The notes under the pieces are model-generated. The model ran no database searches. It was not told where the DNA came from and saw only the letters and a program-made list of their open reading frames with translations. Positions 1 to 64,000 of a stretch of 64,000 nucleotides of DNA are shown here, piece by piece; within the stretch, counting starts at the first letter, position 1, and every line of letters begins with the position of its first letter. The position numbers and the translations under genes were made by a program. Source of the stretch: Escherichia phage saus132; the sequence record NC_047884.1. One strand, given 5' to 3'.

Positions 1-1445
1 TAGATGAAGTATTGGCTCCTTATGTTCGTAAGTCTTACGATAAGAATCATGCGTTTGCAAAACGTTGGACTAAGGATGAAGCCAAAGCATCTGTAATGGC
101 TACGGAAATGACTGAGAAAGAAGTTTACGATGCCTGTCAAGGTCTAGAGTATGAAATCAATACGATGTTCAACTCTAATGGTCAGAGTCCATTTATTACC
201 TTTGGTTTTGGTCTAGGAACTTCCTGGGAAGCACGTCTTGTACAGAAAGCAATCTTAGAAGTGCGTATGGATGGTTTGGGTATCAATAAACGTACAGCTA
301 TCTTCCCTAAACTGGTATTTGTTTTGCGTGATGGCGTAAATATGAAACCTGGTGATGTTAACTATGATATCAAGAAGTTAGCTATGAAATGTACTGCTGA
401 ACGTATGTATCCTGACTACATCAGTTATGATAAGGTTGTAGAAGTTACGGGAGACTACAAAGTCTCTATGGGCTGTCGTTCATTCCTGGCTGCTGCGGAA
501 GATGGTGAAACTTCTGGTCGTAACAACTTAGGCGTTGTTTCCGTAAACCTTCCTCGAATCGCTATCGAAGCGGAAGGAAATATTGATCTATTCTTCGATC
601 TGCTTGAGCTGCGTGTGGATACCGCGTTAAAAGCATTGGAGTGGAGGGTTGATCGCTTAAAATACATCCAAGCTAAAGCTGCGCCCATCCTCTATATGTC
701 AGGAGCCTTTGGATTACGTCTGGGGCCAGATGAATATGTGTTTGATCATTTCTACAAGCGTGCTTCTGTATCTCTAGGATATATTGGTTGCCACGAAATG
801 TTGCAGCTCATGTTTGGTAAAGATGTAGATACAATGTCTGAGTCTTGTATCAAGTTCGTTCAACGTGTGCTACAATACATGCGTGATCGTGCTGATCAGA
901 AGAAGGAAGAGACTCAATTAGGGTATAGTCTGTATGCTACACCATCTGAATCTCTATGTGATCGCTTCTGTCGTCTAGATCGTGAGTATTTCCCAGAGCA
1001 TGAAGATATTCTGGCTAAAGGATATTACACTAACTCTCATCACCTTGATGTGGAGCGTAAGGTTGCTCCGAACGTGAAGTTCGATTATGAGTCTAACTTT
1101 ACCCCAATTGCTTCTGGTGGGTGCATTTCCTATGTGGAATTGCCTGATATGAAACGATTCCCAGATGCGCTGGAGTGGGTTATTAACTATGCTGCAAGTA
1201 AAGTTCATTACTTCGGTATTAATACTCCAGTAGACTCTTGTGGGGAATGTGGATTCTTGGGTGAAACTATAGCTTCTGAGGATGGTTTCAAATGCCCAAT
1301 TTGTGGCAACCATGATCCTGAGACTCTTGAGGTAACTCGTCGAGTTTGCGGATATCTTGGAAATCCAGGTGCTCGTCCATTTAACCCAGGTAAACAACAT
1401 GAGGTTATGGGTCGAGTGAAACATCAGGACATTCGCGCTAAATAA
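1..1445 (+). CDS. nrdD: Anaerobic ribonucleoside-triphosphate reductase (class III, NrdD), 5'-truncated by window edge
   Basis: Reading frame open from window start (ORF track 12..1445); C-terminal Cys4 zinc ribbon (CGECGF...CPICG) followed by glycyl-radical motif RRVCGYLG. Confidence 0.85.
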   Translation, partial: DEVLAPYVRKSYDKNHAFAKRWTKDEAKASVMATEMTEKEVYDACQGLEYEINTMFNSNGQSPFITFGFGLGTSWEARLVQKAILEVRMDGLGINKRTAIFPKLVFVLRDGVNMKPGDVNYDIKKLAMKCTAERMYPDYISYDKVVEVTGDYKVSMGCRSFLAAAEDGETSGRNNLGVVSVNLPRIAIEAEGNIDLFFDLLELRVDTALKALEWRVDRLKYIQAKAAPILYMSGAFGLRLGPDEYVFDHFYKRASVSLGYIGCHEMLQLMFGKDVDTMSESCIKFVQRVLQYMRDRADQKKEETQLGYSLYATPSESLCDRFCRLDREYFPEHEDILAKGYYTNSHHLDVERKVAPNVKFDYESNFTPIASGGCISYVELPDMKRFPDALEWVINYAASKVHYFGINTPVDSCGECGFLGETIASEDGFKCPICGNHDPETLEVTRRVCGYLGNPGARPFNPGKQHEVMGRVKHQDIRAK

Positions 1446-1450
1446 TGAAT

Positions 1451-1484
1451 CAGCCAGGTTGCTAGTCGACCTGGCTTTTATTTT
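1451..1484 (+). terminator. Rho-independent terminator after nrdD
   Basis: Hairpin CAGCCAGGT-loop-ACCTGGCTT followed by a T-rich run. Confidence 0.6.
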
Positions 1485-1486
1485 AT

Positions 1487-1515
1487 TTGCTTTCGAGCTA
1501 AAACTTAGGTATAAT
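1487..1515 (+). promoter_or_regulatory. Early sigma70-type promoter
   Basis: TTGCTT, 17 bp spacer, TATAAT; upstream TTTATTTGCTTTC resembles the PN25 -35 region; RBS AAGGAGGG before ATG 1533. Confidence 0.5.
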
Positions 1516-1532
1516 TGTACAAGGAGGGCTAA

Positions 1533-2219
1533 ATGGTACGAAGGAAGTTAGATAAAGACACTATCAATAAAGATTTAGAGCCTAGAAGAATTAAGCTAAT
1601 AAGTGAGTATTCTGGAATCCTTAATAAAGGCACATTCATATGTAGTGTAGGTCATACATGGGAAGCTACTGTTAATAATGTAAGGAATAGCAAATCTGGC
1701 TGTCCAATATGCGCAGGTACTTTTAAACTTACTAAAGATTCGGTAAATGAAGGGTTACGTAGTAGGGGTATTACTCTTATTGGAGAGTATAAAAATAATG
1801 CTACTAAAACTCTTTTTGAATGTGAGCATGGGCATAGGTGGGAAGCCACAGTAGGCAATGTAAAGAATAAAAATTCTGGGTGTCCTGTGTGCGATACTGA
1901 TTGGAATACCCCTGGTTTTATATACATTATGTGTAGTAGTATGGGAACTAAAATAGGAATTAGTATCTCTCCTGAAAGACGGTGGAAAGAGATAGTTAAA
2001 AGCTCCAATATACTAGATTTATATATTTTTGGTGTCTATTCAATAGATTCTGGTACCAAATCTAAAAGTAGGTCTATCGAGAAACAGACTCATGAATATT
2101 TTTCAGAATATAGATTAAAGTATACAGGATTTGCTGGATGTACTGAATTCTTTGATATATCTCCCATAGCCGTAGAAAAGCACTTAATTAATAATGGGTG
2201 TATAAAGGTAGAAAAATAA
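1533..2219 (+). CDS. Putative GIY-YIG-like (T5orf172-type) nuclease with two N-terminal zinc-ribbon repeats
   Basis: Duplicated HxWEATVxNV...SGCPxC repeat; C-terminal GFIYIM...KIGIS segment; very AT-rich island. Confidence 0.5.
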   Translation: MVRRKLDKDTINKDLEPRRIKLISEYSGILNKGTFICSVGHTWEATVNNVRNSKSGCPICAGTFKLTKDSVNEGLRSRGITLIGEYKNNATKTLFECEHGHRWEATVGNVKNKNSGCPVCDTDWNTPGFIYIMCSSMGTKIGISISPERRWKEIVKSSNILDLYIFGVYSIDSGTKSKSRSIEKQTHEYFSEYRLKYTGFAGCTEFFDISPIAVEKHLINNGCIKVEK

Positions 2220-2284
2220 ATAAAGTACTTGCTTATATTACTTTTATTTGATATTATATTATTATAAATTAGAGAGGAGGGTGT

Positions 2285-2644
2285 ATGAAATTAAAACCAT
2301 TTATTGTTGTATCTAAACTAGGGCATTATCACGTAGGAGTAGATACAATTCAGGAAGCTATTTTTGCTGCTACAGGTGATTACTCATTACTAGAAGGTAT
2401 TGGGTATCCTACATTACTAGGAGACTTCGTAGAGCAAGAACTAGATATTACTGTCTATAATCCTATATATGAAGAACCTGAAGACTTAAAAGAGACTCTA
2501 GAATTTGTATACTGGAACCACTTACAAGTATTTAATGTTACCTCTAATGGCACAGAGGATTTCTCTTCTGCTATTAAGTATTATATTAAACAAGTTTACT
2601 ATGATTATTTCTATGAGGATATTGGAGCGGAGCTAAAAGTATGA
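2285..2644 (+). CDS. Hypothetical protein
   Basis: ORF with strong RBS GAGAGGAGGG upstream. Confidence 0.6.
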   Translation: MKLKPFIVVSKLGHYHVGVDTIQEAIFAATGDYSLLEGIGYPTLLGDFVEQELDITVYNPIYEEPEDLKETLEFVYWNHLQVFNVTSNGTEDFSSAIKYYIKQVYYDYFYEDIGAELKV

Positions 2645-2844
2645 AAAACGTAAAACATCTTAAGTATCGCTTAATTTACAACGGACGTATGGAAATAGAA
2701 GATCTAGCTCAGCTAGCGATCAATTCAGATGAAGTTACAGTTCGTGCTTTGTCCATCGAGAAGCTGCGTGCTTCTTACGAAAATCGTATTATGGAATTAG
2801 AGGAGAAACTTTATGGCATTCTCGAGTCAGAAGCTACCAGGTGA
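2641..2844 (+). CDS. Hypothetical small protein
   Basis: ORF start overlaps upstream stop (ATGA). Confidence 0.45.
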   Translation: MKNVKHLKYRLIYNGRMEIEDLAQLAINSDEVTVRALSIEKLRASYENRIMELEEKLYGILESEATR

Positions 2845-3058
2845 AAATGTTAGTCTTATTGATCTGAATAAGCTCAATCAAGAGTTTCAGGGAGTTTTAA
2901 TGAAGCACTGGGAAACTGGTTATAAGGATGGTGTTGAATCCTGTGCTACTATGCTAGAAGTTCTTGCTGATAACCTAGTGGAGAAAGGCAATAAAGAATT
3001 AGCTGAGCTGTTAGACAGTATTGGGCAAAACTTTAGAGAACAGGTGAAAAATGCGTAG
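2813..3058 (+). CDS. Hypothetical small protein (start uncertain)
   Basis: ORF in operon context; no motif recognised. Confidence 0.4.
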   Translation: MAFSSQKLPGENVSLIDLNKLNQEFQGVLMKHWETGYKDGVESCATMLEVLADNLVEKGNKELAELLDSIGQNFREQVKNA

Positions 3059-3902
3059 ACTAATCGTTGTTAGTGGTGCAGGTTTGAGTGTAGATAGTGG
3101 TGTTCGTGCTTTCCGTACTGATACTGCTAGTGGGAAATCCTTGTGGGATGAGTACGATCTAGAGGAAGTATGTAGCTTGCCTAACTTTGAAGCTGGCTTC
3201 CGTCGCTTCTGTGGTGAAGATGATCCTAACTACTTCAGTGCTCGTTTCCCTGGCATTGATGAAGATGGTAACGATCTGTATCTCAAGACTCATGAGTTCT
3301 ACAACATGCGTCGTCAGGAATTACAGACTGTTGAGCCTAACATTGCCCATCTGCGAATTGCAGAATGGTTCCAGCGTTATGGTGCGGATAGCGTGAAGAA
3401 CTTCACTACTAACGTTGATGACCTTCTGGAGCGCGCTGGTATCCCTCGTGATGAAATCATCCATGCTCACGGATACTTGAAAGAGGTGATCTATCGTCGG
3501 GGTCGCAATCAAATCATCGAAGATGTTGGATACACTGCAATTGTTCCTGAAGATTACGAATGGGTAAAACCAAACGTGGTGTTCTTTGGTGAAACAGCTC
3601 CGTGGTACATGGGTCAGATCAACCTGTTTGATACGCTTACTAGCAATGATATGGTTATTGTGGTGGGTTGTAGCAACCAAGTTATCAACTTCAACTGGGA
3701 ATTATTCCCTGCTGTATGTCGTGGAACTAAGATGATGGTTGTTAACCCTCAAGTTCGTTATGATGAACAGCTTGAGTATGAGAAACGTGGTGTTACTGTA
3801 TGGCGGGCTGGAGCTGCCGAAGTTTTTGGTAACAAGAATTTCATTGGTCAAGTAGAAGCCTTTATGGAAGGAACTATTTATGCACCGCAAGAGCATGTGT
3901 GA
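3051..3902 (+). CDS. Sir2-family (sirtuin-like) NAD-dependent enzyme lacking the zinc-ribbon cysteines
   Basis: Motifs VVSGAGLSVDSGVRAFR (GAGxS), TTNVD, catalytic HG, VVFFGE, VVGCS; no CxxC pairs between HG and FGE. Confidence 0.7.
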   Translation: MRRLIVVSGAGLSVDSGVRAFRTDTASGKSLWDEYDLEEVCSLPNFEAGFRRFCGEDDPNYFSARFPGIDEDGNDLYLKTHEFYNMRRQELQTVEPNIAHLRIAEWFQRYGADSVKNFTTNVDDLLERAGIPRDEIIHAHGYLKEVIYRRGRNQIIEDVGYTAIVPEDYEWVKPNVVFFGETAPWYMGQINLFDTLTSNDMVIVVGCSNQVINFNWELFPAVCRGTKMMVVNPQVRYDEQLEYEKRGVTVWRAGAAEVFGNKNFIGQVEAFMEGTIYAPQEHV

Positions 3903-4042
3903 TCTTTTAGTATGGCCGGACGGTAGTTGGTGCTACCGTTTCGAATTTGCTACCGATGACTTCTCATGGAAGAGTGATGATTTCTGCGTTATCTATGAGG
4001 ATACAGCAGAATGGAAAGAGTTCCTTATTAAGGAGGGAGAAT

Positions 4043-4228
4043 ATGGTGAAGAAGATTTTTAAGGGTATCTGGAAGGGTCTAGTATGGTTTGTCAACCTAA
4101 TTGGTATGATTACCATTTATTCTCTGTTCCTATCTGTTATGTGGGGTAAAGGTGAGCTGAAGGTTCCGGTTCCTTTTACTGATGAAGTTAAAGTCTGGAC
4201 GTGGGATGCTACTGGTGGAAATAAGTAA
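4043..4228 (+). CDS. Small membrane protein (61 aa)
   Basis: Strong RBS AAGGAGGGAGA before ATG 4043; single hydrophobic helix VWFVNLIGMITIYSLFLSVMW. Confidence 0.4.
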   Translation: MVKKIFKGIWKGLVWFVNLIGMITIYSLFLSVMWGKGELKVPVPFTDEVKVWTWDATGGNK

Positions 4229-4721
4229 TACTCCTGTGATTTTCCTGGATATTGATGGGGTACTCAATTCGAGCATCTCTCACCATCATGCTCTAGACAG
4301 TGAAAAGCTGTTCTTTGGCAGTGATTGGGTTTATAAGCCATTACTCCAGGTTTTTCAGAACTTTCTTAAACCCTCCCCAATAATGATTGTTGGGGTCTCT
4401 TCATGGTTTTCTGTACGAAATGAAATGGAGAACGTTCAGATTATGACCGGACTCGGTTTGATCGATCGTTTCCTTGGTACAACAGATTTTACTGGAGGTG
4501 GTTTATATCGGGGTAATTCTGTTTTACGTTTCGTCGAAAAACATAAGCTCAAGCATTGGTGTGTCTTAGACGATGCTGGTGCTATGATGTATCAATTTCC
4601 TACTGTTATTGTAAATGGCAGGACTGGAGTAAACCTTCAAGATTTAAATGCTATAAGCTATATGCTGGAATTTAGTCCAGATCTTGAAATGTGTAAGGCT
4701 CTTCAGAAACTTAAGGTATAA
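4206..4721 (+). CDS. HAD-superfamily phosphatase-like protein (start uncertain)
   Basis: N-terminal FLDIDGVLN (DxDGx motif I), later VLDD motif. Confidence 0.5.
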   Translation: MLLVEISNTPVIFLDIDGVLNSSISHHHALDSEKLFFGSDWVYKPLLQVFQNFLKPSPIMIVGVSSWFSVRNEMENVQIMTGLGLIDRFLGTTDFTGGGLYRGNSVLRFVEKHKLKHWCVLDDAGAMMYQFPTVIVNGRTGVNLQDLNAISYMLEFSPDLEMCKALQKLKV

Positions 4722-4723
4722 GC

Positions 4724-5152
4724 ATGTTCAATAATATTTTCATGAAAGAGGTAAATCCTATGCTCCTCAACTTCTGGCGTTCTCTCCCTAATGGTATGTA
4801 TAATGAAACCATCAATCTGCTTAAGATTTGGTGTGAGAATAATGATATCTTCTTATCCTTTAAAGGCCCACTAGAGGAAGCTCCATGTATTGGAGTTAGT
4901 GTGGATTTAGGTGAGGGAGTAGAAGAGATTGTAGACTGGAAAGAACTCGATGAAATGGGTCTGGTTTTTGCCTTAAATCATAAGCTGTTTATGCCTGCAA
5001 ATCACCGTCTTATTGTAAATTATCGCACTGGTGAAGCTCCTGCTTTCCAGGTAAATGAACGTGAGGGCTGGTCATATTCGCCCGAGGAAGTAAATGAGGG
5101 GATTCAGAAACTTCGTCGTTTCGGGTATATGATCCCAGGTTTAACTGCTTAA
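4724..5152 (+). CDS. Hypothetical protein, paralog A of a tandem pair
   Basis: Shares MGLVFALN...P...TGE...PGL pattern with the next ORF. Confidence 0.6.
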   Translation: MFNNIFMKEVNPMLLNFWRSLPNGMYNETINLLKIWCENNDIFLSFKGPLEEAPCIGVSVDLGEGVEEIVDWKELDEMGLVFALNHKLFMPANHRLIVNYRTGEAPAFQVNEREGWSYSPEEVNEGIQKLRRFGYMIPGLTA

Positions 5153-5161
5153 GGAGGCAGA

Positions 5162-5557
5162 ATGGAACAAGTATTTTGGCGTCAGATAGATCCTAGTTTG
5201 GTAGAGCGTGCTGAGGGGCTCCTTGCACGTTGGTTGGGGGTTGACAAGGTTAGTGTAACATTTCCGTTTACTTCTGTAACAGACCCTAGTGTAGGTGTCT
5301 TTGTGGACGAAGATGAAGATGATGGTTGGGAAGCTGACTGGAATGAATTGTCCAGTATGGGCTTGATTGTTGCCCTCAACTTCTCTATATTCCATCCACG
5401 TGGCTTAGCCATTACACGTGACCCCGAAACTGGTGAATCCCCTTATCTTTTGCAAGTAGAAGATGATATTTGGGAGTACACCGAAGATATTCTCGAAGAA
5501 GCTAAAGGTCAATTAAATCGCATTGGGATCTATGTTCCAGGCCTAAATGATGATTGA
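5162..5557 (+). CDS. Hypothetical protein, paralog B of a tandem pair
   Basis: MGLIVALNFSIFHP...TGESPY...VPGL aligns with the preceding ORF. Confidence 0.6.
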   Translation: MEQVFWRQIDPSLVERAEGLLARWLGVDKVSVTFPFTSVTDPSVGVFVDEDEDDGWEADWNELSSMGLIVALNFSIFHPRGLAITRDPETGESPYLLQVEDDIWEYTEDILEEAKGQLNRIGIYVPGLNDD

Positions 5558-5648
5558 TTTTCATTAGTCCAATCCTGATTACCGAGTCATTTTGGCTCGG
5601 TTTTCTCTGTGCTCAAAGACACTGATAGCACCTTCGGAAAAATTTTAC

Positions 5649-5678
5649 TTGCAGGATGCTCAAAATCTTGATATAATA
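5649..5678 (+). promoter_or_regulatory. Early promoter with extended -10
   Basis: TTGCAG, 18 bp spacer, TGaTATAAT, followed by conserved ATTTATATTGAATTGAGAGA downstream block. Confidence 0.5.
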
Positions 5679-6173
5679 TTTATATTGAATTGAGAGACAT
5701 TAGTAAAAATTGATTTTGCTAATTTTTCTTGTTTACAATCCGCAATACGGAACAGTTAGGCTGCCCCATTAAGGGTTGTTTTAACTATTACTAGTGTTTA
5801 TACTGCATTAGTTAATTATCAATTAAGTGATCTGCGTACCCTGAATTCGGAAAGGTAAATCCAAACCGTGCATATTTAGCTCGTTATATAGGCAGAGCTT
5901 TATATGGGGGTGCGAACGAAAAGAGCAGCGAATGGTGACACGTCCAGTAGCCACCTACCAATAGGATAGTGAGGGCAATCAGAATCGGCTTAGCGGCCAA
6001 TGACCTAGGTTCTGATCTGGATAAGAGTTAAGAGAGCGCAGCACTGAGGTATGATAACTTATTCATACTGCTTGATGATGATTAATGTTTGTGTAAATGG
6101 TAGTAATAGTTGTTCTATTCTTTTGAATAGTCCTAAAGAAAGATATCCGAATAACCAACATAGGAGTATTGTT

Positions 6174-8963
6174 GTGTTCTCAATCCTACAAGGTCACGCA
6201 GGATTTTCCAGAGATAAAGCCACTGGCATCTGGAAAGAGATCAAAGTGGAAGACTACACCTTTGCAAAGCGATTCTCTAAAGAGCATCCAGAAGGTAAAC
6301 CAGCTTCCATGCCCTTCAAATTTGATGTACTTGAAGAACTTGACCCGCAAAACCTTGCTGAAATGTTACCTATCATGCGTCGTCTTACCAAAGACCCGCA
6401 TATTGTAGCTATTCGTGGTAAATGTTTAGCTCCAAAAGATAATGTGCGTCGTACCAGAGGAAACTTTAATGTATCCAATCCTAGTCATATTATTGCTATG
6501 GACGTGGATGGTATTGTAGATACTGGTGGCTATGACAAGTTTAATCTTGTCGGCATGGCACGTCATATTATTAAGATGTTGAATAGTATTAGTGAGGATA
6601 TGTTTCCTCTTGATGCAGGGTTTATTGCTCATGCATCGTCTTCGGCTGGCTTAAAACCAGGTATCCGAATGCACTTAATGCTAGAATCTAATGTCAAGGT
6701 AACGCAGGGGCAATTAAAATTCCTATTTACATCCATCAATGACAGTAGTAAGCAAAAGTATGGCTTTGATATTGCTGACTTAGCTTATTATTCTTCTGTT
6801 CAGCTTCACTATTTCGCAGATCCCTTATTTGATGATGGTATAGTCGATCCGTTTAAAGCGGAGAATAAACCACGTCTTGTGTATGTTAAGGGTTCGAAAG
6901 TGAATCTACCCAATAACCTAGTTGACTTTGAAACAACTAGAGGTGAGTTTAAAGAAGAATTCTACTCCTTACTTGACCAAATTAAAGGCAAGAAGGCTGC
7001 ATCTGATAAAGTGGAAGAAACCATCAGCGAACTAGAAGAAGCTGAGGATGGGGTGTACCTGCGTATTATCCCAAAACTTTATCACAGAGCGTTAGAAGAT
7101 GGTGTTGACTTTACGTGGTTAGAACGTGAGATTAAACCAGCTTTATCTGAGTATATTGCGACTAAAGATAATAGTCGTAATATTCAAGATTACTTTAATA
7201 ACGGTCGTAAGCAGGCTCTCAAAGCCTTTGTAAATAACTCCAAACGTGAGATTCCACCAAACTTAAAAGGTGTACCATTAAAACGTCTAGACACAGATTC
7301 TCCACCAGAAGTTCCATACCTGAAAATTAACATTGTACCACCAAAAGGACATTTAACATTTGTTAAGGCAAGTCTTGGTACGGGTAAAACTACAGCAGTA
7401 ACTAAGTGGCTAGATGCAGGTGTTCTTCCAGGGAACTTTATTGCAATCACAAATACTAGGGCACTTGTATCTTCTAACGCGAAGAAATTCGGTGCTGGCC
7501 AGTATGATAAGTCAGTTGATATGCTGAACTTCAAACGTGGTGCTATTGATCGTATGTCTTCAACTATTCACTCTATCCATAAGTTCAAGAGCTTTGTGGG
7601 TCAGATTGATACGATCTTTATTGATGAATGTGATGCAGTAATGAACGATCTGTTATTCGCTCCGGTTGTTAAAAACCGTCGTGAATGTATTCAGGTTCTT
7701 CGTGATATTCTTATTACTGCAAAAACGGTGATCTTATCTGATGGGGATATCAGTGCAGAAACGATTGAAGCCTATGGTTCTTTGATTGATTTTGATAAAC
7801 CGGTTGCGTTCTATAATCATCACCGTAAAATGCTGGCAAAAGCTCATGCTTATGAATTCCCTGACGAATCCAGTATTTGGGTTGCACTTCAAACATCTCT
7901 AGAGATGGGTGAGAAGTCAATCCTAGTATCTGACTGTGGACCAGATGAACTGAATGAAAAGGGAATGGCATTACGTCGTAATACGGGTGCGTTAGTTAAA
8001 GAAATTCACTCAAACTCTACGTCTGATGTAGATATCCGTCGTATTCTGGATTATACAACTAATGAGCTAATTGATCAACAGATTGATTGTTTGTTATGTA
8101 GTCCATCTGTAACGAGTGGTGTTGACTTTAACTATTTTGATAACGTATTCGTAATCACTAGAACCTCAAACCAAGCGCCAAACATGCGTTTTCAAGCAAT
8201 CAGGCGCGACCGTGGTGCTCAGAACATTTATTATTTTATTGATAAATCTACGAGTGGATTTTCTGCGGGTTCCGAGCAATATAATATTGACGAAGGTTGG
8301 ATTGAGTTAGCCCAACAACTGTACGCACGTCGCCGTGAGCTGGAATCTAGAAACTATACCAGTACTTTGCGTTATTATCTTCTCGATCAAGGTGCAACTA
8401 TCGATATTTTCAGCGAAAGCTGGGGAACTATCGAAGGTGCAGGCAAAGAGTATATAGAAGAGCGAATCAAAGCTATTTTGCACTCAACTCCTGAATATTG
8501 CGCACCACGTCATGCAGACGCCTATGAAGCCAAGTTACTTCTGGTTCGCTATTATCATCTGGATTCTATTAAAGATGTAATAGTGGAACACGTTGAACAG
8601 TATATTAAGGATAAACCAAACGATAGAGCTGCATTCTTCCATAAGATGCACGACATGTTCTGGGAAGATATTAAAAAGTGTTCAAACGTAACAATCAAAC
8701 CGTTTATCGAAGCTCTTAAGAATAAGAAGAAGGATTTCTTCCTTAAGACAGGTCAGAGCGCTAACCCAAAATATGCTCGTATGTATCTTGGCATGATGGG
8801 TATCGGTAAAGATCTGGATACGGAAAAGATTGTGGACTGGTACAGAACTTACTGTAAGATCGAATGTATGCCGATTCCAGTTAAGTTTATGACAGATGAA
8901 GAACGTCAGATGCATGAGGAAGCTCTTGCTGAATTGGGGGCTAGAAATGACAGCGAAGAATAA
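6174..8963 (+). CDS. Putative replication initiator / origin-binding-type helicase-like ATPase
   Basis: Walker A SLGTGKTT, Walker B FIDECD; start placed at GTG 6174 (RBS AGGAG 7 nt upstream) instead of track start 6051. Confidence 0.6.
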   Translation: MFSILQGHAGFSRDKATGIWKEIKVEDYTFAKRFSKEHPEGKPASMPFKFDVLEELDPQNLAEMLPIMRRLTKDPHIVAIRGKCLAPKDNVRRTRGNFNVSNPSHIIAMDVDGIVDTGGYDKFNLVGMARHIIKMLNSISEDMFPLDAGFIAHASSSAGLKPGIRMHLMLESNVKVTQGQLKFLFTSINDSSKQKYGFDIADLAYYSSVQLHYFADPLFDDGIVDPFKAENKPRLVYVKGSKVNLPNNLVDFETTRGEFKEEFYSLLDQIKGKKAASDKVEETISELEEAEDGVYLRIIPKLYHRALEDGVDFTWLEREIKPALSEYIATKDNSRNIQDYFNNGRKQALKAFVNNSKREIPPNLKGVPLKRLDTDSPPEVPYLKINIVPPKGHLTFVKASLGTGKTTAVTKWLDAGVLPGNFIAITNTRALVSSNAKKFGAGQYDKSVDMLNFKRGAIDRMSSTIHSIHKFKSFVGQIDTIFIDECDAVMNDLLFAPVVKNRRECIQVLRDILITAKTVILSDGDISAETIEAYGSLIDFDKPVAFYNHHRKMLAKAHAYEFPDESSIWVALQTSLEMGEKSILVSDCGPDELNEKGMALRRNTGALVKEIHSNSTSDVDIRRILDYTTNELIDQQIDCLLCSPSVTSGVDFNYFDNVFVITRTSNQAPNMRFQAIRRDRGAQNIYYFIDKSTSGFSAGSEQYNIDEGWIELAQQLYARRRELESRNYTSTLRYYLLDQGATIDIFSESWGTIEGAGKEYIEERIKAILHSTPEYCAPRHADAYEAKLLLVRYYHLDSIKDVIVEHVEQYIKDKPNDRAAFFHKMHDMFWEDIKKCSNVTIKPFIEALKNKKKDFFLKTGQSANPKYARMYLGMMGIGKDLDTEKIVDWYRTYCKIECMPIPVKFMTDEERQMHEEALAELGARNDSEE

Positions 8964-9180
8964 AAAGTGGGAAACAAGGAAGTTTCCCGTAAAAGAACGT
9001 AAAACTTCTGTTTACGATACTGCGGAGAAACTATGTAGGGTTGTACCACCTCGTCTCGCGGGCATCCCTAACGTCTCCATATGGTTACTTAAACAACGGA
9101 AGACTCGTGTGTCTCTTCGCATTGGCTTTGAGTTAGATAAAGTCTATGCTGAACTTGCTTCTTTGCTCAAAGAATCGTAA
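8947..9180 (+). CDS. Hypothetical small protein
   Basis: ORF overlapping end of upstream gene; start set at internal ATG. Confidence 0.35.
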   Translation: MTAKNKKWETRKFPVKERKTSVYDTAEKLCRVVPPRLAGIPNVSIWLLKQRKTRVSLRIGFELDKVYAELASLLKES

Positions 9181-9188
9181 AAATTTAT

Positions 9189-9217
9189 TTGCTTTCAGAA
9201 AAATTTTTCTGTATAAT
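9189..9217 (+). promoter_or_regulatory. PN25-like strong early promoter
   Basis: AAATTTATTTGCTTTCAG-AAAATTTTTCTGTATAATAGATTCATAAATTTGAGAGAGGAG matches the published T5 PN25 sequence (from memory) almost base for base. Confidence 0.8.
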
Positions 9218-9248
9218 AGATTCATAAATTTGAGAGAGGAGTTTAAAT

Positions 9249-9953
9249 ATGGCTGGTTCTCGTAGAAAGAAACTTATCCATGAAATCCCTGATGAAACCT
9301 TTAAAAAGGTTATTGAACATCTAGAGAATGGTGGTACTAAGAAAGCAGCATGTGAAATGCTCGGCGTTTCTTCTAACCCAACTATGGAACGAATGATCGA
9401 GGAATGGAGAGATCGTCAGGTTCAAGTTGCGGAAATGAAAAAGAAGAAGCGCGGAACACTGATTGAAGGTGTTGAGCTTGCAAACGTAATTGAACAGTAT
9501 CTTTCTGGTGATTCTTTTGAAGAAATCGCTGATCGTAATTATCGTTCTGTAGCGATGATTAAATCTGTTCTAGAACGTTACGGTGCTCTGCTTCGTTTAA
9601 ATGATACTGTTGATCCATTGAATCCTCCATTGATTCCTGATGATGCAATGGCAGAGGAATTTGAAGTTGGTGAACTTGTTTGGGTTCCTGGCTATCAGTG
9701 TATTGGTGAAATCAAGAAAGCAATGACTAACCCAGTTGGTTGCTATCGTGTTTGGTTGTTATCAGAAGGTAAACAACAGAACGTTCACTATATGCACTAC
9801 GAATTAGCTTCTGTTAAACATCTGGAAAAGCTGGGAGTTGATGTTAAAGCTCTTGGCTTTAAATGGAGCCGTGAAGAAGTTATCACGTTGGTTAATGAAG
9901 CTGTTAAAGCTGCACTGAAACTCGATAAAGAGAAAGGAAAACGCCGTGAGTAA
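9249..9953 (+). CDS. Putative DNA-binding protein (N-terminal HTH)
   Basis: GGTKKAACEMLGVSSNPTMERMIEEW helix-turn-helix-like segment; directly downstream of PN25-like promoter. Confidence 0.55.
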   Translation: MAGSRRKKLIHEIPDETFKKVIEHLENGGTKKAACEMLGVSSNPTMERMIEEWRDRQVQVAEMKKKKRGTLIEGVELANVIEQYLSGDSFEEIADRNYRSVAMIKSVLERYGALLRLNDTVDPLNPPLIPDDAMAEEFEVGELVWVPGYQCIGEIKKAMTNPVGCYRVWLLSEGKQQNVHYMHYELASVKHLEKLGVDVKALGFKWSREEVITLVNEAVKAALKLDKEKGKRRE

Positions 9954-10200
9954 ACTAACTGATCTGTTAAAAGCTGGAGACGTAAAATATCTCCAGCGAG
10001 ATAGCTGGGAAAATAATACTTATTCTACCACTATCATCAAAGTAGATGTTGATAATAACAACATTATAGAATTTACTTGGTGGTGGTCTAAAGATGGGCG
10101 CACTAAACCCACGCTAGACGATGCATCGTGGAAAACCACTGAGCTAACTCTAGACGAAGCCCTAGCTGACGATTGGGAGATCGTTGAACTAGATGTGTAG
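9946..10200 (+). CDS. Hypothetical protein
   Basis: ORF overlapping upstream stop. Confidence 0.5.
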   Translation: MSKLTDLLKAGDVKYLQRDSWENNTYSTTIIKVDVDNNNIIEFTWWWSKDGRTKPTLDDASWKTTELTLDEALADDWEIVELDV

Positions 10201-10220
10201 CAGTTACTGAAAAATTTCAG

Positions 10221-10249
10221 TTGCTCAATCCTATAATTCTTGATATAAT
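10221..10249 (+). promoter_or_regulatory. Early promoter
   Basis: TTGCTC, 17 bp spacer, TGaTATAAT. Confidence 0.45.
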
Positions 10250-10307
10250 ATTCTCATAGTTTGAAAGAACTATTCTGTTTAATTCTTAATTAAGGAAATT
10301 CAAAAAT

Positions 10308-10718
10308 ATGACTACTCCAACTCAGTGGACTGATGAACTGTTCGAAAAAATGTCTTCCGATTACGTTGCTCGTATGGAGCAATTCCCAGAAGATGAGCGT
10401 CCGGGCGTTAGCATGGAAATTGTTAGCGAAATTGCTCAGGAAAATGGTGTAACTCCGAACGGTTTCCGTATGAAGCTGACCAAAGCAGGTCTGTATATCA
10501 AGAAAGCTGCTGGCTCTACTTCTAAATCAAGCGCATCTACTGGAGAAAAAGCTTCTGGTGGTTCTCGTACTTCCAAAGCTCAGGCTCACTCCGATCTTCG
10601 CTCTGCATTCTCTGATGCTGGCTTAGCACCGGACTTCCTGGACGACGCAATCATCGACAAGCTGACTGGTAAAGCAGCTGCTCATCTGGCAGAAGCTATC
10701 AGAGCTATCACTAAGTAA
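10308..10718 (+). CDS. Hypothetical abundant early protein
   Basis: Codon usage of highly expressed host genes (ctg, cgt, gct, tct), distinct from AT-rich neighbours. Confidence 0.6.
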   Translation: MTTPTQWTDELFEKMSSDYVARMEQFPEDERPGVSMEIVSEIAQENGVTPNGFRMKLTKAGLYIKKAAGSTSKSSASTGEKASGGSRTSKAQAHSDLRSAFSDAGLAPDFLDDAIIDKLTGKAAAHLAEAIRAITK

Positions 10719-10754
10719 TTCTTAGATAAATCCACCAACACAAGGAATACAGTT

Positions 10755-11051
10755 ATGAATAAAGCTGAAATTATTGCTCAATGCGAAAAATTTGGTGAGT
10801 TTTATCTTCATTACGAAAAACTTCGTCAGAAAGGAACCACGTATCTTCAGGGTACGATGGAATTTGATCCAGCTCAGGATAAATACCTGGCTGAGCGTAT
10901 TAAACGTGAGCGCATCCGTAAGCCGAAAGAGGATGAAATCCTCGTTTTCTCTCGTACTAACGATAGCTTCCGTTTCATTCCTGTTGCGAAAGTTCGCCGT
11001 GTGACGAGCCTCCAGTCAGAGTTAGATCGTGCTTCTCCAGTAGGCCGATAA
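10755..11051 (+). CDS. Hypothetical protein
   Basis: ORF with RBS AAGGAA; followed by terminator. Confidence 0.55.
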   Translation: MNKAEIIAQCEKFGEFYLHYEKLRQKGTTYLQGTMEFDPAQDKYLAERIKRERIRKPKEDEILVFSRTNDSFRFIPVAKVRRVTSLQSELDRASPVGR

Positions 11052-11061
11052 GAAACCAATT

Positions 11062-11083
11062 AGCCCCTATATGGGGCTTTTTG
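11062..11083 (+). terminator. Rho-independent terminator
   Basis: AGCCCC-tatat-GGGGCT followed by TTTTT. Confidence 0.6.
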
Positions 11084-11101
11084 TGTATTTGGGATATGTA
11101 A

Positions 11102-11410
11102 ATGAGCGATCAGGTAAATCAAAACTATGAAGGACACGTTGACGACCAGTCCATCATGCTTTGGGAGAAGGAGGGGGAACAAGTAAGACTAACCGTATCT
11201 GAATTTCGTGGGAATCTATACATGGGAATTCGTTACTGGCTCCAAGATATTACTGGAGAGTGGTTTCCAACGAAATCCGGCTTCTCTTTTCCTTATACCC
11301 TAGAAACTACATCACAGCTATTCTACGCTTTTACGCAAATCCTCAGTGAATCCGAGGTCTTGCATGAAGTACAGAAACGAGCTGAAGAACTCAAAGCCAA
11401 GAATGCCTAG
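11102..11410 (+). CDS. PC4-like single-stranded DNA-binding protein
   Basis: VRLTVSEFRGNLYMGIRYWLQD...PTKSGFSF resembles the PC4/Sub1 ssDNA-binding fold signature. Confidence 0.6.
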   Translation: MSDQVNQNYEGHVDDQSIMLWEKEGEQVRLTVSEFRGNLYMGIRYWLQDITGEWFPTKSGFSFPYTLETTSQLFYAFTQILSESEVLHEVQKRAEELKAKNA

Positions 11411-11423
11411 TTCTTGGCTTTTT
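11395..11423 (+). terminator. Rho-independent terminator
   Basis: GCCAAGAA-tgcctag-TTCTTGGC followed by TTTTT. Confidence 0.55.
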
Positions 11424-11438
11424 CTTTATAAATGTACT

Positions 11439-11466
11439 TGCTTTCATCCCTATTTTCTTATATAAT
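11439..11466 (+). promoter_or_regulatory. Early promoter
   Basis: TTGCTT, 16 bp spacer, TATAAT, then TAGTTATATAAATTAATGAGAGGGG block. Confidence 0.5.
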
Positions 11467-11495
11467 AGTTATATAAATTAATGAGAGGGGTGAAT

Positions 11496-11768
11496 ATGAA
11501 AAAGATAAAAATAAGTCCACTTAAACCTTTACCGTACATAGGACAGTCTTTAGTTCTTTCCTGGGAAGAAAAGCTCAATGGAGAGAAGGTACGTATGGTT
11601 CGACAGGGGTATAAACTTATATCTCTCGCTTACGAAGCAAACACATTAGTTGCTGATATTTACTCTCCAATAACTCAAAGAGTGGGAAGTACTACCTATC
11701 TTTGCTTATGTAAGAACTTTACATGGCAGGGGGATACTATTCAGCCTAAAGCATATGAGGTACAGTAA
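11496..11768 (+). CDS. Hypothetical protein
   Basis: ATG 11496 behind RBS GAGAGGGG (track start 11481). Confidence 0.5.
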   Translation: MKKIKISPLKPLPYIGQSLVLSWEEKLNGEKVRMVRQGYKLISLAYEANTLVADIYSPITQRVGSTTYLCLCKNFTWQGDTIQPKAYEVQ

Positions 11769-11963
11769 ATGGCAATAACACTTCCAAAGATTCAAGCAAA
11801 ACTTAATTTGCTCTCCATAGCAAGAATCAATTACCAGGATAGTATCGGCACTCCAAACCAGAAAGCGTACAAAGATGCGTGGTTGAAAGAAGCTGCTGAT
11901 TTAGCTGGTATGGCTGCGCAGTATAGTAAAGAACTCAAAATGGAAATCGCAGATGATGAATAA
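11769..11963 (+). CDS. Hypothetical small protein
   Basis: ORF abutting upstream stop. Confidence 0.45.
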   Translation: MAITLPKIQAKLNLLSIARINYQDSIGTPNQKAYKDAWLKEAADLAGMAAQYSKELKMEIADDE

Positions 11964-12927
11964 TGTAAAAGACTTTATTAAACGTTGTCAAGAAGCGTAC
12001 TACCAGGGAATGAGTCTTATTTCCGATGAAGAATATGATCGTCTGATTAAAAGATTCCCACTAGAGGAAGAAATCGGACCGAAAGGTGATATCCCTCATT
12101 TGTATCGTATGTATTCTTTGCAGAAAGTCTATTACGATCGTGGTGATAAAGCTCCATTCAACCCACTTGGTCAGGTTGAAACTGATAAGTTAGATGGTTG
12201 TGCGATTTCTCTATTATATATTAATGGTGAATTTATTCAAGCGTTAACTCGTGGTAACGGTATTCTAGGGAATGATGTAACGCATAATGTTAAAATGCTG
12301 AACATCCCTAAAACTATCTCCCAAAAAGTTCCAACTCAAATCACTGGTGAAGTTCTCATCACTAAAGAAGTAGAGAACAAACGTAACTATGCTTCCGGTG
12401 CTATTAACTTGAAAGATAGTGATGATTTCATGCAACGTATTGGTGAAGGTGGTTTAATCTTCGTTGCATATGGTATCCAGTGTTCAGCGGAAACAGTCGG
12501 TATTACAGAAGCCTATTTAAAAGATATGCTTTGGCTAGAGAATGAGAACTTCTTGACAGTTGTTAATGTTCGTTCCTTCTTTAAGTGGATTCCGACGGAT
12601 GGTAAAGTTGTTCGTATTAATGATAACAACAAATTCTTCCGTGAAGGTTGGACTAATAAATTTCCTCGCGGTGCATTTGCTATTAAAGAGGATGAAGAAG
12701 GCGAAATTACCACACTTGTTAAAGTTGAATGGCAAGTAGGGGCTTCTGGTAAAGTAACTCCAGTTGGTTATTTCGAACCGGTGATTATTGATGATGCCAC
12801 AATCGTTAAAGCAACTCTTAATAACGTTGATTATATTAACGCTCTCGATTTAGAGATCGGTTGCCAGATTCGAGTGATTCGTGCTGGTGGTGTAATCCCT
12901 TGTATAGTAGAGCGAGTATACGACTAA
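11953..12927 (+). CDS. NAD-dependent DNA ligase, N-terminal (adenylation) part of a split gene
   Basis: Adenylation motif KLDGCAISLLY (KxDG) in LigA-like context. Confidence 0.85.
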   Translation: MMNNVKDFIKRCQEAYYQGMSLISDEEYDRLIKRFPLEEEIGPKGDIPHLYRMYSLQKVYYDRGDKAPFNPLGQVETDKLDGCAISLLYINGEFIQALTRGNGILGNDVTHNVKMLNIPKTISQKVPTQITGEVLITKEVENKRNYASGAINLKDSDDFMQRIGEGGLIFVAYGIQCSAETVGITEAYLKDMLWLENENFLTVVNVRSFFKWIPTDGKVVRINDNNKFFREGWTNKFPRGAFAIKEDEEGEITTLVKVEWQVGASGKVTPVGYFEPVIIDDATIVKATLNNVDYINALDLEIGCQIRVIRAGGVIPCIVERVYD

Positions 12928-12977
12928 TTCGTAACCCTTTGCTACCCGTTTACCATGTCGGAATTATAAAGTGGTTA

Positions 12978-13006
12978 TTGACATTTTCGCCGCTTAGGTA
13001 TATACT
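12978..13006 (+). promoter_or_regulatory. Near-consensus sigma70 promoter between the two ligase ORFs
   Basis: TTGACA, 17 bp spacer, TATACT. Confidence 0.55.
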
Positions 13007-13070
13007 ATTATCATTCAGTTGAGGGATAGAAAGTTATGGCGAGGGTAAGCAAAGTTAGTTAAAATTGTAG

Positions 13071-13099
13071 TTGCTAAATGCTTAAATACTTGCTATAAT
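13071..13099 (+). promoter_or_regulatory. Early promoter before ligase C-terminal ORF
   Basis: TTGCTA, 17 bp spacer, TGcTATAAT, then ATTTATATAAATTGATAAGGAAG. Confidence 0.5.
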
Positions 13100-13129
13100 A
13101 TTTATATAAATTGATAAGGAAGAAATTTG

Positions 13130-13909
13130 ATGAAAATCGAAATTCCAACACAATGTCCCTCTTGTGGTTCTAAGCTAGATCTTGTCAACGGGCAATTATT
13201 CTGTAGGAATAAGTCCAACTGTCCAGCACAATCAAGTAAGTTAATCGAGAACTTCTGCACAAAAATGAAGTTAAAGGGCTTTGGCCCGAAAACTATTGAG
13301 AAGCTGGAACTGACTAAGATCTCAGAACTGTTTTACCTGACCGAAGAAGATTTGGTCGGAGCTGTGGGTAGCAAGGTTGCCGCTAAGTTGATTAGCGAGT
13401 TAAATACTAAGGTTCGCGGAGACATTGACTTTGGTTCGGTTCTCGGTTCTTTAGGAATTCCTCTTATTGGAGAGGTTGCAGCAAAGAAACTGTCCCAAAA
13501 TTGCACTAGCTTCCACGATGTGAAGGCTGACGGCAAGGCTGGAGAAAATTACAAAACCTGGCTAAATTCCCCACAAGGCAAGGATGTTATTGAATTACCA
13601 TGGAAATTCTCAACTGGTATTCGAGGTACTAAAGCTGATATCATCATTACGGATGATTTAGTTGCCCAGCCAAATGGAATCACGATCTGTATTACCGGAT
13701 CTTTGCAAGATTTTGCAAATCGAACGGATGCAACAAACTATTTAGAAAGTCTAGGATATACGGTTAAGAAATCCGTTACCAAAGACGTCAAATACCTAAT
13801 CTGTGAGGATGAATCAAAACGTTCTTCCTCATCTTATAAGAAAGCCGAAACGAATGGGATAGAAATCCTGTCGATTAAAGAACTATTGGAGAAAAATAAT
13901 AATGTCTAA
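13130..13909 (+). CDS. NAD-dependent DNA ligase, C-terminal part (zinc finger, HhH, BRCT-like)
   Basis: CPSCGSKL...CRNKSNCPAQ Cys4 zinc finger; GIPLIGEVAAKKL HhH-like; C-terminal BRCT-like region. Confidence 0.85.
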   Translation: MKIEIPTQCPSCGSKLDLVNGQLFCRNKSNCPAQSSKLIENFCTKMKLKGFGPKTIEKLELTKISELFYLTEEDLVGAVGSKVAAKLISELNTKVRGDIDFGSVLGSLGIPLIGEVAAKKLSQNCTSFHDVKADGKAGENYKTWLNSPQGKDVIELPWKFSTGIRGTKADIIITDDLVAQPNGITICITGSLQDFANRTDATNYLESLGYTVKKSVTKDVKYLICEDESKRSSSSYKKAETNGIEILSIKELLEKNNNV

Positions 13910-14669
13910 ACTGAACTGGAACGTAGAAGGTGTAACCGAGTCTCTGAAAGCAAAAGCCACTGCTCTGGGTGTTGCTGTAATCTCTCAAGAACAAGTAGCT
14001 GCTATCGCTGCTGAACTGGCTACCGAGACTGGTAAAGACGTTACCGCTCGCTCTGTTGGCTCTAAGCTGCGTAAAGAAGGTTTCGAAGTACAGAAAGCTA
14101 ACGAAGTACAGAAATCCCCGTGGACTCCTGAGCAGGAAGCTGAACTAGTTGATTTCCTGAACGCTCATGCTGGTCAGTATACTTACGCTGAAATCGCTGC
14201 TGCTGTAGCTGGTGGTCAGTTCGGTGCTAAGCAGGTACAGGGTAAGATCCTGAGTCTGGAAATGACTGCTTCTGTTAAGCCAACTGAAAAAGCTGCTGCT
14301 GTTCGTTCCTTCACTCCTGACGAAGAAACTGATTTCGTTAATCAGGTTGTTGCTGGTGCTACTATTGAAGCTATCGCTGCTCACTTCGGTCGTAATATTA
14401 AGCAGATCCGTGGTAAAGCTCTGAGCCTGCTTCGTGAAGGTCGTATCGCTGCTATGCCGGTACAGGAAACATCAAGTGCTAAGACTCGTGAAGATCTGTT
14501 AGAAGGTCTGGATCTGGCTTCCATGACTGTTGCAGAAGTTGCTGAGAAAACTGGTAAGTCTGAGCGCGGTGTTAAATCTATGCTGTCTCGTCGTGGTCTG
14601 GTTGCTAAGGACTATGATGGTGCTGCTAAGCGTGCTAAACTGGATGCAAAAGCTGCGGCTGCTGAATAA
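13902..14669 (+). CDS. Alanine-rich protein with three HTH-like repeats; likely abundant DNA-binding protein
   Basis: Three repeats of the pattern aEIAAxxG...KQIxGKxLSL; high-expression codon usage. Confidence 0.55.
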   Translation: MSKLNWNVEGVTESLKAKATALGVAVISQEQVAAIAAELATETGKDVTARSVGSKLRKEGFEVQKANEVQKSPWTPEQEAELVDFLNAHAGQYTYAEIAAAVAGGQFGAKQVQGKILSLEMTASVKPTEKAAAVRSFTPDEETDFVNQVVAGATIEAIAAHFGRNIKQIRGKALSLLREGRIAAMPVQETSSAKTREDLLEGLDLASMTVAEVAEKTGKSERGVKSMLSRRGLVAKDYDGAAKRAKLDAKAAAAE

Positions 14670-14684
14670 TCTGGTAAATTAAAC

Positions 14685-14720
14685 CTAAGGGGAGGGGGCT
14701 ATGCTCCTTCCCCTTTTTGC
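14685..14720 (+). terminator. Rho-independent terminator
   Basis: AAGGGGAGGGGG-cta-tgCTCCTTCCCCTT followed by TTTTT. Confidence 0.6.
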
Positions 14721-14751
14721 ATTTAGAAGGCACGAAAGCGTGCAAAGGAGA

Positions 14752-16224
14752 ATGACCTTGTTTAACGTGCAAGCTGTAGTGTTGAAGATGCTTCTCGCTT
14801 CTGAACAGAAGCAAATAGCATTGGAAACATTCTCAAAACTGCATAAAGATCATTTTAATGACGCTTTCTCCTCAATTTACCAAGCCGTCCAGAATTATTA
14901 TAAGAAATATAACGCAATGCCGTCCATTGACGCACTGATGCTTGAGGCCAATAGGAACGCCCGCCTTTCTCAAGCTCTTGTCGTCTTAGCTAACACTCAA
15001 ATTCCAGAAGTGAGCATGGAACAGGCACTTGAAGTCCTAGAAGCTGAATATACACAGGATCTATTCCTGAAACTTCTAGAAACAGACGTGCTTCAAGATT
15101 TAACAATGCTGGATCAGGGAGAAATTCTCAATCGAGTTGCCTCCCTTCACTTAAAATTAGAAGAGAAAGTAACGAATACTGGAAAGGTATTCAACGCAGA
15201 CACAATGCGTATTTTCCAGAGAGAAGAAGATACCAAACTGAACTTGATCGCTCTTGGTATTTGTAATGAGTTCGACGCTCAAATTGGTTTAGCTCGCACA
15301 GAAACGTTACTGCTTGGTGGTTGGCGTGGTACTGGTAAATCCATTATCTGTTCAAACATACAGGTTCAGCAATATTTGAATGGAGACATTGCTCCATATT
15401 TCTCAATTGAGATGAAAGAGCACGAAGTGTTTAGACGTAATCTGGCTATGTTAGCTGGAGTATCTGCATTAGCAATGCGTAATAACACTCTTGAAGGTGC
15501 TGCTCTGTTGAGATTAGCCAGAACTAGGGCTAGAATGTTTAATGGTGGTGAAGAGCTTTTCGATAGTTTCGTTAAGCAATACACTATGGCTAAAATGAGT
15601 GACTTCTATGATATGGAAAGTAAACTCCTTGAAGGCTATGAGCTTCACACTCCTATGATCATCGTTTACGATCCTGAACTGTCTATTACGACGGTTGACG
15701 TAGAATTAAATAAACTAGTTGCTAAGTATGGTGATAAGGTTACTGTAGCTCTTCTAGACTATATTAACCAAACAAGACTTCCAGATTCAAAGACCATTGA
15801 CATGTATGACTGGAAAGAACAGATGGTTGTTAGTTCGTCTTTCAAATCTATCTGCCAGAAACATAACGTGGCTGGTGTTGCTCCTTACCAGATTGACCAA
15901 GATGGTAGAACGCGTATGTCTAAAGGGATTCTTGATTCCGCAGATATGGCTGCTAATCTTAATGCTGCAAAAGCTGATAATGGTCAAGGTGCTATTATGT
16001 TTGACTTCGTTAAGACTCGTTCCTCTGATAGTGTGAAGTTTATGCCTAAGATGAACTGGGAAACTCTGCGAATGGATAACACTACCAACCTAGCAATGGA
16101 AGATATTGCGCAAATGGAAGCTGAGTTCGTTATTCCTATTGAAAAGGATAAACCAGCTCAACCTAAACGTGCTAAGAAAGACAAAGCTGAAAATTCAACA
16201 GGTGAACAGGCCAGCGATATATGA
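14752..16224 (+). CDS. DnaB-like replicative helicase (RecA-fold ATPase)
   Basis: Walker A GGWRGTGKS; track start 14701 lies inside the upstream terminator hairpin so start moved to ATG 14752 (or TTG 14758). Confidence 0.7.
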   Translation: MTLFNVQAVVLKMLLASEQKQIALETFSKLHKDHFNDAFSSIYQAVQNYYKKYNAMPSIDALMLEANRNARLSQALVVLANTQIPEVSMEQALEVLEAEYTQDLFLKLLETDVLQDLTMLDQGEILNRVASLHLKLEEKVTNTGKVFNADTMRIFQREEDTKLNLIALGICNEFDAQIGLARTETLLLGGWRGTGKSIICSNIQVQQYLNGDIAPYFSIEMKEHEVFRRNLAMLAGVSALAMRNNTLEGAALLRLARTRARMFNGGEELFDSFVKQYTMAKMSDFYDMESKLLEGYELHTPMIIVYDPELSITTVDVELNKLVAKYGDKVTVALLDYINQTRLPDSKTIDMYDWKEQMVVSSSFKSICQKHNVAGVAPYQIDQDGRTRMSKGILDSADMAANLNAAKADNGQGAIMFDFVKTRSSDSVKFMPKMNWETLRMDNTTNLAMEDIAQMEAEFVIPIEKDKPAQPKRAKKDKAENSTGEQASDI

Positions 16225-17111
16225 GTAGAATAACAGAACTACTTGATCTGAAAGGCATTGAATACAAAGACACAGGTGGGGACATCCTCATCTGTTGTCT
16301 CAATCCAGATCATGATGATAAACACCCAAGCTTGCGTATTGATCCTGAATCAGGTATTATGCATTGCTTGAGCTGTGGCTTCGGTAGAGGAATACCGAGC
16401 ATTTACCATTATTTTAATGAGACTCAGTACAGACAGTCCCCAAGATTGTCACAAGTACATAAAAAGATTTCAGAGATTAGGAATGGATCTACGAATCTTG
16501 CAATTCCTGAATCTGCTTACCTTTTCGAAGGTGATTTCCGAGGTATCAGTTCTAAGACCTTGAAGAAATATTTTGCTTTCCAACATCAAGCAGACTGGGA
16601 AGGCAGAATTGTATTCCCAATAACAGATGCTGTTGGACGCAATATCCTATTCCTGGGACGTTCTATAAACAGTTCTGCCCCTCCTAAATACTTAGTAAAA
16701 CCAAAACAAGTTTCACCACCGATTTTCCCTGTACGATATAATACACCAGTTCTTGTTCTAGTTGAAGGTATCTTTGATATGTTAAATCTAGAAGACAATG
16801 GTGTAGATTATGCTTCTTGCTGCTTTGGTACACATCAGTTTACATCTGATAACATTGCGGATAAGTTTAGTCCTTACATTATTGCTGGAGTAAGAGTAGT
16901 TGTTATCTTGCTAGATAATGATGCCTCTGGTAATAAAGCTGCCCAAGCACTAGCGAAGCTAATTCGTACAAAAACACGTTTAACACCTGTAGTTGGTAAC
17001 TTCCTTCTTCCAGAAGGCAAAGACCCAGGTGACTTAAATAAAGAAGAGATCGATATGTTGGCTCAACGTATTGAAATTTTAGTTGCCGAATCGCTCAAAG
17101 ATTTGGTATAA
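16221..17111 (+). CDS. DNA primase (zinc finger plus TOPRIM)
   Basis: CCLNPDH...HCLSCG zinc-binding segment; TOPRIM-like VLVEGIFD and ILLDNDASG. Confidence 0.8.
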   Translation: MSRITELLDLKGIEYKDTGGDILICCLNPDHDDKHPSLRIDPESGIMHCLSCGFGRGIPSIYHYFNETQYRQSPRLSQVHKKISEIRNGSTNLAIPESAYLFEGDFRGISSKTLKKYFAFQHQADWEGRIVFPITDAVGRNILFLGRSINSSAPPKYLVKPKQVSPPIFPVRYNTPVLVLVEGIFDMLNLEDNGVDYASCCFGTHQFTSDNIADKFSPYIIAGVRVVVILLDNDASGNKAAQALAKLIRTKTRLTPVVGNFLLPEGKDPGDLNKEEIDMLAQRIEILVAESLKDLV

Positions 17112-17112
17112 T
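17083..17112 (+). promoter_or_regulatory. Promoter upstream of DNA polymerase, -10 overlapping primase stop
   Basis: TTGCCG, 18 bp spacer, TATAAT (contains the primase TAA). Confidence 0.45.
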
Positions 17113-17173
17113 ATATTGGTAAGTTAGAGAAGAAACACTGAAGTTATACTTACTTACCAAAAGGAGACTAAAT

Positions 17174-19741
17174 TTGAAAATTGCAGTAGTTGATAAAGCT
17201 CTAAATAACACTCGTTATGATAAACACTTCCAGCTTTATGGTGAGGAAGTTGATGTATTCCATATGTGTAACGAGAAGTTATCTGGCCGTTTGCTGAAAA
17301 AGCATATTACAATCGGAACTCCAGATAACCCGTTCGATCCGAACGATTACGATTTTGTTGTACTAGTTGGTGCTGAACCTTTCCTGTATTTCGCAGGTAA
17401 GAAAGGTATCGGTGATTATACTGGTAAACGTGTAGAGCATGGAGGCTATGCCAACTGGATTGCAAGTATTAGTCCAGCTCAGCTACACTTTAAACCTGAA
17501 ATGAAACCAGTTTTCGATGCAACTGTTGAAAGTATTCATGACATTATTAATGGTCGTGAGAAGATTGCAAAAGCTGGTGATTATCGTCCTATTACTGATC
17601 CAGATGAAGCTGAAGAATACATCAAGATGGTGTATAATATGGTTATCGGACCTATCGCATTCGACTCCGAAACCTCAGCTCTGTATGCTCGTGATGGTTA
17701 TCTTCTTGGTGTTTCTATGTCTCACCAAGAGTATCAGGGTGTCTATATTGACTCTGACAGCATTACCGAAGTAGCTGTACATTATCTCCAGAAAATTCTG
17801 GATAGCAAGAATCATCAGATCGTTTTTCATAACTTGAAGTTCGATATGCACTTTTACTCCTATCATCTAGGACTTTCCTTCGAGAAAGCACATAAAGAGC
17901 GTAGACTTCATGATACCATGTTGCAACACTATGTTCTTGATGAACGTCGTGGTACTCACGGCTTGAAATCTCTGGCTATGAAGTATACTGACATGGGCGA
18001 TTATGACTTTGAACTGGATAAGTTCAAGGATGATTATTGCAAGGCACATAAGATCAAAAAAGAGGATTTCAGCTATGATCTGATTCCTTTTGATATTATG
18101 TGGCCATATGCTGCAAAAGATACCGATGCTACTCTGCGTCTGCATAACTTCTTCTTACCAAAAATTGAGAAGAACGAAAAGCTTTGCAGTCTATACTACG
18201 AAGTTCTGATGCCTGGTTGTGTATTCCTGCAACGTGTTGAAGATCGTGGTGTACCGATTTCCGTTGATCGCTTGAAAGAAGCTCAGTATCAGTTGACACA
18301 TCGATTAAATATGGCTCGTGAGAAGCTGTATACTTATCCAGAAGTCGTTCAGCTGGAGAAGAATCAGAACGAAGCGTTTAACCCGAACTCTGTTAAGCAA
18401 CTCCGTGTTCTTCTGTTTGATTATGTTGGTTTGACTCCAACTGGTAAACTGACGGATACAGGTGCAGATTCTACAAATGCAGAAGCTCTGAATGAACTGG
18501 CTACTCAGCACCCGATTGCTAAAACTCTGCTAGAGATTCGTAAGCTGACTAAGCTGATCTCTACTTATGTTGAGAAGATTCTTCTGAGCATCGATGCAGA
18601 TGGTTGCATTCGTACCGGTTTCCACGAACACATGACTACTTCTGGTCGTCTGAGTTCTTCTGGTAAGCTAAACCTGCAACAGTTACCACGTGATGAATCT
18701 ATTATCAAGGGTTGTGTAGTAGCTCCCCCTGGATATCGTGTAATCGCATGGGACTTAACAACTGCGGAAGTTTATTACGCTGCTGTACTGTCTGGTGACA
18801 GAAACATGCAACAAGTATTTATCAACATGAAGAATGAGCCGGATAAATACCCTGACTTCCACTCAAACATCGCACACATGGTATTTAAACTGACCTGTGA
18901 ACCACGTGATGTTAAAAAGCTGTTCCCAGCTCTGCGTCAGGCTGCTAAGGCAATTACCTTCGGTATTCTGTATGGTTCTGGCCCAGCGAAAGTAGCTCAT
19001 TCTGTTAACGAAGCTCTTCTGGAACAGGCTGCTAAGACAGGTGAACCGTTTGTTGAATGTACCGTTGCAGATGCTAAGGACTATATCGAAACTTACTTCG
19101 GTCAGTTCCCTCAGCTTAAGCGTTGGATTGATAAGTGCCACGATCAGATCAAGAACTTTGGATTCATCTATAGTCACTTTGGTCGTAAGCGTCGTCTGCA
19201 CAACATCCATTCCGAAGATCGTGGTGTTCAGGGTGAAGAAATCCGTTCTGGATTTAACGCAATCATTCAGTCTGCATCTTCTGATAGCCTGTTGTTAGGT
19301 GCTATTGATGCTGATGAAGAAATCCTGTCACTGGGTCTAGGAAAAGAGATGAAGATCGTCATGTTGGTTCACGACTCCGTGGTTGCCATTGTACGTGAAG
19401 ATCTGATCGATCAGTATAACGAGATTCTGATTCGTAACATCCAGAAGGATCGTGGTATTAGTATCCCTGGCTGCCCAATCGGTATTGATTCTGATTCTGA
19501 GAAAGGTGGTTCTCGCGACTACTCTTGTGGTAAGATGAAGAAACAGCACCCATCAATCGCTTGTATTGATGATGATGAATATACTCGTTATGTTAAGGGT
19601 GTATTACTCGATGCAGATTTCGAGTATAAGAAGTTAGCTGCAATGGATAAAGAGCATCCAGACCACAGCAAGTACAAGGATGATAAGTTTATTGCTGTAT
19701 GTAAAGATCTGGATAATGTGAAAAGGATTTTAGGTGCTTGA
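17174..19741 (+). CDS. Family A DNA polymerase with 3'-5' exonuclease domain
   Basis: 855 aa, the size remembered for T5 DNA polymerase; Exo I IAFDSET; motif B RQAAKAITFGILYG; motif C LVHDS; TTG start behind RBS AAGGAGA. Confidence 0.95.
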   Translation: MKIAVVDKALNNTRYDKHFQLYGEEVDVFHMCNEKLSGRLLKKHITIGTPDNPFDPNDYDFVVLVGAEPFLYFAGKKGIGDYTGKRVEHGGYANWIASISPAQLHFKPEMKPVFDATVESIHDIINGREKIAKAGDYRPITDPDEAEEYIKMVYNMVIGPIAFDSETSALYARDGYLLGVSMSHQEYQGVYIDSDSITEVAVHYLQKILDSKNHQIVFHNLKFDMHFYSYHLGLSFEKAHKERRLHDTMLQHYVLDERRGTHGLKSLAMKYTDMGDYDFELDKFKDDYCKAHKIKKEDFSYDLIPFDIMWPYAAKDTDATLRLHNFFLPKIEKNEKLCSLYYEVLMPGCVFLQRVEDRGVPISVDRLKEAQYQLTHRLNMAREKLYTYPEVVQLEKNQNEAFNPNSVKQLRVLLFDYVGLTPTGKLTDTGADSTNAEALNELATQHPIAKTLLEIRKLTKLISTYVEKILLSIDADGCIRTGFHEHMTTSGRLSSSGKLNLQQLPRDESIIKGCVVAPPGYRVIAWDLTTAEVYYAAVLSGDRNMQQVFINMKNEPDKYPDFHSNIAHMVFKLTCEPRDVKKLFPALRQAAKAITFGILYGSGPAKVAHSVNEALLEQAAKTGEPFVECTVADAKDYIETYFGQFPQLKRWIDKCHDQIKNFGFIYSHFGRKRRLHNIHSEDRGVQGEEIRSGFNAIIQSASSDSLLLGAIDADEEILSLGLGKEMKIVMLVHDSVVAIVREDLIDQYNEILIRNIQKDRGISIPGCPIGIDSDSEKGGSRDYSCGKMKKQHPSIACIDDDEYTRYVKGVLLDADFEYKKLAAMDKEHPDHSKYKDDKFIAVCKDLDNVKRILGA

Positions 19742-20231
19742 TTTCAAATTGCCCGTATATGCTTTACGGGCGTTTGTATCAATTGAGCAGGAAGGTGATT
19801 ATTCCGTAATTACAACAAGATATAATAAATATGTGCTAGATAACAGGAAGTTGCCTGGCACATTCTCTCAACGTAGATTAGACCTATTCGAGAAGCGGAA
19901 AGAATTACCTTATAAGCTCTATCCTATTCGTGGTAGAATATCAATGTTGTCCCAATTAGTTGGGTCAAAGCGTAGCCAGTTCATAGATTCTGATGGAAAT
20001 CTTATTAATTGGAAGAAAACTACGTTCTATGATGTTATCACGTCTAAAGTTCTGCATTCTGCAAGAATTTATAATGGAAAGTATCAATGTTATGTGGCCA
20101 AAGTTCCATATCCATTCGTACTATCCTATGTTCCAGCTTATATAAGCTATATTCTGGTAAATAATAGCCCTGTTATTTACCAAGTCCATCAAGAGGAGCC
20201 TGAAATTCCTAGACTTAGAATAAAATTATGA
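19734..20231 (+). CDS. Hypothetical protein
   Basis: GTG start behind RBS AAAAGGA; AT-rich. Confidence 0.5.
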   Translation: MLDFKLPVYALRAFVSIEQEGDYSVITTRYNKYVLDNRKLPGTFSQRRLDLFEKRKELPYKLYPIRGRISMLSQLVGSKRSQFIDSDGNLINWKKTTFYDVITSKVLHSARIYNGKYQCYVAKVPYPFVLSYVPAYISYILVNNSPVIYQVHQEEPEIPRLRIKL

Positions 20232-21574
20232 AGGTTGTTATATCTAATAAAGCCTATTTCAAGCCCGATGATGAACTCTGGGATTACTGTAGTAAACAAA
20301 CTACTTATCACATCGAGACAATGACTAGTAAATACCCTATTATGTATAAGAATAGTGGTGTTGTTGCTAAAGAGATTAAGTGGATTCCCGTTACGCGTCT
20401 GGATTTACTAGAGGCTAAGGGAGTAAAATACGAATTAGTTGATAAACGCACGTTATCTCCGGTAGAAATACCAGAACCTCAGTTCAAGCTACGTGAAGAA
20501 GATCAGCTTCCTATATATGAAGAGTGTGATGATACTTGTATTATCAATGGTAAGCCTGGATTTGGTAAAACTATCTTAGCTCTAGCTCTTGCGTATAAGT
20601 TTGGTCAGAAAACTCTGGTAATCTGCACTAACACATCCATTCGTGAAATGTGGGCTGCAGAAGTTCGTAAATGGTTTGGGTTCGAGCCTGGTATTATAGG
20701 TTCTGGAAAGTATAATATTGATCCACCAATCGTGGTCAGTAATATACAAACAGTGAACAAACATGCGAATAATCTTTCTAAGGTATTCGGTACTGTTATA
20801 GTTGATGAAGTTCACCACTGTGTAGCTACAACTTTCACTAATTTCCTAGAGATCTCATGTGCTCGCTACAAGATCGGTCTATCAGGTACATTAAAACGTA
20901 AAGATGGGCTACAAGTTATGTTCAAAGATTTCTTTGGATATAAGATCTTTAGTCCCCCTGTTAATAACACTGTTCCACCCACAATCCATAGGTACTCCGT
21001 ACCTGTCGAGTTATCAGGAAACCAGAACGTACCGTGGGCACTACGTGCTAATGATGTATATAATCATCCTGAATATCGGGAAACTATTATAAACCTAGCA
21101 CATTTATATGTGTCTATGGGGCATAAGGTTCTCTTTGTAAGTGATAGGACGGAACTAATCCAAACAATATTAGAAGCTCTCGCACAACGTGGTGTTACAA
21201 CCTATGAGATTATAGGTGCAACTCCTTTGGATGACCGATTGAGAATCCAGAAAGATGTAGCGGAGGGCGGACCCTGTGTGCTTGCAGCAGCTCAGAGTAT
21301 CTTCTCAGAAGGTATTTCTCTTAACGAGCTGTCTTGTTTAATAATGGGAAGTCTCATTAATAATGAATCTCTCATAGAACAGTTAGCAGGCCGCGTTCAA
21401 CGTATTGTTGACGGAAAGTTAGATCCGATTGTTGTAGATTTAATTATGAAAGGAGGTACTGGTTTAAGACAGGCTTCTGGACGTATGGCCGTGTATCGCA
21501 ATAATGCATGGAAAACTATTACTATGACTCCGGAGAAAGCAGTTAGATTAGCCCAGGAAGTATTTAAGGCATAA
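20228..21574 (+). CDS. SF2 DNA helicase (T5 D10-like)
   Basis: Walker A GKPGFGKT, DEAH-type box VIVDEVHH; position after polymerase as for T5 D10. Confidence 0.8.
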   Translation: MKVVISNKAYFKPDDELWDYCSKQTTYHIETMTSKYPIMYKNSGVVAKEIKWIPVTRLDLLEAKGVKYELVDKRTLSPVEIPEPQFKLREEDQLPIYEECDDTCIINGKPGFGKTILALALAYKFGQKTLVICTNTSIREMWAAEVRKWFGFEPGIIGSGKYNIDPPIVVSNIQTVNKHANNLSKVFGTVIVDEVHHCVATTFTNFLEISCARYKIGLSGTLKRKDGLQVMFKDFFGYKIFSPPVNNTVPPTIHRYSVPVELSGNQNVPWALRANDVYNHPEYRETIINLAHLYVSMGHKVLFVSDRTELIQTILEALAQRGVTTYEIIGATPLDDRLRIQKDVAEGGPCVLAAAQSIFSEGISLNELSCLIMGSLINNESLIEQLAGRVQRIVDGKLDPIVVDLIMKGGTGLRQASGRMAVYRNNAWKTITMTPEKAVRLAQEVFKA

Positions 21575-21575
21575 A

Positions 21576-22106
21576 ATGATAACACAAGATAAGCTCAAAG
21601 AACTTTTCGAGTATAACCCAGATACAGGTGATTTTACTCGTAGAGTAGCTAAAGGTAGAGCTGCAAAAGGAAGTATTGCTGGATCTCGTAACTCTAATGG
21701 TTATGTCTATATAAAAATAGATAAAATATCTTATCCTGCACATAGGCTTGCCTTCCTATACGTGGAAGGCAGGCTTCCTGAAGAGATAGACCATATTAAT
21801 CGTATAAGATGGGATAATAGGTGGAATAACTTGCGAGAGACCACACATCAACAAAACTGCAGAAATAGAAACACTAGAAGTACTTCTGGATATTTAGGCG
21901 TACATTGGGATAATAATTCTTCTAAATGGAAGGTAGAGATAACTAACTGTATAGGTGTTAAAATATACGGTGGGTTATTCCCTTATGAGGAATTAGAGTT
22001 AGCTATAGATAAAGCTAATGAACTTAGAGCACAGCATCTAGGCATGGATTCCAGACAAGAACTATTCAAAGGATATATTTGTCGACGTGAGGACTTAGAT
22101 AAGTAA
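21576..22106 (+). CDS. HNH homing endonuclease with AP2-type DNA-binding domain
   Basis: EIDHINRIRWDNRWNNLRETTHQQN (HNH_3-like) then SGYLGVHWDNNSSKWKVEI (AP2-like). Confidence 0.75.
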   Translation: MITQDKLKELFEYNPDTGDFTRRVAKGRAAKGSIAGSRNSNGYVYIKIDKISYPAHRLAFLYVEGRLPEEIDHINRIRWDNRWNNLRETTHQQNCRNRNTRSTSGYLGVHWDNNSSKWKVEITNCIGVKIYGGLFPYEELELAIDKANELRAQHLGMDSRQELFKGYICRREDLDK

Positions 22107-22114
22107 AATTGCAT

Positions 22115-22143
22115 TTGGCAACTGCTCATAATTATTGTATAAT
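22115..22143 (+). promoter_or_regulatory. Early promoter (first of a tandem pair)
   Basis: TTGGCA, 17 bp spacer, TGTATAAT, then ATACACATAAATTTGAGAGAGAAAG. Confidence 0.45.
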
Positions 22144-22214
22144 ATACACATAAATTTGAGAGAGAAAGTTTCGGATTGATAAGAAAGTCCGAAGCAGAAA
22201 AATAAAAATTGTAC

Positions 22215-22244
22215 TTGTCAAATCCTCCCGATTTAATGTATAAT
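22215..22244 (+). promoter_or_regulatory. Early promoter (second of a tandem pair)
   Basis: TTGTCA, 18 bp spacer, TGTATAAT, then ATATACATAAATTGATGAGAGA. Confidence 0.45.
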
Positions 22245-22271
22245 ATATACATAAATTGATGAGAGACAAAA

Positions 22272-22634
22272 ATGAAATTCTTTGATTACGAGAGAATTTA
22301 CCTCTTAGCTAGAGGAAACTCCGACCTGATTGTCAAGCTATTTAATAGAATGCTTGCAGAGCCTGATGCTCACCAGTTACTGGTCGGTTCTTCATTCATC
22401 TTGAATGAATCAACTATTGTTGATAACCCTTACAAATTGTCTAATAGACAACTGGCAGAATATCTAGGAATTCTAAGTCTACGAAATTATGCCGAATATA
22501 AGTTTACAAACGATCCGAGTTTGGACATGCAATATGTCCCCATATGGATACCACGTTCTGTAATCGACACTAACCCACTAATTGCAATCAATAAATCGAA
22601 GATAATCTTTAAAGAGGAAATAAAATATGGCTAA
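22272..22634 (+). CDS. Hypothetical protein
   Basis: ORF downstream of tandem promoters. Confidence 0.55.
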   Translation: MKFFDYERIYLLARGNSDLIVKLFNRMLAEPDAHQLLVGSSFILNESTIVDNPYKLSNRQLAEYLGILSLRNYAEYKFTNDPSLDMQYVPIWIPRSVIDTNPLIAINKSKIIFKEEIKYG

Positions 22635-23400
22635 GTCTTGGGGCGAAACTACTGGCGGTTCTAACGATAAAATCGACTTCCTGAAATTCAACAACGGTGT
22701 AACTCGTGTTCGTATCGTTTCTGGTGTTCTTCCACGTTATGTCTACTGGCTGACTAACAAAGATGGTAATGCAGCTCCGTTTGAGTGCCTGCGTTTCAAC
22801 CGTACTAAAGAGAGCTTCGTTCGCGGTAAAGCTGACCCGATTCACGAAATGGGCTTCTTCGAGAAAGAGCTGGACAAAGATGGTAATCGTGTTCCGCTGA
22901 AACCGAAGAAAAACTACATCGCTTTCGTTATCGACCGTTCTGATAACAAACTGAAAGTTATGGAAGTTAAAGCTACGATCCTGAAAGGCATCCAGTCTAT
23001 CATGAAGCAGCTGAAACTGTCCGACCCGTTCGATATCGATATTTCTATCGAGAAGAAAGGTAAAGGCTTCGATACTGAGTACGATGTACAGCAGATCGCA
23101 GCAATGCAGTTCCAGATGGCTCTGAAAGATCCTACTAGCGCAGAAGCTAAACTGCACGCCGCAGATGCCGATATCCTCGGTGAAGCTATGTGTGATGATA
23201 CTGGTGAGTTCATCAAGTTTGAAAAAGTTCCTTCTCTGGAAGAAACCTACCCGGTTCCGTCCTACGAAGAGCAGAAAGAAGCTATTCTCGCCTTCATGGA
23301 AGGTCGTGAGAAGCAAGACGGCGGTGACGCTAAGTCTGGTGGTGATGCTGGTTCTCAGAAAGGCATCGACGCTGAAGCTGCTAGCGATCTGGACGACTAA
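22627..23400 (+). CDS. Abundant early protein, possibly ssDNA-binding (acidic C-terminal tail)
   Basis: High-expression codon usage; acidic C-terminus ...EAASDLDD; RBS AAGAGGAAA; followed by terminator. Confidence 0.5.
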   Translation: MAKSWGETTGGSNDKIDFLKFNNGVTRVRIVSGVLPRYVYWLTNKDGNAAPFECLRFNRTKESFVRGKADPIHEMGFFEKELDKDGNRVPLKPKKNYIAFVIDRSDNKLKVMEVKATILKGIQSIMKQLKLSDPFDIDISIEKKGKGFDTEYDVQQIAAMQFQMALKDPTSAEAKLHAADADILGEAMCDDTGEFIKFEKVPSLEETYPVPSYEEQKEAILAFMEGREKQDGGDAKSGGDAGSQKGIDAEAASDLDD

Positions 23401-23405
23401 TAAAC

Positions 23406-23435
23406 CAAGGGGAGCTACGGCTCCCTTTCTTTTTA
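23406..23435 (+). terminator. Rho-independent terminator
   Basis: AAGGGGAGC-tacg-GCTCCCTT followed by TCTTTTT. Confidence 0.6.
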
Positions 23436-23439
23436 ACTT

Positions 23440-24417
23440 ATGAGAATACTATTTAGTGCTGATCATCATATCAAATTAGGACAAGATAAAGTTCCAAAGG
23501 AATGGCAGAAGCGTCGCTTCCTGATGCTAGGAGAACGGTTAAATGACATATTCCATAATCATAACTGTGATCTGCATATTGCTGGTGGTGATATTCTTGA
23601 TGTTGCCGACCCATCGTCGGAAGAAATAGAACTTCTTGAACAGTTCATGTCAAGACTTGACCATTCAGGCAAGATCTTCACTGGGAACCATGAAATGTTA
23701 ACTAAAACTATTTCATGTCTGTATCATTATGCAGGAGTTATTAATAAAGTAACAAACGGAAATTGGGAAGTCATTACTAAACCATATCGTTCTCCTGAAT
23801 TTGATATTATCCCTTATGATGAAATCCACAAACCAAAGTGGAAACCATCTGAGTCAAAACTATGTTTCACGCATGTTCGTGGTGAAATCCCTCCACATGT
23901 AAAACCAGAGATTGATCTAACGAGGTATAACTGTTATGACACTGTAATTGCTGGCGATTTACATTCTTATACTAATAGTCAAACTGTTGGTTCTACTAGA
24001 CTTCTTTATCCAGGATCTCCATTAACTACATCGTTCCATAGAGAACGAACAAAAGGTACAAATGGTTGTTTTATCATTGATACCGACACATTAAAAGTAG
24101 AATGGATTGAACTTGGTGACTTACCACAACTGATTCGTAAAACAATCGGAGTTGGTGAGGAAATGGAGCCTAGTGACTATGACCGTGTAATTTATGAAGT
24201 CACTGGTGACGTCGTTCAGTTAAAGTCTATTAAAGATTCTGATCTCTTAGATAAAAAGATTAACCATCGAGTTACTAAAGATGCTAAGTTAAATCTTGTT
24301 GATCTTGATATGTTAGGCGAGCTTGAGCTTTACTTCCGTGAAGTTGAAAAGCTGTCTCAAGACGACATTGATAGAATCTTGGCTAGAGCTGCTAAATATG
24401 TCAAAGATTATAATTAA
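23440..24417 (+). CDS. SbcD/Mre11-like metallophosphatase nuclease
   Basis: Motifs ADHH, AGGDILD, GNHE. Confidence 0.85.
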   Translation: MRILFSADHHIKLGQDKVPKEWQKRRFLMLGERLNDIFHNHNCDLHIAGGDILDVADPSSEEIELLEQFMSRLDHSGKIFTGNHEMLTKTISCLYHYAGVINKVTNGNWEVITKPYRSPEFDIIPYDEIHKPKWKPSESKLCFTHVRGEIPPHVKPEIDLTRYNCYDTVIAGDLHSYTNSQTVGSTRLLYPGSPLTTSFHRERTKGTNGCFIIDTDTLKVEWIELGDLPQLIRKTIGVGEEMEPSDYDRVIYEVTGDVVQLKSIKDSDLLDKKINHRVTKDAKLNLVDLDMLGELELYFREVEKLSQDDIDRILARAAKYVKDYN

Positions 24418-26236
24418 GACACTAAAATTCAGCAACGTTATGTCTTACGGTAAGGATACCGTAATTCATTTCGATAAGAATCCAGTTACTCAGTTAATCG
24501 GAGGAAACGGTCTAGGGAAGTCCACTATTGCTACTGTTATTGAGGAATTGTTTTATAACAAGAACTCACGTGGTATCAAGAAGGACGCCCTATTCTCTTG
24601 GGGTTCTCCGAAGAAAGAGTATGATATGCATGCTTACTTCTCGAAAGATGAAGATGAGTATGAATTGCATAAAGTAGTTAAATCAACTGCTAAGGTTACA
24701 CTGATTAAGAATGGAGAAGATATCAGTGGACACACAGCAACTCAAACGTACAAGATGATTGAAGAGATTATGGGTGGTGACTTCCAAACATTCACTAAAC
24801 TAATCTATCAATCTGTTGGTTCCAATCTAGACTTCCTCAAAGCAACTGATGCAACACGTAAAGCTTTTCTTGTTAATCTGTTCAATCAGGAACAGTATAA
24901 AGAGATGTCAGAAACTATTAAGGCTGATCGTAAAGAAGTGGCAAGTACGTTAAGTAACTTGCAAGGCCAGATGGCCGTAATTACGAAGATCCTCAATGGA
25001 AAAGGTAATCTCGGAAGTTTACAGGAGCCAGTTGAAGTTCCAGAATTTGATGAAGAACCGTTAGCACAAGAACTTACTGAATCGAAAATTAAGGCGGCAT
25101 TAGCCAAGTCACAAGAGGCTAATATTACTAAACTCCGTAATTTGGACAAAGCTGTACAAGTTGCCGAACAATCTTTCGAGCCTTTCAAAAATTTCCCTGC
25201 GCCCACCGACCAATCTGAAGAGATCTCAAGTGTTACGCGTGACTTAACGATTGTTGCCTCACGTGCGGGAGAAGTCAAGAAACGTTATCAGAAGTTTAAG
25301 CAAGAGGCTTCAAATACTGAATGTCCTACTTGTGGTACGCATCTTGATACAACTGCTGCTCAAAAAGCAATGGATATGGCTAGAACAGAATATGATCCTC
25401 TGTTTAAAGAGAAACAATCTCTTGAAGCTACATTGGAGCAGTTGAAGAAAGAACAAGTCGAGTACACTGCGTATACTAGAGCTAAGGATGCTTTGGATAA
25501 GGCAATAGAAGCTAGGGACGAGTTCAAAAATTCAATGAGTGATGCTTCTTTTGAAGAACTCAATGTGCAAATCCTACAGGTGCAAATCCGACAATTAGAA
25601 CAGGAAATCGCTGATGGCCGTTCTAAAGTTGCAATTGCCAAAGAGCATAATGTAAATGTCGAATTAGCCAATGCAAAATATAAAGCGAAACTAGAACAGA
25701 TTGAAAAAGCTGAGGCAGAAATGTCTGAGATAACGTCCAAACTGGATGGAGTATCAGAAGCTGTTGCTGATCTTGATATTCTGATCGCTGCATTGAAAAA
25801 TCTGGTAGGATATAAACTAGAGCATAGTGTGAAAGTATTTGAGGAATTGATTAATAAATATCTTTCTATTATGACTGGTGGTAAGTTCGCACTTGGATTT
25901 GAACTTGATGAAACTAAATTACAAGTAGTAATCTTCAATGATGGAAACCGCACCAGTATGGAGAACTGCTCTACAGGTCAGCAAAGTAGAATTAACCTAG
26001 CAACTCTGTTAGCAATTCGAATGCTGTTAACATCTATTAGTAAAGTTAATATTAATCTTCTGTTCCTTGACGAAGTTATTAGCTTTATTGATACGAAAGG
26101 ACTTGATACTCTCGTTGAATTATTAAATGAGGAGGATAGTCTGAATTCTATCATTGTTTCTCATGGGCATACGCATCCATTAGCCCATAAGATTACTGTC
26201 AAAAAAGATGCAGAAGGATTTTCCTACTTAGAATAA
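24398..26236 (+). CDS. SbcC/Rad50-like ATPase
   Basis: Walker A GGNGLGKST, CPTCG zinc hook, signature CSTGQQSRINLA, Walker B LLFLDEV; start at ATG 24398 (track start 24323 overlaps SbcD). Confidence 0.85.
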   Translation: MSKIIIKTLKFSNVMSYGKDTVIHFDKNPVTQLIGGNGLGKSTIATVIEELFYNKNSRGIKKDALFSWGSPKKEYDMHAYFSKDEDEYELHKVVKSTAKVTLIKNGEDISGHTATQTYKMIEEIMGGDFQTFTKLIYQSVGSNLDFLKATDATRKAFLVNLFNQEQYKEMSETIKADRKEVASTLSNLQGQMAVITKILNGKGNLGSLQEPVEVPEFDEEPLAQELTESKIKAALAKSQEANITKLRNLDKAVQVAEQSFEPFKNFPAPTDQSEEISSVTRDLTIVASRAGEVKKRYQKFKQEASNTECPTCGTHLDTTAAQKAMDMARTEYDPLFKEKQSLEATLEQLKKEQVEYTAYTRAKDALDKAIEARDEFKNSMSDASFEELNVQILQVQIRQLEQEIADGRSKVAIAKEHNVNVELANAKYKAKLEQIEKAEAEMSEITSKLDGVSEAVADLDILIAALKNLVGYKLEHSVKVFEELINKYLSIMTGGKFALGFELDETKLQVVIFNDGNRTSMENCSTGQQSRINLATLLAIRMLLTSISKVNINLLFLDEVISFIDTKGLDTLVELLNEEDSLNSIIVSHGHTHPLAHKITVKKDAEGFSYLE

Positions 26237-26239
26237 AAC

Positions 26240-26722
26240 ATGGCCGTAGATAGTAGAGAGAAAGGTAAACGTGGTGAATATCAGGTAAGAGATATACTGC
26301 GTGAACGTACAGGTCTTGAGTGGGAACGTGTTCCAGGTTCTGGTGCTTTTGGCCAGAGCCATGGACTGAAAGGTGACATCTACCTTCCACCACAAAGCGG
26401 ACACATTAGTAAATACTGCTTCGAAGTTAAGTGGTATAAAGATGATAACATATCAAGTAATTTATTTAACGTTGGTGAATCCACTCTAGAGAAGTGGTGG
26501 CAGCAGTGTTCCCGTGAAGGTGAACAGATGAACTCCAAACCAGCTTTAATATTCAAGAAAGACAGAGGACAGTGGTTAATTGCTTTGGATAGCTCAGACC
26601 CGATGGTCGACAACTTAATGAGTCGTACCCATATGGTGTTAAATAAGAAAGACATGGAAATCGTAATCGGGTTATTCGAACCGTGGTTACATCACGCATC
26701 TGTTGAGGACTTAATTAAATAA
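26240..26722 (+). CDS. Putative PD-(D/E)XK-type nuclease (resolvase-like)
   Basis: GDIY...FEVKWYK fits a D...ExK arrangement. Confidence 0.45.
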   Translation: MAVDSREKGKRGEYQVRDILRERTGLEWERVPGSGAFGQSHGLKGDIYLPPQSGHISKYCFEVKWYKDDNISSNLFNVGESTLEKWWQQCSREGEQMNSKPALIFKKDRGQWLIALDSSDPMVDNLMSRTHMVLNKKDMEIVIGLFEPWLHHASVEDLIK

Positions 26723-27597
26723 TGAGTAAATCCTGGGGAAAATTTATTGAAGAGGAAGAAGCTGAGCTGGCTTCTCGTCGCAACCTAATGATTGTTGATG
26801 GAACTAACTTAGGCTTCCGCTTCAAACATAATAATAGTAAGAAACCATTCGCTTCAAGTTATGTTTCTACAATTCAATCTTTAGCAAAATCCTATTCAGC
26901 TAGAACTACAATCGTTCTCGGCGATAAAGGAAAGTCTGTATTCCGTTTAGAACATCTTCCCGATTACAAAGGGAACCGTGACGAAAAGTATGCACAACGT
27001 ACAGAAGAAGAGAAAGCACTAGATGAACAGTTCTTCGAGTATCTTCGTGATGCTTTCGAGTTGTGTGAAACCACATTCCCAACTTTCACTATTCGTGGTG
27101 TAGAAGCAGACGATATGGCAGCTTATATTGTTAAGCTCATTGGTCATTTATATGATCACGTTTGGCTGATCTCTACTGATGGTGACTGGGATACTCTATT
27201 AACTGATCGAGTTTCTCGCTTCTCCTTCACCACACGTCGTGAGTACCATCTTCGTGATATGTATGAACATCATAACGTTGATGATGTAGATCAGTTTATC
27301 TCTCTGAAAGCAATTATGGGAGATCTTGGTGATAACATCCGTGGTGTTGAAGGCATCGGTGCAAAACGTGGTTATAATATTATCCGTGAATTTGGTAATG
27401 TTCTGGATATTATTGATCAACTCCCTCTGCCTGGGAAACAGAAATATATACAGAATCTAAATGCATCGGAGGAGTTGCTTTTCCGAAATTTGATTCTGGT
27501 TGATTTACCGACCTATTGTATAGATGCTATTGCTGCTGTGGGTCAAGACGTACTAGATAAGTTTACGAAAGATATTTTGGAGATCGCAGGACAATGA
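26722..27597 (+). CDS. 5'-3' exonuclease / flap endonuclease (T5 D15-like)
   Basis: 291 aa; MIVDGTNLGFR, GVEADD, ISTDGDWDTL, GDLGDNIRGVEGIGAKRG (FEN/PIN plus H3TH motifs). Confidence 0.95.
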   Translation: MSKSWGKFIEEEEAELASRRNLMIVDGTNLGFRFKHNNSKKPFASSYVSTIQSLAKSYSARTTIVLGDKGKSVFRLEHLPDYKGNRDEKYAQRTEEEKALDEQFFEYLRDAFELCETTFPTFTIRGVEADDMAAYIVKLIGHLYDHVWLISTDGDWDTLLTDRVSRFSFTTRREYHLRDMYEHHNVDDVDQFISLKAIMGDLGDNIRGVEGIGAKRGYNIIREFGNVLDIIDQLPLPGKQKYIQNLNASEELLFRNLILVDLPTYCIDAIAAVGQDVLDKFTKDILEIAGQ

Positions 27598-28040
27598 TTA
27601 AAATTAAACTAACTCATCCAGATTGCATGCCAAAGATTGGTTCTAATGATGCCGCAGGTATGGATCTGCGTGCATTCTTTGGTACTAACCTTGCAGCAGA
27701 TTTACGTGCTATTGCACCAGGCAAATCCCTTATGATTGACACCGGTGTCGCGGTGGAAATTCCGCGAGGTTGGTTTGGTCTGGTAGTTCCTCGCAGCTCT
27801 TTAGGTAAGCGTAAACTGATGATCGCAAACACCGCAGGAGTGATCGACTCAGACTACCGTGGTACTATTAAGATGAACCTTTATAACTATGGTTCTGAAA
27901 TGCAAACTCTGGAGAATTTCGAGAGACTTTGTCAGCTAGTAGTACTACCACACTACTCAACTCATCATTTTGAAATCGTTGACGAACTAGAGGAGACTGA
28001 TCGTGGAGAAGGCGGCTTTGGAAGCTCAGGAAGTAAGTAA
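27594..28040 (+). CDS. dut: dUTPase
   Basis: dUTPase motifs AAGMDLRA, VVPRSSLG, GVIDSDYRG, RGEGGFGSSG. Confidence 0.95.
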   Translation: MIKIKLTHPDCMPKIGSNDAAGMDLRAFFGTNLAADLRAIAPGKSLMIDTGVAVEIPRGWFGLVVPRSSLGKRKLMIANTAGVIDSDYRGTIKMNLYNYGSEMQTLENFERLCQLVVLPHYSTHHFEIVDELEETDRGEGGFGSSGSK

Positions 28041-28269
28041 TTTTGTTGGTCCTACTATGGTAGGAGTAGGCGTAGATCAATCTAACTTTTACAAGATTGA
28101 CGTTAAATACGTTGAACCTGAGAAAATAGTACTGAGAGTTGGTGCATCTGGTGTAGTAGAACAGTGGGATGAAGAAGGATTTATCGCACTTTGCACTGAA
28201 TCTCAAGATCCTATGCTTAAAGCCATGCTAGCAGTATATAACTTAGGTAGTATTGCAGGTAGTAGATAA
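28003..28269 (+). CDS. Hypothetical protein (doubtful)
   Basis: ORF overlapping dut 3' end; no motif. Confidence 0.3.
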   Translation: MEKAALEAQEVSNFVGPTMVGVGVDQSNFYKIDVKYVEPEKIVLRVGASGVVEQWDEEGFIALCTESQDPMLKAMLAVYNLGSIAGSR

Positions 28270-28272
28270 TAA

Positions 28273-28303
28273 GAAACCCCAGTGGACAATCCACTGGGGT
28301 TTC
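28273..28303. terminator. Bidirectional terminator at early/late boundary
   Basis: GAAACCCCAGTGG-acaa-TCCACTGGGGTTTC with T/A runs on both sides; convergent genes meet here. Confidence 0.6.
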
Positions 28304-28328
28304 TTTATATTACGTATATATATATATA

Positions 28329-29654
28329 TTATGAGTTATCTGGCGTAATGAGCTCGCTCACAAGTTTTTTCAGTTCGTCTAGCTCTTGTTCTAAAGTAGC
28401 AACTTTTAGTTTCAATTCGTCTGTTTCCTTCTGTTGCTTATCATTATCCTCAATTATTTCTTTAATTGCGTTGGTGAGTAACGCCGTCACACCTGCATAG
28501 TTAATTGAAAGATAATCCGTGTCTGCTACTTTGTAGACAGCTTCTGGTAAAACAGTTACAACGTCTTGAGCAATTAAACCAGCTTCTTCCGTGTAAAAAG
28601 AATGTTCGTTTTCCTCTAAGCTATTACGTTTGAAGTAGGTGTATCCCTGTAAGACTTTAACTTTATCTTTTGCGGATACTATTTCTTTTAACTGAGCTTT
28701 AAGGCGTATATCAGATGTGCTTTGCCATGCGACGGCCGTAGCTTGTCCCGCGCTATTGAAACCATAAGATGTATTTCCAACTAGAAGACGCTGGTAGGGG
28801 TTCCCATCCCCATAAATAACAACATCAGCGCCAGATGCAAAAGTATCACCCCATCTAACTGATTTCCAAATATTTACACCGCCGTCCCTAGACGGGATTT
28901 CCACTAACAGACCAGCCGCCCGATCTCGCCATTCACCATGACCGCCAGCTTGCACTTGACCCGCTATAAGCGCACTACCGGCCCCAGCACGAACACCGTA
29001 TACATACATACCACGAGAGTCATTAGGCGCTGAACTGGAGATAGCGCGTAGGGTGGAAAATCCATTCCCATTAAAAGTACAGAGATTAAGTGAATCGGTA
29101 TAAACATCTAAAACACCATCACTACGCTGTGCAAATCCAGTGTCACTATCACCAATAGCAATAGATCGAGCACCTAAACCCTGTGCGTCACCCGGAGTAC
29201 CAATTGACATACGATCGGTTACTGCTAATGTTGCTGTACGGGATTTGCCAGAAACACCCAAAGCGTTAATAGATAAAAGCCCTGAATTATTGAACGTACA
29301 ATATGATTCTATATTATTTGATAGATTCTTAGTGTGAATTACGGTTTGGGTTTCACCAGTGGCACCATTAATCGCATTATAAAAACGCGATTGGGAACGT
29401 GCCGAGCCTGACGTAGAATATAATGTACTATGATAGATCCCACCATTAGTAGATTCAATATCATAACGAGTAAGAGCATTAACACCGCTAAAGGTAACAG
29501 TTTGACCTTCGCCTAATCGAAGATTAGTACGAGCACCGTTTACATCTGTTGCACCTGTACCGCCAGCACCAATAGGAAGAGCTGATGTAGCGTTATCGCT
29601 ATTTCTAGCAACTCGCCAATCGCCATTATTAGCAATCCGGAGTTCATATGTGGC
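28329..29654 (-). CDS. ltf: L-shaped tail fibre, C-terminal part in frame with upstream ORF (no own start); ends in intramolecular-chaperone (S74) domain
   Basis: Frame open and in phase from the TAA at 29655-29657 down to 28329 (2928 nt overall, divisible by 3); no ATG/GTG before the track's TTG at 29261; C-terminal LKAQLKEIVSAKDKVKVLQGYTYFKRNS is S74 chaperone-like. Confidence 0.7.
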   Translation of the reverse strand, partial: ATYELRIANNGDWRVARNSDNATSALPIGAGGTGATDVNGARTNLRLGEGQTVTFSGVNALTRYDIESTNGGIYHSTLYSTSGSARSQSRFYNAINGATGETQTVIHTKNLSNNIESYCTFNNSGLLSINALGVSGKSRTATLAVTDRMSIGTPGDAQGLGARSIAIGDSDTGFAQRSDGVLDVYTDSLNLCTFNGNGFSTLRAISSSAPNDSRGMYVYGVRAGAGSALIAGQVQAGGHGEWRDRAAGLLVEIPSRDGGVNIWKSVRWGDTFASGADVVIYGDGNPYQRLLVGNTSYGFNSAGQATAVAWQSTSDIRLKAQLKEIVSAKDKVKVLQGYTYFKRNSLEENEHSFYTEEAGLIAQDVVTVLPEAVYKVADTDYLSINYAGVTALLTNAIKEIIEDNDKQQKETDELKLKVATLEQELDELKKLVSELITPDNS

Positions 29655-31256
29655 TTATGGGTTAGTAAATGCGTTATAATCACCTAAAGTAGTTCCAGTT
29701 GTTTGTCTAACAGAATCAACGCCGAGATTCCCTCGAGCTGAAACTTTATCTGTAAGGTCCGCGAGGTTCTGGTCCTTTTTCAAAGACGCTTGCATAACCT
29801 GTGCTGCAGATGCAGCCGCTGTCTCCGCTCTATCTGCTGCACTGGTGGCGTTAGTAGCTTTCTCACTTGCCGTTGTAGCGCTACCAGCGGCCTCTGTAGC
29901 CTTTTGCGTAGCTGTGGTAGCCTTTTGTGTAGCTAAAGCCGCAGCATCTTCTGCTGCTTCTCTCAGCGGTGTCATTGCGTTCAGTGATTCAGTTTTAGCA
30001 GTATTAATAGCGTTAACACCAGCGACCTTGGCTGTGTTAACACCACCAATCGCGCTAGATTTAGCACTTCCTATTGCCGTTAACGCTGCGTCTTTTGACT
30101 GGGTAATGCTGGTTGTTGCATCCGTTTTAGCGGTATTAATTTCTCCAACAGCACCGTCTTTAATAGTTTGCGTGTCGCTCTTTAACTGCTCAACGTCGGA
30201 CTTAAGATTCTGTACTGTGATCACAGCTTGCATAGCAGTACTCGCGCTACCTGATGCAGCTTGTTGAGCTAACTTAGCAGCGTCTTCACTAGCTTTTGAG
30301 TTAATTTCGCTAGTCTTTGCATTAGTTTCTGAATTTTTTGCTGCTAATGCTGATGTAGAGGCTTGTGTAGCGAATGTTTCTGCTTCATCTCTGAATCCTT
30401 TGGATTCAGAGGCAGAGGCAGCGGATAGGGCAGCATTAGTCTCACTATTTTTTGCTGCTGCTGCATATGCTGCTGCATTAGTCTCACTAGTTTTTGCCTT
30501 AGTCTCACTAGTTTTTGCATTAGTCTCACTAGTTTTTGCATTAGTCTCACTAGTTTTTGCCTTAGTCTCACTAGTTTTTGCATTAGTCTCACTAGTTTTT
30601 GCTGCTATTTGTGATGTAGCAGCAGCATTTTTACTTGCTAATGCATTAGTTTCGCTAGTAGCAGCATTCATAGCCGAAGTAGCTGCCGCTAATTCGGAAG
30701 CTTTAGCGTTAGTCTCTGAAACTTCAGCGTTAGTCTCAGAAGTTTTTGCTGCTGTTTGTGAAGCTGCTGCCGCATTTTTACTTGCTAATGCATTAGTTTC
30801 AGAAGTCTTGGCATTAGTCTCAGAAGTTTTTGCGTTAGTTTCAGAAGTTTTTGCTGCGTTTTTGCTTGCTAAAGCTGCTATTTCAGAAGCCTTAGCACTA
30901 GTTTCAGAAGTCTTGGCATTAGTTTCTGAAGTTTTAGCATTTGTAGCAGAAGTTGCTGCGGCTGTTTGAGAGGCGGCAGCTGCATTTTTACTAGTTAATG
31001 CATTAGTCTCGGAAGTCTTAGCGTTTGTCTCAGAAGTTTTTGCATTGATTTCTGATGTTTTTGCAGCATTCTCAGAATCTTTTGCTGCCGCAGCAGAAGC
31101 AGCAGAGGCCTCAACAGCCGCTGTTAGTTGACCAGCAGTAATAGAACTAATAGAATTACCTAAAACTACTGTATATTTAGGATACTTACTAGCAGTAGTT
31201 GTAGTGTCATCTATGTTCAGAGTCTGCTGTACAATAATTTTAGTTTTAAGTGCCAT
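29655..31256 (-). CDS. ltf: L-shaped tail fibre (pb1-like), N-terminal 533 codons ending at an in-frame TAA
   Basis: N-terminus [17 protein letters not shown]...; about 30 heptads of AKTSETN type; fibre motif NLADLTDKVSARGNLG. Confidence 0.8.
   Translation of the reverse strand: MALKTKIIVQQTLNIDDTTTTASKYPKYTVVLGNSISSITAGQLTAAVEASAASAAAAKDSENAAKTSEINAKTSETNAKTSETNALTSKNAAAASQTAAATSATNAKTSETNAKTSETSAKASEIAALASKNAAKTSETNAKTSETNAKTSETNALASKNAAAASQTAAKTSETNAEVSETNAKASELAAATSAMNAATSETNALASKNAAATSQIAAKTSETNAKTSETKAKTSETNAKTSETNAKTSETKAKTSETNAAAYAAAAKNSETNAALSAASASESKGFRDEAETFATQASTSALAAKNSETNAKTSEINSKASEDAAKLAQQAASGSASTAMQAVITVQNLKSDVEQLKSDTQTIKDGAVGEINTAKTDATTSITQSKDAALTAIGSAKSSAIGGVNTAKVAGVNAINTAKTESLNAMTPLREAAEDAAALATQKATTATQKATEAAGSATTASEKATNATSAADRAETAAASAAQVMQASLKKDQNLADLTDKVSARGNLGVDSVRQTTGTTLGDYNAFTNP
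30300..31080. repeat. Tandem 21-bp repeats inside the tail fibre gene
   Basis: Perfect copies of ATTAGTCTCACTAGTTTTTGC around 30476-30603 with degenerate copies on both sides. Confidence 0.85.
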
Positions 31257-31678
31257 TATTTAGTTACTCCATCGCTGATGTATACTTTACCTTCCATAAT
31301 ACGGAAAGAATTGACTTCAGAGCCAATCACATCACGAGTCATTAGGATATCATAATAACCAGCAAAACGTTGTCTTGGGTTATACTTATCACGTTCTTTA
31401 GATGCTTTTTCACCAATATTAGTAGTGTCTACAATGGAAAGACTAATTGCAGCAGCACCTTGAGCAGCATCAATAACATGAGTTTTAAAGTTAGCTAGAA
31501 CCTCGGCGTTCTCATCTAGACTAGATTTAATAGTTCCTCGGAGTGAATATCCGGTTAAGTTAATAGGAACTTCTGTTGGTGGATATACACTGTCGTCAAC
31601 ATCCATAAACTGCATGATAAGACCATAAGGCACTTTCTCATCAACAATAATATCAATAACTCGGTTTTCTGTACTCAT
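31256..31678 (-). CDS. Tail-tip collar protein (T5 p132-like)
   Basis: 140 aa, position between baseplate genes and fibre; stop overlaps fibre start (TAATG). Confidence 0.55.
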
Positions 31679-31683
31679 TATAA

Positions 31684-33741
31684 TTACCTTATATGGATAT
31701 ACCCACTATTTAGGTCTATCTTCATCTTGTAGTATGCTTCAGGGTTTCCTGATAACGCAGCATTTCTATCGTATATTATATTAACACCTATTTGTGATAA
31801 GAAGGCATTTCCTGCCACAATCTTATCAGCAGTTACAGTTCCATTAACAATCATGTTGCCATGAAGAACCATTGCAGGGTTAATCCATCCACCCCCGTTC
31901 CATTGGCGGGTAAATGCTGTTTGTGGAGCATTACTGTTAAATTGTGTTAAGACATCGTATTTAACTGGAGGTTTTCCAAAGTTATTTTGGAAGAATGCAT
32001 TAGCCTGTCCATCATCCCAACCACCTAATCCAGGAATACCCATGGAGTACATCCCAGGACCACGCTGTCCATCACGCCCTATAGTACCTTCAGTACCACT
32101 CCACTGAACCACATCAGACCAGCTAGTACCTTCAAGAAGTTTGTTAGTAACTGGATCAAGTGTACCAGTAGTAGTATAGATATTTTGTGTCATATCTGTA
32201 CGATTAGGTGGAGTTTTTGACCAACCAGGAGGTGGATAATCTTGTTCTAGCGGTTTGGTGGGTAGAGATGTTGCTAACTTATAAACAAATACTGTTTGTT
32301 TACCCTGTAATCCAGTACCAATATCTACGTCACCATTTGGTGTTCCAATTACTACACCACTAGAAATACGTAGGGTAGTACCATCATAACGTATCCATTG
32401 TGTAGCATTACCAATATCTAATTTAGCTTTGGCAGAGGTATTATCCATGCCCATCCAAATACCAGAGTTATTATCTCCCCAAGATTTACCTTGAGTGTAA
32501 ATTGCTGGATTATCTTTACCAGACAAGTTAGTCATAATAAAGTTTGCAGCATTAATATCTCTAGTGATTACTTTACCATCAACGTTAACAACACGGTTTA
32601 TAGGGTCGAAAGAAATAGGTGCTTTACCTTCTCTATCTAGCAGACCAATGTTAATAGCACCAGTAGCTGCATCAATTAGGAATGTTTGTCTCCATATTTC
32701 CCCATCTTTCATACTACCCTTAATAAAGGCATAGTTAACATCAATACCCGTCTCATTGACAAAACTATTATCTAGAGGAGTATCTTCATTCAGAATAAAT
32801 GTTACAGGAGCTGATTCTGTTATATCTTGTTTGTTTGGTCCCCAGGCAATTGATGAAACCTTAAAGGTATGTTCAACTTTCCATGGGAATGATATAATCG
32901 TTGCAGCTCTAGCAGCACCCACGTTTATCTTTTGAGCTTTAGCCCATCCGGTTTTAGCGTATTCCTCGGAGTTTATATAAGTAACCAAGAACTCACGAAC
33001 ATTAGCACCAGCACCGCGTTCCCAATCCCACTCAATTCTAACATCATATCGTTCTTTACCATCAGCAATTCGTGCAGCTTTAAAAACAATATCGATAGGT
33101 GCAGTAGGAGGAACAAAATTATAAGCTACAGTTAGAATACTAGGGGACTCATAGTAACCAGAAGAATCAACTGTAACACCATCAGGCATAGTTACTTGAC
33201 CAGATATTCTGATCTTATAATCTCCGATAGGAACTCCACCAAATTTAATAGTAGAACCTAAAGCCCCAATGTAATACTTAGTCCAAGGACTATCTTCCGT
33301 GGCTGTACTTTTTAACTCAATAGTACAGTAACTTGCTTCACCAGTAGTTTCCACAACAACTATCGGTGCGCCCACCCCAACATCCACTGGTTCTGACTCA
33401 GACCTTGCTGTAACAATTATTGGCTTCTCTTTTGTTTTAAAGTTAGTTTCATTAGAGAGGTTAATACCAATTTTTGCATTTAAAAGTTCTGAGTCAATAA
33501 TTGAGTCATAAAAAGCTCCCTGAACCTGATAGGTAGTTGAGGGAGTTAAATTATTGATCATAACAAAGAAAGTGTCGATCCCAGTGAAATCTCTTCTATC
33601 CACTTCTTCGCCAAGTTTAAGCCAGAATGATCTACCGATAACATCGTAGTCGGTATAGATAGAATGCTGGATATACGCCATCGTATACCCAGTCATAATA
33701 CTATTTAAGACCATCTTGGCTGGTGCATTATTAGAAATCAT
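31684..33741 (-). CDS. Baseplate/central fibre protein (T5 pb4-like)
   Basis: 685 aa; synteny downstream of hub protein; size close to remembered T5 pb4. Confidence 0.6.
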
Positions 33742-36591
33742 TTAAATAGATGCCCAATCCACAGATTGCTCGCCATTATCACCTTCTGCTCTTATACGGA
33801 AGCGTAACTTCCTATTAATACCTAGAGCATCCTCGTTATGAAGAGCATAGTCTGCCTTATTGTATATCAGTAGATAATCGTAGACATACTGATCTTCAAT
33901 TCGTACACTTCTTAATAAACGATCTAGGTTATCGTAGATTTCGAGAGTGTAGAAGATTCCATCAATGATATCTTCTTCTGGAATTCTATCCCAGGCCAAC
34001 TTAACGTCTGGTCCTACAAACTCCGATGCATCTCCTGAAGCTGTATTAGTAACCCTGAAATTACTAACGACGCTTAAGTTTTTAGCAGAGTTAAGTTCTA
34101 CCGATAGTGTTACAGGAGAACTTCGTCTACCATTAATATCTACAGCTCTAATCTCAAAGACTGCTAAACCAGCAGGTTCTCCAATAATTTCTTGGATCAT
34201 TCGTAGATTTGGATTAGTTTCTAGTTGCTGTACGATATAAGGATCAGCATGTCCAGAATGAACGATGGAGTAATAAACAACGTTATTAGTTAAGCTAGGA
34301 AGCCAAGATAGCTCACCATTCTTACCAATAGATCCTACTTGTCCACCCGGTGTTGGTGTGTACATAAAGTCTCTAGGGGGCAGTACGTTATTACTAACAT
34401 CAGGGATATCGTTACCACTATTATCAACCTGCTCGGAGTTAATGAATACATCCTCACCATACTCTTGCAGTGTAATATTAATCTTACCTTCTCTAGAGTT
34501 TTCAACTTCATCAACTAGGAAGTATTTCTTATCCCAACCATAACGACCATATGTAAAAGCAACCGGATCGTTAGGCTCAATACCTATGAAATGATATGGT
34601 AATGAGAATGTGAGAGTTCGTGAGTAACGAGATTTTTTCAGTTCTCTATCTGCAAAGCTACGTGCAGTATAATAGTTAGTGATGTTTGCAAAAGAAAGCT
34701 GAAGTTTTTTATCTAATCCTTTATCTTGTTCTTTAAATACAGAATTAAAGAATGTGATAGAGTTAGTTTTCCAACTTAATGCAGGATCTAATATAGAGGC
34801 TTGTACTGAGTTGAATTTATTTCTGCCAGTAGTATCTGACAATTCCAGATCACCATAGGTATCTAAGAAGTCAATCTCCAGTGGAGTATTCGAGAACTTC
34901 TCAACAGTTATTCTATACTGACCAGATAAGTTGTTGATAGCACCCCCATAAGACTCTATTAATCCCTGCACGTTTTTAAATACTGACTCAGAGGTATCGA
35001 GAATAGTGTTCATTTGAACTATTTGTCTATTCTCTCCTACAGCATCAGTCCATCCAACGTATCTCCAGTAGGGTTGCCAAGAAACCTGATAGGATTCATC
35101 AATTATATCCAGAATAGCTGCTTCTTGAATAAGTTGCTGGAGAGGGAACTGATCAATAGTGATATTAGCACCATAGCGATCAGAGGTTAGGTAGTCCAGA
35201 GTTTGCCAGATACCATTTAAGCTAGTCTTATCAGCAGTTACTCTACCATCTGAATGATAGATCTTAATCTTCTTACCTTGAACTTCAGCGCTAACTTCTG
35301 GAATTTCTGTTCTGTTTTCATTAATAGTAAAGCGAACAATAGCGTAAGCAGTATCTAACAGTTTATAACGAGAGTCCCAGTATTCTGGTCCATTCTCATT
35401 CATGTTCTGTAGGTAGAAACCTTTCTCTTTTGCAATGTTAACTAGAACATCCGCAGCAGATTGGTCTGCTTTACCATGATAAGTCCAGATACGTATATCG
35501 CCATTACCATCGTTATACCTATATTCCTGTCCATGAACAGAGGGTTCAGAGCTTGATTGACCAGAAGCAATACGTTGCATGGTATCTCCAGCTACTTTCT
35601 TAGTACCAAAGCAAGTACGAGACTTACTATCGTTAGGATCAATACAGATCATTGGTACATCACCAAAGTAGAAATCTAGAAATCCATCAATCTCACCCTC
35701 ACAGAAGGCGTATACTATATATACGATATTAGGGTTATGCAGCTCAGTATCCGCAAATACGGGGATTCCAGGGATTTTCTGAGTTCCATACACTACTGGA
35801 AGGAACTTAGCCGCTAAGTTAAAATCGATGTCAACTTCCTTAGTCACAGTCTCATAGTATTTCTTTAGGCTATAGCTTCTAGAAAGACCAAATAACTTTT
35901 TCTTAGACTGTAACTTGTAACGCTCTTCCTGAACCTGATATTTAGCAAGAATAGAAATACTCTTGTTAGCGTGGAAGAATCCATAGTCCTCTTGATATTC
36001 AGGTCGCTTAGCACCATTAGATGGAACTAATTGGCCAGCAACAATCTCAAGTCCCCTATGGTCAGCATCGTCTGTGAAACGTCCGTTTACTCTATCAAAG
36101 TCGTAAAACTGGTTCGAACAGTTCCATGTGATAGTGGATGTGCTAATTCCAGAAGTACCAATGTTATCCTTAATACCACCACCAGTGATTTTACCACGGA
36201 AGTAAAGTAAAGGACCATTAGTGTCTGGATCTACAGGAAGAATGTTACCTTCTTCATCAATAACCGCTTGATGGATTGAGATGGATCTATCTAGGAATGA
36301 TACACCATTTTGGACTAGTTTTAATACTTCATCCTCAGCAGTACCTGTGATAGTAAAAGAAAGACTACCAATGGAAAGATCTCTATTTTGTTTATGTGTT
36401 GTTATAGACTTAACCTTACCGGATGTATAAAGAATCCCATTATATCTTACATCTCTAAAATAATCTGTAAGATATATGTAGGCAGAACTTGATCCAGTAG
36501 AGCTTGGCAATTCAAGAGTAATAAGGCATGCAGTTTTTATTTTATTATTAGTTCTTAAATACTCTCTTGCACTGTCAAGAATTTTCTTCAT
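33742..36591 (-). CDS. Baseplate hub protein (T5 pb3-like)
   Basis: 949 aa, matching remembered pb3 size; lies between distal tail protein and pb4-like gene. Confidence 0.7.
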   Translation of the reverse strand: MKKILDSAREYLRTNNKIKTACLITLELPSSTGSSSAYIYLTDYFRDVRYNGILYTSGKVKSITTHKQNRDLSIGSLSFTITGTAEDEVLKLVQNGVSFLDRSISIHQAVIDEEGNILPVDPDTNGPLLYFRGKITGGGIKDNIGTSGISTSTITWNCSNQFYDFDRVNGRFTDDADHRGLEIVAGQLVPSNGAKRPEYQEDYGFFHANKSISILAKYQVQEERYKLQSKKKLFGLSRSYSLKKYYETVTKEVDIDFNLAAKFLPVVYGTQKIPGIPVFADTELHNPNIVYIVYAFCEGEIDGFLDFYFGDVPMICIDPNDSKSRTCFGTKKVAGDTMQRIASGQSSSEPSVHGQEYRYNDGNGDIRIWTYHGKADQSAADVLVNIAKEKGFYLQNMNENGPEYWDSRYKLLDTAYAIVRFTINENRTEIPEVSAEVQGKKIKIYHSDGRVTADKTSLNGIWQTLDYLTSDRYGANITIDQFPLQQLIQEAAILDIIDESYQVSWQPYWRYVGWTDAVGENRQIVQMNTILDTSESVFKNVQGLIESYGGAINNLSGQYRITVEKFSNTPLEIDFLDTYGDLELSDTTGRNKFNSVQASILDPALSWKTNSITFFNSVFKEQDKGLDKKLQLSFANITNYYTARSFADRELKKSRYSRTLTFSLPYHFIGIEPNDPVAFTYGRYGWDKKYFLVDEVENSREGKINITLQEYGEDVFINSEQVDNSGNDIPDVSNNVLPPRDFMYTPTPGGQVGSIGKNGELSWLPSLTNNVVYYSIVHSGHADPYIVQQLETNPNLRMIQEIIGEPAGLAVFEIRAVDINGRRSSPVTLSVELNSAKNLSVVSNFRVTNTASGDASEFVGPDVKLAWDRIPEEDIIDGIFYTLEIYDNLDRLLRSVRIEDQYVYDYLLIYNKADYALHNEDALGINRKLRFRIRAEGDNGEQSVDWASI

Positions 36592-37202
36592 AGACTTTCC
36601 CTCAAGGAAAGTGAAATACCAGTATATGTACCATTGCTATTTAACGTAGAGCCGAAGCTATCTCCATTCATTAATTTAGTTCTAAATAGAATACCATTAA
36701 ATACCGGTTTCTCACTACCCGTAGTAGTAATGAATAGATCAGGATAAACACTTATATTCCAAGTATTTCCTGCTGTGTTGATAGAAGTGATTTTATACAC
36801 TTTTGGATGATTGGACAACTTAAATAAATCGCCTGGTTTAGGCAGTCCACGAAGTGTACCTTTAGTGTACATAATAACTGTTGAACCTTTTTGTCCAGCA
36901 GGAATATTTACAGCACTAGTATCACCACGAACTCGGAAAGCCTCATATTGTGGTAATAACACATCAATATAGCTACCTGTTCTTTTATAATCTAGGATGA
37001 ATGAGTCTAATTTAGCAAATTCATCTGGGAATAATTCTGGATAAGAGATATTAATACCCCAATATTGAGCAGACACCTTAACCTCCCTAACTTTACCATT
37101 GGGTAATTCATCACGAATCATAGGGTCATTGTCTACTAAGTTAACGCTTTCAAAACCTAACCCTGATAGCTCTGGGTTCGTGTATGGGTCTGGTAGTCTC
37201 AT
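36588..37202 (-). CDS. Distal tail protein (T5 pb9-like)
   Basis: 204 aa, immediately downstream of tape measure gene. Confidence 0.7.
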   Translation of the reverse strand: MRLPDPYTNPELSGLGFESVNLVDNDPMIRDELPNGKVREVKVSAQYWGINISYPELFPDEFAKLDSFILDYKRTGSYIDVLLPQYEAFRVRGDTSAVNIPAGQKGSTVIMYTKGTLRGLPKPGDLFKLSNHPKVYKITSINTAGNTWNISVYPDLFITTTGSEKPVFNGILFRTKLMNGDSFGSTLNSNGTYTGISLSLRESL

Positions 37203-37227
37203 AGTTAATTTCTCCTCTTAATAACAA

Positions 37228-37256
37228 TATTATAATAGGATTGGAAAATTTTATCA
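37228..37256 (-). promoter_or_regulatory. Sigma70-like promoter upstream of distal tail protein gene
   Basis: Minus strand TTGATA, 17 bp spacer, TATAAT, then RBS AAGAGGAG. Confidence 0.4.
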
Positions 37257-37284
37257 AGAAATTTTTATTTTTCCATAAAGAAAA

Positions 37285-37305
37285 GGAGGACATAAAGTCC
37301 TCCTC
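37285..37305 (-). terminator. Terminator-like hairpin after tape measure gene
   Basis: Minus strand GGAGGAC-tttat-GTCCTCC followed by TTTTCTTT. Confidence 0.5.
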
Positions 37306-37310
37306 CAGTA

Positions 37311-40300
37311 TTAAGAATTACCAAGTGATTTCAGGGTGGTTCCATTCTCATTAAGAGCCTGTTCCACGGCATCCCTGAAAGCAGCACTGTTACTCGAAGC
37401 AAAGTCTCGGAAGCTAGCCGCATCCATCGTACTGATGTTCAGCACAATAGGTCTACCCGATGTACTCTTTGAAGATCCTTTGAGTTCATCAGTAGGAGTA
37501 GCCTTCATCGGAACCATAGGAGTGATTACTTCGGTACCATGCTCACCCATCTGGTAACTAACTCCAGGGTACATATTACCACCTTCTGCACGAGGTACGA
37601 AAGAGTTCGCATTACCAATCCCTTGATCTCCTCTAATATAAGAAAGTTCTCCTGCGTTAGCCGACATAGAAACGTCCACGTTCTTCTGGCGCTCTCCAAG
37701 AGACAAGTATTGAGCTGTATCAGTACCCGAGTCTCCAATAGAAGACATACCAGATGCAGAGGATGCTTGTGCAAGAGACAATGCACCTGCAACACCTGCG
37801 GCAATCATAAGAGGAATAGACCAGGGGTAGGGAACAGCTGTTGCTGCTTGCATCACCGCTACTGCCGTCTGAATAATGATTTGCTTCTTAGCTGCATCCT
37901 GCTGGATCTTAACCTTTTCCGCTTCCAGTTTCTTGAGCTTAGCTTTAGATGCTTCGGATTTACCGTCACGTTTTTGCTCTGCTGCAATAGCCTGATCAAT
38001 AGCGGATACTTGATTACTTACTCCCATAGCGATCATTGAAGAAACCATCTGCATACCCGCTGCCACAGTGCTAACAGTATCTAAAGATCCCTGAGAGAAC
38101 TGCATCATGGCATTAGTAAGATTGCCTATACTCTGGCCAACTTCCGTTGCTTGGCTATTTAATGCTCCAAGCTTAGAAATAGCTTCGTCGTAAGAGGCCA
38201 TCTGGTTCTGCATATCAGCATACTTCTTATCATCCCCGGATAAACCAGTCGTAGGAGTATAAGTAGCTCCAACAGAAGAACCTACCTGTTGCTGCATCTG
38301 AGCATCTCTCTGTTTTTTAAGCTGTTCTAGGGCTGCTGAAGTTTTATAAATCTCATTACGATATTTAATTTCTTCTTCAGTATTGTCTTTGGATAACTCT
38401 AACTGCTTTTCTGAAATCGATAACCTTTCAGTAAGAATCTGAGACTGGCCAGTGACATTTCTCTCAGTTTGACTAACCTCTAAGGCATCCATGAGAGCTG
38501 ATACATGAGTAGCGGTAGCTTGTTTCTCTGCTTCCACGAGTTCTCTATTTATCTGTGCTTGAGCACGCCTAGATTGTTCAGCCTCTTTCTGTTTACCAGC
38601 TTGTCTAGAGTACCACGCATACTTTTCTTTCTCAATAGTCAGTTCTAGTTTTAACTGTGCTAAACGATACTGGGTATCTGTCATAGTACGGTTATTCAGG
38701 AGAGCAATTTCACGATCAACACCAAGAATCTTATCCGTATAGTCCTTAACTTTCTTCTGAGCTTCCATGTCCTGGTTAGTAATTTTGATACGTTCTAACT
38801 GAACCTTAGCTATTTCATTCTCAATTGCCTTGTTACCCTTGTTAGTTTCTAGGACACGCTTAAGGGCTGCTTCCTGTTCTTCTAACTGTTGGATTTCTAG
38901 ACGTCTACCCGCTTCCTGTGCTTTCTCTTTATCCTTGGTCTGGTTGTACACTTCGGCAATCTTTTGCTGAACTTCTAACTGATTTTTAGTCTCATTACTA
39001 GTTAATTTTACATAACCAGCAAGAGCTTGTGAGGCAGTCTTCATCTCACTAAGAGTATTATACCCTAAGTTCAGACTCTTAACATACTCATCAGCATTTT
39101 TACCAGTACCAGCAGATAGAGACTCAATAGTCTTAATCGTATCTGATAGGGATGCACTAGTTTTAGCCGCAGTATTAGTATTCTGAGCGATGTTCTGTAT
39201 ATCGTTAGCTAAATCACTAGCAGTTTTCTTAGCCTGATCATATGCTTTCTGCTGTTCCGTCAGTCCTTTCAGAGTTGCGGAGTTAAAGTCATAAACCGCA
39301 TCAGGGTCATTCATATCCTTCTGCAGATTAATCTGCTTCTGAAATTCTGGATTAGTCTTAGCAGCCGCAGCACCAGCAGCTTGATACGCAGATTTCCAAG
39401 CATTAAGGTTTTCAGTAGAGTCATCAACTTCTTTACCTAACCTTGCTACCTGTAGTCCCATAGCTGCGGTTTCTTCTACAAACTTTTTGTTAGCTTCGGA
39501 AGAACCTATGCGCACTCCCCCTACTTCAAATCCCCCAGCAGCTAATCCAACAGGCATCCCCTCACCCACTAATCTAATAGCGGCAGCAGTACTAGCATCT
39601 GCTTGGGACATACGTTTATCAAACTCAGTCTTTAGTTTATTACGCTTATCCAGAGACTCTTTATACATATCAAGAGCTTTATTATATCCTTCCTCGGAAG
39701 CGGAAAGACTTAAAGCTACAGCACCAACGTTAGTTGGGTCAATCTGACGGTTAGTTTCTTCTTGTGCTCTAGCAGCAGAAGCCGAGATAGATGCTTGAGA
39801 AGTATAGAATACTGCGTTAATAGAATCAATTACCGGCCCTAAATACTTAGCAGCAGCCTGTTGAACCTTTCTTAGTGCAGCATCAGCGTTAGCAGCAAAC
39901 TGTTCCCATGGAGTTGCACGGAGTACGTCATCCAAGTAGCCGAAACGTTTAGTAGATTCAGCAATTACTGCGTTAGCATATGCTTGTTGCTTTTGGAAAG
40001 TGGAAAGACTATTGACGTTATATGTGATACCTGTGTTAGCAGCATTTAACTGTTTAACGTAGTCAGCGTAAGCATCATTAAGACGAATAGTAACACCAAG
40101 TTCGTCCAGAAGTTCGATTTCTTGTTTAGATACACCTTTGATTACACGGTTAAGTGCATCAGTCATATCAACACCAAGAACAGCAGCAGCACGACGAGCT
40201 ACTAGACCAAATTTATTAAGTTGTTCAGCATCGAATCCATATGCAGAAGCAGAGGATGCCTGTCTCATTGCTTCTTCGAAGGAGATTGCATAACCAGCAG

Positions 40301-41018
40301 CCTCTTGTAGAGATCTAGCTAGAGTTTGTACCGGAGTACCTGTTTGAGTACCTACAATAGTACCGAACTTCTCCAGACGGTTTAACTGGTCACCCATCTT
40401 AAGTTGTTCGAATGCAGATTGTAGAACGAACACGTTAGATGCGATAGCAGCATACATAAGAGGTAGAGAACCACCAACTTTAGCCATTGCTGCGAAGTCA
40501 CGAGTAGCACCACGTGCAGAACCAGATGTATTACCTAGAGCACGACTAGCACGACCTGCGGATGTGGTAGTATCATTGAAGCCTCTAGTAGTACCCGACA
40601 AAACACGGTTTGTATCGTATAATCTATCTTGAACTTTTTCAGTTGCAGCAGCTACATCGTTACCCATCGCCTTAACAGATTTACCAACATGTGTAAATCC
40701 AGACTCTAGCTTATCGGATACCTCAATCATAGCAATAGCAAGGTCATCTAACTTAGCACCAATACTATCTATAGATTTGGTGATACCCATCATACCTCTG
40801 CTAGCCTGCATTTTAGTTAGGCTTTTAGCTGCTCTATCCGCTGCCCTCTCAATGGAGTAAAGAGTTTTGGGCATTTTTCCTAGCTGCTCATTAGTCAGTT
40901 CGGAAGCGGCAGCAGCATTTTCTAACGCATCGGAAACGTTCTCAATAGATTTTGCAGTACGGGTTGCCCCTTTCTGCTTTACATCTATAAGTAGTTCTCG
41001 TATTAGCTTATCAGTCAT
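37311..41018 (-). CDS. Tail tape measure protein (T5 pb2-like)
   Basis: 1235 aa, largely helical/coiled-coil; between chaperone ORFs and distal tail protein. Confidence 0.85.
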   Translation of the reverse strand: MTDKLIRELLIDVKQKGATRTAKSIENVSDALENAAAASELTNEQLGKMPKTLYSIERAADRAAKSLTKMQASRGMMGITKSIDSIGAKLDDLAIAMIEVSDKLESGFTHVGKSVKAMGNDVAAATEKVQDRLYDTNRVLSGTTRGFNDTTTSAGRASRALGNTSGSARGATRDFAAMAKVGGSLPLMYAAIASNVFVLQSAFEQLKMGDQLNRLEKFGTIVGTQTGTPVQTLARSLQEAAGYAISFEEAMRQASSASAYGFDAEQLNKFGLVARRAAAVLGVDMTDALNRVIKGVSKQEIELLDELGVTIRLNDAYADYVKQLNAANTGITYNVNSLSTFQKQQAYANAVIAESTKRFGYLDDVLRATPWEQFAANADAALRKVQQAAAKYLGPVIDSINAVFYTSQASISASAARAQEETNRQIDPTNVGAVALSLSASEEGYNKALDMYKESLDKRNKLKTEFDKRMSQADASTAAAIRLVGEGMPVGLAAGGFEVGGVRIGSSEANKKFVEETAAMGLQVARLGKEVDDSTENLNAWKSAYQAAGAAAAKTNPEFQKQINLQKDMNDPDAVYDFNSATLKGLTEQQKAYDQAKKTASDLANDIQNIAQNTNTAAKTSASLSDTIKTIESLSAGTGKNADEYVKSLNLGYNTLSEMKTASQALAGYVKLTSNETKNQLEVQQKIAEVYNQTKDKEKAQEAGRRLEIQQLEEQEAALKRVLETNKGNKAIENEIAKVQLERIKITNQDMEAQKKVKDYTDKILGVDREIALLNNRTMTDTQYRLAQLKLELTIEKEKYAWYSRQAGKQKEAEQSRRAQAQINRELVEAEKQATATHVSALMDALEVSQTERNVTGQSQILTERLSISEKQLELSKDNTEEEIKYRNEIYKTSAALEQLKKQRDAQMQQQVGSSVGATYTPTTGLSGDDKKYADMQNQMASYDEAISKLGALNSQATEVGQSIGNLTNAMMQFSQGSLDTVSTVAAGMQMVSSMIAMGVSNQVSAIDQAIAAEQKRDGKSEASKAKLKKLEAEKVKIQQDAAKKQIIIQTAVAVMQAATAVPYPWSIPLMIAAGVAGALSLAQASSASGMSSIGDSGTDTAQYLSLGERQKNVDVSMSANAGELSYIRGDQGIGNANSFVPRAEGGNMYPGVSYQMGEHGTEVITPMVPMKATPTDELKGSSKSTSGRPIVLNISTMDAASFRDFASSNSAAFRDAVEQALNENGTTLKSLGNS

Positions 41019-41039
41019 TTATTTTTCCCAATAAAAAAG

Positions 41040-41064
41040 GCTCTGGGCAAATCACCCAGAGCCA
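41040..41064 (-). terminator. Hairpin plus T-run immediately upstream of tape measure start
   Basis: Minus strand GGCTCTGGGTGATTTGCCCAGAGCC followed by TTTTTTATTGGGAAAAATAAATG. Confidence 0.55.
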
Positions 41065-41098
41065 AGCCTCATCGTGGAACGCCCATTGGAGGAAACTT

Positions 41099-41467
41099 TT
41101 ACTGAGCTCGAGATCTAGCATGCGGTTTAATGTTCGGAGTGCGACCATTTTGTTTACCATGCTTCTCGGCTCTCTTACGAGCTGCATCTACAGCTTTCGA
41201 ATCAAATATATTGATTATGTGTAGAACAAACTCTTTCTCTATGGGATCAGTAATCCCATAGATATCAAATAAAACACCTAGTGCACTTTTATCTTTTCCT
41301 ATAAAAATAGGAAAGTCACCTGGTATGAAACAGTCAATAAGACTGTTATAAATATTCATACTAGTAGATACAATAGGTGGAAAATCTTCGAGTTCAACAG
41401 GCATTGCCTTAGGATCAGGTTCAATACCTAGCGACTCACAAAGCATTAAATATTGTTGTTTTGTCAT
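41099..41467 (-). CDS. Putative tail assembly chaperone (second ORF)
   Basis: Small ORF directly upstream of tape measure gene. Confidence 0.45.
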   Translation of the reverse strand: MTKQQYLMLCESLGIEPDPKAMPVELEDFPPIVSTSMNIYNSLIDCFIPGDFPIFIGKDKSALGVLFDIYGITDPIEKEFVLHIINIFDSKAVDAARKRAEKHGKQNGRTPNIKPHARSRAQ

Positions 41468-41528
41468 TTTAGATGCTGATGATTTAATGCATTTATCAGC
41501 AAAATCGGCAACAGCATCTAGTAACTGC

Positions 41529-41933
41529 TTACGCTTTTGAGCTACGAAAAGTGTCTAAGTGGAACACTGTCTGGTTGATCCAAGAATCAAACGCAGCAGA
41601 GTTCTGCATAAGCATGATAGCGTTATCGCGACTAAATGGAACTTCAGTAGTAGGATCAGCTTCAGTTTCGATAAGCATCAGTTTCTCAACGTCTCCAATA
41701 GTCAAGCCAGTCCAGCCAGCAATTGCAGTATCAACGAAAGCTTCAATAAACTTATCATCGTCCTGAACTTGAATCATAGTACCGTTAACCCACTCGTCAC
41801 GCTTAGCGGAAGAGATAACACGCTTAGATGCAGCACGAGACATGTAGTTCAGTTGCAGCTTGAAGTTAGGCATACCTGGGTAAGCCAGCTCAATAGTACG
41901 AGTTTCAAGGGTAATATCTTTTAAATTGATCAT
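41529..41933 (-). CDS. Putative tail assembly chaperone (first ORF)
   Basis: Small ORF between tail tube region and tape measure gene. Confidence 0.45.
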   Translation of the reverse strand: MINLKDITLETRTIELAYPGMPNFKLQLNYMSRAASKRVISSAKRDEWVNGTMIQVQDDDKFIEAFVDTAIAGWTGLTIGDVEKLMLIETEADPTTEVPFSRDNAIMLMQNSAAFDSWINQTVFHLDTFRSSKA

Positions 41934-42829
41934 TTCTTTATTTCTCCAAAGAAGTCGATTCTTACCGGATCAGAGTCTGCAGTAGGGATTACATCCCATT
42001 CAACTCTGTATATATCCGAGAATTGTAGGCGTTTTGTTATACGTGCTGAAGGGAAGTCAATCGAAATATGTCCATTCCGGATGGTTAATGGTATGTCAGT
42101 TTCGGGTTCAATATTATAAAACATATCACCAGCAAATCGCTTAGTGTAGTAAAATGCAATTGTTGCCGAAGCATTCATTTCATTAACATAAGCTCTCTTA
42201 TTATTATATATTTTGTTTATGTCAAATACGCTTTTATCTTCTCTCCAAGAACATTGTTGCTGGAATGACATAGAAGCGGATAAAAGAGCTGGTAAAACAT
42301 TACTGTTGGTAGATACTCTAGGAGGACTATATGACATAACTTCACCCTGAACAATAGAACCAGCAGGAGTAAAAGTAGACACCTCAGAGAACTTACCAGA
42401 TTCAATTCCTACGTTTAGGATAGGAACGCTTTTGTCTAGAGAAAAGTCTACAGTAGATACATAGCAATTCTCAAAGTACACACAGTTATTATTTTTATTA
42501 ACTATGTATATATTAAACATTGTTGGCTCAATATTTGTACTATAAAGTGGTAGTAAGAATGTGTTACCCTCTCGGTCAAAGCCCATCCATTCAAAGAAGT
42601 TAGCTTCAGTAAGGGTATTACTAAAATTTATAGCCAGCGATATTGAAGATGGAGTTTGTGCATTAATAATAGAGTCAGCATAGTTGGTTCTACGATGGAT
42701 AGTCCTACGAAGAGTTTTAAATTCCTCATAGGACGTATTGATATCGTAATTTGACAGGGCATCAAAATGATAAGCCCTGCCATCATACTCAACTATAACT
42801 TTTGACTCCCTCATTAGAGAGTAGTACAT
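41930..42829 (-). CDS. Minor tail protein (T5 p140-like)
   Basis: 299 aa ORF directly downstream of tail tube gene. Confidence 0.5.
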   Translation of the reverse strand: MYYSLMRESKVIVEYDGRAYHFDALSNYDINTSYEEFKTLRRTIHRRTNYADSIINAQTPSSISLAINFSNTLTEANFFEWMGFDREGNTFLLPLYSTNIEPTMFNIYIVNKNNNCVYFENCYVSTVDFSLDKSVPILNVGIESGKFSEVSTFTPAGSIVQGEVMSYSPPRVSTNSNVLPALLSASMSFQQQCSWREDKSVFDINKIYNNKRAYVNEMNASATIAFYYTKRFAGDMFYNIEPETDIPLTIRNGHISIDFPSARITKRLQFSDIYRVEWDVIPTADSDPVRIDFFGEIKK

Positions 42830-42833
42830 TTAA

Positions 42834-44243
42834 TTAGCCACCAGAAGCAGTAACTGTAATGCTCTTAGTACCTTCTACACCAGAACCATCTTTAGCTACA
42901 GCTTTCACAGTAACTGCACCAGTCTTAGAAGCATCAGCGGTCAGTAAACCAGAAGTTGCATCAATAGTAGCAGCAGTACCAGAGGAAATAGACCAAGTTA
43001 CTTCCTTATTAGTAGCTTCAGCAGGTAAAACGTCTACAGTCATCTGAAGAGTTGCGCTATTCTTAACGGAAGTTGCATCGCCCGCAGATTTAACAGTAAT
43101 ACCTGTTACCTTAACCGGAGCTGCTTTACCACCGTCACCAGTTGCAATCAGATTTGCAATAGTAGTTTTGGTGTACTTATTAGAGAAACCAAGATAACCT
43201 TCATCACCAGTATCCAGATCAGTAGGAATTGCTTTGAACTCTACAGAAGTACCAAGTACATCGTCAGTCTCAATAGTTGGGATGTTAACGTGAGCTTGCT
43301 TAGCAACTAGAACAGCGGCTGGGCGCTCATCATCATATTCACCGCCAAGTACTAGAGCGATTTCGAAACGGTTAACTACCTTCAGGGTCTTAATCAGATC
43401 TTTATACAGATCCATAGAACCTAGAGCTTTATCGTTAAGATACGCAGTTAGAGAACCAGTTAATTCGAATGCACCAGTAAATGAACCGATTGGGATGTTA
43501 ACACGGGACATGACGTTAGGAGTCAGATAGGTGATGTTGTTGTTAATTGTAAAACTACCACCAGTGATCGGAATGTCATATGCCTTACCAGTATCCATAT
43601 CCTTAATTTTGAGGATAGTCAGTTTGTTCTTGATGTAAGAACCCTGGATAGTCATGTAAGTTTCATCATCAATACCTACAGTATCAGGATCAAATGGAGC
43701 AGCGTCCAGAGGGATCAGCTGGTTACCATTACCAGACCAAGTTACACGACCAATATCCTCAATATCAACGTTAACTTCTGCCTGGTTGATCTGGCAAGAG
43801 TCAATATAGCTCCATGCTTTGTCAGTAAGAATGTAGATGTGCAGCATAGCCAACTCATGATAAGAGTTATCTTTAAAGTTAACCATGAAGTTAGCTTCAT
43901 TATTATGCGCACCTGTGTCTCCCTCAAGGTTTAACGCTTTACCACTAGAAAGAGCATGCCATAACATGTAGTCGGGAACAATCTGTTTATTAGAGGTTTT
44001 ATCCTTGTATGGCAGAATATAAGTAGAAAAACTCCACTCAGCCGCATTCAAGGAATCGTTAAAACGTTTAGAACCACGAGTAGGACGCGGACCAGCTTCG
44101 TTAACAGTAATATCTGTTGAGTTACTGTCCTGACCCCAAGAAATATCATCCTGAACTAGAATCTCTTGCGTGTTGGTCTTATCGTGACCAGTCTTAACCG
44201 TAGACACGAAGATTCGAGTATTACGTAATAGTTGTAAAGACAT
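42834..44243 (-). CDS. Major tail tube protein with C-terminal Ig-like domain (T5 pb6-like)
   Basis: 469 aa; C-terminal KVTGITVKSAGDATSV...VTWSISSG...VTVKAVAKDG is Big_2/Ig-like. Confidence 0.8.
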   Translation of the reverse strand: MSLQLLRNTRIFVSTVKTGHDKTNTQEILVQDDISWGQDSNSTDITVNEAGPRPTRGSKRFNDSLNAAEWSFSTYILPYKDKTSNKQIVPDYMLWHALSSGKALNLEGDTGAHNNEANFMVNFKDNSYHELAMLHIYILTDKAWSYIDSCQINQAEVNVDIEDIGRVTWSGNGNQLIPLDAAPFDPDTVGIDDETYMTIQGSYIKNKLTILKIKDMDTGKAYDIPITGGSFTINNNITYLTPNVMSRVNIPIGSFTGAFELTGSLTAYLNDKALGSMDLYKDLIKTLKVVNRFEIALVLGGEYDDERPAAVLVAKQAHVNIPTIETDDVLGTSVEFKAIPTDLDTGDEGYLGFSNKYTKTTIANLIATGDGGKAAPVKVTGITVKSAGDATSVKNSATLQMTVDVLPAEATNKEVTWSISSGTAATIDATSGLLTADASKTGAVTVKAVAKDGSGVEGTKSITVTASGG

Positions 44244-44269
44244 TTAATTATTTTCTCCTAATCTGTAAC

Positions 44270-44755
44270 TTATCTGCGAAGTGACCTACGTGGAGGCTGA
44301 TACCTCACTGTTACATTTATTTCTGCTAAACCATATGGGGCCAGTAGACCCTCATCTGTACTAACTGATGTAATGCTCATATCAGTCGCCTCACATGGGA
44401 AGGTCGATCCATTAGGTTTACTAACAGTATATTCTAAATTTCCACCTGTGTCAATAACGGTTTTTATATCCGCTACGAGTTTTTCAAGTTGCTCTTGAAT
44501 GTCTGTTTTCTCTTTATCGTACACCAGGATTGGAAGTTCTAAAAACATCCACTGTTGGCCTGAAGGAAGATACTGCCCAGTTTCAGTTCCGATATGGACT
44601 GCCACATAAGGAAATTCTCGGATTTCCTCGAATTTATAAGTTTGACGAGAAACGTTTCCATAAAGGTTATTGAAATACTCATCAGGTTGTGAACCATCCA
44701 TTTGTGTGGCGATTCGGTCAACCACTGCTTGTGCAATACTTGTTCTGTGATCCAT
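44270..44755 (-). CDS. Tail terminator protein (T5 p142-like)
   Basis: 161 aa ORF immediately upstream of tail tube gene. Confidence 0.5.
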   Translation of the reverse strand: MDHRTSIAQAVVDRIATQMDGSQPDEYFNNLYGNVSRQTYKFEEIREFPYVAVHIGTETGQYLPSGQQWMFLELPILVYDKEKTDIQEQLEKLVADIKTVIDTGGNLEYTVSKPNGSTFPCEATDMSITSVSTDEGLLAPYGLAEINVTVRYQPPRRSLRR

Positions 44756-44758
44756 TTA

Positions 44759-45526
44759 TTAGGTTCCTTGATTAACCTTGATTTTATATCTAGAGTGAAT
44801 CAGGTCTCTTGCAGCTTTTGCGATTGCTTCCCCAATAAGTTTTTGAGGGTTTCGAGCGCCAGGGTAAGGTCGTAGAGAAAGTCTTCGATATGTAGAAACT
44901 GCGGGGTTGAACACAGAGTAAGGACGAACCATATAGTTATACGTCACATTCAGCTCTGGAGCACCTTTACTAGTTTCTGCATCACGTAACATAACATCTT
45001 TAATCTTTAAGGAGTTAGCAAAGCGACCAGTTCTGAACTTCAATGGTGCCCCTGCTTTTTTCATATCCTTGATTAAGTATTCCTTAGCTACTATCTCAAG
45101 AATAGCACGCATGTTACTATTTGATACGAAACGACCGGAAGCACCTGTTACTGCACCTGAATAGCCATCTTCAGTATCTCTAGGATCTCCAAAGTTTACC
45201 TGAACTCTACCGGTAGAACGTTTTTTACCTACAGCAGAACGTTTACCTGCGGTTGCTTGAATTAACTTCTCTAGAGCGCCTAAATCACCAGAAAGATCTA
45301 AGTTAGAAGAAACAGCCTTCAGTATAGATGCTGTCCTAACATTTAATAAGTCTTGTGATACTGGTTTTGAGAATTTGAAAGATACCTGTGCAACTGTGCC
45401 ATCTCTTGTGGGATCCTTCAAACCAGTCTCAACTGTATATACAACAGTATTCTTATTATTCTCAGATCGTCCTGCAGTATCTAGCTGCTCTTTAATAATT
45501 TGTCTAGCTAGATCAGAAAGAGCCAT
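44759..45526 (-). CDS. Neck / tail completion protein
   Basis: 255 aa ORF in head-tail joining region. Confidence 0.45.
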   Translation of the reverse strand: MALSDLARQIIKEQLDTAGRSENNKNTVVYTVETGLKDPTRDGTVAQVSFKFSKPVSQDLLNVRTASILKAVSSNLDLSGDLGALEKLIQATAGKRSAVGKKRSTGRVQVNFGDPRDTEDGYSGAVTGASGRFVSNSNMRAILEIVAKEYLIKDMKKAGAPLKFRTGRFANSLKIKDVMLRDAETSKGAPELNVTYNYMVRPYSVFNPAVSTYRRLSLRPYPGARNPQKLIGEAIAKAARDLIHSRYKIKVNQGT

Positions 45527-46038
45527 TACACTCTCCTATAGACTTCGATGATTGTACGAATATGTTCTGGAATACCAGACTTAGTATTGTTAAACGTAAC
45601 TGTCTCACCACCAATAGTCTTGGCTTGACGATAATCTTGCTTATGCCAGTGATCTACTAACAGACATGCTGCCAGCTTAAGATCTTCAGGCATTGGATTG
45701 AAACCACCTTGGGTATATTCTACATCCATATACCCTTCAGGAGGATTAAACTTAAGAAGAATAACACCATCAGGGTACAATTTAAACTGTTCCGGGTCTA
45801 TTTCATTCTCGTTAATAGTCATTTTTGTAATAGATGTGGCTGAGGGGGAACTCAGAAAATATTTCCTACGGCTAGGTTTTGTAGTGATTAATTGATCTAC
45901 CGCATCTGCATCATCCATACCTAGAAGGCTTGTAATCAGCGTATTGGCAGCTTTAATCATCATCTCAACCTGAGTTTCCATATCAGGTCGCTTTGCATTA
46001 GCATATAGTCTGTAGTCTTCAACAGTGATGATTTGCAT
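45526..46038 (-). CDS. Head completion / head-tail adaptor protein
   Basis: 170 aa ORF after capsid gene; preceded by hairpin-ATTGGGAAAAATAAATG module. Confidence 0.45.
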   Translation of the reverse strand: MQIITVEDYRLYANAKRPDMETQVEMMIKAANTLITSLLGMDDADAVDQLITTKPSRRKYFLSSPSATSITKMTINENEIDPEQFKLYPDGVILLKFNPPEGYMDVEYTQGGFNPMPEDLKLAACLLVDHWHKQDYRQAKTIGGETVTFNNTKSGIPEHIRTIIEVYRRV

Positions 46039-46057
46039 TTATTTTTCCCAATAAAAA

Positions 46058-46079
46058 AGGAGAGCCGAAGCTCTCCTTA
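46058..46079 (-). terminator. Hairpin plus T-run after major capsid gene
   Basis: Minus strand AAGGAGAGC-ttcg-GCTCTCCTT followed by TTTTTTATTGGGAAAAATAAATG. Confidence 0.55.
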
Positions 46080-46097
46080 TCGGCTGAAAAGCCTGTA

Positions 46098-47474
46098 TTA
46101 AGATGCAGCGTAAGTACCGGATACAACGCCATTTGCAAAGTAACGTTGCAGGTTAACACGCTGAGTAACGTAGTATGCGTCACGCTGTTTGCCAGCTTGG
46201 CGCTCACGTTCAACAGTAACAGCACGCTGACGCGGCATTACGAAGTTATCTTTATAAACAATAACTGCGAATTCTGCAGAAGCAGCCTTAGCTGGGAAGT
46301 ACTCAGAAACTACAACTGGCAGACCGTAAATACGACCAACCTGACCCTGCAGTTTAACAGCATCGTTACCAACCTGGGCAACATCCTGCCATTCTTCATC
46401 TTCCAGCAGATCGTAGTAAGCATCCATAGATACGATCAGTACCAGTTTGCTCAGTTTCAGACCGTGACGGCCCAGTTTACGACGCAGCTTGGAGATAGTT
46501 TTAGCAGTTACCAGAACAGAACCGTCAGCTTTAGCTTCGGTAACAACCTTAGCACCATCATCAGCAGCCAGTTTCAGCAGACCCTTAGGCTGACCAGTAC
46601 CATTACCGGACATGAAAGCTTCTTCGATAGAAACAGCGTGTGCTTCGATCAGACGCTTACGCAGCAGAGGCAGCAGGGAGAAGATTGCATCTTCTTCAGT
46701 TTCATCAGTGATGAAGGATTTAGCAGCCAGCTTGTAAGTTTTGAAGCTGATTTCAGTCAGTTGACCTTTAACTTCGTCACCAACAGTTTCGTCAGTACCG
46801 AATTTGGAAGCATCTACCCAAGTAGCACGACCAGCTTCTGGTTCAACGAGCATAGTAAGGATTTTGCTGGACATTGGCAGTTCATCGAACAGTGCACCAA
46901 CTACCAGTTCCTTCTGCAGGTCACGGATAATACGGGTAGAGAAGATAGTTTCGTATGCTTCGCTAGACATGGAAACGGAAGAAGAACCGTTAACAGCTTT
47001 AACGTGAGCCTTACCGTGTTCAGTTTCGAATACGTCCTTCTCCATCATATAAGACAGAAGAACCAGTTTCTCAACTTCATCTTCGAAAGCATCCTGAGTG
47101 CCATAAAGAGCTTTAGCTACGCTATCACCAACGAAGGAACGACCTTCACGAGCTGCTAACAGAGACTTAATTTCGTCCTGAAGACCAACGATGGTTTCCT
47201 GCTGCTTTTCTACAGTCTGTGCAAACAGTTCTGCGCTCTTCTTAGACTTCTCGTCCAGGTTCTTAACCAGATCCAGAGCTTCTTCCAGACGCTTACGGTC
47301 TTCACCAACAGCTTTAGATACTAGGTCATTCATACGAGACAGTTCTTTTTCTTCCTGCTCTTCACGCAGACGCTTAGCTTCCGCAGCTTTCTGAGCAGCA
47401 GTCAGACCTTCCAGAGATTTAGCCAGATCACCCAGACCAAGTTCTTCCTTCAGCTTATTAATATCAATAGTCAT
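46098..47474 (-). CDS. Major capsid protein with N-terminal scaffolding (delta) domain (T5 pb8-like)
   Basis: 458 aa; coiled-coil-rich N-terminal ~160 aa then HK97-fold-like body; precedes protease in transcription order. Confidence 0.85.
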   Translation of the reverse strand: MTIDINKLKEELGLGDLAKSLEGLTAAQKAAEAKRLREEQEEKELSRMNDLVSKAVGEDRKRLEEALDLVKNLDEKSKKSAELFAQTVEKQQETIVGLQDEIKSLLAAREGRSFVGDSVAKALYGTQDAFEDEVEKLVLLSYMMEKDVFETEHGKAHVKAVNGSSSVSMSSEAYETIFSTRIIRDLQKELVVGALFDELPMSSKILTMLVEPEAGRATWVDASKFGTDETVGDEVKGQLTEISFKTYKLAAKSFITDETEEDAIFSLLPLLRKRLIEAHAVSIEEAFMSGNGTGQPKGLLKLAADDGAKVVTEAKADGSVLVTAKTISKLRRKLGRHGLKLSKLVLIVSMDAYYDLLEDEEWQDVAQVGNDAVKLQGQVGRIYGLPVVVSEYFPAKAASAEFAVIVYKDNFVMPRQRAVTVERERQAGKQRDAYYVTQRVNLQRYFANGVVSGTYAAS

Positions 47475-47491
47475 TTTTAAATAATTCTCCG

Positions 47492-48124
47492 TTATTCTTT
47501 AACGTAGCCTAAAGCTATCGCAAGTTTTTCTAGTTCAGAAAGATTACGTTCTTGAGCTGGGACAGCCTTAGAACTTATTGCAGTAAAAGATTTGCGCCAT
47601 TCAGTATAATCGTGGCCATTCATACTCTTAGCGAGGTTGAACGTTGAGTCCTGATTACAGGGTACAGAAACTACCGAAACTTCGTATAGTTCTAAATCTT
47701 TAATAATAAATATGTCAGTAGCTTCATCCCATTCTGCATCTAGGCAGCGGAATCCGATACTAAAAGTTTTCAGTACACCGTTTTTAATTAGTGAAAAGAT
47801 AGCCGGGTCAGAACTTTCATAGATCTCGCATTCGATTTCGAGACCCATTTCAGTAGGGTTAAGATCAATACACTTACCGATTGGACGACGATGATCGTGT
47901 CCGAAAAGAATAATCGGGTTTTTCATATAGTTAGCAAGTGCATTAGATGTTTTCCACGCAGAAGCAGGAATTACATCACCAGCGCGATCTTTACTAATTG
48001 TATTAGCGAATCCACGGATTTTTACAACACCCTCTTTGGATTCGCTATCAATAGATTTAATATAAGCATCTAAATGAACGGGTGCTGATTTTAACTTGTT
48101 ATAGTCAATAGCAGCTTGTGTCAT
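47492..48124 (-). CDS. Prohead maturation protease
   Basis: 210 aa between decoration and capsid genes; size matches remembered T5 protease. Confidence 0.7.
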   Translation of the reverse strand: MTQAAIDYNKLKSAPVHLDAYIKSIDSESKEGVVKIRGFANTISKDRAGDVIPASAWKTSNALANYMKNPIILFGHDHRRPIGKCIDLNPTEMGLEIECEIYESSDPAIFSLIKNGVLKTFSIGFRCLDAEWDEATDIFIIKDLELYEVSVVSVPCNQDSTFNLAKSMNGHDYTEWRKSFTAISSKAVPAQERNLSELEKLAIALGYVKE

Positions 48125-48127
48125 TTA

Positions 48128-48610
48128 TTAGCCTCCAACACCAGGGTTAATTGTAGTTACACACTCGTTAGAAGTAATAGAAGTAGATTTACTATCCGTT
48201 ACAACAACTTTGTAAGTACCAGCATCTTCTGCAGCAGCTGTAGCTTTGTTGAAATTAGGGCCAGTAACACCACTTAGTGGAGAACCGTCTTTAGTCCAAG
48301 CATAAGTATATGGTGCAGTACCACCAGTAACTGTTACGCCCAGATTAATTGCTGCACCAGTATCAACAGCTAGAGTTTTAGCCAGATTCTTCGTGAAAGC
48401 TAGAGCCGGAACAACCGGAGCAGTAACTTCGTATGCTTCTTTGAACTTATTCCAAACCTTGCGGTTGGTATGTGCAGTGGTCATTCCAAACTCTTTACGT
48501 AGAGTAGCGTAGTTTGGAACGAACTTGTGTGCTGCAACCGTAGCAAAGAAGATATGAGATTCTGGCAGCTTTTCACCAAAAATGGCCTTTAGACCATCAT
48601 AATCAATCAT
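48128..48610 (-). CDS. Capsid decoration protein with C-terminal Ig-like domain (T5 pb10-like)
   Basis: 160 aa; C-terminal GGTAPYTYAWTKDGSPL...AGTYKVVVTD Ig-like segment. Confidence 0.7.
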   Translation of the reverse strand: MIDYDGLKAIFGEKLPESHIFFATVAAHKFVPNYATLRKEFGMTTAHTNRKVWNKFKEAYEVTAPVVPALAFTKNLAKTLAVDTGAAINLGVTVTGGTAPYTYAWTKDGSPLSGVTGPNFNKATAAAEDAGTYKVVVTDSKSTSITSNECVTTINPGVGG

Positions 48611-49824
48611 TCTTTATCCCCATCGGCAGTGCCTTGCGGTCTACCACCTTCTTGACCAGATACACCTGTTGCAGAACCAGCAACGTTAGCAGGAATACGA
48701 ATCTTATTCATCTGCTCATCATCTAAAGGTTCAAGGTTAAGCTCTTCACGAGCCTCGTTACCAGTCATGATACCGTTATTAACCAAAGAGGTTAAATGTT
48801 TAGCCTCAGCTTCTTTATCTGGCGTCAGTGCAGCTACTTCCTTAGTATTAGGAGTAACCTTGTAGCCAAAGAAGAAAGTAAGAGAACTAGTCAGCTTGTT
48901 CAGCATAGGAATGATAGTCATGTAATAGAACAATTCGATGTTTGGTCGAATGTTAGCATTATTACCACCATCAAGTAACACTTGCGGAACACCAAAGGCA
49001 AGACAGATGGATTTATTAAATCCTTCGATATCTTCCTTGAAGTCTAGATCTTTAAAAGAGGATATTTGGGAGTACGGTTTTGCTTTCATACCACCATCTA
49101 GAATCAGGACAGTAGACTGACCCGTACTAGGATTATAATCGAGTTGTAATTCTTCTTGTTTACGCTCACGCAATTTCTTGTTCAGGATTTCATCCGTCTC
49201 AAGAATAAGACCAATCACTGTGCCGTTATCGAGGAACTTCTCTTTAAAGTTAAGCATTTTAGAACGCTTCTCAAGAGAGTCAATAACTGTAGCAACACGA
49301 GATTGTCCAGAAATTTGGGAGTTTGTGCCACACACGTAACTGTTATCCTTTATAAAGATAATCTCATCTACGCGATAGTCTATCTGGTTATTAAATATGA
49401 ATTTTTTGATAAACTTATTGGCATCTGCCTCTACTTGCATTAGTGCAGCAGGGACATGGTAAAGTGCTGTGCCATCCCAATAGATGTATGCACAACCCTC
49501 AAAAAGTAGGTCAGTGACTACAAGTCTACGGAATGTGCTTATATCCATGAATGGATTAGGTCGTACATTTAAGAGAGTGTCTAGAGTCTTTGCCTTGACG
49601 CCATTAGCGTACGTGACAATATTATATTTATCTCCGACAGTATAAGAACACTCCGCCGCACTATCAATAACCATGTTAGCAGTTCGGTTGAGAATCTCAA
49701 TCTTACTGTAGGCTTGTCCAGTGGTAAAGGGCTTACGGTTAGTGCGATGACTAACTGGTTCCATGTCTCTTATAATACGTTGACCCGGATTTAGCTTTTC
49801 AGTAATCCAGCTTTTTAAACCCAT
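48607..49824 (-). CDS. Portal protein
   Basis: 405 aa ORF between terminase region and head genes. Confidence 0.75.
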   Translation of the reverse strand: MGLKSWITEKLNPGQRIIRDMEPVSHRTNRKPFTTGQAYSKIEILNRTANMVIDSAAECSYTVGDKYNIVTYANGVKAKTLDTLLNVRPNPFMDISTFRRLVVTDLLFEGCAYIYWDGTALYHVPAALMQVEADANKFIKKFIFNNQIDYRVDEIIFIKDNSYVCGTNSQISGQSRVATVIDSLEKRSKMLNFKEKFLDNGTVIGLILETDEILNKKLRERKQEELQLDYNPSTGQSTVLILDGGMKAKPYSQISSFKDLDFKEDIEGFNKSICLAFGVPQVLLDGGNNANIRPNIELFYYMTIIPMLNKLTSSLTFFFGYKVTPNTKEVAALTPDKEAEAKHLTSLVNNGIMTGNEAREELNLEPLDDEQMNKIRIPANVAGSATGVSGQEGGRPQGTADGDKE

Positions 49825-50348
49825 TATAAGAACCTTGCGAATCCTGATTTAGTTTCAGTCTTGACTTGTGTCTTTTCTTGAGGATTCTGTAGCTTTTCCT
49901 TTTGTTTAAGAACCCATGCCTTCTGCTTATTAGCAGAAAAAAGGGGAGGTTCCTTAGTGTACACCTTATGTAATAGTTGGTGATGGTGGACACAAAGGGT
50001 AACAGTGTCATCTACTAGCTCATGCCTATATCTTTCATAGAATGCCGTCCTATTTGAGAGGACTGTTTCTTCGTCAGTGAAATCCAATTGGAGTTCTTTA
50101 GCAAATTTTTTAACTAGTAGAGACACTGTATGGTAATGATGAAGCTCTAATTCTTCACCACAACCACAGATTTCGCAGCGATCGGCTTTTTTATATTGAC
50201 TTTTTATACCGTCTCGCATGAGTGATATAGCATCACGTTTATATTTTACATTTCCTGCCACAGTATTCTCCTCAACTGTATGAATATAGTATACATAATC
50301 ATGTCGAATTTGTAAAGGGGATTTTAAAATGCAGGAATGGGATACCAA
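49824..50348 (-). CDS. HNH-type endonuclease-like protein between terminase and portal (start uncertain)
   Basis: CEICGCGEELELHHYH...CVHHHQLLH Cys/His cluster. Confidence 0.5.
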   Translation of the reverse strand: MVSHSCILKSPLQIRHDYVYYIHTVEENTVAGNVKYKRDAISLMRDGIKSQYKKADRCEICGCGEELELHHYHTVSLLVKKFAKELQLDFTDEETVLSNRTAFYERYRHELVDDTVTLCVHHHQLLHKVYTKEPPLFSANKQKAWVLKQKEKLQNPQEKTQVKTETKSGFARFL

Positions 50349-50375
50349 CTGAGTAGTATCCCATCCTATACTTAT

Positions 50376-51692
50376 TTATTTCCCACGGGAAATTGAGTAA
50401 ATTCCATAACGCAGTGCGTCACAAAGGTGAGAGTTCGCATCATGACGTGGTTTTTCACGTGATAATTTCTCTTCGCCCTCCTGGAAGTCCCACTTGTAGT
50501 TCGCTAGGGCGTGGATCAGTGAGGTACATGAAGCATCTACGATGATCTTACCTTGCTGGAACAGTGCTTGTAGGCATGCCAGACCATCTAGGACAGATTT
50601 CTTAGCAGGAGCAGAAGCGATTTCATGTTCATATGCTAAGTCCTGACGGAACTGAGCAGCAGCGGAGTCTACAAATATACGATCAACGTTATAACGATCT
50701 ATACAGTGCTGTATGTAAGCAGCGTGTTGAGCTGTAGTCTTTTCAGCCTGCTGATACTCTTCTAATACGTAATAAACATCAGTATCATAGTGGTACTTGA
50801 TAGTAAGAACTGCTGTAGGATCACGATAACCAACGTCGATACCAAGTAATGTTTCGAAAGCCTCATCATCTTTAAAGAAGTGACGCATACCCTTGAGGTC
50901 TTTAACATGTTCGATAGCATTGAAGGTGTCAAAGATCTGACCTTCGAATACGGAGAAATCAGCCTCATATTCTTGACGAAAATAGTTTTTACTAACAGTA
51001 CGACGCGCTTCTTCGATATCGTTCAGGTCAGCGCGTGGGTTATCACGATATGTACCATGAATAGATACCCAGTTAGGTAACGTTTCATTAAATCCTTTCT
51101 CGTAGAACTCTTTGAACCAGTTACCACCACGAGGTGTAGAAATAAATAGAGCTTTAGAGTTTGGTTTATCTAGGGTAGGACGTAACTGAATATCGAAAGC
51201 TGCACCACCAACGTCGGAAATCGCTGCTTCGTCAAAAATGATGAAGTCATATGAACGACCAACCGCGGAGTCAGCCTGTGCCGCAGAAGCCAGCTTAAAG
51301 AGAGAACCATTCGCTAGTTCAATCTCCTTATCTTTGGCGTTCTCACGTTCAGTCTGTAGTCCATATTTCTTAATAAGACCACGAATCTGAGACCAACCGA
51401 TGTTAGCCAGTGAGTAGTTAGGTGCAACTACTAGCACCTTCACATTAGGCTCCAGAAGCTTCAGGAACCCAAGTGTATATGCGATGAATGACTTACCTAC
51501 ACGACGTGATACACATGCAGTTACGAAACGGTGTCTAGGATCTTCCAGCGCGTTAATAATTGCAACCTGAGGGGCATTAGGTGTAATTCCCTCTTGTGCT
51601 AGGATGCTAGAGACTGGTAGACGAAAGAATCGTTTGTCAATACCAAAGTCAATAACATCTGTGGTGTTAATATAATCTCTAGAGACTTTCAT
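50376..51692 (-). CDS. Terminase large subunit
   Basis: 438 aa; Walker A CVSRRVGKSF; C-terminal nuclease acidic motifs DVGYRDPT and DSAAAQ. Confidence 0.9.
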   Translation of the reverse strand: MKVSRDYINTTDVIDFGIDKRFFRLPVSSILAQEGITPNAPQVAIINALEDPRHRFVTACVSRRVGKSFIAYTLGFLKLLEPNVKVLVVAPNYSLANIGWSQIRGLIKKYGLQTERENAKDKEIELANGSLFKLASAAQADSAVGRSYDFIIFDEAAISDVGGAAFDIQLRPTLDKPNSKALFISTPRGGNWFKEFYEKGFNETLPNWVSIHGTYRDNPRADLNDIEEARRTVSKNYFRQEYEADFSVFEGQIFDTFNAIEHVKDLKGMRHFFKDDEAFETLLGIDVGYRDPTAVLTIKYHYDTDVYYVLEEYQQAEKTTAQHAAYIQHCIDRYNVDRIFVDSAAAQFRQDLAYEHEIASAPAKKSVLDGLACLQALFQQGKIIVDASCTSLIHALANYKWDFQEGEEKLSREKPRHDANSHLCDALRYGIYSISRGK

Positions 51693-52174
51693 TATCTCTT
51701 ACCTCCTCCTGCTAGAGCGGTAATAAGATTCATATAGTTTTCGTCACCACTTCCAGCAATAATATTATTCTGAATATTAGTCTGGTTAGCCGGAGTACGG
51801 GCTGCTGCCTTCACTTTCTCCAGTTCTACCATCATTTTCATTTCTTCCATCTTCATCTTGTGCGCCTTCCAGAGAATATCCATGATATCCTGGTCAGAAC
51901 CCATGCCAGTTTCTTCGAGTTCTTCCAACTTGCGTTTGATAACTTCATCAAGAACTCCGAATAAGCGGTCACGATTACGGAAGCCGCTTTCCATAAAGAT
52001 ATCGTTGAGATAGTTTTTAACTTCCCCACGATTCATTATATCACGAAATGCAATCTCGGACATTCCAAGACTACGAGCGGCGGCAGGAACATCACTACCA
52101 CACTGTAAATAGGCTTCAATAACATCCATGCCTTCGGGAGACATGAGATCGGGAACTAATACATCATTTGCCAT
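51692..52174 (-). CDS. Putative terminase small subunit
   Basis: 160 aa ORF coupled upstream of TerL; HTH-like [16 protein letters not shown]. Confidence 0.55.
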
Positions 52175-52184
52175 ATATCCTCCT

Positions 52185-53966
52185 TTAGGTTAGGCGTTGA
52201 ACTGTTACACGTAGTCTTGGCAAGAAAACAGCTGCCGCTTCTGCAGCGTGAATGATAACACCCAACTCAACGTTGCCATTACCAAGGTTTTTAATAGTAT
52301 AAATATATCCGTTCCTACGGAAAGCAAACTCATCAGGCCTACTAGCCCAAGTTTGTGTATAACTATAGGAAGTTGTACTGTGATAAGGTACTAGATATCC
52401 AGGTGGCAGAGTAAGAATCTGGTGGAATACACCATCACCAGCAGTATAACTTTGTTGCCGTCTACCTTGTACCTGCCAAGCACTACCTCCGTAAGTACGC
52501 ACAGGCATTCCAGCAGTATTAAGATTACCCATAATAACTTCAGTAGTTAATATAACAGTAGAGTGAGCATTCGGTAATCCCAACCAAACTGTGGCCAAAG
52601 GTGTGTAGAAGTCACCAGCACCAGGGTAGGATGGAGTTATATCGTCCCCTACATAAGTACTTGCAACGTTGCCTGGGAATAACCTGAGGGGTACAGTACT
52701 AGGACTCCAGACAGGTCCATGTTCATTACCAATGGAGTTGGTATTAGTATCTACATACCATTGTTTACCTACACCAAATTTATATAAGCTAATTTGAGAA
52801 GCTGCACCCCCATAGTTAACAGGAGACCACAATCCGCCATTACTAGAGCCGATAAATTCACATCGTGCAGTATTATCACCAAAAACTCCGGTATACGCAG
52901 CGTTATTACCAACATACTCCATATCAGGGCGATAGCCTAAGTTTCCGAAAGCATTCTGGTTAATAAATTTATAGCCTGTATTTGGTAGGCTAACACCTTT
53001 AATAGTAAAGTTAGATGGAGATATTAAGATATCTGAACCGGTAAATGGATTACCAGAAACTCCCATACTACCATTAGAATAGCGCAGATTTAGTACATAC
53101 CAAATAACCTTAGTTGGCGTAACGTTGTACCAGTCCTGTACATATACCTTTCTAGTGGCTTGCGCAGCCATATTAGTTGTAGAACCCCTACAAACGTATA
53201 CTTTAGTAGGAAAGGAGGGGGATTGGTAGTTAATGTTTACGTTATCTGGTAGTACGCCTTTTTTACCTGCGAAGCCACGAATATTAGAACTACAAACATA
53301 AAACCAATCATGGCCTCTACCAGCAGAACCAATAGGCGCCTGCCAGTTAGGATCCCAATAATCAGCGTTACCACCATCTAAAGGAACAGTAGAGACACCA
53401 GTTGGAAAACCCATAAGACTCCAGGCTCTGGCAATGGCTTCACCAGCAGGAACACCACCAGGTCTAAAGATCTGGAAACCAGAGGACTGTAGTAAACTGC
53501 CTCCAGAACCTTGCCTAGCAATAGATTCCTCATGACCAAGACCACCATTATAGATATAAGTACCATGAGCTAAACTATCCCCGATCGCAAAAGCAGATGT
53601 TACAGATAATTCAGCACCAGCACGTGGTGGGTCTTCAAAAAATGATAAGAACTGGCCAACCTGAGATTGAGTACCATTGAGGAATCCTCTATGAGTACCG
53701 TTTATCTCAATAGCAGTTAATATAACTCTACCTGGATCATTGGATTTAATATTTATAATATCCCAAGGCATCTGAGTAACAAAGTATCCATTACCTGCAT
53801 TACCTAGGGCTGCTTCATAAGTCCCATCAACCAGGACGAAAGGCATATCGGAGTGGAAAATACTATTAGTATTTGGAGAATAGTGCTCACCAGTATCACC
53901 ACCATTAGCAGCATTTAGAGATAATACAGTTTTACCATCACTAAATTTTCCTGCGAAAAAACTCAT
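52185..53966 (-). CDS. Receptor-binding protein (T5 pb5/oad-like)
   Basis: N-terminus MSFFAGKF...[20 protein letters not shown] resembles remembered pb5 start; Gly/Asn/Tyr-rich; divergent lipoprotein gene alongside. Confidence 0.7.
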
Positions 53967-53991
53967 ACAATCTCCTTCTTTAAAAATGTAT

Positions 53992-54020
53992 TTGCTTAGA
54001 TCCCTCTATTTTGCTATAAT
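53992..54020 (+). promoter_or_regulatory. Early-type promoter driving the lipoprotein gene
   Basis: TTGCTT, 17 bp spacer, TGCTATAAT, then ATATTTATAAATTAAACAGAGGAAC. Confidence 0.55.
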
Positions 54021-54049
54021 ATATTTATAAATTAAACAGAGGAACGATT

Positions 54050-54316
54050 ATGAAAAAGTTACTAGCTATCGTAGTTGCAGCAGTAGTGTTGACTGGTTGT
54101 GTACCAGCTCCCGAGCCATTCTGTAAGGCATACGTGAAGTCTTATGGACATGTTGGTGAAGAACACTACGCTTTAGATATTCGAGAAGCACGTACTGTGG
54201 GCTACCGATTCCCTAAAACTCAGTTACGCACTAAGTTTGGGTGGTGGGATTTGTCACAGTTTGATCTCAAATATGGTGATTGCAAATTTAAACTAGAACA
54301 ATCTGGTCACTTGTAA
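54050..54316 (+). CDS. llp: Lipoprotein, putative receptor-blocking superinfection-exclusion protein (Llp-like)
   Basis: Signal peptide with lipobox MKKLLAIVVAAVVLTGC; small size; divergent from the receptor-binding protein gene. Confidence 0.7.
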   Translation: MKKLLAIVVAAVVLTGCVPAPEPFCKAYVKSYGHVGEEHYALDIREARTVGYRFPKTQLRTKFGWWDLSQFDLKYGDCKFKLEQSGHL

Positions 54317-54389
54317 TTAGTATAAAGTAAAAAGATCTCGAAGTAAACAAAAATTTTTATTTCTGGGATGAGGTACAGGTAGCAAACAC

Positions 54390-54600
54390 AATGCAAGATG
54401 AAGAAAAGTCCTTTCAGGAACCTGTTAACTTTGAAATAAATCCCAGGAATAAAAAGCAATACATGATGCAATTGATGAAATCATTCAAGACGTCATAGAA
54501 GATACAGTAGAAGACGTGATGGAACATCCTTCTTACTAGAAGAATCCGGCTTCGACGAAGTAATGGATCTAATCGGGACAGTCGTAATGGTTCGTGCAAT
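54390..54600 (+). pseudogene. Possible decayed gene remnant
   Basis: Three consecutive short protein-like frames (MQDEEKSFQEPVNFEINP..., ...AIHDAIDEIIQDVIEDTVEDVMEHPSY, ...EESGFDEVMDLIGTVVMVRAIARVFQ) separated by frame changes. Confidence 0.3.
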
Positions 54601-54779
54601 TGCTAGGGTATTCCAAATACCAAGACTATAGGAGAAGCAAAGAGATGTCAGAAGACAACAGAAGAAAGAACAGACGTGGGGAAGTGTACGAAAGTTGGAT
54701 AAATAGTTTCGGATTCGGAACTGTATTATTCTTTATCTTTGTACTCTTTTGGTTAGCGGCTATGGCGGGGTGGTTATAA
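54594..54779 (+). CDS. Small membrane protein
   Basis: C-terminal hydrophobic helix FGFGTVLFFIFVLFWLAAMAGWL. Confidence 0.4.
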   Translation: MQLLGYSKYQDYRRSKEMSEDNRRKNRRGEVYESWINSFGFGTVLFFIFVLFWLAAMAGWL

Positions 54780-54882
54780 TGGAAGTAATAATTATTGCTT
54801 TACTAGTTGTGGTAATTATAGAGCAGTGCATCTTAGATAACCACTTAGCTCGTATCGAACGTAAGCTGCGGGGAGACAAGTA

Positions 54883-55128
54883 ATGTTTAGTTTTGTAGCT
54901 ATCTTCATTATCGGGGTACTTGCGGGAATCTTCGGAACACTCGGGGCTATTAACAAACATCGTGAATATATTGCGGGAGTATCGCGGGAGCTTTCGGAAA
55001 GGGAGCGGAAGTTTGCGGAGAAACGTGCGGAGTTTGAGCGAGAATGGTCTGATGGATCTCGGGCGTCGCGGAGGAGGTTTCGTATGTCAGAATCAGGAGA
55101 CAAGCCAGTAGACCGGTGTTCTTCCTAA
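54883..55128 (+). CDS. Small membrane-anchored protein
   Basis: N-terminal helix FSFVAIFIIGVLAGIFGTLGAI then charged tail. Confidence 0.45.
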   Translation: MFSFVAIFIIGVLAGIFGTLGAINKHREYIAGVSRELSERERKFAEKRAEFEREWSDGSRASRRRFRMSESGDKPVDRCSS

Positions 55129-55243
55129 GTTAGCGCTAATTACCAATTCTCGAAATTTCATAAGATTACACATGCGGGTGGGCCCAGAGGTTCCCCAGAT
55201 GAGAATGAGTCTCATTACCGCCCCGGTACTTAGCAAGCTAATA

Positions 55244-55286
55244 GTCACACCATGTTATCATTACACAGTGTGACTATTTTATTTTT
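55244..55286 (+). terminator. Rho-independent terminator
   Basis: GTCACAC-17 nt loop-GTGTGAC followed by TATTTTATTTTT. Confidence 0.55.
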
Positions 55287-55291
55287 AATTG

Positions 55292-56026
55292 TTAGGCAAC
55301 TTTTAATTTATCAATGAATTGTTGCGGAGTGGTACTATATTCCGCGCGTTCTTCCTCGGTCATACCTTCCCAACACATTTTTAAACGTTCGGCTAGGAAT
55401 TGATAATCGTTATCATCATCAAGCGATTCATCAATAAAGGTTTCACCGATCAATGTTACGCCGATTGATAGGATATCATTAACGGCTTGAGCGTCCAGCG
55501 TTTTAAATCCAGCACTTGCCGCCGCCGATAATACACCTTTATGATCATCAATCATTGTAAAATCAGCGTTAGGATATAGCTGTTTAAACAGTTCAAAGTA
55601 ATAAGATTTATATACAGCGTCTTTGCTGTGATATATTTCGCTAACCTTATTTGCATCAAAGTATTTATGTAATGTATCGCGGGAAAATACGCGAATATTA
55701 CTATTTCCGCGCCCTCGCAAGCCTTGTTTACGCAAATAAAAGTAATCGCTTTTAGACATTAAGCGAGCGGTACAAATAATATTTAAAGTATTTGCATCAT
55801 TCATGCACTGGCGCATATATTCAACCAACGGCAATAAAGAATCCTGCATAATTAAATCATGTTTACAGGCTTCGCGGAAATACTTATTTAAATCTAAATT
55901 CCCGTTATCATCAAAGCAAGGCGCTACACGGTGGAAAGAATTAATGATAGTTCCGTCTAAGTCCCAAATCATAACGCGGGAAATATGCGGGAAAGTGCGG
56001 GTAATATTCATATTGACTTGATTCAT
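55292..56026 (-). CDS. dmp: Deoxynucleoside-5'-monophosphatase (HAD family, T5 Dmp-like)
   Basis: 244 aa; N-terminal MIWDLDGTIIN (DxDGT). Confidence 0.75.
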   Translation of the reverse strand: MNQVNMNITRTFPHISRVMIWDLDGTIINSFHRVAPCFDDNGNLDLNKYFREACKHDLIMQDSLLPLVEYMRQCMNDANTLNIICTARLMSKSDYFYLRKQGLRGRGNSNIRVFSRDTLHKYFDANKVSEIYHSKDAVYKSYYFELFKQLYPNADFTMIDDHKGVLSAAASAGFKTLDAQAVNDILSIGVTLIGETFIDESLDDDNDYQFLAERLKMCWEGMTEEERAEYSTTPQQFIDKLKVA

Positions 56027-56113
56027 TTGTTACATTCTCCATTTAAGGGATTTAGGTTAATTCAATCTTGCCAGCTAATTATATTAGATTAGCTGGCAAT
56101 GTTCAATTAACTA

Positions 56114-56506
56114 TTAATTAGTGAGGCCATACGCTAGCGCGTCACCGATAAAGGAAAGATCTTCACCATGTACGCTAGAACGGATACCCGCGCAAGTGTA
56201 AACCATCGCGCTAGCTTCTGGATTGCAGACCGGACACGGCTTAACAACTGCAAACGCTAGACCGGATTTAAGCGCATCAATAATAATTGTTTGCACTGTC
56301 AAAGTATCAGCGTAAACTCCTTTTGCTTTTGTATGGCTTGCCACTTTGCCGGTATCATAAGCAAAGGTAGTAACCTGCAAAGCGTCGTTATAATTCAGCA
56401 AATCGAAATTAACTTGCCCCGCCTCGACGTGATAACGTTCGCCATTAGAATAAACTAGAACGATGGAAGAAGTAGCACGATCAAAAGGAATGTTTTGGTT
56501 TTTCAT
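56114..56506 (-). CDS. Hypothetical pre-early-region protein
   Basis: ORF with GC-richer codon usage typical of this block. Confidence 0.55.
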   Translation of the reverse strand: MKNQNIPFDRATSSIVLVYSNGERYHVEAGQVNFDLLNYNDALQVTTFAYDTGKVASHTKAKGVYADTLTVQTIIIDALKSGLAFAVVKPCPVCNPEASAMVYTCAGIRSSVHGEDLSFIGDALAYGLTN

Positions 56507-56538
56507 GTTTATGACTCCAGATTATTTAATTACGGGAT

Positions 56539-56817
56539 TTATTGAAAAAATACATTTAAAGATAAATCAGTTTTACGAAAATATGTTTCGTCGCCGTCTT
56601 TCCTTTCTTGATTAAGGTAATCGCCTGTCATTACCTGAATAGAATCTTTTCCGAAAAAGATCATATTTTCGCCAATATTACTATCCCATACGGCATACAT
56701 TCCCGCGTACATTCCACGGGTAACTAAATAAACGCAACTATCAAAAGACATTTCAGACCATGCAATATCTTCTAAACAATTGCTATCAGGGATAGATATA
56801 TTAATTTTACTAGCCAT
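56539..56817 (-). CDS. Hypothetical pre-early-region protein
   Basis: ORF between A1-like and dmp-like genes. Confidence 0.5.
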   Translation of the reverse strand: MASKINISIPDSNCLEDIAWSEMSFDSCVYLVTRGMYAGMYAVWDSNIGENMIFFGKDSIQVMTGDYLNQERKDGDETYFRKTDLSLNVFFQ

Positions 56818-56869
56818 TTAATAAACCTTTTATTAATGGCGGTATATTTCAACCGCCGATTAAATTTAA

Positions 56870-58534
56870 TTATGCAAAGAATTTTCCATTCTTAAAGTCA
56901 ATCAAAGTACGCTGCCCGTTTGCGTATGTAATTAAATGGGTTTGCGTCCAGCTACTAGCGCCAACGTTGTAACCCATATCGAGACTACCAGCAACGCCAG
57001 CGGTATAAACGCCGCCATAAATACTAGCCGTGTGAGTGTGGCCAGTATTGAGGCGTCCCAACTTTTTGAACTGTTTTGGATTGCCCCGACTGCCATTAAT
57101 GCCGTTGTGACCATGAACACCGCATTCAATTCCTGCAATCTTGAAAGATTGGTCAGTGGTTAGGAAAATGGCGTTAAATTCGCAACCTGCAACGTTTCTA
57201 AGCGCGTAATCCAATACGTTAAAGGTATCATCTTGTTTTGCAATAGCTGCATAAATCGCGGCGTTTAGGCTGTGATACAGTTCGGCGTTTGCGGGGTCGT
57301 CTTTAATGTTAGCGTTGCGATCATCAAGCCAACGGGATAACGCCAAATCATGATTGGATTCCACGATGATTGTTTGAGAAAAATCGCGCTCCATTGACTC
57401 CAACACGCGACCGGTATCAATGAGATCGTCAATAACTTTGTCACGTCCGGCGGCGTACTGTTTAGCTAGGAATACACCAGAGGCACGATTATGATGATTG
57501 CGGGATGTAAAATCGTGTACGTCATGGATAAACTGATATTTCGGTTTAAGAATATCAAGCAAGCTATTTTCGCCCACCCATGATGCAACGGCGCAATCAT
57601 CATCTAATTTTTCGGCGTGAATATCGCCATATTGCAAGCCTAAAACATGATCAGATGTTTTGAAACATCCGGTGGGCACAGCGCAAACGTTCAAATCGTA
57701 GAACATCCCGCTTTCGTCCATAGTTTCAAGCTGGCGAACAAAAAATTCTCCGTCGTCGTCAAATTCTACCAGTAAAGCACCGAAATTATGCAGCGCCTCG
57801 GCCTTTTGTCCTGCCTTTTGCTGAATATAGTTTTTAAGTGTAGCCGTTCCGGTGGAGTACATACGGCGCACTACTTCACCTTTTAACGCTGGCACACTTT
57901 CAGCGGTAATTTTTGCGTGACCAATTGCCAGACCTTCGATGTTTAAAGCCGTTGCAGTTTCTGCGAATCCAGAAAGCGGATAATCTGCCGTTGGTAATAC
58001 ATTAATTTCAGCCATGAAAGCAAAACGGCGATTATTCAAAAACACGTTTTTCTCACAAATATATTTATCAAATGCGGGATCATATTTGATTTTTTCGCCG
58101 CCTTCCCCGTTCTGAAATCCGTTTTTGTTGTAAATGAATTTGCTAACAAGTAATTCAGCGCCGTAATAACTAGCGTACTGCTCAAGCGCTTTCAAAAAGT
58201 TTTTATGCGGGAAAGTATTGTTTTGAATCGACGTTAGAATAAAACGGCGACCGGATTTAACTTCCCACTGTTCAACGGTGCTAGAAACAATCCCCGCCGC
58301 TTCTGGGCGATCATCGTTTTTAATGGCTTTTACTGCCTTCGCTGCCTTCGGTTTCGCTGGCTTATTTGCTTCCAACCAGTCACAAATTGCCGTTGAATGT
58401 TTCGGCGTATCATAAACAGCTTTTGAAATATCGTCGCAAACTTCCAATTTAGTAGCGCGTAAACGCTTACCGTAGAAGTTAAAATCTGCGGCCATTTTCA
58501 AAATTTGAGCTTGTTTTTCTGCGGAAATATTCAT
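56870..58534 (-). CDS. A1: A1-like pre-early protein (calcineurin-type metallophosphatase motifs)
   Basis: 554 aa; motifs GDIHAEK, GHNGINGSRGNP, GHTHTASIY; size matches remembered T5 A1. Confidence 0.75.
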   Translation of the reverse strand: MNISAEKQAQILKMAADFNFYGKRLRATKLEVCDDISKAVYDTPKHSTAICDWLEANKPAKPKAAKAVKAIKNDDRPEAAGIVSSTVEQWEVKSGRRFILTSIQNNTFPHKNFLKALEQYASYYGAELLVSKFIYNKNGFQNGEGGEKIKYDPAFDKYICEKNVFLNNRRFAFMAEINVLPTADYPLSGFAETATALNIEGLAIGHAKITAESVPALKGEVVRRMYSTGTATLKNYIQQKAGQKAEALHNFGALLVEFDDDGEFFVRQLETMDESGMFYDLNVCAVPTGCFKTSDHVLGLQYGDIHAEKLDDDCAVASWVGENSLLDILKPKYQFIHDVHDFTSRNHHNRASGVFLAKQYAAGRDKVIDDLIDTGRVLESMERDFSQTIIVESNHDLALSRWLDDRNANIKDDPANAELYHSLNAAIYAAIAKQDDTFNVLDYALRNVAGCEFNAIFLTTDQSFKIAGIECGVHGHNGINGSRGNPKQFKKLGRLNTGHTHTASIYGGVYTAGVAGSLDMGYNVGASSWTQTHLITYANGQRTLIDFKNGKFFA

Positions 58535-58642
58535 AACTAAATCAACTCCTATAAAGGGATAAATATTAATACTGGCAATATTGCCAAATATAACGCCTTA
58601 CCTGAAGTGAGGACAATTTAAAAGGCGTTATAATTTGCAATA

Positions 58643-58888
58643 TTATTCTAGAATTGGCATAAGACTAGAACTAAAACCGCAACTAATAGCCAGCGTTAAA
58701 AATATAATCGCCAGATATTTTTGTTTATTAGCTTGACGTTTAAACATATCAGCGGCATAAGCTGAATTAATGCCGATAATAGAAATTATATATTTGCCGT
58801 AATTAAATATAAATATAGCGGCAACTATAAATAAACCTAAAATAAACGCTTCACTAGGGAAGAAGATCATTTTAATAACTCCGGTCAA
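58643..58888 (-). CDS. Small integral membrane protein
   Basis: Two hydrophobic helices (FILGLFIVAAIFIFNY and YLAIIFLTLAISCGF). Confidence 0.45.
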   Translation of the reverse strand: MTGVIKMIFFPSEAFILGLFIVAAIFIFNYGKYIISIIGINSAYAADMFKRQANKQKYLAIIFLTLAISCGFSSSLMPILE

Positions 58889-58928
58889 AGGGAAATTATA
58901 GCGGGGAATAATCCCCGCTAATTAAAAT

Positions 58929-59345
58929 TTATTCACCTGCGGCCTGTTTTACTTCCTCCGCTACGCCTAACAATTGCGCTACGGCTTCCAGCGTTTCCAG
59001 TTTTGCACTTTCCAGACTTGCCAGATCATCAGCGTCTTTGATAACGCCAGCATCAATGGCATGTTTAGCCATAACGCGCACATAGTGAGCTTTACGGACA
59101 CTAGACCCGCCGCCAACTTTACGCGGTTTATCACTTTTCTGGTACGCTTTTGCGCTTGTCAGTTTAGAACGTACAGAAACAGGGCTTGCAGCGCCAACGG
59201 CGGCGGCAATTTCTTTCAGGCCGTCACTGTTAGCAAATTCAATTCCGCTTTTAGCGACCATTTCAGAATACATAGAAACAGCCTTTTCGGTGTTTTCTTC
59301 GTTCCAAGAGAATTTTGCGGTTTTTTCGGTTTTAACGTTAGACAT
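58929..59345 (-). CDS. Putative A2-like pre-early DNA-binding protein
   Basis: 138 aa ORF upstream of A1-like gene in transcription order; assignment by position and size only. Confidence 0.4.
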   Translation of the reverse strand: MSNVKTEKTAKFSWNEENTEKAVSMYSEMVAKSGIEFANSDGLKEIAAAVGAASPVSVRSKLTSAKAYQKSDKPRKVGGGSSVRKAHYVRVMAKHAIDAGVIKDADDLASLESAKLETLEAVAQLLGVAEEVKQAAGE

Positions 59346-59631
59346 AATTTAATACTCCATTCAATTATTAATTAAGGGATTATGATTAACTAAATGTTAA
59401 TCGCTATATATTCTATTAGCTAGAATATATAACGGAAACATTTTATTTTTATTTCCAGTTTCAAGCGGTTTATTAATTCCCGAATATATTTATATTCTCA
59501 CCTTATCCGGCTTGCCAGAGAATTAATAAGGCAACATTGTATTTATACGCTGTTTATTATTCCGTTCACGCTAGGAATATTTCGAGTTATCTTTATTGCC
59601 TAACTAAGCATGATATGTAAGGCGCATTAAT

Positions 59632-59883
59632 TTATGCGATAGCTTGCCATTTATCATCTTTCTGAATGATTTTTACAACGTCGCCAGATTTAACACGGAC
59701 GTTATAAATAGGCTTGCCGTGGTTACTGCGTTCCGTTTCCGCATAGACCGCTTCAATCTTATCAAAGGGATCAAGCGCCGCACCTTTAATACGTTCGGCT
59801 TTTCCGGTTAATTCATCCGTTTTAGTTACAAAAGGAATGAATACAGATTGACCTACTTTCGGCGCGGTAATAACGTTTTGCAT
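59632..59883 (-). CDS. Hypothetical protein
   Basis: ORF in pre-early block. Confidence 0.5.
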   Translation of the reverse strand: MQNVITAPKVGQSVFIPFVTKTDELTGKAERIKGAALDPFDKIEAVYAETERSNHGKPIYNVRVKSGDVVKIIQKDDKWQAIA

Positions 59884-60047
59884 TTTTAATACTCCGGTTT
59901 ATTGGGGATTATTCCACAATAGCGCCTCGATACTTTGAAACGCTATTAGATTATAATCCGCTAGGAGTTAGCCTAAACATTACCGTTATCCAAATTGTTA
60001 AAGAGCAGTTACTACGGGGAACATCTTAAAACCTATCGGCTAGCGTG

Positions 60048-60257
60048 TCAAGCGTTTTTTAAACTTTTTTCGATTTGATGTGAGTTATATAAATCAATCA
60101 TTATATTACGCCACACCATTTCCAGACCTTGCTGCTTACCTTTCTTGTATTGCTTGAATCTGTATTTTACAGATCTTTGCGCTACTGTCAACAAATTTTT
60201 TGTTCTGCTATCAAGTGACTTGATAGGCTTGCCAGTGATCAAAAGCGTTTGTTTCAT
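60048..60257 (-). CDS. Hypothetical basic protein
   Basis: Lys/Arg-rich ORF; an upstream 52-codon ORF (60260-60418) overlaps its start by ATGA. Confidence 0.45.
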   Translation of the reverse strand: MKQTLLITGKPIKSLDSRTKNLLTVAQRSVKYRFKQYKKGKQQGLEMVWRNIMIDLYNSHQIEKSLKNA

Positions 60258-60749
60258 TTGAGATCCTCCAAAGCATATAAACCATCCCCATCATTGCAGA
60301 TTATTACCGCTTCCGAATGATTAGCATAGTATTCATTTGCAGTCTTTACCCATTGTTCGATTTTTTCGATAGTGTCGTGGGTAGCTGGATGATCGTTAAA
60401 TATTATTGTCATATCGTCGATTCCTTATAATGTATAAGTTTACCGCCGATAGGCTTTAAGATGTTCCCTAGTTTTTAAAGAGCATGGCGGTAAACTTCCC
60501 CGCCGTGTAGTTCGTCATTGCCGCCCTACGTGATAAATATTAGGGGAATACCGAAAAGGGCGCAACCATATTTTTGTAAAGAAACGTAAAGACAAACGCC
60601 ACCGCACCACGTCCAGCGGCGCACTAAATTTAATGAAACGGGCGCGCGAATAACACCAAAACAACCATTTTAGCAAGTAATTTTTTCATTTATATCTGCT
60701 CTAGGGTACTTGACAAAATCTAAAATCCTCGTGGTGAGGTTTTCTCGGT

Positions 60750-60830
60750 GTGCCCCTTATGGTTGCCTATCTTTTCCTTTGAGGCGCTTAGAATGCGTTA
60801 CAGAGCGTTTTAGACCCTGTTAATAACTTA
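60750..60830 (+). repeat. Direct repeat copy 1 (core TTAGAATGCGTTACAGAGCGTTTTAGA)
   Basis: 27-bp core at 60786-60812 identical to 63363-63389, degenerate similarity on both flanks. Confidence 0.85.
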
Positions 60831-60859
60831 TACAAAAAGCAAAAATGAAATTTAATGAG

Positions 60860-61201
60860 TTATCCACTTGATTTTTCAAAAAAGTATTTTCTGCTATTAT
60901 TTTTCATTGACAAATAAGTTTAGACGTGCATTGATTGGTTAGCAGACTAACAATCGCTAGGATGATAATCACGCTGGTGGATTGTAACAGCTGAAACAGT
61001 TAGCAGACTATTAATACTCTAAAAACCTATTAGCCAACTAACTATTTCATATTATATAATATACTTATAAATTAAAGAGAAATAATAACTATAAGAAACT
61101 ATCGGCTAAGTGAGAACCACTATCATTTAGGTTATTCACAAAGTTATCCACAGCACAAAATAACTTGACGCAATAGGCGACGTTTTGGCGACTTATCCAC
61201 A
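60860..61201. promoter_or_regulatory. Cluster of DnaA-box-like 9-mers
   Basis: TTATCCACT at 60860; TTATCCACA at 61144 and 61193; weaker GGTGGATTG at 60976. Confidence 0.6.
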
Positions 61202-61247
61202 GACTTATATACAGGTTATCCTACTGTATAAATATACAGGGTAGAAT
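61192..61247. repeat. Left arm of long inverted repeat (contains DnaA box and palindrome CTGTATAAATATACAG)
   Basis: About 90 percent identical to reverse complement of 63418-63472. Confidence 0.85.
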
Positions 61248-61519
61248 GGTAGCAGTAACAACCGCAATCAAATTTAAGCGGCCTAGAACACGCTATACGG
61301 CGTTTTCTCACTGCTACCCTTATTATAATAAAGCCTTGTGTACGCTTACAGAGAACTAGAAATAGAAAACGCGCGGCAATGGAAGCGGCAATGTTGGAAA
61401 TGGTACAAAGTTTCAATATTGCTGAAATGATCGATGAAATGGTAAAAGGTATTGACATTTCAACCTTTACCCAAAATGCTGAAAGCGAGTAATAATTAGT
61501 CTAATGTAAAGTTTTGTAA

Positions 61520-61546
61520 AGGTCGCCCTAATCGGCGGCCTTTTTT
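61520..61546 (+). terminator. Terminator-like hairpin
   Basis: GGTCGCC-ctaatc-GGCGGCC followed by TTTTTT. Confidence 0.45.
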
Positions 61547-61548
61547 GT

Positions 61549-61554
61549 TATAAT
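61549..61554 (+). promoter_or_regulatory. Extended -10 promoter element
   Basis: TGtTATAAT followed by RBS TAGGAGG and ATG 61612. Confidence 0.4.
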
Positions 61555-61611
61555 GCCTTTACACCGAAACGGTGGATTGAAAATTTTCCCCTGATTTCTA
61601 GGAGGCGTTAA

Positions 61612-61839
61612 ATGGTACATTCATCATCTTCTGCAATTTTTAACGGTATGGAATGGGTATCCGTTCCCGCTATTGTCAGCGTTATGGTTTCTGAGTTCGG
61701 CATAGGTAAAACTTATGTTACCATTCAGGGGCTTTACGACAATGACAAGATTGACCAGCAAACCGCCGGATTTTTGCTGGATGAATTGAAAGCTAACCAT
61801 TGCACTAAAAAGCAAGCGGCAAAAATTGTTTTAATGTAA
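61612..61839 (+). CDS. Hypothetical small protein
   Basis: RBS context ATTTCTAGGAGG. Confidence 0.55.
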   Translation: MVHSSSSAIFNGMEWVSVPAIVSVMVSEFGIGKTYVTIQGLYDNDKIDQQTAGFLLDELKANHCTKKQAAKIVLM

Positions 61840-61885
61840 TTATTAAAGGGGATATATTATCCCCTAATTTCTAGGAGCTAATAAA

Positions 61886-62035
61886 ATGGTTATTTTTCGA
61901 TCTATTCTGGCTAGTATCTTGGGCGCTATTTTATCGTTGTTTGCAATAGCTTTCGGTGTTCATGCCGTTATTATCGGAGCAGGTATCGCGGGGTTTTCTT
62001 ACTTGTTAGGCTGTATGACTGGTAAAGGGGAATAA
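61886..62035 (+). CDS. Small membrane peptide (49 aa, below ORF-track size cutoff)
   Basis: RBS context ATTTCTAGGAG; hydrophobic ILASILGAILSLFAIAFGVHAVIIGAGIAGF. Confidence 0.4.
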   Translation: MVIFRSILASILGAILSLFAIAFGVHAVIIGAGIAGFSYLLGCMTGKGE

Positions 62036-62037
62036 AA

Positions 62038-62250
62038 ATGTTAAAGAATGTTTCCCTTGCCCGTTCCAAAGGTTTTAAGCTGGTGGATGTTAACACGTTC
62101 GAGCGTCCAGATTGTAAAATTGAATATGTAGCACGCAACAAAAACGCTTTCCGTGTCACTGAAAAGAAATTTGACAAGCGCGGCAATTTGGTAGCCGAAA
62201 CGGTTAAACACTTTGCCACTTTTTACGCTGCATTTCGTGGGGTATTATGA
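62038..62250 (+). CDS. Hypothetical small protein
   Basis: ORF in tightly packed operon. Confidence 0.5.
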   Translation: MLKNVSLARSKGFKLVDVNTFERPDCKIEYVARNKNAFRVTEKKFDKRGNLVAETVKHFATFYAAFRGVL

Positions 62251-62387
62251 AAACTTTATTTTCTATTTTGCTCGGTGCTGCTGGTGGCTTTATTGCTACC
62301 TGCTTTAAAAGTGATCCTGCACTGTTAGGCGTTTATTCGATTTGTTTTGGCTATTTGCTAGGGAGGCTGGCAGATGGTTATTTATGA
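62247..62387 (+). CDS. Small membrane peptide (46 aa, below ORF-track size cutoff)
   Basis: MKTLFSILLGAAGGFIATCF...; start overlaps upstream stop. Confidence 0.35.
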   Translation: MKTLFSILLGAAGGFIATCFKSDPALLGVYSICFGYLLGRLADGYL

Positions 62388-62718
62388 GGGCAATCGCTTT
62401 GTTACTAATTGCCGTCCGGCATTATTAGCAAACTATTTAAACCAGCTTTCACCAGTTTATAAAGGCGTAATTAATATCTATGAGGGCAAAGCACATTATA
62501 AGATTAATGCCATTGTTGCCCGTGAACTAGCGTTTCAATTTTTAACTTTTGGATCTTGTGACGTTCAGGTTATGGGGGAAGCGTTAATAGCAGAAAATGA
62601 AAATGAATTTATCGACATTTTCCGCAAAGTATGTACAGAGCGCCTGATTATGAAAGGCGCGTATATTCAATCAACCGCTGAAAGTATAGAAACAGCGTTT
62701 CGAAAGGTGGCGCAATGA
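62374..62718 (+). CDS. Hypothetical protein
   Basis: ORF in operon. Confidence 0.55.
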   Translation: MVIYEGNRFVTNCRPALLANYLNQLSPVYKGVINIYEGKAHYKINAIVARELAFQFLTFGSCDVQVMGEALIAENENEFIDIFRKVCTERLIMKGAYIQSTAESIETAFRKVAQ

Positions 62719-62912
62719 CTAAAGATGAAGCACTAGAAAAAATGAAACAAGGTTTCAAAGTTCGTCAAGAATACTTCACTAGTGAGGAATTTTTGTACAT
62801 GAAAAATGGCGTGATCATGTCAGAAGATGGATATACTTTTAATGACTGGTTTTTCAAGATTACCCCTGCTACACGTTGGAAGCTAGACGGTTGGAGCGTC
62901 TACCGTGAATAG
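62715..62912 (+). CDS. Hypothetical small protein
   Basis: ORF overlapping upstream stop (ATGA). Confidence 0.5.
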   Translation: MTKDEALEKMKQGFKVRQEYFTSEEFLYMKNGVIMSEDGYTFNDWFFKITPATRWKLDGWSVYRE

Positions 62913-63035
62913 CTGGTGGCGAAAAACACAAAGCCATAAATCTAATAATACCGCTGGGAAACATTCCCAGCGTTTACGATTTAGTAGCGGGCTTGTAATG
63001 GTAATAATAATCATTCTCATTCTAGGAGCGATGGC

Positions 63036-63275
63036 ATGGCTGTAAGAATTTTACGATATGTGGAACGTAAAGAAACCGATATTATGCAACATCATTTAAC
63101 TGATGCGCAATACGCGCAATTTTTAGAAATGCAGAAAAGCGGAGCTGATACGGCAACGCTAGGAGCGTGGATCAACTCAGTTTCAACGTGTACGCATTTT
63201 GATTCATACGGGTATACGCCAGCCGAAACCGTCCAGATCTTTGATGACTACGAGAAAGAATACATAGCAGACTAA
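63036..63275 (+). CDS. Hypothetical small protein
   Basis: RBS TCTAGGAGCGATGGC-ATG; followed by terminator. Confidence 0.55.
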   Translation: MAVRILRYVERKETDIMQHHLTDAQYAQFLEMQKSGADTATLGAWINSVSTCTHFDSYGYTPAETVQIFDDYEKEYIAD

Positions 63276-63281
63276 TAATAA

Positions 63282-63309
63282 CGGGGCGCAACTATCGGCC
63301 CCGCTTTTT
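63282..63309 (+). terminator. Rho-independent terminator
   Basis: CGGGGC-gcaactatcg-GCCCCG followed by CTTTTT. Confidence 0.6.
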
Positions 63310-63324
63310 CTGGCCTTCCTCAAA

Positions 63325-63405
63325 TTTCCCCTTATTAAAATACCTCCTCCAAAAATAAACGCGTTAGAATGCGTTACAGAGCGTTTTAGAGCTATATTAG
63401 AGTTA
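63325..63405 (+). repeat. Direct repeat copy 2 (core TTAGAATGCGTTACAGAGCGTTTTAGA)
   Basis: 27-bp core at 63363-63389 identical to 60786-60812. Confidence 0.85.
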
Positions 63406-63417
63406 TTCACTACGCAG

Positions 63418-63472
63418 GAATACTGTATAAATATACAGTAGAATAACCTGTTGATAAGTCTGTGGATAACGC
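63418..63472. repeat. Right arm of long inverted repeat (contains DnaA box TGTGGATAA and palindrome)
   Basis: Reverse complement matches 61192-61247 at about 90 percent; further GGTGGATAA at 63522. Confidence 0.85.
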
Positions 63473-63562
63473 CTCAAAATCGCTAGGATTTTGTCAAGTC
63501 AAATCGTGCTGTTAATAAACCGGTGGATAACTTAAATAACAGTGTTTCTCACTTCGCTTTGT

Positions 63563-63706
63563 AAATGCGAGTCACTCTCATTATCATTCGCGTTTCCCTT
63601 CCTAAATGCAAATCATTCTCATTCGTATTCCGGTAGTCAAATGATAACTATTCTCATTCGCATTCAACTTCTCAAATGCGAATCAATCTCATTATCATTT
63701 GCATTT
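63563..63706 (+). repeat. Iteron array 1: four tandem ~36-bp units each containing an inverted pair AAATGCGAAT...ATTCGCATTT
   Basis: Units start at 63563, 63604, 63639, 63674. Confidence 0.8.
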
Positions 63707-63743
63707 CGGCAGGCAGGGCATTTTCTATTTGCCCTGCGCTTTT

Positions 63744-63966
63744 GTGCAAATCCGACATTTGCCCCCACGGATTACGTGCCAGCGTGCATGTGCGAATCCG
63801 ACAATTTTTGGTAGTGTGCAAATCCGATGGCAAATATTTTTTATATGTGCGAATCCGACAATGAATTTTCCTAAAAACTCCAGCAATCCGCAACTGCGAT
63901 GCAATCCAGCTGGGTTTACTAGAGTATGTGCAAATTCGACAAGTGTTAAGGTGTGCGAATCCGACA
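63744..63966 (+). repeat. Iteron array 2: six same-orientation copies of GTGCRAATYCGAYR (array may continue beyond window)
   Basis: Copies at 63744, 63790, 63816, 63847, 63929, 63953; shares core TGCGAATC with array 1; perfect hairpin GCAGGGC/GCCCTGC at 63713-63737 between arrays. Confidence 0.8.
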
Positions 63967-64000
63967 AGATTTTTGTGACTTCGATGAGAGGGTGTGTGAT

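Follow-up and report, generated by a model that had tools for sequence, protein, structure and literature searches.

The split NAD+-dependent DNA ligase of the T5-like phages is already known, as are the T5 promoters between its two genes, and both GenBank and the literature have contained it for some two decades. The T5 record (AY543070), for a genome described by Wang et al. 2005 as cited in PMC1684257, annotates in order ligA (T5.116; AAS77162), promoter P-K 28b, promoter P-K 28a, and ligB (T5.117; AAS77163), with a further promoter directly upstream of ligA; a literature search for the promoter names K28a and K28b returned nothing useful. The ligase of Providencia phage PR1 (PDB 9HU3 and 9I5I, released 2026-01-14) is an NAD+ ligase of two chains, with its domains divided between them in the same way. 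Foldseek gives the title of 9HU3 as 'PR1 phage heterodimeric DNA ligase in complex with 21-mer nicked DNA containing phage nick sequence'; its chain A is named 'DNA ligase (NAD(+))', and its chain B was 100% identical to a Providencia phage PR1 protein (tblastn). Single-chain LigA enzymes (E. coli 2OWO; T. filiformis 1DGS/1V9P) consist of one polypeptide of ~670 aa, and compact unsplit NAD+ ligases of 511-578 aa are found in metagenomes (e.g., P0033, P0055, and P0106). The fragment of another NAD+ ligase comprising domain Ia, the nucleotidyltransferase (NTase) domain, and the OB fold self-adenylates but cannot ligate (PMC1684257).

The window analyzed here, the whole 64,000-nt stretch from Escherichia phage saus132 (NC_047884.1), was 100% identical to T5-like phage chee130_1. 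An earlier note on this DNA had described a ligase split into two ORFs with promoters in a gap of about 200 bp, and this arrangement proved to be real: ORF A (ligA) and ORF B (ligB) lie in different reading frames and are separated by 202 non-coding bases, which hold two sigma-70 promoters and 5-7 stop codons per frame, closing all three frames (Table 1). A second ATG of ligA at 11956, giving 323 aa, is the start used in the T5 annotation. Gene order, split point, gap length, both promoters, and the D5 gene that follows ligB are those of T5, whose LigA and LigB share ~95-96% protein identity with the proteins of the window. The locus differs from T5 in two small additional ORFs (11481-11963), which follow the upstream early promoter and precede ligA, and is otherwise of the same kind; neither ORF had a Pfam match, and the annotation of phage atrejo lists both as hypothetical proteins.

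The same gene arrangement was present in 428 phage records, many of which annotate NAD-dependent DNA ligase subunits A and B. The C-terminus of ORF A (...IPCIVERVYD*) and the N-terminus of ORF B (MKIEIPTQCPSCG) are alike in T5, in Klebsiella, Proteus, and Vibrio phages, and in 80 IMG/VR loci. The modules that the LigA family carries on one polypeptide are distributed over two ORFs, which defines the heterodimeric sub-type, and, as in T5-type heterodimeric ligases, ligA and ligB are adjacent in this order on the same strand, with the break in the linker between the OB fold and the zinc finger. We consider it very probable that they encode the heterodimeric NAD+-dependent DNA ligase, made of two subunits, that is known from T5-like phages (Demerecviridae), and that the gap is a maintained operon boundary; none of the observations conflicts with this reading. 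The earlier suggestion of a two-subunit ligase was right, given the subunits A and B annotated in T5 and its relatives and the PR1 pair solved as a heterodimer; by analogy, the saus132 proteins would form a heterodimer with ligase activity.

Table 1. Features of the ligA-ligB region (window coordinates).
Feature	Position	Strand	Details and basis
T5-type early promoter TTGCTT-17-TATAAT	11438-11466	+	Aligns with other early-promoter copies; heads the operon ending in ligA
Small ORF, 95 aa	11481-11768	+	Between early promoter and ligA
Small ORF, 64 aa	11769-11963	+	Overlaps ligA start
ligA, ligase subunit A	11953-12927	+	324 aa; domain Ia, nucleotidyltransferase (adenylation) domain, OB fold
Motif I KLDG (KxDG)	12187-12198	+	Alignment to 2OWO and 4GLX
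Variable spacer after ligA stop	12928-12977	+	Insertion site in relatives
Promoter P-K28b, TTGACA-17-TATACT	12978-13006	+	11/12 consensus; start expected at ~13013-13014
P28b leader	13021-13063	+	Conserved SD-like GAGGGA (13021-13026); 8-codon mini-ORF (13037-13063)
Promoter P-K28a, TTGCTA-17-TGcTATAAT, extended -10	13071-13099	+	10/12 consensus (+TG); start expected at ~13106
ligB Shine-Dalgarno AAGGAAG	13116-13122	+	Sequence; ATG at 13130
ligB, ligase subunit B	13130-13909	+	259 aa; Cys4 zinc finger, helix-hairpin-helix (HhH) domain, BRCT
Cys4 zinc finger of LigB	13154-13222	+	C9, C12, C25, and C31 invariant in 43 homologues
D5, DNA-binding early protein	13902-14669	+	Start overlaps ligB stop; annotated in T5 and atrejo
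Intrinsic terminator-like hairpin, 13 pairs and T run	14687-14715	+	Scan; closes the ligB-D5 unit

Pfam placed the NAD-ligase adenylation domain (PF01653, E 3e-23) and the NAD-ligase OB fold (PF03120, E 9.4e-22, residues 253-322, ~12709-12918) in ORF A. The earlier note had let the adenylation domain end at 12927, which is incomplete, since ORF A also holds the OB fold. For domain Ia, the stretch AYY...ISDEEYDRL (residues 15-31) aligned to the T. filiformis and E. coli ligases with a weak local score, a likeness at the motif level only. In ORF B, a BRCT domain was detected (PF00533, E 7.5e-9, 36.1 bits vs a cut-off of 21.3; ~13673-13891), and the HhH match remained below its Pfam cut-off (21.6 vs 27 bits). 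The AlphaFold model of LigB (pLDDT 91.5) gave Foldseek matches to 9hu3_B and 2owo_A, the match to 2OWO extending over 174 columns (E 1.4e-7). The zinc-finger/HhH/BRCT part that had been placed from 13130 onward was thus borne out by the invariant cysteines, the predicted fold, and Pfam, respectively.

When LigA was aligned with E. coli LigA, residues K79, R100, E133, D216-G217, and K245 corresponded to K115, R136, E173, D285-G286, and K314, and the catalytic residues K79, D81, G82, R100, E133, and K245 were all in place. K79, the equivalent of E. coli K115, is the predicted AMP-accepting lysine. In motif IV, R221 takes the place of E. coli K290, and the PR1 homologue likewise has an arginine. 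The roles of the E. coli LigA motif residues were reportedly established by mutagenesis in the Shuman laboratory.

Comparison with unsplit LigA, which the earlier note had proposed, located the break between the OB fold and the zinc finger, near E. coli residues 393/400. LigA residues 215-321 aligned to E. coli LigA 284-390 and LigB residues 3-122 to 402-529, with A324 at approximately E. coli position 393 and B1 at approximately 400. The split point was identical across 10 annotated genomes; relative to fused forms, ~2-6 linker residues are absent at the junction, and no extra protein sequence is present.

Chains A and B of the PR1 structures (9HU3/9I5I) matched ORF A (E 1.6e-106) and ORF B (E 9.2e-80), respectively. 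Identity was moderate (53% for LigB, Foldseek), and the PR1 chains comprise 339 and 248 aa, compared with the 324 and 259 aa encoded here. The title and chains of 9HU3 document an A-B complex on nicked DNA for PR1, and a similar complex may be expected in saus132 by homology. Single-chain LigA shares all six modules, their order, and the catalytic motifs, and differs from the ligase of the window in its single polypeptide and in the NTase domain, which is shortened here. The compact metagenomic ligases have the same compact size and domain order but are encoded by a single ORF; they are among the nearest relatives of LigB, to which they are 33-40% identical over its full length, and their linker aligns with the C-terminus of LigA and the N-terminus of LigB. 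At 50% identity, stand-alone LigB formed ~100 clusters vs 11 fused compact forms, and the fused forms were scattered through an unresolved neighbour-joining tree of LigB modules, built to distinguish fission from fusion. A search of IMG/VR for a close relative of P0033, the nearest fused form, found none, returning only split loci and distant canonical ligases.

The near-consensus promoter and the second early promoter that had been read in the gap are present and correspond to the promoters named in T5: 'promoter P-K 28b' (66366-66440 in T5) maps to window positions 12958-13032, and 'promoter P-K 28a' (66459-66533) to 13051-13125. P28a, which reads TATAATATT, belongs to an early-promoter family repeated within the window and has ATATT, the discriminator reported for early promoters of T5 (PMC7472727). 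P28b (TATACTATT) is without ATATT and resembles one other module, a paralogue of its -10/leader/SD segment on the minus strand at 50270-50293. Sigma-70 hexamer matches were not enriched in the region (6 seen vs 7.6 expected from shuffles); the reality of the two promoters is therefore argued from their conservation and the T5 annotation, and not from the consensus match alone. Their activity is taken from the annotation of the T5 record, and the start sites in Table 1 are predicted.

The P28b leader folds strongly, with a hairpin that encloses the P28a promoter (z -4.7, significant in the window). No consensus structure was found across the family, the hairpin was not significant in relatives, and the gaps of close relatives vary too little for a covariation test. 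The mini-ORF of this leader was not conserved as an ORF in the alignments, and no ORF following a start signal in the gap was longer than 8 codons. Within the window, the only parts of the gap with counterparts elsewhere were the P28a core, which resembles other early promoters, and the P28b -10/leader, which has one paralogue; a repeated cassette comparable to T4-type promoter cassettes was considered and rejected, as the window contained no repeated 200-bp unit.

Conservation of the locus was high at the level of gene order and within the gap itself. The order ligA-gap-ligB-D5 was found in all 80 IMG/VR loci fetched with LigB and in 12 further loci holding both halves; in every related locus examined (>100), split point and order were uniform, ligA and ligB co-occurred wherever the locus extended far enough to show both, and a D5 homologue lay 3' of every ligB. 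Between the window and T5, 197/202 positions of the gap were identical (97.5%), vs 63-86% at synonymous sites of the flanking genes, measured roughly as four-fold-degenerate third positions of conserved residues; for a Klebsiella phage, the corresponding values were 77% vs 41-45%. Across 27 relatives, only 8 rare variant sites were observed in 12960-13129, none of them in a promoter hexamer, and 9 of the 17 variable gap sites fell within 12928-12959. The P-K28b hexamers were invariant in these 27 relatives, with an equivalent site in Klebsiella, Proteus, and Vibrio phages, and conservation of P-K28a reached the Vibrio phages. A strong promoter immediately before ligB is kept from T5 out to Vibrio phages and environmental relatives, the latter having gaps of only 64-118 nt with one consensus promoter. 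Since the gap is better conserved than synonymous sites and the promoter is kept across the family, the gap is a maintained operon boundary and not a decaying scar.

Over the relatives as a whole, the ligA-ligB gap ranged from 64 nt to 1374 nt, sometimes holding whole genes, and the gaps differed only upstream of the conserved ligB promoter. A 64-aa ORF is inserted in the post-ligA spacer of 8sent65 and TrudiRoth, and Proteus and Vibrio phages carry other genes between ligA and ligB; the latter were considered as homing endonucleases and rejected, being ordinary genes, one of them DprA-like.

The two halves had been said to be independently transcribable. This is supported for ligB only, which has the named T5 promoters in front of it. 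Scanning of 11400-14800 found no terminator after ligA, the hairpin behind D5 being the only plus-strand terminator-like site; ligB is therefore probably also reached by read-through from upstream. The overlap of ligB and D5 suggests that their translation may be coupled.

The earlier note had also offered another origin for the gap, as the scar of an excised mobile element. On this reading, an intron or homing-endonuclease cassette would have interrupted a formerly continuous ligase gene, and the gap would now be decaying neutral DNA. The existence of unsplit compact relatives means that fission, or else fusion, happened at some time, and the variable inserts of relatives could be read in the same sense, particularly a GIY-YIG homing endonuclease ORF in the post-ligA spacer of Salmonella phage SP3 and one other phage. 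This gene, however, was present in 3 of 50,697 phage records (two distinct phages), upstream of an intact promoter pair, and is a rare secondary insertion; it was the one mobile element that the proposed check of relatives yielded at this position. A search of 11400-14800 in the window gave no Rfam match, intron or otherwise, at E <= 1. A scar is further disfavored by the constraint on the gap above that on flanking synonymous sites, by its content of two T5-annotated promoters conserved to Vibrio phages, by the short one-promoter gaps of environmental relatives, by the ordinary nature of the Proteus and Vibrio inserts, and by the lack of a repeated cassette, and we consider it very unlikely. 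A single protein made from both ORFs, whether by splicing of RNA or protein or by translational bypass, has nothing in its favor beyond the adjacency of the halves. It conflicts with the same Rfam result, with the Shine-Dalgarno sequence and ATG of ligB, with protein ends that lack linker residues and bear no extra sequence, with gaps of relatives that can accommodate whole genes, and with the two separate chains of the PR1 homologue; its probability is minute.

A sequencing or assembly error, or a recent pseudogene whose true form is one continuous ORF, deserves practically no credence: no supporting point was found, closure would require a 202-bp change and not a frameshift given the stops in each frame, and the structure recurs in the 428 independently sequenced phage records and 80 IMG/VR contigs. 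Both halves are moreover under purifying selection, with second-codon-position identity to T5 of 98-99% and third-position identity of 72-87%. The halves might instead have diverged in function, LigB mainly serving another role, such as that of a DNA-binding or BRCT scaffold with D5, and LigA acting alone or with a host factor. The ties of ligB to D5 (tandem promoters of its own, start/stop overlap, and adjacency in every examined ligB locus) and the difference in GC3 (0.29 in ligA vs 0.40 in ligB) would fit this idea. Against it, both PR1 homologues are present in one structure with nicked DNA, titled a 'heterodimeric DNA ligase', a fragment of another NAD+ ligase limited to Ia, NTase, and OB is unable to ligate by itself (PMC1684257), and ligA and ligB co-occur in every locus long enough to show both. 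Functional divergence is accordingly highly improbable, and an additional role of LigB is unsupported.

Under the preferred reading of a heterodimeric ligase, LigA (Ia-NTase-OB) would be the catalytic core, self-adenylating on K79 with NAD+, and LigB (zinc finger-HhH-BRCT) would be the DNA-clamping module, which in single-chain LigA is on the same chain. The subunits would associate non-covalently around the nick and seal it, the polypeptide break lying in the flexible OB/zinc-finger linker, where only a few residues are missing relative to fused relatives. At the transcriptional level, ligA would be the last gene of the upstream early unit, and ligB and D5 would be transcribed as one unit from the tandem early promoters P-K28b and P-K28a, ending at the terminator downstream of D5. 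The split could be kept for regulation, with LigB produced together with D5 from its own promoters, LigA from the upstream operon, and the folding P28b leader as part of the control, although we regard this as unlikely. If so, ligase activity could depend on how much LigB is present and follow a timing different from that of LigA, for instance to control at what stage the site-specific nicks of T5-type genomes are closed or stay unsealed.

To what was known of T5 and PR1, the present comparison adds the uniform split point and gene order, the conservation of the gap, and the family-wide ligB promoter. The T5-type ligase is a clean natural case of a multidomain enzyme that is cut at a linker and works as two subunits. 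The comparative picture, with an invariant split point, a promoter always before ligB-D5, an insertion-tolerant post-ligA spacer, and the counts of stand-alone vs fused forms, may help explain why the split is maintained.

The region 11700-14200 of the window was 100% identical to 'Bacteriophage T5-like chee130_1', and most of it was found in 428 phage records, many of which label the ORFs as subunits A and B of an NAD-dependent DNA ligase. In the T5 reference (AY543070), the annotated order is ligA (T5.116), 'promoter P-K 28b', 'promoter P-K 28a', ligB (T5.117), and D5. The non-coding gap between the ligase genes was identical to that of T5 at 197 of 202 positions, and the T5 promoter features mapped onto both promoter sites that an earlier note had described there, so that these are borne out by promoters annotated by name. 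When structures 9HU3 and 9I5I were compared with the two products, chain A (339 aa) matched ORF A (LigA) with an E value of 1.6e-106, and chain B (248 aa), identical to LigB of Providencia phage PR1, matched ORF B (LigB) with 9.2e-80. The PDB entry, released 2026-01-14, is titled 'PR1 phage heterodimeric DNA ligase in complex with 21-mer nicked DNA containing phage nick sequence'. Both ORFs are close homologs of this pair, whose structure on nicked DNA was determined as that of a heterodimer; with the T5 ligA/ligB annotation, this bears out the proposal of a two-subunit ligase. The gene pair, its promoters, and a homologous structure are already known.

Jointly, the ORFs account for all modules of a LigA-type ligase, with the cut falling in a linker. 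Their boundaries had been correctly located in the earlier note, which described the first half as the adenylation domain; that domain is present in ORF A (Pfam, E 3e-23), and an OB fold of the NAD-ligase type (E 9e-22) had been left out. ORF A also carries an N-terminal domain Ia motif (AYY...ISDEEYDRL), and its R100, E133, and K245 aligned with R136, E173, and K314 of E. coli LigA, while R221 stands in place of K290. ORF B contains a BRCT domain (Pfam, E 7.5e-9) and an N-terminal zinc finger of the Cys4 type, with cysteines that do not vary across 43 homologs; in its AlphaFold model (pLDDT 91.5), the zinc-finger/HhH region matched LigA structures. In the comparison with unsplit LigA that had been proposed (E. 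coli LigA, 2OWO), residues 215-321 of ORF A aligned with residues 284-390 and residues 3-122 of ORF B with residues 402-529, which places the break in the linker between OB fold and zinc finger, around positions 393/400 of the E. coli enzyme. The GC content at third codon positions was 0.29 in ligA and 0.40 in ligB (11953-13909), and third-position identity to T5 was 72% and 87%, respectively, ligA being far more diverged.

Features of the ligase region and related elements (window coordinates)
Feature	Position	Strand	Remarks
ORF A (ligA)	11953-12927	+	324 aa; 323 aa from ATG at 11956, the start used in the T5 annotation
Motif I, KLDG, in ligA	12187-12198	+	
P-K28b, TTGACA-17-TATACT	12978-13006	+	scan
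P-K28a, TTGCTA-17-TATAAT with upstream TG	13071-13099	+	scan
Shine-Dalgarno of ligB, AAGGAAG	13116-13122	+	
ORF B (ligB)	13130-13909	+	259 aa
Terminator-like hairpin	14687-14715	+	3' of D5; 13 pairs, 8 GC, T run; sole one on + strand in scanned region
Two small ORFs	11481-11963	+	95 and 64 aa; between early promoter 11438-11466 and ligA; no Pfam hit
Promoter TTTGCTT-17-TATAAT, then agattcataaatttgagagaggagttt	9177-9245		

The ORFs lie in different frames. A frameshift was excluded as the cause of the split, because each frame of the gap holds 5-7 stop codons. The scar of a mobile element, also suggested in the earlier note, was rejected, since the gap is more conserved than flanking synonymous positions and its promoter content is kept in relatives. 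Gap identity to T5 was 97.5%, compared with 63% (ligA) and 86% (ligB) at roughly four-fold-degenerate third codon positions; for a Klebsiella phage, the values were 77% for the gap and 41-45% for such positions in the flanking genes. Among 27 T5-group contigs, 17 of 202 gap sites varied, compared with 71/300 and 46/300 in adjacent coding DNA; nine of these 17 fell within the first 32 bases past the ligA stop and none in the promoter hexamers. The arrangement TTGAC[AG]-17-TATA[AC]T, followed about 95 nt on by TTGC..-TATAAT, lies directly 5' of ligB in Klebsiella, Proteus, and Vibrio phages too, whose ligase proteins are merely 50-73% identical. Environmental relatives, at 38-45% identity, have a gap of no more than 64-118 nt with one near-consensus promoter. 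The region had no match to Rfam families, and the gap was not found as a repeated cassette within the window.

What varies in relatives is the stretch from the ligA stop to the promoters, which holds a 64-aa ORF in 8sent65 and TrudiRoth; in Proteus and Vibrio phages, it contains between one and three genes. No homing endonuclease was found among the Proteus and Vibrio inserts, one of which is DprA-like: Vibrio T5-like phages VPG01 and Achelous (loci L004, 3885-4448, and L006, 4127-4687) carry a gene for a DprA-like recombination mediator (phrog_768, E about 1e-49) beside one or two small ORFs between ligA and ligB. The suggested search of relatives for an endonuclease did yield a 218-aa GIY-YIG ORF (Pfam, E 1e-5) between the ligA stop and P-K28b in Salmonella phage SP3 (MG387042; locus L036, 3184-3840), present at this site only there and in vB_Sen_SG_WM_RUS_R2. 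This gene is a rare late arrival in a pre-existing intergenic region and not the origin of the split. SP3 LigA is 92% identical to that of the window, compared with 95-96% for most T5-group loci, a divergence that fits the expectation near a homing site.

The order ligA-gap-ligB-D5, on one strand and with an identical break, occurred in every one of the 80 IMG/VR loci that LigB retrieved; 12 further loci holding both halves also had this order. When LigB was run with HMMER against all 1.84 billion representatives, 3988 hits were obtained. Each of the top 32 was a stand-alone protein of about 250 aa, with an alignment that begins at residue 1. The best 150 hits comprised 100 stand-alone forms, 12 canonical LigA of at least 600 aa (from rank 118), and 11 unsplit compact NAD+ ligases of 511-578 aa (P0033, P0055, P0084, P0086, P0104, P0106, P0110, P0112, P0120, P0132, and P0136), the first at rank 33 with 37% identity. 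The linker of the compact forms lines up with the LigA end and LigB start, with only about 2 extra residues. These fused ligases, which are interspersed with about 100 stand-alone clusters of LigB-like proteins, may be ancestral or re-fused; a neighbor-joining tree of LigB modules did not separate one fission from several fusions.

Consensus promoter matches were not enriched in the region (6 observed, 7.6 expected), so the case for the promoters rests on comparison with relatives. The promoter at 9177-9245 matches the classic T5 PN25 promoter of expression vectors, and other members of this early-promoter family have -10 hexamers beginning at 10244, 11461, 22138, 22239, 54015, and 61055. Among the T5-family early promoters that recur along the window, P-K28a is typical, and it has the ATATT discriminator noted for T5 early promoters (PMC7472727). 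RNA from the P-K28b start to ligB (13013-13145) folded at -30.7 kcal/mol, compared with -17.3 for shuffled controls (z -4.7), and the P-K28a promoter lies entirely inside its main hairpin (about 13033-13100). No leader structure conserved across the family was found: the hairpin is not kept in Klebsiella, Proteus, or Vibrio relatives, and the 27 T5-group contigs vary too little in the gap for covariation. Downstream of P-K28b lie a conserved SD-like GAGGGA and an unconserved 8-codon ORF (MARVSKVS and stop; 13021-13063). The -10/leader/SD module TATACTAT..TCAT.CAGTTGAGG has one further copy in the window (50270-50293, minus strand), where none is expected by chance, and this copy precedes a real gene with a GTG start near 50261.

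In T5, the corresponding early promoter directly precedes ligA, and the two small ORFs of the window are therefore read as lineage-specific insertions. The promoter at 11438-11466 would drive these ORFs and ligA, with some transcription probably reading through past ligA, because the + strand scan found no terminator-like site between ORFs A and B. P-K28b and P-K28a would add transcripts from near 13013 and 13106 covering ligB and D5. The D5 start codon and the ligB stop share bases (ATGTCTAA), an overlap that suggests translational coupling. The ligB-D5 unit would close at the hairpin at 14687-14715. The annotated ATG (14701) of D6, the DnaB-like helicase gene that comes next, falls at the loop of this strong hairpin, and its G-rich 5' arm could also serve as the D6 ribosome-binding site.

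A fragment of another NAD+ ligase comprising Ia, NTase, and OB self-adenylates but does not ligate (PMC1684257). LigA would self-adenylate at K79 using NAD+, LigB would contribute the BRCT domain and a clamp made up of the zinc finger and HhH, and the LigA-LigB complex would encircle nicks and then seal them.

Follow-up and report, generated by a model that had tools for sequence, protein, structure and literature searches.

The gene at 13902..14669 (+) of Escherichia phage saus132 is, by homology, the T5-family D5 gene, here as an ortholog in Epseptimavirus. We consider it probable, at roughly three chances in four, that its product is an abundant four-HTH coat of phage dsDNA, whose codons have been selected for near-stoichiometric output and which drives the early-to-late switch. 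D5 is an already known protein, and the flagged feature is real.

Identity of the gene

The 255-aa ORF is an annotated CDS in record MF431736.1, with which the window analyzed here (the whole stretch of 64,000 nt, which forms the final 64 kb of a T5-like phage genome) shares 100% DNA identity. It encodes a predicted 27.0 kDa dsDNA-binding protein orthologous to T5.118 (YP_006946.1), with 97.9% protein identity by tblastn against T5 (NC_005859) and with the same length and residue numbering. The protein falls in PHROG_323 ('transcriptional regulator, D5-like'; E = 9e-71), the similarity spanning residues 1-253 and so essentially its full length. In T5 the gene likewise follows ligB and precedes the helicase gene, and its promoter and terminator sequences are identical in kind to those here; there is no substantive difference between the two proteins, only in the genome that carries them (Epseptimavirus or the Tequintavirus T5). 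Matches to the gene at the DNA level are found in 513 T5-like phage records and homologs of the protein in 901 phage records, essentially all of them T5-like, and an alignment of 38 family members has a mean column identity of 57%. The T5 RefSeq note describes D5 as a DNA-binding protein on which DNA replication and late transcription depend and which is involved in expression shutoff. The protein had first been singled out as alanine-rich, which is correct: alanine makes up 17.6% of its residues, the second highest share among 118 genes.

Table 1. Coordinates in the window of D5, its predicted units and the associated genes and signals.
Feature	Position	Strand	Details and basis
P-N 26-like promoter	10221..10249	+	TTGCTC-17-TATAAT; sequence, T5 annotation positioned relative to the D3 start codon
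D3 gene	10308..10718	+	136 aa; CAI 0.712; DNA-binding protein (annotation)
P-K 28b-like promoter	12978..13006	+	TTGACA-17-TATACT; scan, 11/12 matches; upstream of ligB-D5
P-K 28a-like promoter	13071..13099	+	TTGCTA-17-TATAAT, extended -10 TG; scan, T5 annotation
ligB	13130..13909	+	NAD-dependent DNA ligase subunit B (annotation); CAI 0.337; stop overlaps D5 start by 8 nt
Shine-Dalgarno	13888..13891	+	GGAG, then a 10-nt A-rich spacer and the D5 ATG; read from the sequence
D5 gene	13902..14669	+	255 aa
HTH unit 1	13902..14105	+	residues 1-68; helices 11-22, 29-43, 49-58; AlphaFold2 model, conservation and charge, hhalign
HTH unit 2, Myb-like	14106..14297	+	residues 69-132; helices 76-88, 95-101, 109-118; weak Myb matches
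HTH unit 3	14298..14477	+	residues 133-192; helices 139-150, 155-162, 166-178; hhalign, DNA repeat, model
HTH unit 4 and C-terminal Ala/Lys-rich helix	14478..14666	+	unit residues 193-239; helices 210-217, 221-231; C-terminal helix 240-254
Predicted intrinsic terminator after D5	14687..14720	+	13-bp GC-rich stem, 3-nt loop, T-run; before the helicase gene
Tandem promoter-like sites (T5 P31A, P31B)	22115-22143, 22215-22244	+	upstream of the two-gene unit ending with D11
D11 gene	22627..23400	+	257 aa; CAI 0.770; single-strand DNA-binding protein; start overlaps upstream stop by 8 nt
Predicted intrinsic terminator after D11	23407..23428	+	scan; annotated terminator in T5 RefSeq

Codon usage

For CAI, codon weights were derived from a set of 30 E. 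coli K-12 genes (ribosomal proteins, EF-Tu, EF-G and rpoA); on this scale the set itself spans 0.55-0.84, as against 0.24-0.54 for 18 other E. coli genes. D5 reaches 0.776 and, with D11 and D3, takes ranks 2, 3 and 4 among the 118 genes of the genome, where only the major capsid gene (0.777) stands higher; the mean is 0.417 over the 55 genes of the window that are 80 aa or longer (sd 0.131) and 0.410 over the 118 genes of the whole genome (sd 0.118). When the same proteins are recoded at random according to the window's background codon usage, CAI comes to only 0.42 ± 0.03, against which the z values are 12.5 for D5, 12.3 for D11 and 7.7 for D3. Per-gene CAI had been proposed as the check on these genes, and all three are clear outliers. 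A principal component analysis of RSCU, which uses no host information, also places D5, D11, D3 and the major capsid gene together at one extreme of PC1, an axis that accounts for 27% of the variance and is closely correlated with CAI (r = 0.96).

The individual codons agree with the preference for ctg, cgt, gct and tct that the initial annotation had read as host-like in the three genes. In D5, CTG encodes 16 of 19 leucines, CGT 10 of 12 arginines, GCT 40 of 45 alanines, TCT 9 of 16 serines and GGT 18 of 19 glycines, as compared with 20%, 50%, 51%, 40% and 55%, respectively, in 15 neighboring genes. The accompanying contrast with AT-rich neighbors stands for overall GC content (0.478 versus about 0.39) but not for the third codon position, where D5 has a GC3 of just 0.32; the extra GC is contributed by the first two positions of Ala and Gly codons, and the preferred codons are mostly optimal ones that end in T or A. 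A regional or compositional cause was therefore rejected, given this GC3 and the low CAI of the adjoining upstream cistrons, each overlapping by 8 nt (0.337 for ligB before D5, 0.247 for the gene before D11). As ligB is probably on the same transcript as D5, the bias is gene-specific, and in D5, D11 and D3 alike it is not driven by GC. Strong bias in D5 is conserved in Proteus and Vibrio relatives: among the replication-module genes of each phage, D5 has the lowest Nc, with values of 31.2 in T5, 36.8 in Proteus phage PM135 and 31.4 in Vibrio phage Thalassa.

These data support the assignment of D5, D3 and D11 as highly expressed early proteins. The earlier proposal that they are very abundant early proteins is sustained by their optimal codons, by T5-named promoters upstream of all three genes and, for D5, by reports that it is 'very abundant' in T5 and BF23 lysates, where it forms a major SDS-PAGE band (PMC10644984).

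HTH architecture

The AlphaFold2 model of D5 (mean pLDDT 92.6, pTM 0.50) resolves by DSSP into four three-helix units, which conserved linkers connect. Small HTH units had been recognized at the outset, which the model and hhalign bear out, but their number is four and not three. At the profile level, unit 3 is a clear duplicate of unit 2 (hhalign probability 96%, E = 2e-9), and a DNA-level repeat with 189-nt spacing links the same two units. The remaining pairs match at 72% (units 3 and 4), 44% (units 1 and 4) and 22% (units 1 and 2, units 1 and 3), the last two alignments being in register across most of the unit. An A-I-A-A motif (GCTATCGCTGCT and variants) occurs in the second helix of each of the first three units, at spacings of 189 and 180 nt, with a fourth copy in the linker between units 3 and 4; this motif is probably what was first seen as three repeats.

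Conservation within the protein is highest in the third helices (mean column identity 0.81 versus 0.59 elsewhere, p = 2e-8), whose net charges are +4, +2, +4 and +3 in units 1-4; the recognition helix is ARSVGSKLRK in unit 1 and AKQVQGKILS in unit 2. Such conserved basic third helices suggest that all four units bind DNA. Taken with the model and hhalign, they give D5 the features that define a tandem three-helix HTH protein with a conserved basic third helix. The model thus points to four HTH units rather than one HTH motif, which may be new in the searchable literature. As a separate observation, a variant with five HTH units exists (P0173).

Known families are matched only weakly. Sigma70_r4_2, HTH_23, Myb and HTH_33 from Pfam fall on different units, and all matches of saus132 D5 lie below the gathering cut-offs; the best is Sigma70_r4_2 (25.1 bits versus a cut-off of 25.7), the other three being weaker, and some family members do pass the cut-off (best E = 5.8e-9). 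Unit 4 resembles sigma-70 region 4. With respect to a wing after the recognition helix, the model has isolated bridge residues beside units 1 and 4 only and no strand of at least 3 residues, and the HTH_33 and DprA_WH matches are weak. Sequence searches of the PDB gave nothing significant, with best E values of 0.59 for the single protein and 0.007 for the family profile (engrailed homeodomain). Foldseek of the D5 model against the PDB gave no match at E ≤ 0.001 (best E = 0.1); the top matches are to various multi-HTH proteins, and their TM-scores reach only about 0.2 because the four units are loosely placed relative to each other. Against viral models, the same search returned only D5 orthologs and generic HTH proteins. 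No inverted repeats were found within the D5 gene.

Chains that combine several three-helix HTH modules with basic third helices are also known from Myb R2R3, paired/POU, the bipartite HTH domains of Tc3 and CENP-B and the multi-HTH CRISPR-repeat-binding protein Cbp1. D5 matches tandem-HTH proteins weakly, both in sequence (Myb, HTH_23, the engrailed homeodomain) and in structure (PDB 9pfo, 6taz, 1u78 and 2lvs), and at greater distance its profile picks up long arrays of Myb-like or HTH_7 repeats. These families are low-copy sequence-specific regulators or transposase domains, however, whereas D5 is reported to be very abundant and a general dsDNA binder.

Transcription unit and replication module

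The spacer between ligA and ligB is 99% identical to that of T5, where RefSeq annotates P-K 28b at the corresponding position, and a scan of the plus strand between 13130 and 13902 found no promoter-like site. From these sequence features, ligB and D5 are probably co-transcribed from tandem P28b/P28a promoters, with a predicted terminator directly after D5. The terminator RNA folds at -25.5 kcal/mol (z = -2.7), and its position and form are conserved in T5, Proteus phage PM135 and Vibrio phage Thalassa. The D5 codon bias and the predicted downstream terminator thus recur in all three Demerecviridae genera examined, which may also be new. No RNA family was found with Rfam over 9000-24000, and a tRNA scan of the window found none, the tRNA cluster of the phage being located outside it.

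D3, D5 and D11 are part of a replication module that also holds the origin-binding protein, D2, ligase A/B, helicase, primase, polymerase, D10 and D12/D13. The order ligB, D5, DnaB-like helicase is the same in the window, mar003J3, T5, Proteus phage PM135 and Vibrio phage Thalassa. D3 consists of an N-terminal three-helix HTH, a disordered Ser/Gly/Lys linker (residues 68-86) and a C-terminal helical domain. Its N-terminal domain matches D5 unit 1 in profile-profile comparison (86.6%, E = 4.5e-6), and the helix boundaries agree in the two models; this domain is homologous to D5 unit 1 and so its paralog, a relationship that may likewise be new in the searchable literature. D3 differs from D5 in having one HTH, and the helical domain beyond the linker is unrelated. 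A Foldseek search with the D3 model gave nothing significant.

Both genes have been linked to retron defense in T5. D5, a 26-kDa monomer by mass photometry, binds retron msDNA and triggers a type IX retron defense system, from which the D5 mutations G53D and G232D allow escape (bioRxiv 10.64898/2026.07.11.737809). We checked these positions on the sequence, and they map in or beside the recognition helices of units 1 and 4. T5 D3, which shares the codon signature and module of D5, is also mutated in retron-Kva2 escapers but, unlike D5, does not trigger the retron when expressed alone (bioRxiv 10.64898/2026.07.11.737809).

Proposed role of D5

A model is proposed in which selection for efficient translation has brought D5 codons to match those of E. 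coli ribosomal-protein genes, because the protein would be needed in near-stoichiometric amounts. D5 would build to high levels after pre-early functions have started host DNA destruction and would bind phage dsDNA broadly via four basic recognition helices per monomer, acting as a phage-encoded architectural, chromatin-like protein. Such a coat would help to keep polymerases from acting inappropriately on T5 DNA, which is naturally nicked, and would alter template accessibility, turning early transcription off and late transcription on. D3 and D11 would be the other stoichiometric DNA-binding proteins of this module, which is proposed as the reason for their shared codon signature. Broad coating by all four units and its drive of the early-to-late switch are what we infer from these data. 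McCorquodale is said to have described, in 1979, D5 phenotypes that concern phage replication and phage gene expression. Broad or cooperative dsDNA binding by D5 and its effects on polymerase presumably go back to the biochemistry of 1979-1983 (McCorquodale 1979; Fujimura & Roop 1983) and to database notes.

High copy number and strong codon optimization accompany an architectural or coating role on DNA in T4 gp32, HU, Fis and H-NS. The likeness to D5 is one of functional analogy and not of homology. The folds differ, the Pfam scan of D5 (E ≤ 1) shows neither HU (Bac_DNA_binding) nor H-NS or Fis, and HU/IHF, H-NS and Fis are absent from the top Foldseek matches; D5, moreover, binds as a monomer with four HTH units. 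By this analogy, D5 may work like bacterial nucleoid-associated proteins without being a member of that group. Some observations count against this model. With a pI of 6.8, D5 is near neutral overall, unlike the classical basic nucleoid proteins. A viable retron escaper with W74* in D5 has also been reported (bioRxiv 10.64898/2026.07.11.737809), which is hard to square with an essential stoichiometric protein unless the population was mixed or the stop suppressed.

D5 could instead be mainly a sequence-specific activator of late genes or a sigma-like factor, with one or two HTH units reading late promoters, host RNA polymerase being recruited or modified, and the abundance of the protein incidental. 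We regard this as unlikely, even though several records name D5 a 'transcription factor' and one an 'RNA polymerase sigma factor', PHROG_323 is filed under transcription regulation, the T5 RefSeq note makes D5 a requirement for late transcription, and unit 4 matches Sigma70_r4_2 in 32 of the 38 family members. Unit 4 of saus132 D5 has only short, sub-threshold r4 (25.1 versus 25.7 bits) and r3 matches, and in Pfam neither sigma region 2 (no Sigma70_r2 at E ≤ 1) nor any other core-binding region is detected. Membership of the sigma-70 family, which takes both region 2 and region 4, was rejected on this basis. Moreover, four conserved recognition helices and codons at capsid and ribosomal level point to a copy number far above promoter-specific needs, in keeping with a major band in lysates (PMC10644984). 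Against the coat model, abundant D5 could still act at specific sites, and the likeness of unit 4 to sigma-70 region 4 would fit direct contact with RNA polymerase.

The abundance and DNA binding of D5 would also suit a protective coat against host nucleases, restriction/methylation or other defenses, so that D5 would serve anti-defense rather than regulate replication or transcription; that a retron senses it fits too, as defenses often sense essential or counter-defense proteins. However, D5 is an early and not a pre-early gene, on second-step-transfer DNA, and therefore cannot shield phage DNA that is just entering the cell. In the BF23 study, methylation avoidance could not be tied directly to such a DNA-binding-protein mechanism, because a restriction-sensitive relative is also unmethylated, and D5 matched no known anti-defense family in Pfam and PHROG scans. 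We consider this reading improbable.

Still less can be said for action on the host nucleoid or another part in host takeover, for which the initial annotation had made all three proteins candidates. D5 is abundant, DNA-binding and made early, and T5 D5 expressed alone is mildly toxic to E. coli (bioRxiv 10.64898/2026.07.11.737809). D5, D3 and D11 lie, though, in the conserved replication module and not among the pre-early takeover genes of the terminal repeat, and they are annotated for replication and late transcription, DNA binding and single-strand DNA binding, respectively. The documented D5 phenotypes concern phage replication and phage gene expression (T5 RefSeq note). Host DNA degradation in T5 infection is an early event and is partly controlled by pre-early genes of the first-step transfer, which enter before the D5 DNA (bioRxiv 10.64898/2026.04.02.716235). 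A host-directed role is accordingly very improbable.

Finally, recent horizontal acquisition from an enterobacterial chromosome, suggested by a GC content (0.478) above that of the neighbors and by E. coli-like codon usage, is effectively refuted: blastn (word size 11) against 5,426 complete E. coli genomes (20,395 records) gave no match, the homologs are essentially all in T5-like phages (901 records), the GC3 of 0.32 is low for an average E. coli gene, and the same bias is present in the capsid gene and in the D5 orthologs of Vibrio and Proteus phages.

Implications

The analysis is mostly confirmation and reveals no new kind of system, but the four-unit reading of D5, its paralogy with D3 and the conserved bias and terminator bear on how D5 binds DNA and triggers type IX retrons. 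Extending the coat model, we tentatively suggest, as a possibility that we rate below even odds, that D5 and its one-HTH paralog D3 form a modular 'beads-on-a-string' chromatin on replicating T5-family DNA, that coat density times the early-to-late switch, and that the DNA-bound HTH surface is what defenses such as retron-Kva2 evolved to detect. If so, four recognition helices per monomer would lie along the duplex and the number of HTH units would be an evolvable parameter. Codon usage alone flagged the stoichiometric DNA-binding proteins D5, D3 and D11, together with the major capsid protein, in a T5-like phage, and codon bias is therefore usable as a predictor of protein abundance in phage genomes.

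Results

The gene at 13902..14669 (+) is D5 of a T5-like phage; the protein is known, and earlier work has documented that it is abundant and binds DNA. It is 100% identical in five T5-like phage genomes, including MF431736.1 (chee130_1, Epseptimavirus), a 121,986-nt record whose last 64,000 nt form the window (window position = record position - 57,986). Megablast matched the gene in 513 phage records, 511 of which cover at least 80% of it. The 255-residue product is 97.9% identical to T5 D5 (tblastn) and matches PHROG_323 ('transcriptional regulator, D5-like'; E = 9e-71); tblastn of the protein retrieved 901 phage records, essentially all T5-like, with hosts in Escherichia, Salmonella, Klebsiella, Proteus, Vibrio, Aeromonas and Pectobacterium. 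The T5 RefSeq note describes D5 as DNA-binding, needed for DNA replication and late transcription, and playing a part in expression shutoff. Two other genes with similar codon usage, 10308..10718 (+) and 22627..23400 (+), correspond to T5 D3, annotated 'DNA binding protein', and to D11, annotated as a single-strand DNA-binding protein (PHROG_1607, E = 2e-103). The window runs from an early replication module on the plus strand through late structural genes on the minus strand to the right terminal repeat, and the conserved order of the module (origin-binding protein, D2, D3, ligA, ligB, D5, helicase, primase, polymerase, D10, D11, D12/D13) places all three genes within it.

The initial annotation had singled out these three genes for host-like, high-expression codon usage, and this observation is real and statistically strong. 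With codon adaptation index (CAI) weights from 30 E. coli K-12 genes (ribosomal-protein, rpoA, EF-Tu and EF-G genes), and all annotated genes scored, D5, D11 and D3 reach 0.776, 0.770 and 0.712 against a window mean of 0.417 (sd 0.131; 55 genes of at least 80 aa), and only the major capsid gene (0.777) exceeds D5 in the window. The same four genes head the whole genome (mean 0.410, sd 0.118; 118 genes of at least 79 aa), where D5, D11 and D3 are outliers ranking just behind capsid. For comparison, the E. coli reference genes span 0.55-0.84 and 18 other E. coli genes 0.24-0.54. When the protein sequence was held fixed and codons were sampled from window background usage, CAI fell at 0.42 +/- 0.03, giving z values of 12.5 (D5), 12.3 (D11) and 7.7 (D3); amino-acid composition thus does not account for the bias. 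Principal component analysis of relative synonymous codon usage, which used no host information, placed the same genes at the extreme of axis 1 (27% of variance; r = 0.96 with CAI).

Codon counts confirmed the reported use of ctg, cgt, gct and tct: D5 uses CTG for 16 of 19 Leu, CGT for 10 of 12 Arg, GCT for 40 of 45 Ala, TCT for 9 of 16 Ser and GGT for 18 of 19 Gly, compared with 20%, 50%, 51%, 40% and 55% in 15 neighbouring genes. D5 has a GC content of 0.478 and a GC3 of only 0.32, so that its excess GC stems from codons for Ala and Gly; what is favoured is not GC but translationally optimal codons, of which many end in T or A. AGA, TTA, CTA and ATA are almost absent from D5 but make up 13-23% of the respective amino-acid families in the neighbours, and the phage encodes tRNAs for three of them (anticodons tct, taa and tag). 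These Arg(tct), Leu(taa) and Leu(tag) genes are among the 28-30 tRNA genes at 29041-42881 of MF431736.1, outside the window, and read codons that ordinary phage genes use often. Exactly those codons are shunned by D5, D3, D11 and the capsid gene, which instead use codons of abundant host tRNAs, such as CTG. Also outside the window, the genes at 45676-46314 and 47884-48399 of the record (CAI ~0.71) rank fifth and sixth of 118. One matches phrog_1491 ('tail fiber protein') and the other phrog_4516, which carries no functional annotation; the latter gene is a candidate for an abundant protein. At the bottom of the CAI range in the window (0.22-0.24) are homing-endonuclease-type genes (HNH, Hef-like) at 21576-22106 and 1533-2219, consistent with mobile insertions or weak expression.

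The cistrons directly upstream of D5 (ligB, encoding ligase subunit B; CAI 0.337) and D11 (CAI 0.247) each overlap the following gene by 8 nt, and their low values exclude a regional compositional effect. Within the replication module, the effective number of codons reaches its minimum at D5 in T5 (31.2), in Proteus phage PM135 (36.8) and in Vibrio phage Thalassa (31.4), with D11, and D3 where annotated, nearly as low. The codon bias thus reflects selection on D5 itself. The two junctions (13902-13909 and 22627-22634; ATGTCTAA and ATGGCTAA) have one geometry, in which the start (ATG) of a high-CAI gene overlaps the TAA stop of the low-CAI gene before it; each start has a GGAG or GAGG Shine-Dalgarno sequence 9-10 nt upstream with an A-rich spacer, and each gene has a strong predicted terminator at its 3' end.

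A promoter scan detected no promoter-like site between ligB and D5. The NAD-dependent ligase is split into genes A and B, parted by a 200-nt spacer (12928-13129), and the counterparts of P28b and P28a that serve ligB-D5 fall between the two subunit genes. This spacer is 99% identical to that of T5, where both sites carry promoter annotation. P25, P26 and P28 are said, from the work of Bujard and colleagues, to be among the classical very strong T5 promoters. The predicted D5 terminator recurs at the same place and with the same form in T5, PM135 and Thalassa; D5 and D11 each close a short unit that runs from promoter-like sites to a predicted terminator. The scan placed no promoter-like site in the stretch from the D5 terminator to the helicase start, and expression of helicase and primase therefore probably relies on read-through of this terminator. 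T5 RefSeq (NC_005859) starts the replicative helicase D6 at the ATG equivalent to 14701, in the terminator hairpin loop, which is probably a mis-annotation; MF431736 instead uses TTG 14758, with a good AAGGAG Shine-Dalgarno sequence at 14745-14750, and ATG 14752 is also in frame.

Predicted helices of D5 and expression signals of D5, D3 and D11 (helices in residues, other features in window positions)
Feature	Location	Strand	Remarks
D5 unit 1	11-22/29-43/49-58		AlphaFold2 model
D5 unit 2	76-88/95-101/109-118		AlphaFold2 model
D5 unit 3	139-150/155-162/166-178		AlphaFold2 model
D5 unit 4	(205-207)/210-217/221-231		AlphaFold2 model
D5 C-terminal helix	240-254		AlphaFold2 model; Ala/Lys-rich, after unit 4
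Promoter counterpart P-N 26	10221-10249	+	Precedes D3; T5 annotation
Promoter-like site	12978-13006	+	Strong, sigma-70-type; ligA-ligB spacer; counterpart of T5 P-K 28b
Promoter-like site	13071-13099	+	Strong, sigma-70-type; ligA-ligB spacer; counterpart of T5 P-K 28a
Predicted terminator	14687-14720	+	13-bp GC-rich hairpin and T-run, directly after D5
Promoter counterparts P31A, P31B	22115-22143, 22215-22244	+	Precede D11 unit; T5 annotation
Predicted terminator	23407-23428	+	After D11; similar to that of D5

The AlphaFold2 model of D5 (38-sequence alignment; mean pLDDT 92.6, pTM 0.50) predicts confident domains with loose placement relative to each other. Model and profiles bear out the proposed helix-turn-helix (HTH)-like repeats and put their number at four rather than three; an A-I-A-A motif (GCTATCGCTGCT) in helix 2 of units 1-3, among DNA repeats spaced by 189 and 180 nt, is probably the source of the lower count. 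Profile-profile comparison gave 96% (E = 2e-9) for units 2 and 3, 72% for units 3 and 4, 44% for units 1 and 4, and 22% for unit 1 with either unit 2 or unit 3, the last two alignments being in register across most of the unit; by single-sequence comparison, units 2 and 3 alone are clearly significant (z = 7.2). Conservation in the protein peaks in the third helices (mean column identity 0.81 versus 0.59 elsewhere; Mann-Whitney p = 2e-8), which carry net charges of +4, +2, +4 and +3 in units 1-4, whereas helix 1 is acidic in units 2 and 3 (-4 in both). This pattern would be expected if all four modelled units contacted DNA. Pfam matches were weak (HTH_33, Myb, HTH_23 and Sigma70_r4_2 in units 1-4, respectively), all falling under curated cut-offs for this protein, and no related solved structure was found by sequence or by fold (PDB, Foldseek). 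An exhaustive profile search returned 582 cluster representatives at E <= 0.001, and most full-length members have 235-260 aa. The metagenomic homologue P0173 (309 aa) has five units, with unit 2 in tandem duplicate, and the number of units therefore varies within the family; more distant matches string 6-10 Myb-like or HTH_7-like repeats into long arrays.

The N-terminal 70 residues of D3 match D5 unit 1 (55% by single sequence-profile; 86.6%, E = 4.5e-6, by profile-profile comparison with hhalign), and the D3 model (pLDDT 75) has helices 9-23/28-45/50-59 in agreement with that unit, which together mark D3 as a partial paralogue of D5. A disordered Ser/Gly/Lys linker (residues 68-86) then leads to a second, conserved helical domain with an invariant DKLTGKA, for which no relatives were identified.

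Discussion

Most likely, D5 is made early and in abundance and binds double-stranded phage DNA. Our basis is its identity, extreme and conserved codon optimization, T5-annotated promoters, conserved predicted terminator and four-HTH architecture with basic helices; DNA binding, abundance, early shut-off, and the need in replication and late transcription come from the literature. The initial annotation had anticipated an abundant early protein, in agreement with the codon optimization and upstream promoters, and the proteomics of infected cells that it proposed is answered for T5 and BF23 lysates, in which the predicted transcription factor D5 is very abundant (PMC10644984). Purified T5 and BF23 virions are without D5 (PMC10644984); in Yersinia phage phiR2-01, D5 was listed by mass spectrometry among the major virion-associated proteins, with no explanation offered (PMC8624392).

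A 2026 preprint (bioRxiv 10.64898/2026.07.11.737809) reports that T5 D5, a 26-kDa monomer mildly toxic to E. coli by itself, triggers the type IX retron-Kva2, and gives an AlphaFold3 prediction in which D5 uses an HTH to bind the retron msDNA. Changes in escapers were G53D, W74*, V149I and G232D in D5, and E30Q and G85D in D3. The T5 residue numbers fit the saus132 D5 protein exactly; G53 lies within the unit 1 recognition helix and G232 directly after that of unit 4. In escape phage T5.1 the premature stop W74* in D5 is reported to accompany three missense changes. This stop would spare HTH unit 1 alone, which is surprising given the described need for D5 in replication and late transcription.

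D5 could instead be a sequence-specific late activator or sigma-like factor, and unit 4 does resemble sigma region 4, but no region 2 is detected in the protein and its abundance far exceeds the need of a promoter-specific factor. A protective anti-defence coat is possible, although D5 is made too late to shield entering DNA. Action on the host nucleoid or in host takeover, as first proposed, is disfavoured by the gene position, by the documented D5 phenotypes and by its timing with respect to host DNA degradation (bioRxiv 10.64898/2026.04.02.716235). That the gene was acquired horizontally from the host is refuted: blastn against 5,426 complete E. coli genomes gave no match, D5 is spread among T5-like phages, and its bias is conserved in Proteus and Vibrio relatives.

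The four-unit HTH architecture, the D3-D5 domain relation and the cross-genus conservation of bias and terminator are modest additions that we did not find stated in the searchable literature. For D5 as a binder of phage duplex DNA, a mechanism is proposed in which the four recognition helices of every monomer would lie along the duplex, and replicating phage DNA would be coated by many monomers in an architectural, chromatin-like layer. Such a layer would curb improper polymerase activity on the nicked T5 genome and, by altering template accessibility, bring about the early-to-late switch. The near-stoichiometric demand for D5 would account for its codon usage, and the same logic would apply to D11 and D3.

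Follow-up and report, generated by a model that had tools for sequence, protein, structure and literature searches.

Results

An endonuclease ORF abuts the helicase gene

The window analyzed here (the whole stretch of 64 kb, numbered from its first letter) corresponds to the last 64 kb of GenBank record MF431736, which is classified as Epseptimavirus, Demerecviridae. In a part of it that the MF431736 annotation identifies as an early replication/recombination module, a gene for an ATP-dependent DNA helicase is followed by an endonuclease ORF and by a conserved early ORF (Table 1). The helicase matches Pfam ResIII (E = 1e-19) and Helicase_C (E = 5e-9), as well as PHROG 16, "DNA helicase" (E = 8e-72). 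The endonuclease ATG lies two positions past the last base of the helicase stop codon at 21572-21574, with a single A as spacer, just as a preliminary description of this DNA had placed it, and a ribosome-binding site is annotated at the equivalent position in the record of phage Sw2. The ORF is already labeled "homing endonuclease" in MF431736 (ASU02488.1), and the segment 20000-23500 is 100% identical to five genomes named "Bacteriophage T5-like" (chee130_1, poul149, chee158, cott162, and saus176N). A search for paralogs of the endonuclease family elsewhere in the 64-kb window found none, leaving this ORF as the sole member there, and an Rfam scan of positions 21400-22400 returned nothing.

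Table 1. Features at the helicase-endonuclease junction (window coordinates)
Feature	Coordinates	Strand	Remarks
D10-type ATP-dependent DNA helicase	20228..21574	+	448 aa; recipient of the cassette at its 3' end
Two substitutions, AG for CA (Arg for Gln)	21545..21546	+	Found with the cassette in every carrier examined
Inserted cassette	21553..22103	+	551 bp; bounds from empty sites, ATTAGC^TAAAATTGC (caret, insertion point)
Substitute helicase tail, QEVFKA plus stop	21554..21574	+	Cassette-borne; replaces KIAFGNCS plus stop; aligned to SB6 and T5_ev219
AAGG, Shine-Dalgarno-like motif	21566..21569	+	6 nt 5' of the endonuclease ATG, within the substitute helicase tail
HNH-AP2 endonuclease ORF	21576..22106	+	ATG start, 176 aa, stop TAA at 22104-22106
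HNH_3 (I-HmuI-type His-Me finger) catalytic core	21732..21857	+	aa 53-94; D72-H73, N85, N94
AP2-type DNA-binding domain	21885..22040	+	aa 104-155; from predicted fold and family profile
3' part of the ORF (141 nt) shared with the variant cassette	21966..22106	+	94-95% identical to the variant cassette
Untranslated relic of the ancestral helicase 3' end	22104..22131	+	Identical to the SB6 helicase coding end
Promoter-like site TTGGCA-17-TATAAT	22115..22143	+	Consensus scan, 11/12 matches; conserved across 28 empty loci
Conserved early ORF phrog_4258, right-hand neighbor	22272..22634	+	120 aa; annotated in relatives, absent from the MF431736 annotation

The protein has an I-HmuI-type HNH core

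The 176-residue protein matches Pfam HNH_3 (PF13392) over residues 53-94 with E = 1.1e-14 and 54.2 bits against a cut-off of 24.8, and PHROG 99, "HNH endonuclease," with E = 8e-60; a chance match to HNH_3 would be far too improbable to explain a score of this size. We collected 117 homologs and aligned 65 of them with the query. In the resulting 66-sequence alignment (A3), HNH_3 is matched by all 66 sequences, none of which departs from H73, N85, or N94; at D72, N75, D80, and N81, conservation is 90% or higher. When the A3 profile is compared with the sequences in the PDB, I-HmuI (1u3e) is found at E = 7e-9 with the DH...N...N motif aligned, profile positions 29-112 being paired with I-HmuI residues 23-107. 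An AlphaFold2 model built on the same alignment (mean pLDDT 93.1, and about 90-97 in the AP2 region) contains a predicted HNH beta-beta-alpha element, with strands at 70-73 and 86-89 and then a helix at 91-96. Foldseek matches to the PDB obtained with this model include neither I-HmuI nor any other HNH structure, so the HNH assignment rests on sequence profiles. An NCBIfam search with the endonuclease gave no match, and the PDB searched with this one sequence yielded nothing above noise. The HNH catalytic motif proposed in the preliminary description is therefore well founded, the Pfam, PHROG, and I-HmuI profile matches all being significant and the three catalytic positions being invariant in the 66 aligned sequences. 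An HNH protein of the terminase-associated (HK97-like) type was also considered and is ruled out by the location of the gene in the early replication module, by the match to HNH_3 and not to PF01844, and by the AP2 domain.

An AP2-type domain is predicted C-terminal to the HNH core

The same description had paired the nuclease with an AP2-type DNA-binding domain; here the family profile and the predicted fold agree with it but a direct Pfam match does not, so the domain is not demonstrable from the single sequence. With the full 176-residue protein as query, no AP2 (PF00847) match is listed at E ≤ 0.1; when the search is confined to the C-terminal 73 residues, the match has E = 0.08 and 13.7 bits, below the cut-off of 33.3. 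Within the alignment, PF00847 is matched at E ≤ 1e-3 by 31 of the 66 homologs, at residues ∼105-163, which align with query residues 104-155, and one of these proteins (P0021) exceeds the curated cut-off with 36.2 bits. Compared with PDB sequences, the A3 profile finds the AP2 domains of WRI1 (E = 6.8e-10) and TEM1 (E = 6e-5).

In the AlphaFold2 model, strands at 109-112, 117-123, and 129-135 and a long helix at 137-155 make up the three-stranded antiparallel sheet packed on one helix by which the AP2 fold is recognized. The top Foldseek matches in the PDB are AP2 proteins, namely, WRI1 (7wq5), ERF96 (5wx9), and AtERF1 (1gcc), the last with a TM score of 0.76 normalized to the target, an rmsd of 2.6 Å, and a probability of 1.0. 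A viral structure library gave 219 fold matches at E ≤ 1e-3, many of them named as phage HNH homing endonucleases or AP2/ERF proteins. Sequence profiles and the predicted model together support an architecture in which an I-HmuI-type HNH core is followed by a C-terminal AP2 domain. In the HMM search that had been proposed as a check of the preliminary description, HNH_3 is significant directly, and AP2 is reached via the family alignment and the PDB profile search.

The cassette replaces the end of the helicase

In cassette-free relatives the helicase is 450 residues long and ends in ...EKAVQLAKIAFGNCS before the stop codon, with a tail that reads QLAKIAFGNCS (QLAKIAFGNSS in T5_ev219). The empty site has the sequence ...GAG AAA GCA GT(A/T) CAA TTA GC^T AAA ATT GCA TTT GGC AAC (T/A)GC TCA TAA, and in SB6 or T5 the helicase end reads ...GCAGTACAATTAGCTAAAATTGCATTTGGCAAC... 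The distance between the anchors on either side of this junction is 559 nt in the window versus 8 nt in 28 loci called empty, and the alignment gap opens at 21553 in six carrier/empty pairs. At its 5' end the insert reads C CAG GAA GTA TTT AAG GCA TAA, with the result that the 448-residue helicase ends in RLAQEVFKA. Its 3' end is the final sense codon of the endonuclease; where the ancestral sequence resumes, its first bases furnish the stop codon TAA. This resumed sequence, T AAA ATT GCA TTT GGC AAC TGC TCA TAA, is the relic listed in Table 1, and the survival of the ancestral helicase end in this form 3' of the insert shows the empty site to be the ancestral state.

The preliminary description had located the ORF between the helicase and downstream early genes. 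Its neighbors are as described, but the location is not simply intergenic, since the insertion falls in the final 11 codons of the helicase gene, the tail of which is replaced by the cassette. The two substitutions just upstream of the insertion, at 21545-21546, are either part of the transferred segment or a form of target-site protection; the T at 21544 is also found in empty Tequintavirus sites. Among the 28 loci called empty, conservation is highest in a stretch of ∼120 nt that begins at the insertion point, with a major-allele frequency of 0.98-0.995 there versus 0.93-0.97 nearby. The insertion with its substitute helicase tail is not described in the papers that we found, and in this respect it is a small addition to what is known.

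Downstream of the insert, the best-scoring promoter-like site in the region (Table 1) has its candidate -35 element, TTGGCA at 22115-22120, within the relic, the cassette ending 12 nt upstream of it, and a second promoter-like site of equal strength is present at 22215-22244. The consensus scan finds no site of comparable strength directly upstream of the endonuclease, from which we infer that it is co-transcribed with the helicase.

The gene is optional at this site

About 440 phage records have the helicase at ≥80% identity, but only about 60 have the endonuclease ORF full-length and at ≥90% identity; the other 125 endonuclease matches are paralogs of 60-80% identity, and those inspected are at other loci. 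An 80-nt probe across the SB6 empty junction matches 439 records, in which the site is uninterrupted and empty in 370, filled by this gene in about 60, and filled by a variant of it in 9 (these counts include RefSeq/GenBank duplicates on both the carrier and the empty side). Carriers of the gene thus make up roughly one-seventh of the junction-bearing records. Among 28 T5-like loci in IMG/VR, 26 are empty, 2 have the variant, and none has the cassette of the window type. The presence/absence check at the junction agrees with the earlier view that the ORF is optional. All seven carriers that we fetched have identical boundaries and the same architecture, and the six with a taxonomy line are Epseptimavirus.

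Carriers and empty sites are interleaved

Carriers are interleaved with empties in a neighbor-joining tree built from nucleotides 1-1290 of the helicase gene. The clearest pair is the carrier MET_P1_137_112 (L038), the helicase of which is 100% identical over 1290 nt to that of an empty relative (L031) and 99.9% identical to that of empty SB6; in the ∼1.9 kb upstream of the insert, L038 and L031 differ at 21544-21546 and by one mismatch at 20180. Compared in 100-nt bins with the empty SB6 and L030, the window shows 94-100% identity over ∼4 kb upstream and 2.5 kb downstream of the insert, with 99-100% in the nearest ∼0.8 kb upstream and in most of the downstream part. In the diverged background of vB_SenS-AKM_ECS (L033), the stretch 21500-22199, including the cassette, is 94-100% identical to the window, versus 85-92% in the helicase flank and 74% in the 22200 bin; this is an island of identity consisting of the cassette plus at most ∼100 bp per side.

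The suggestion that the ORF is a mobile insertion accordingly gains from three sides: the interleaving in the helicase tree, the identical helicases of L038 and L031, and the L033 island. Sporadic presence at one precise site in genomes that are collinear elsewhere, and incongruence with the phylogeny together with transfer on short flanking tracts, by which free-standing homing endonuclease genes (HEGs) are recognized, are all apparent here at the level of sequence comparison. Patchy distribution and identity islands could in principle also arise by ordinary homologous recombination in co-infection, without an endonuclease.

A diverged cassette occupies the same site

The variant cassette sits at the same site in nine records (e.g., SHSML-45, Shivani, H8, and bobsandoy) and is ≥99.2% identical across them. 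It encodes a protein of 177 residues (P0002) that is 63% identical to the window protein, and in two of the loci (L005 and L006) it brings a similar substitute helicase tail, RLAQEIFKT followed by a stop, with further synonymous changes reaching upstream. The helicases of SHSML-45 and H8, both of which carry the variant, are 4.7% apart. Over the first 390 nt of the ORF, the variant and window genes are only ∼58-64% identical, in contrast to the high identity of the 3' 141 nt (Table 1), which marks a recombination breakpoint inside the gene. In terms of the predicted domains, the two alleles share the AP2 helix and the C-terminal tail and differ in the AP2 sheet and the nuclease. H8 (L006) combines a Tequintavirus-like left flank with a right flank that matches the window at 97-100% identity over ∼0.9 kb, which places the variant cassette at a recombination boundary; such boundaries at phage nuclease genes have been described in general terms (PMC10448857).

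The endonuclease is under purifying selection

Across eight carriers, the endonuclease has a dN/dS of 0.069 (Nei-Gojobori), compared with 0.025 for the helicase, 0.061 for the 165-aa ORF, 0.084 for the 120-aa ORF, and 0.124 for SSB. Purifying selection on the endonuclease is thus as strong as on its core neighbors, which fits an active enzyme and would also fit a domesticated function. In the preliminary description, universal presence together with strong, core-like purifying selection had been named as the outcome that would speak against a mobile insertion. One half of this is seen and the other is not: the ORF is far from universal, yet where it is present it is constrained as the core genes are. 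Purifying selection among the carriers does not contradict mobility. The window copy and six of the other seven carrier copies that we translated retain H73, N85, and N94, the exception being phage bux with N85S. In the beppo copy, a 2-nt insertion (a +2 frameshift) splits the ORF just before the DH motif, reflecting either decay or a sequencing error.

Discussion

A probable mobile homing endonuclease gene in an essential helicase gene

The reading that we favor, at a probability of roughly 85%, is that the locus holds a free-standing homing endonuclease gene of the HNH_3/I-HmuI type, with an AP2 domain, which as a 551-bp cassette has entered the D10 helicase gene of a T5-like phage (Epseptimavirus) at its 3' end. 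It rests on sequence comparison and on the predicted model, and it bears out, in all four of its elements, the earlier view of a typical free-standing homing endonuclease, with AP2 supported by means other than a direct Pfam match.

The endonuclease gene, probably lacking a strong promoter, would be translated from the helicase transcript by way of the Shine-Dalgarno-like motif in the substitute tail. When an empty-site phage infects the same cell, the AP2 domain would bind the conserved sequence at the helicase end and promoter, probably joined in this by the N-terminal beta-rich region, and a nick or cut would then be made near ATTAGC^TAAAATTGC by the single HNH site. Our guess, by analogy, is nicking and not double-strand cleavage, because the protein has a single HNH site and I-HmuI, a monomer, nicks one strand. 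Through recombinational repair from the carrier genome, the recipient would then acquire the cassette together with short flanks. In the carrier allele itself, the site is split by the insertion and the adjacent codons are altered (CA to AG at 21545-21546), in addition to the new tail, and these changes would make it immune. With the helicase C terminus restored and the downstream promoter intact, the insertion would cost the phage little. The recognition and repair steps of this scheme are modeled on the family, that is, on I-HmuI and on the Seg and Mob enzymes of T4 (PMC5714182, PMC2330249).

Alternative explanations

The same gene might instead be a domesticated nuclease, kept because it benefits the phage (by excluding competitors, by making specific nicks, or by serving recombination-dependent replication near the helicase, SSB, and SbcCD genes) and not because it homes. 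A dN/dS as low as that of neighboring core genes and a location in the replication/recombination module would both be expected on such a view, and T5-like genomes carry specific nicks (PMC10644984). However, the gene is missing from ∼84% of the related phages, T5-type genomes included, which means that the life cycle can be completed without the endonuclease; the distribution of the gene departs from the helicase tree, with the L033 island as a case in point; one carrier copy is frameshifted; and purifying selection is equally expected of a HEG that is still spreading. We consider domestication unlikely on these grounds. An optional accessory gene shuffled by general homologous recombination alone, whether as an ancestral polymorphism or as a passive cassette, would account for the mosaicism seen throughout the region, given that the flanks of T5-like phages are so similar that any segment can move. 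It would leave unexplained why the catalytic residues are conserved under purifying selection, why the tract transferred in L033 is tightly centered on the cassette (at most about 100 bp on each side), and why two diverged alleles occupy exactly one site, and the characterized member of the family, I-HmuI, is a homing endonuclease (PMC5714182); this makes passive shuffling very unlikely.

A role in regulation has two forms. The HEG could be catalytically retired, the main function of its product now being to regulate the adjacent promoter through AP2-type DNA binding, and the position of the cassette 12 nt upstream of the -35 element of a strong promoter-like site, where half of the presumed target remains, lends itself to this idea, as does the precedent of I-TevI, a HEG product that doubles as a repressor, to which PMC10448857 refers. 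With the three catalytic residues intact in the window and in nearly all of the other translated carriers (6/7), and with purifying selection that spans the whole ORF and not the AP2 part alone, we regard retirement as extremely improbable. Somewhat less remote, though still doubtful, is a dual role as nuclease and regulator after the manner of I-TevI, in which the AP2 domain would bind the leftover half-target and tune the downstream SSB and recombination genes, the two alleles representing competing specificities. If this were true, the cassette would be more than a passenger, set as it is in frame in an essential helicase with its own tail, stop, and ribosome-binding site.

Significance

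As a homing endonuclease gene of this kind, the feature is an ordinary member of a well-described class and is already annotated in GenBank. What the locus offers is a clean natural example, with near-identical genomes that differ by the presence of the cassette, an exact insertion point in an essential gene, a self-supplied tail, and a second allele. For T5-like phages, a group with few assayed endonucleases of this kind, it would be a convenient system in which to measure homing and co-conversion, and it marks a site in Epseptimavirus that tolerates cargo, evidently without harm to the helicase or to the downstream promoter.

Relation to known homing endonucleases

The gene for I-HmuI, an enzyme of Bacillus phage SPO1, lies in a group I intron, and its product carries C-terminal DNA-binding modules of other kinds, whereas the window protein is free-standing and has an AP2 domain; both are single-HNH enzymes. 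The HNH_3 nuclease core that they have in common belongs to His-Me finger group 2 (PMC5714182). HNH-AP2 homing endonucleases of phages, cyanobacteria, and protists are on record (Magnani 2004, as cited in PMC10448857 and PMC5714182). In the HNH-AP2 HEGs and the "IPA-HNH" group of Barth et al. 2023, an N-terminal HNH and a C-terminal AP2 domain are found beside essential phage genes (PMC10448857), as they are here. The IPA-HNH proteins are, however, by definition too divergent for Pfam HNH_3 (PMC10448857), and the direct HNH_3 match of the window protein places it in the canonical HNH_3-AP2 set and not among them.

The free-standing HEGs of T4 (Seg and Mob, e.g., SegB) likewise lie between or beside conserved genes, and their expression, like that proposed for the window gene, depends on neighboring transcription. 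In mixed infections they are inherited preferentially, with co-conversion of their flanks (PMC2330249). They differ in their domains, the Seg enzymes being GIY-YIG proteins and the DNA-binding domains of Mob being of the zinc-finger type, versus AP2 here (PMC10448857).

Closer to the present gene are hegE and the F-Tfl genes of T5 and BF23, which come from the same phage group and belong to the same free-standing HNH class. One account of T5-like genomes names HEGs as the main source of the differences among them (PMC10644984). The F-Tfl genes are located in the tRNA region (PMC2330249), in contrast to the window gene at the helicase end. The closest named relative is BF23 hegE (P0005), with 55% identity over 92% of the query, and in BF23 it lies between a hypothetical gene and rnh. 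The ortholog of the window gene in OQ383621 is labeled "F-TflV/hegE," and we considered whether it might be the characterized T5 enzyme; hegE is a paralog (∼55% identity) at another locus, from which we conclude that the label was transferred by similarity and reflects neither position nor assay.

The endonuclease and its surroundings

The N-terminal region of the endonuclease (residues 1–54) is predicted with confidence as four short strands, followed by a helix at residues 55–64, and in the Foldseek search WRI1, a protein with two AP2 domains, aligned along the entire model (182 columns). Because of this strand-to-helix arrangement and the full-length WRI1 alignment, the N terminus may form a putative second small sheet-plus-helix DNA-binding module. 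In Salmonella phage beppo, a 2-nt insertion directly 5' of the DH catalytic motif splits the orthologue into two annotated CDS; the gene may be decaying in this phage, or the insertion may be an error of sequencing.

The D11–D12 junction, ~1.3 kb downstream, looks like a further insertion site that has been filled: in Shigella phage SHSML-45, and in the corresponding region of phage H8, a 176-aa ORF with an HNH-like motif (VDHKD...NNRWSNLR) lies between the genes for SSB (D11) and D12, and this ORF is absent from the window. On inspection by eye, a C-terminal stretch of it looks AP2-like.

In the intergenic region 3' of the endonuclease, a promoter with its leader occurs twice in near-identical form. 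The fold of window 22144–22271, the segment that contains the very stable hairpin lying between the promoter-like copies, has a z-score of −4.85, and conservation across 28 T5-like loci peaks in the stretch through, and including, this hairpin. An Rfam scan of window 21400–22400 gave zero matches for the intergenic region. Promoter-like copy 1 and the hairpin may belong to a leader, a small RNA, or a tiny ORF.

In MF431736, the deposited phage chee130_1 record, the DNA ligase is annotated as two CDS separated by ~200 nt; this may be the split ligase of T5, or the gap may mark another insertion or disruption site. The same record lacks annotation for two conserved ORFs (165 and 120 aa), both annotated in relatives.

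Coordinates of the features discussed (window positions unless a phage locus is named)
Feature	Position	Remark
DNA ligase, two CDS	11956–12927 and 13130–13909	MF431736 annotation
Conserved ORF, 165 aa	19734–20231	phrog_4386, E 1e-83
Endonuclease N-terminal region, aa 1–54	21576–21737	predicted model
Intergenic region	22107–22271	downstream of endonuclease
Promoter-like copy 1	22115–22143	11/12 consensus matches
Hairpin	22168–22195	
Promoter-like copy 2	22215–22244	11/12 consensus matches
Conserved ORF, 120 aa	22272–22634	phrog_4258, E 1e-62
Disrupted endonuclease orthologue	1877–2409 (L040, beppo)	two annotated CDS
Extra 176-aa ORF	5716–6246 (L005, SHSML-45)

Follow-up and report, generated by a model that had tools for sequence, protein, structure and literature searches.

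How is transcription brought to an end where the early and late genes of Escherichia phage saus132 converge? The window analyzed here, i.e. the whole stretch of 64,000 nucleotides taken from sequence record NC_047884.1, belongs to a T5-like Epseptimavirus of the family Demerecviridae. Positions 27000-30000 were 100% identical to Bacteriophage T5-like poul149 (MF431738.1, 84986-87986), and comparison of the same segment with four sister isolates of poul149 gave 99.9-100% identity. Across the whole window, long ORFs occupy the + strand as far as 28269, after which they lie on the - strand (28329 to ~58.5 kb). Genes are convergently oriented at one point only in these 64 kb, the 28269/28329 gap, and the maximum of the cumulative GC skew at ~28 kb coincides with this point. 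The gap spans 59 bp between the + strand stop codon TAA (28267-28269) and the - strand stop codon TAA (28329-28331). A sequence-only reading, made from the letters and their translations, had claimed that a hairpin separates convergent early and late transcription units here and that the site is the switch point between them. The first claim agreed with the + strand ORFs ending at 28269, the - strand ORFs starting from 28329 and the peak of GC skew, and the second with the gene content, with flap endonuclease, dUTPase and a T5.132 homologue to the left and tail fibre, tape measure and related genes to the right.

The genes on both sides of the gap were identified by comparison with the annotated relative. 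On the + strand, MF431738.1 lists a recombinase, a recombination exonuclease, a 'ribonuclease H', a dUTPase and a small hypothetical protein; the protein termed 'ribonuclease H' is the D15 flap endonuclease of T5. The final gene of the early block (28018-28269, + strand, stop codon TAA at 28267-28269; CDS P149_0129 in MF431738.1) encodes an 83-residue homologue of T5.132, which matched Pfam DUF7369 with an E value of 2.7e-31 and occupies the location of T5.132 in T5. On the - strand, MF431738.1 lists tail-fibre proteins and a tape-measure protein. The first gene of the late block, as seen from its translation, is of the L-shaped-tail-fibre type (28329-31256, - strand, stop codon TAA at 28329-28331). 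It is a single frame of 976 codons interrupted by one in-frame stop at 29655-29657, and it is split into two 'tail fibers protein' CDSs in MF431738.1. The C-terminal part of the product carries a Peptidase_S74 chaperone domain (Pfam PF13884, E = 2.7e-10). The N-terminal half (29700-31200, - strand) is made up of many tandem copies of an 'AKTSETN'-like motif and is of low complexity; this repeat region coincides with a strong dip in AT skew (-0.29) at 30000-30999.

A premature stop in the tail-fibre gene has been described for poul149 and saus132 (PMC5816814), and the stop at 29655-29657 matches it. On the late transcript it lies ~1.3 kb upstream of the hairpin. The 441 codons beyond it, including the Peptidase_S74 domain, may be untranslated or re-initiated, and an untranslated stretch of this kind could expose the late transcript to Rho ahead of the terminator. 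Because of the premature stop, therefore, some late transcripts may end by Rho before the hairpin is reached.

Inspection of the gap revealed a palindrome at 28271-28305, which takes up most of the 59 bp. The stem is a perfect helix of 16 bp formed by AAGAAACCCCAGTGGA (5' arm, 28271-28286) and TCCACTGGGGTTTCTT (3' arm, 28290-28305), and the arms are joined by the 3-nt loop CAA (28287-28289). The sequence-only reading had correctly recognized a hairpin, but its stem length of 13 bp covers just the portion that starts at 28273. A GC-rich core of 10 bp, CCCCAGTGGA/TCCACTGGGG (28277-28299), contains seven G-C pairs, and the outer 6 bp are A/T-rich. With two mismatches included, each arm of the inverted repeat reaches 21 nt, and the arms are then 90% complementary (28266-28286 / 28290-28310). 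The segment 28271-28305 was the longest hairpin-type inverted repeat with non-overlapping arms in the 64-kb window and the strongest hairpin found there. Folding of a 91-nt context yielded -34.8 kcal/mol for the + strand and -29.7 kcal/mol for the - strand, corresponding to z values of -6.2 and -5.3, respectively, and 0 of 200 shuffled sequences were as stable. Stem energy did not depend on the strand: the full 16 bp gave -27.1 kcal/mol and the 10-bp core -18.2 kcal/mol. The hairpin begins 1 nt past the + strand stop codon and 23 nt past the - strand stop codon.

U-rich tails follow the hairpin in both directions. The tail of the early transcript is TTTCTTTATATT (28300-28311, + strand), and that of the late transcript is TTTCTTATTATC (28265-28276, - strand), the latter overlapping the stop codon of the + strand gene. 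T accounts for six of the first eight bases past the GC-rich core on each strand (TTTCTTTA on + and TTTCTTAT on -), and both U-tracts are interrupted, not pure (UUUCUUUA on + and UUUCUUAU on -). The outer arms AAGAAA...TTTCTT are fully complementary, such that the A-run before the hairpin mirrors the T-run after it. The flanking A/T runs reported from the letters are hence present, in the form of an A-rich outer 5' arm and a T-rich outer 3' arm.

The element possesses the parts by which intrinsic terminators are recognized, namely a stable GC-rich stem-loop, a U-rich tract 3' of the stem and a location just past a stop codon. It also shows the arrangement of a bidirectional terminator, with one hairpin between convergent genes and an A-run upstream mirroring the T-run downstream. 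The site was missing from the output of a consensus terminator scan. This is likely due to extension of the stem through the T-run, which left too few T residues after it, and the miss was not counted against a terminator. A search of Rfam yielded no family at or above the gathering threshold; all matches were sub-threshold and lay over the hairpin. The highest bit score was obtained for His_leader (28.1 bits compared with a threshold of 49) and was the same on both strands. Going by the scores rather than by the alignments, we read these matches as terminator-type hairpins in leaders and sRNAs. Assignment to a known RNA family was dropped because only sub-threshold Rfam matches were obtained.

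A named counterpart was found in the type phage. In T5, an 'efficient bidirectional rho-independent transcription terminator' is annotated between T5.132 and ltf (NC_005859.1, 81641-81680; sequence, AAAAACCCCAGTGGACAAAATCCACTGGGGTTTCTTTTTT). BLAST aligned positions 28237-28306 of the window with T5 81599-81677, beneath the annotated terminator, so that homologous sequence was found together with like flanking genes. In both phages the order is D15 flap endonuclease, dut, T5.132, hairpin and a tail-fibre gene on the opposite strand. The stem AAACCCCAGTGGA/TCCACTGGGGTTT is identical, and in both cases an A-run precedes it and a T-run follows. The two elements differ in the loop, which is CAA in the window and CAAAA in T5, and in the outer stem, which in the window is lengthened to 16 bp by AAG/CTT, unlike that of T5. 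The tail-fibre modules also differ. In T5, ~180 bp comprising an annotated promoter and a second hairpin lie between the terminator and the ltf stop codon, whereas only 23 nt are found at this place in the window. In the record of phage BB1, one terminator per strand is annotated on the corresponding hairpin. Judged by sequence and gene order, the element in the window is the orthologue of a terminator that is known and annotated in T5; a two-way terminator at this place is already known and not new. The earlier proposal of a bidirectional terminator is borne out insofar as terminator anatomy on both strands, the sole convergent gap and the annotated T5 orthologue all point to it.

Further features were noted on the T5 side. 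The part of the extracted T5 segment that is absent from the window (1637-1770) carries an annotated + strand promoter assigned to T5.134, an ORF that runs antisense to ltf; the second hairpin within the extra ~180 bp is GC-rich (AAAGGGGCCTAATGACCCCTCTTTTTT). The element in the window is not known to resemble the T5 nick sites. For the early/late junction of T5, PMC9961651 cites Kaliman et al. (1988, NAR 16:6230). Our literature searches did not find a mapping of T5 transcript 3' ends.

Comparable elements have been described in bacteria. As far as the account in PMC13500782 goes, which cites Ju et al. (2019), bidirectional terminators of bacterial convergent genes likewise consist of one hairpin flanked by an A-run and a T-run, each strand encoding a stem plus U-tail as in the window. 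Many bidirectional sites of Escherichia coli have been described as non-canonical and collision-driven (PMC13500782, bioRxiv 10.1101/2022.10.23.513370), whereas the element in the window is canonical on both strands.

Conservation of the element was analyzed with queries of two lengths. BLAST of 28150-28450 returned 341 phage records, and most matches stopped at query positions 153-162, which correspond to the 3' edge of the hairpin. A 57-nt query centered on the hairpin returned 412 phage records, mostly of T5-like phages of Salmonella and Escherichia. The region was taken from 26 relatives, and 20 of them, covering the genera Tequintavirus and Epseptimavirus, were aligned. The 13 inner pairs were paired in all 20 aligned sequences at a mean column identity of only 58%, and 92.1% of the alignment cells were paired. 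Changes on both sides were seen at four pairs, in one sequence each; shuffling gave a mean of 1.5 such pairs, and 1 of 500 shuffles reached four. In a control in which the 3' partners were slid, 0-1 pairs showed both-sided changes. Compensatory replacement of A-U by G-C occurred in SUT_E420 and also in T5_ev212, and that of U-A by C-G in MET_P1_179_112 and also in OSYSP. DT571/2 has an additional C-G pair in the stem. Base pairs were retained through compensatory changes, as expected of a structured RNA under selection. Most stem pairs never varied, and the covariation signal is therefore modest. Moreover, compensatory changes in a DNA palindrome fit selection on the + RNA, on the - RNA or on a DNA cruciform alike and cannot separate these. 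Exact-pattern matches to the core stem were also found in nine IMG/VR contigs; their flanks were unlike T5-like sequences, and they were set aside as unrelated hairpins.

Two relatives carry half-compensated pairs. In APCEc03, the stem portion AGCGG/CCACT forms a C.A mismatch on the + (early) RNA and a G.U pair on the - (late) RNA. The loop-closing pair of Spc35 is the reverse case, with G.U on the + (early) RNA and C.A on the - (late) RNA. They have the appearance of intermediate steps in the compensatory evolution of a terminator that works both ways. Compensatory evolution has been described for bacterial terminators, and a terminator common to two convergent genes is reported to have a better conserved stem than a one-way terminator (PMC5381666), a pattern that the near-invariant stem found here fits. 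In our own reading, a shared terminator has a near-invariant stem because an intermediate that still pairs as G.U in one RNA becomes a C.A mismatch in the RNA of the opposite strand. The anatomy of the element, its position, its orthology to the annotated T5 terminator and its conservation with compensatory changes are established by the present analysis.

The half-compensated pairs are strand-specific, G.U being formed on the + RNA only in Spc35 and on the - RNA only in APCEc03. This might speak for efficient termination one way only, e.g. of early transcripts; in the other direction the hairpin would then act mainly as a 3' stabilising stem-loop, or termination would depend on Rho or on head-on collision of polymerases. 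In the same vein, the two tails differ from each other, both being broken by C/A, and in E. coli convergent transcription itself is reportedly what makes polymerases terminate at bidirectional sites (PMC13500782, bioRxiv 10.1101/2022.10.23.513370). We nevertheless regard efficient termination in a single direction only as improbable. The element is almost perfectly symmetric, with equal stem energy and T at six of eight tail bases on both strands, the T5 annotation is explicitly bidirectional, and BB1 is annotated on both strands.

Among T5-like phages, the loop of the terminator palindrome faces either way, the two forms being exact reverse complements of each other. The loop CAA is present in the window, SH9, BSP22A, PRF-SP13, DT571/2 and GRNsp8, and its counterpart TTG in LVR16A, KPP2018, GSP044 and INF11. 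Likewise, CAAAA occurs in T5, MET_P1_100_107, GEC_vB_N5 and Riker, and TTTTG in BB1, SUT_E420, MET_P1_179_112, OSYSP, phiLLS, TrudiRoth and SP3. From the occurrence of both orientations we deduced that the loop has been inverted repeatedly at the DNA level, either through strand switching or because the arms recombined with each other. Considering the loop sequences, flipping would be far more parsimonious than three or five simultaneous substitutions.

Comparison of 28120-28420 with its relatives showed that the two sides of the hairpin have different nearest neighbors. The left 150 nt were 97% identical to SH9 and BSP22A, the right flanks of which are unrelated, and the right 100 nt were 93% identical to S114, the left flank of which is only 77% identical. 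The loop in the window is of the SH9/BSP22A type, and the T-tract is of the S114 type. The combination of a left side resembling SH9/BSP22A with a right side resembling S114 places a recombination joint within the 3' arm of the hairpin. In most relatives the homology does not extend past the 3' end of the hairpin, so that the variable tail-fibre cassette has its left boundary at the terminator.

These results invoke the idea that the element is primarily a palindrome acting at the DNA level, i.e. a homology patch or cruciform serving as crossover point for swaps of the tail-fibre cassette, with termination as a by-product. The stop of homology to the window at the hairpin in most relatives, the joint within the 3' arm (SH9/BSP22A on the left, S114 on the right) and the presence of both loop types in both orientations, implying strand switching or recombination between arms, would be in line with such a role. 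However, the junction between conserved and variable sequence coincides with the intergenic gap under any mechanism, and ~20-35 bp of identity are short for homologous recombination. Furthermore, every feature of an intrinsic terminator is present, the element is annotated as a terminator in T5, and intermediates of the G.U type point to selection at the RNA level. A primary function in DNA is thus highly improbable, and it would be additive to a terminator function and not really exclusive of it. A related notion is that the invariant palindrome, in addition to ending transcription, is a favoured place for crossover and strand switching on the left border of the exchangeable T5-like tail-fibre (host-range) cassette. 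We put this forward quite tentatively, as a possibility that is more doubtful than not. The joint in the 3' arm is in keeping with it, and so are the repeated loop flips, which imply activity of the palindrome at the DNA level in vivo.

Conserved intergenic linkers at module boundaries occur in mosaic phages, such as the promoter-stem-loop cassettes of the T4 type and the boundary sequences of lambdoid phages. The element in the window resembles them as a short conserved regulatory element at the edge of an exchangeable host-range module with a joint within it. It differs from them in being a terminator, not a promoter cassette, and evidence for promotion of exchange was not seen.

The hairpin is followed by a run of TA dinucleotides. 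The sequence-only reading had counted about nine TA units at 28311-28328. The tract itself is real; its count and start had to be amended to (TA)7T, TATATATATATATAT, at 28315-28329, as 28311-28314 read TACG. The final T of the run is also a base of the tail-fibre stop codon. (TA)7T is the only dinucleotide repeat of at least five units in the window, and a TA run of 12 nt is expected 0.00 times by chance. It is located in the 3' untranslated region of the late transcript, in the 23 nt between stop codon and hairpin, and beyond the terminator for the early transcript.

Relatives of the right flank were examined for their TA copy number. The first 80-100 bp of this flank, the 3' end of the tail-fibre gene, were matched by 38 records. 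The nearest relatives S114, S133 and CitS1 read ...TATTACG TATATAT TATGAG..., i.e. (TA)3T, and the remaining right-flank relatives carry interrupted versions, e.g. GTATACA or GTATATGTAC. (TA)7T was found solely in five near-identical genomes of the chee130_1 group, all five of which were identical over the tract without length variation. Pattern scans of IMG/VR and metagenomes for more right-flank relatives recovered OSYSP again and no others. The copy-number comparison suggested earlier thus separated the clades, (TA)3T from (TA)7T, and gave no difference within the group of five genomes. The tract had been called slippage-prone, for which one probable expansion from (TA)3T to (TA)7T between clades gives weak support; the five near-identical genomes showed no variation in length.

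To judge from the aligned flanks, the tract is most likely an expansion by 8 bp (four units) from (TA)3T in one near-clonal lineage, brought about by replication slippage. It resembles slippage-born dinucleotide repeats in that the uninterrupted (TA)7T differs by exactly four units from relatives with the same flank. As far as the five near-identical genomes show, among which it does not vary, it seems unlike contingency loci, and it is situated between stop codon and terminator, outside any reading frame or promoter. A role in replication origin function or unwinding was rejected in view of the restriction of the long tract to one near-clonal group.

A functional tract was considered in two forms, a -10-like element of an antisense promoter directed into the tail-fibre gene, and a spacer whose changing length adjusts termination or the stability of the mRNA in the manner of a contingency locus. 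The promoter scan listed TGGACA-17-TATATT (28283-28311, + strand; 10 of 12 matches) and TTTATA-17-TATTAT (28304-28332, + strand), and T5 has an annotated + strand promoter just past its terminator. As for a spacer, the distance between late stop codon and hairpin shifts with tract length from 15 nt to 23 nt between clades. On the other hand, 11 promoter-like matches compare with 11.4 expected from shuffles, and the -35-like hexamer is no more than a piece of the conserved hairpin. Only five records, which form one near-clonal group, carry the long tract, and its length is constant among them. In other phages that share this flank the tract is short or interrupted, and it is located outside coding sequence and any conserved promoter. 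An antisense promoter in the TA tract was rejected, its promoter-like matches being at chance level and unconserved, and a functional tract of either form is hardly credible. The TA run, lying in untranslated RNA or non-transcribed DNA, is most likely without function and may be regarded as neutral.

We thus consider it very probable that the palindrome at 28271-28305 acts on host RNA polymerase as an intrinsic (Rho-independent) terminator in both directions and that the adjoining (TA)7T is a lineage-specific microsatellite. T5-like phages rely on the RNA polymerase of the host for transcription (PMC10644984), and this enzyme recognises intrinsic terminators. Termination in saus132 is to be expected from anatomy, position, conservation and the T5 annotation, and it may well be efficient. 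Early (+) transcripts would end just past the T5.132 homologue, where the RNA would fold into the hairpin CCCCAGUGGA/UCCACUGGGG and be released in UUUCUUUAUAUU. Late (-) transcripts would end just past the tail-fibre gene, with formation of the reverse-complement hairpin and subsequent release in UUUCUUAUUAUC. In the classical manner of two-way terminators, the U-tract of each strand would be templated by the A-rich outer arm of the other. As the A-rich run encodes the opposite U-tail, one element of 35 bp would therefore insulate both convergent units and block antisense read-through. Collisions of convergent polymerases may raise the efficiency, as has been proposed for E. coli (PMC13500782, bioRxiv 10.1101/2022.10.23.513370).

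The GenBank record of the saus132 phage group lacks a terminator annotation, which can be transferred from T5 with confidence. Beyond annotation, the element is of little significance. Being compact, strong and symmetric, the terminator could find use in synthetic constructs, and the TA repeat might serve to mark strains of the chee130_1 group. The only thread that is mildly novel is the behavior of the palindrome at the DNA level, i.e. the loop flips and the recombination joint bordering the host-range cassette. In a phage group that is used for biocontrol, small but concrete leads on the exchange of host-range modules come from the joint in the hairpin, from the loops that have flipped and from the near-invariance of the stem.
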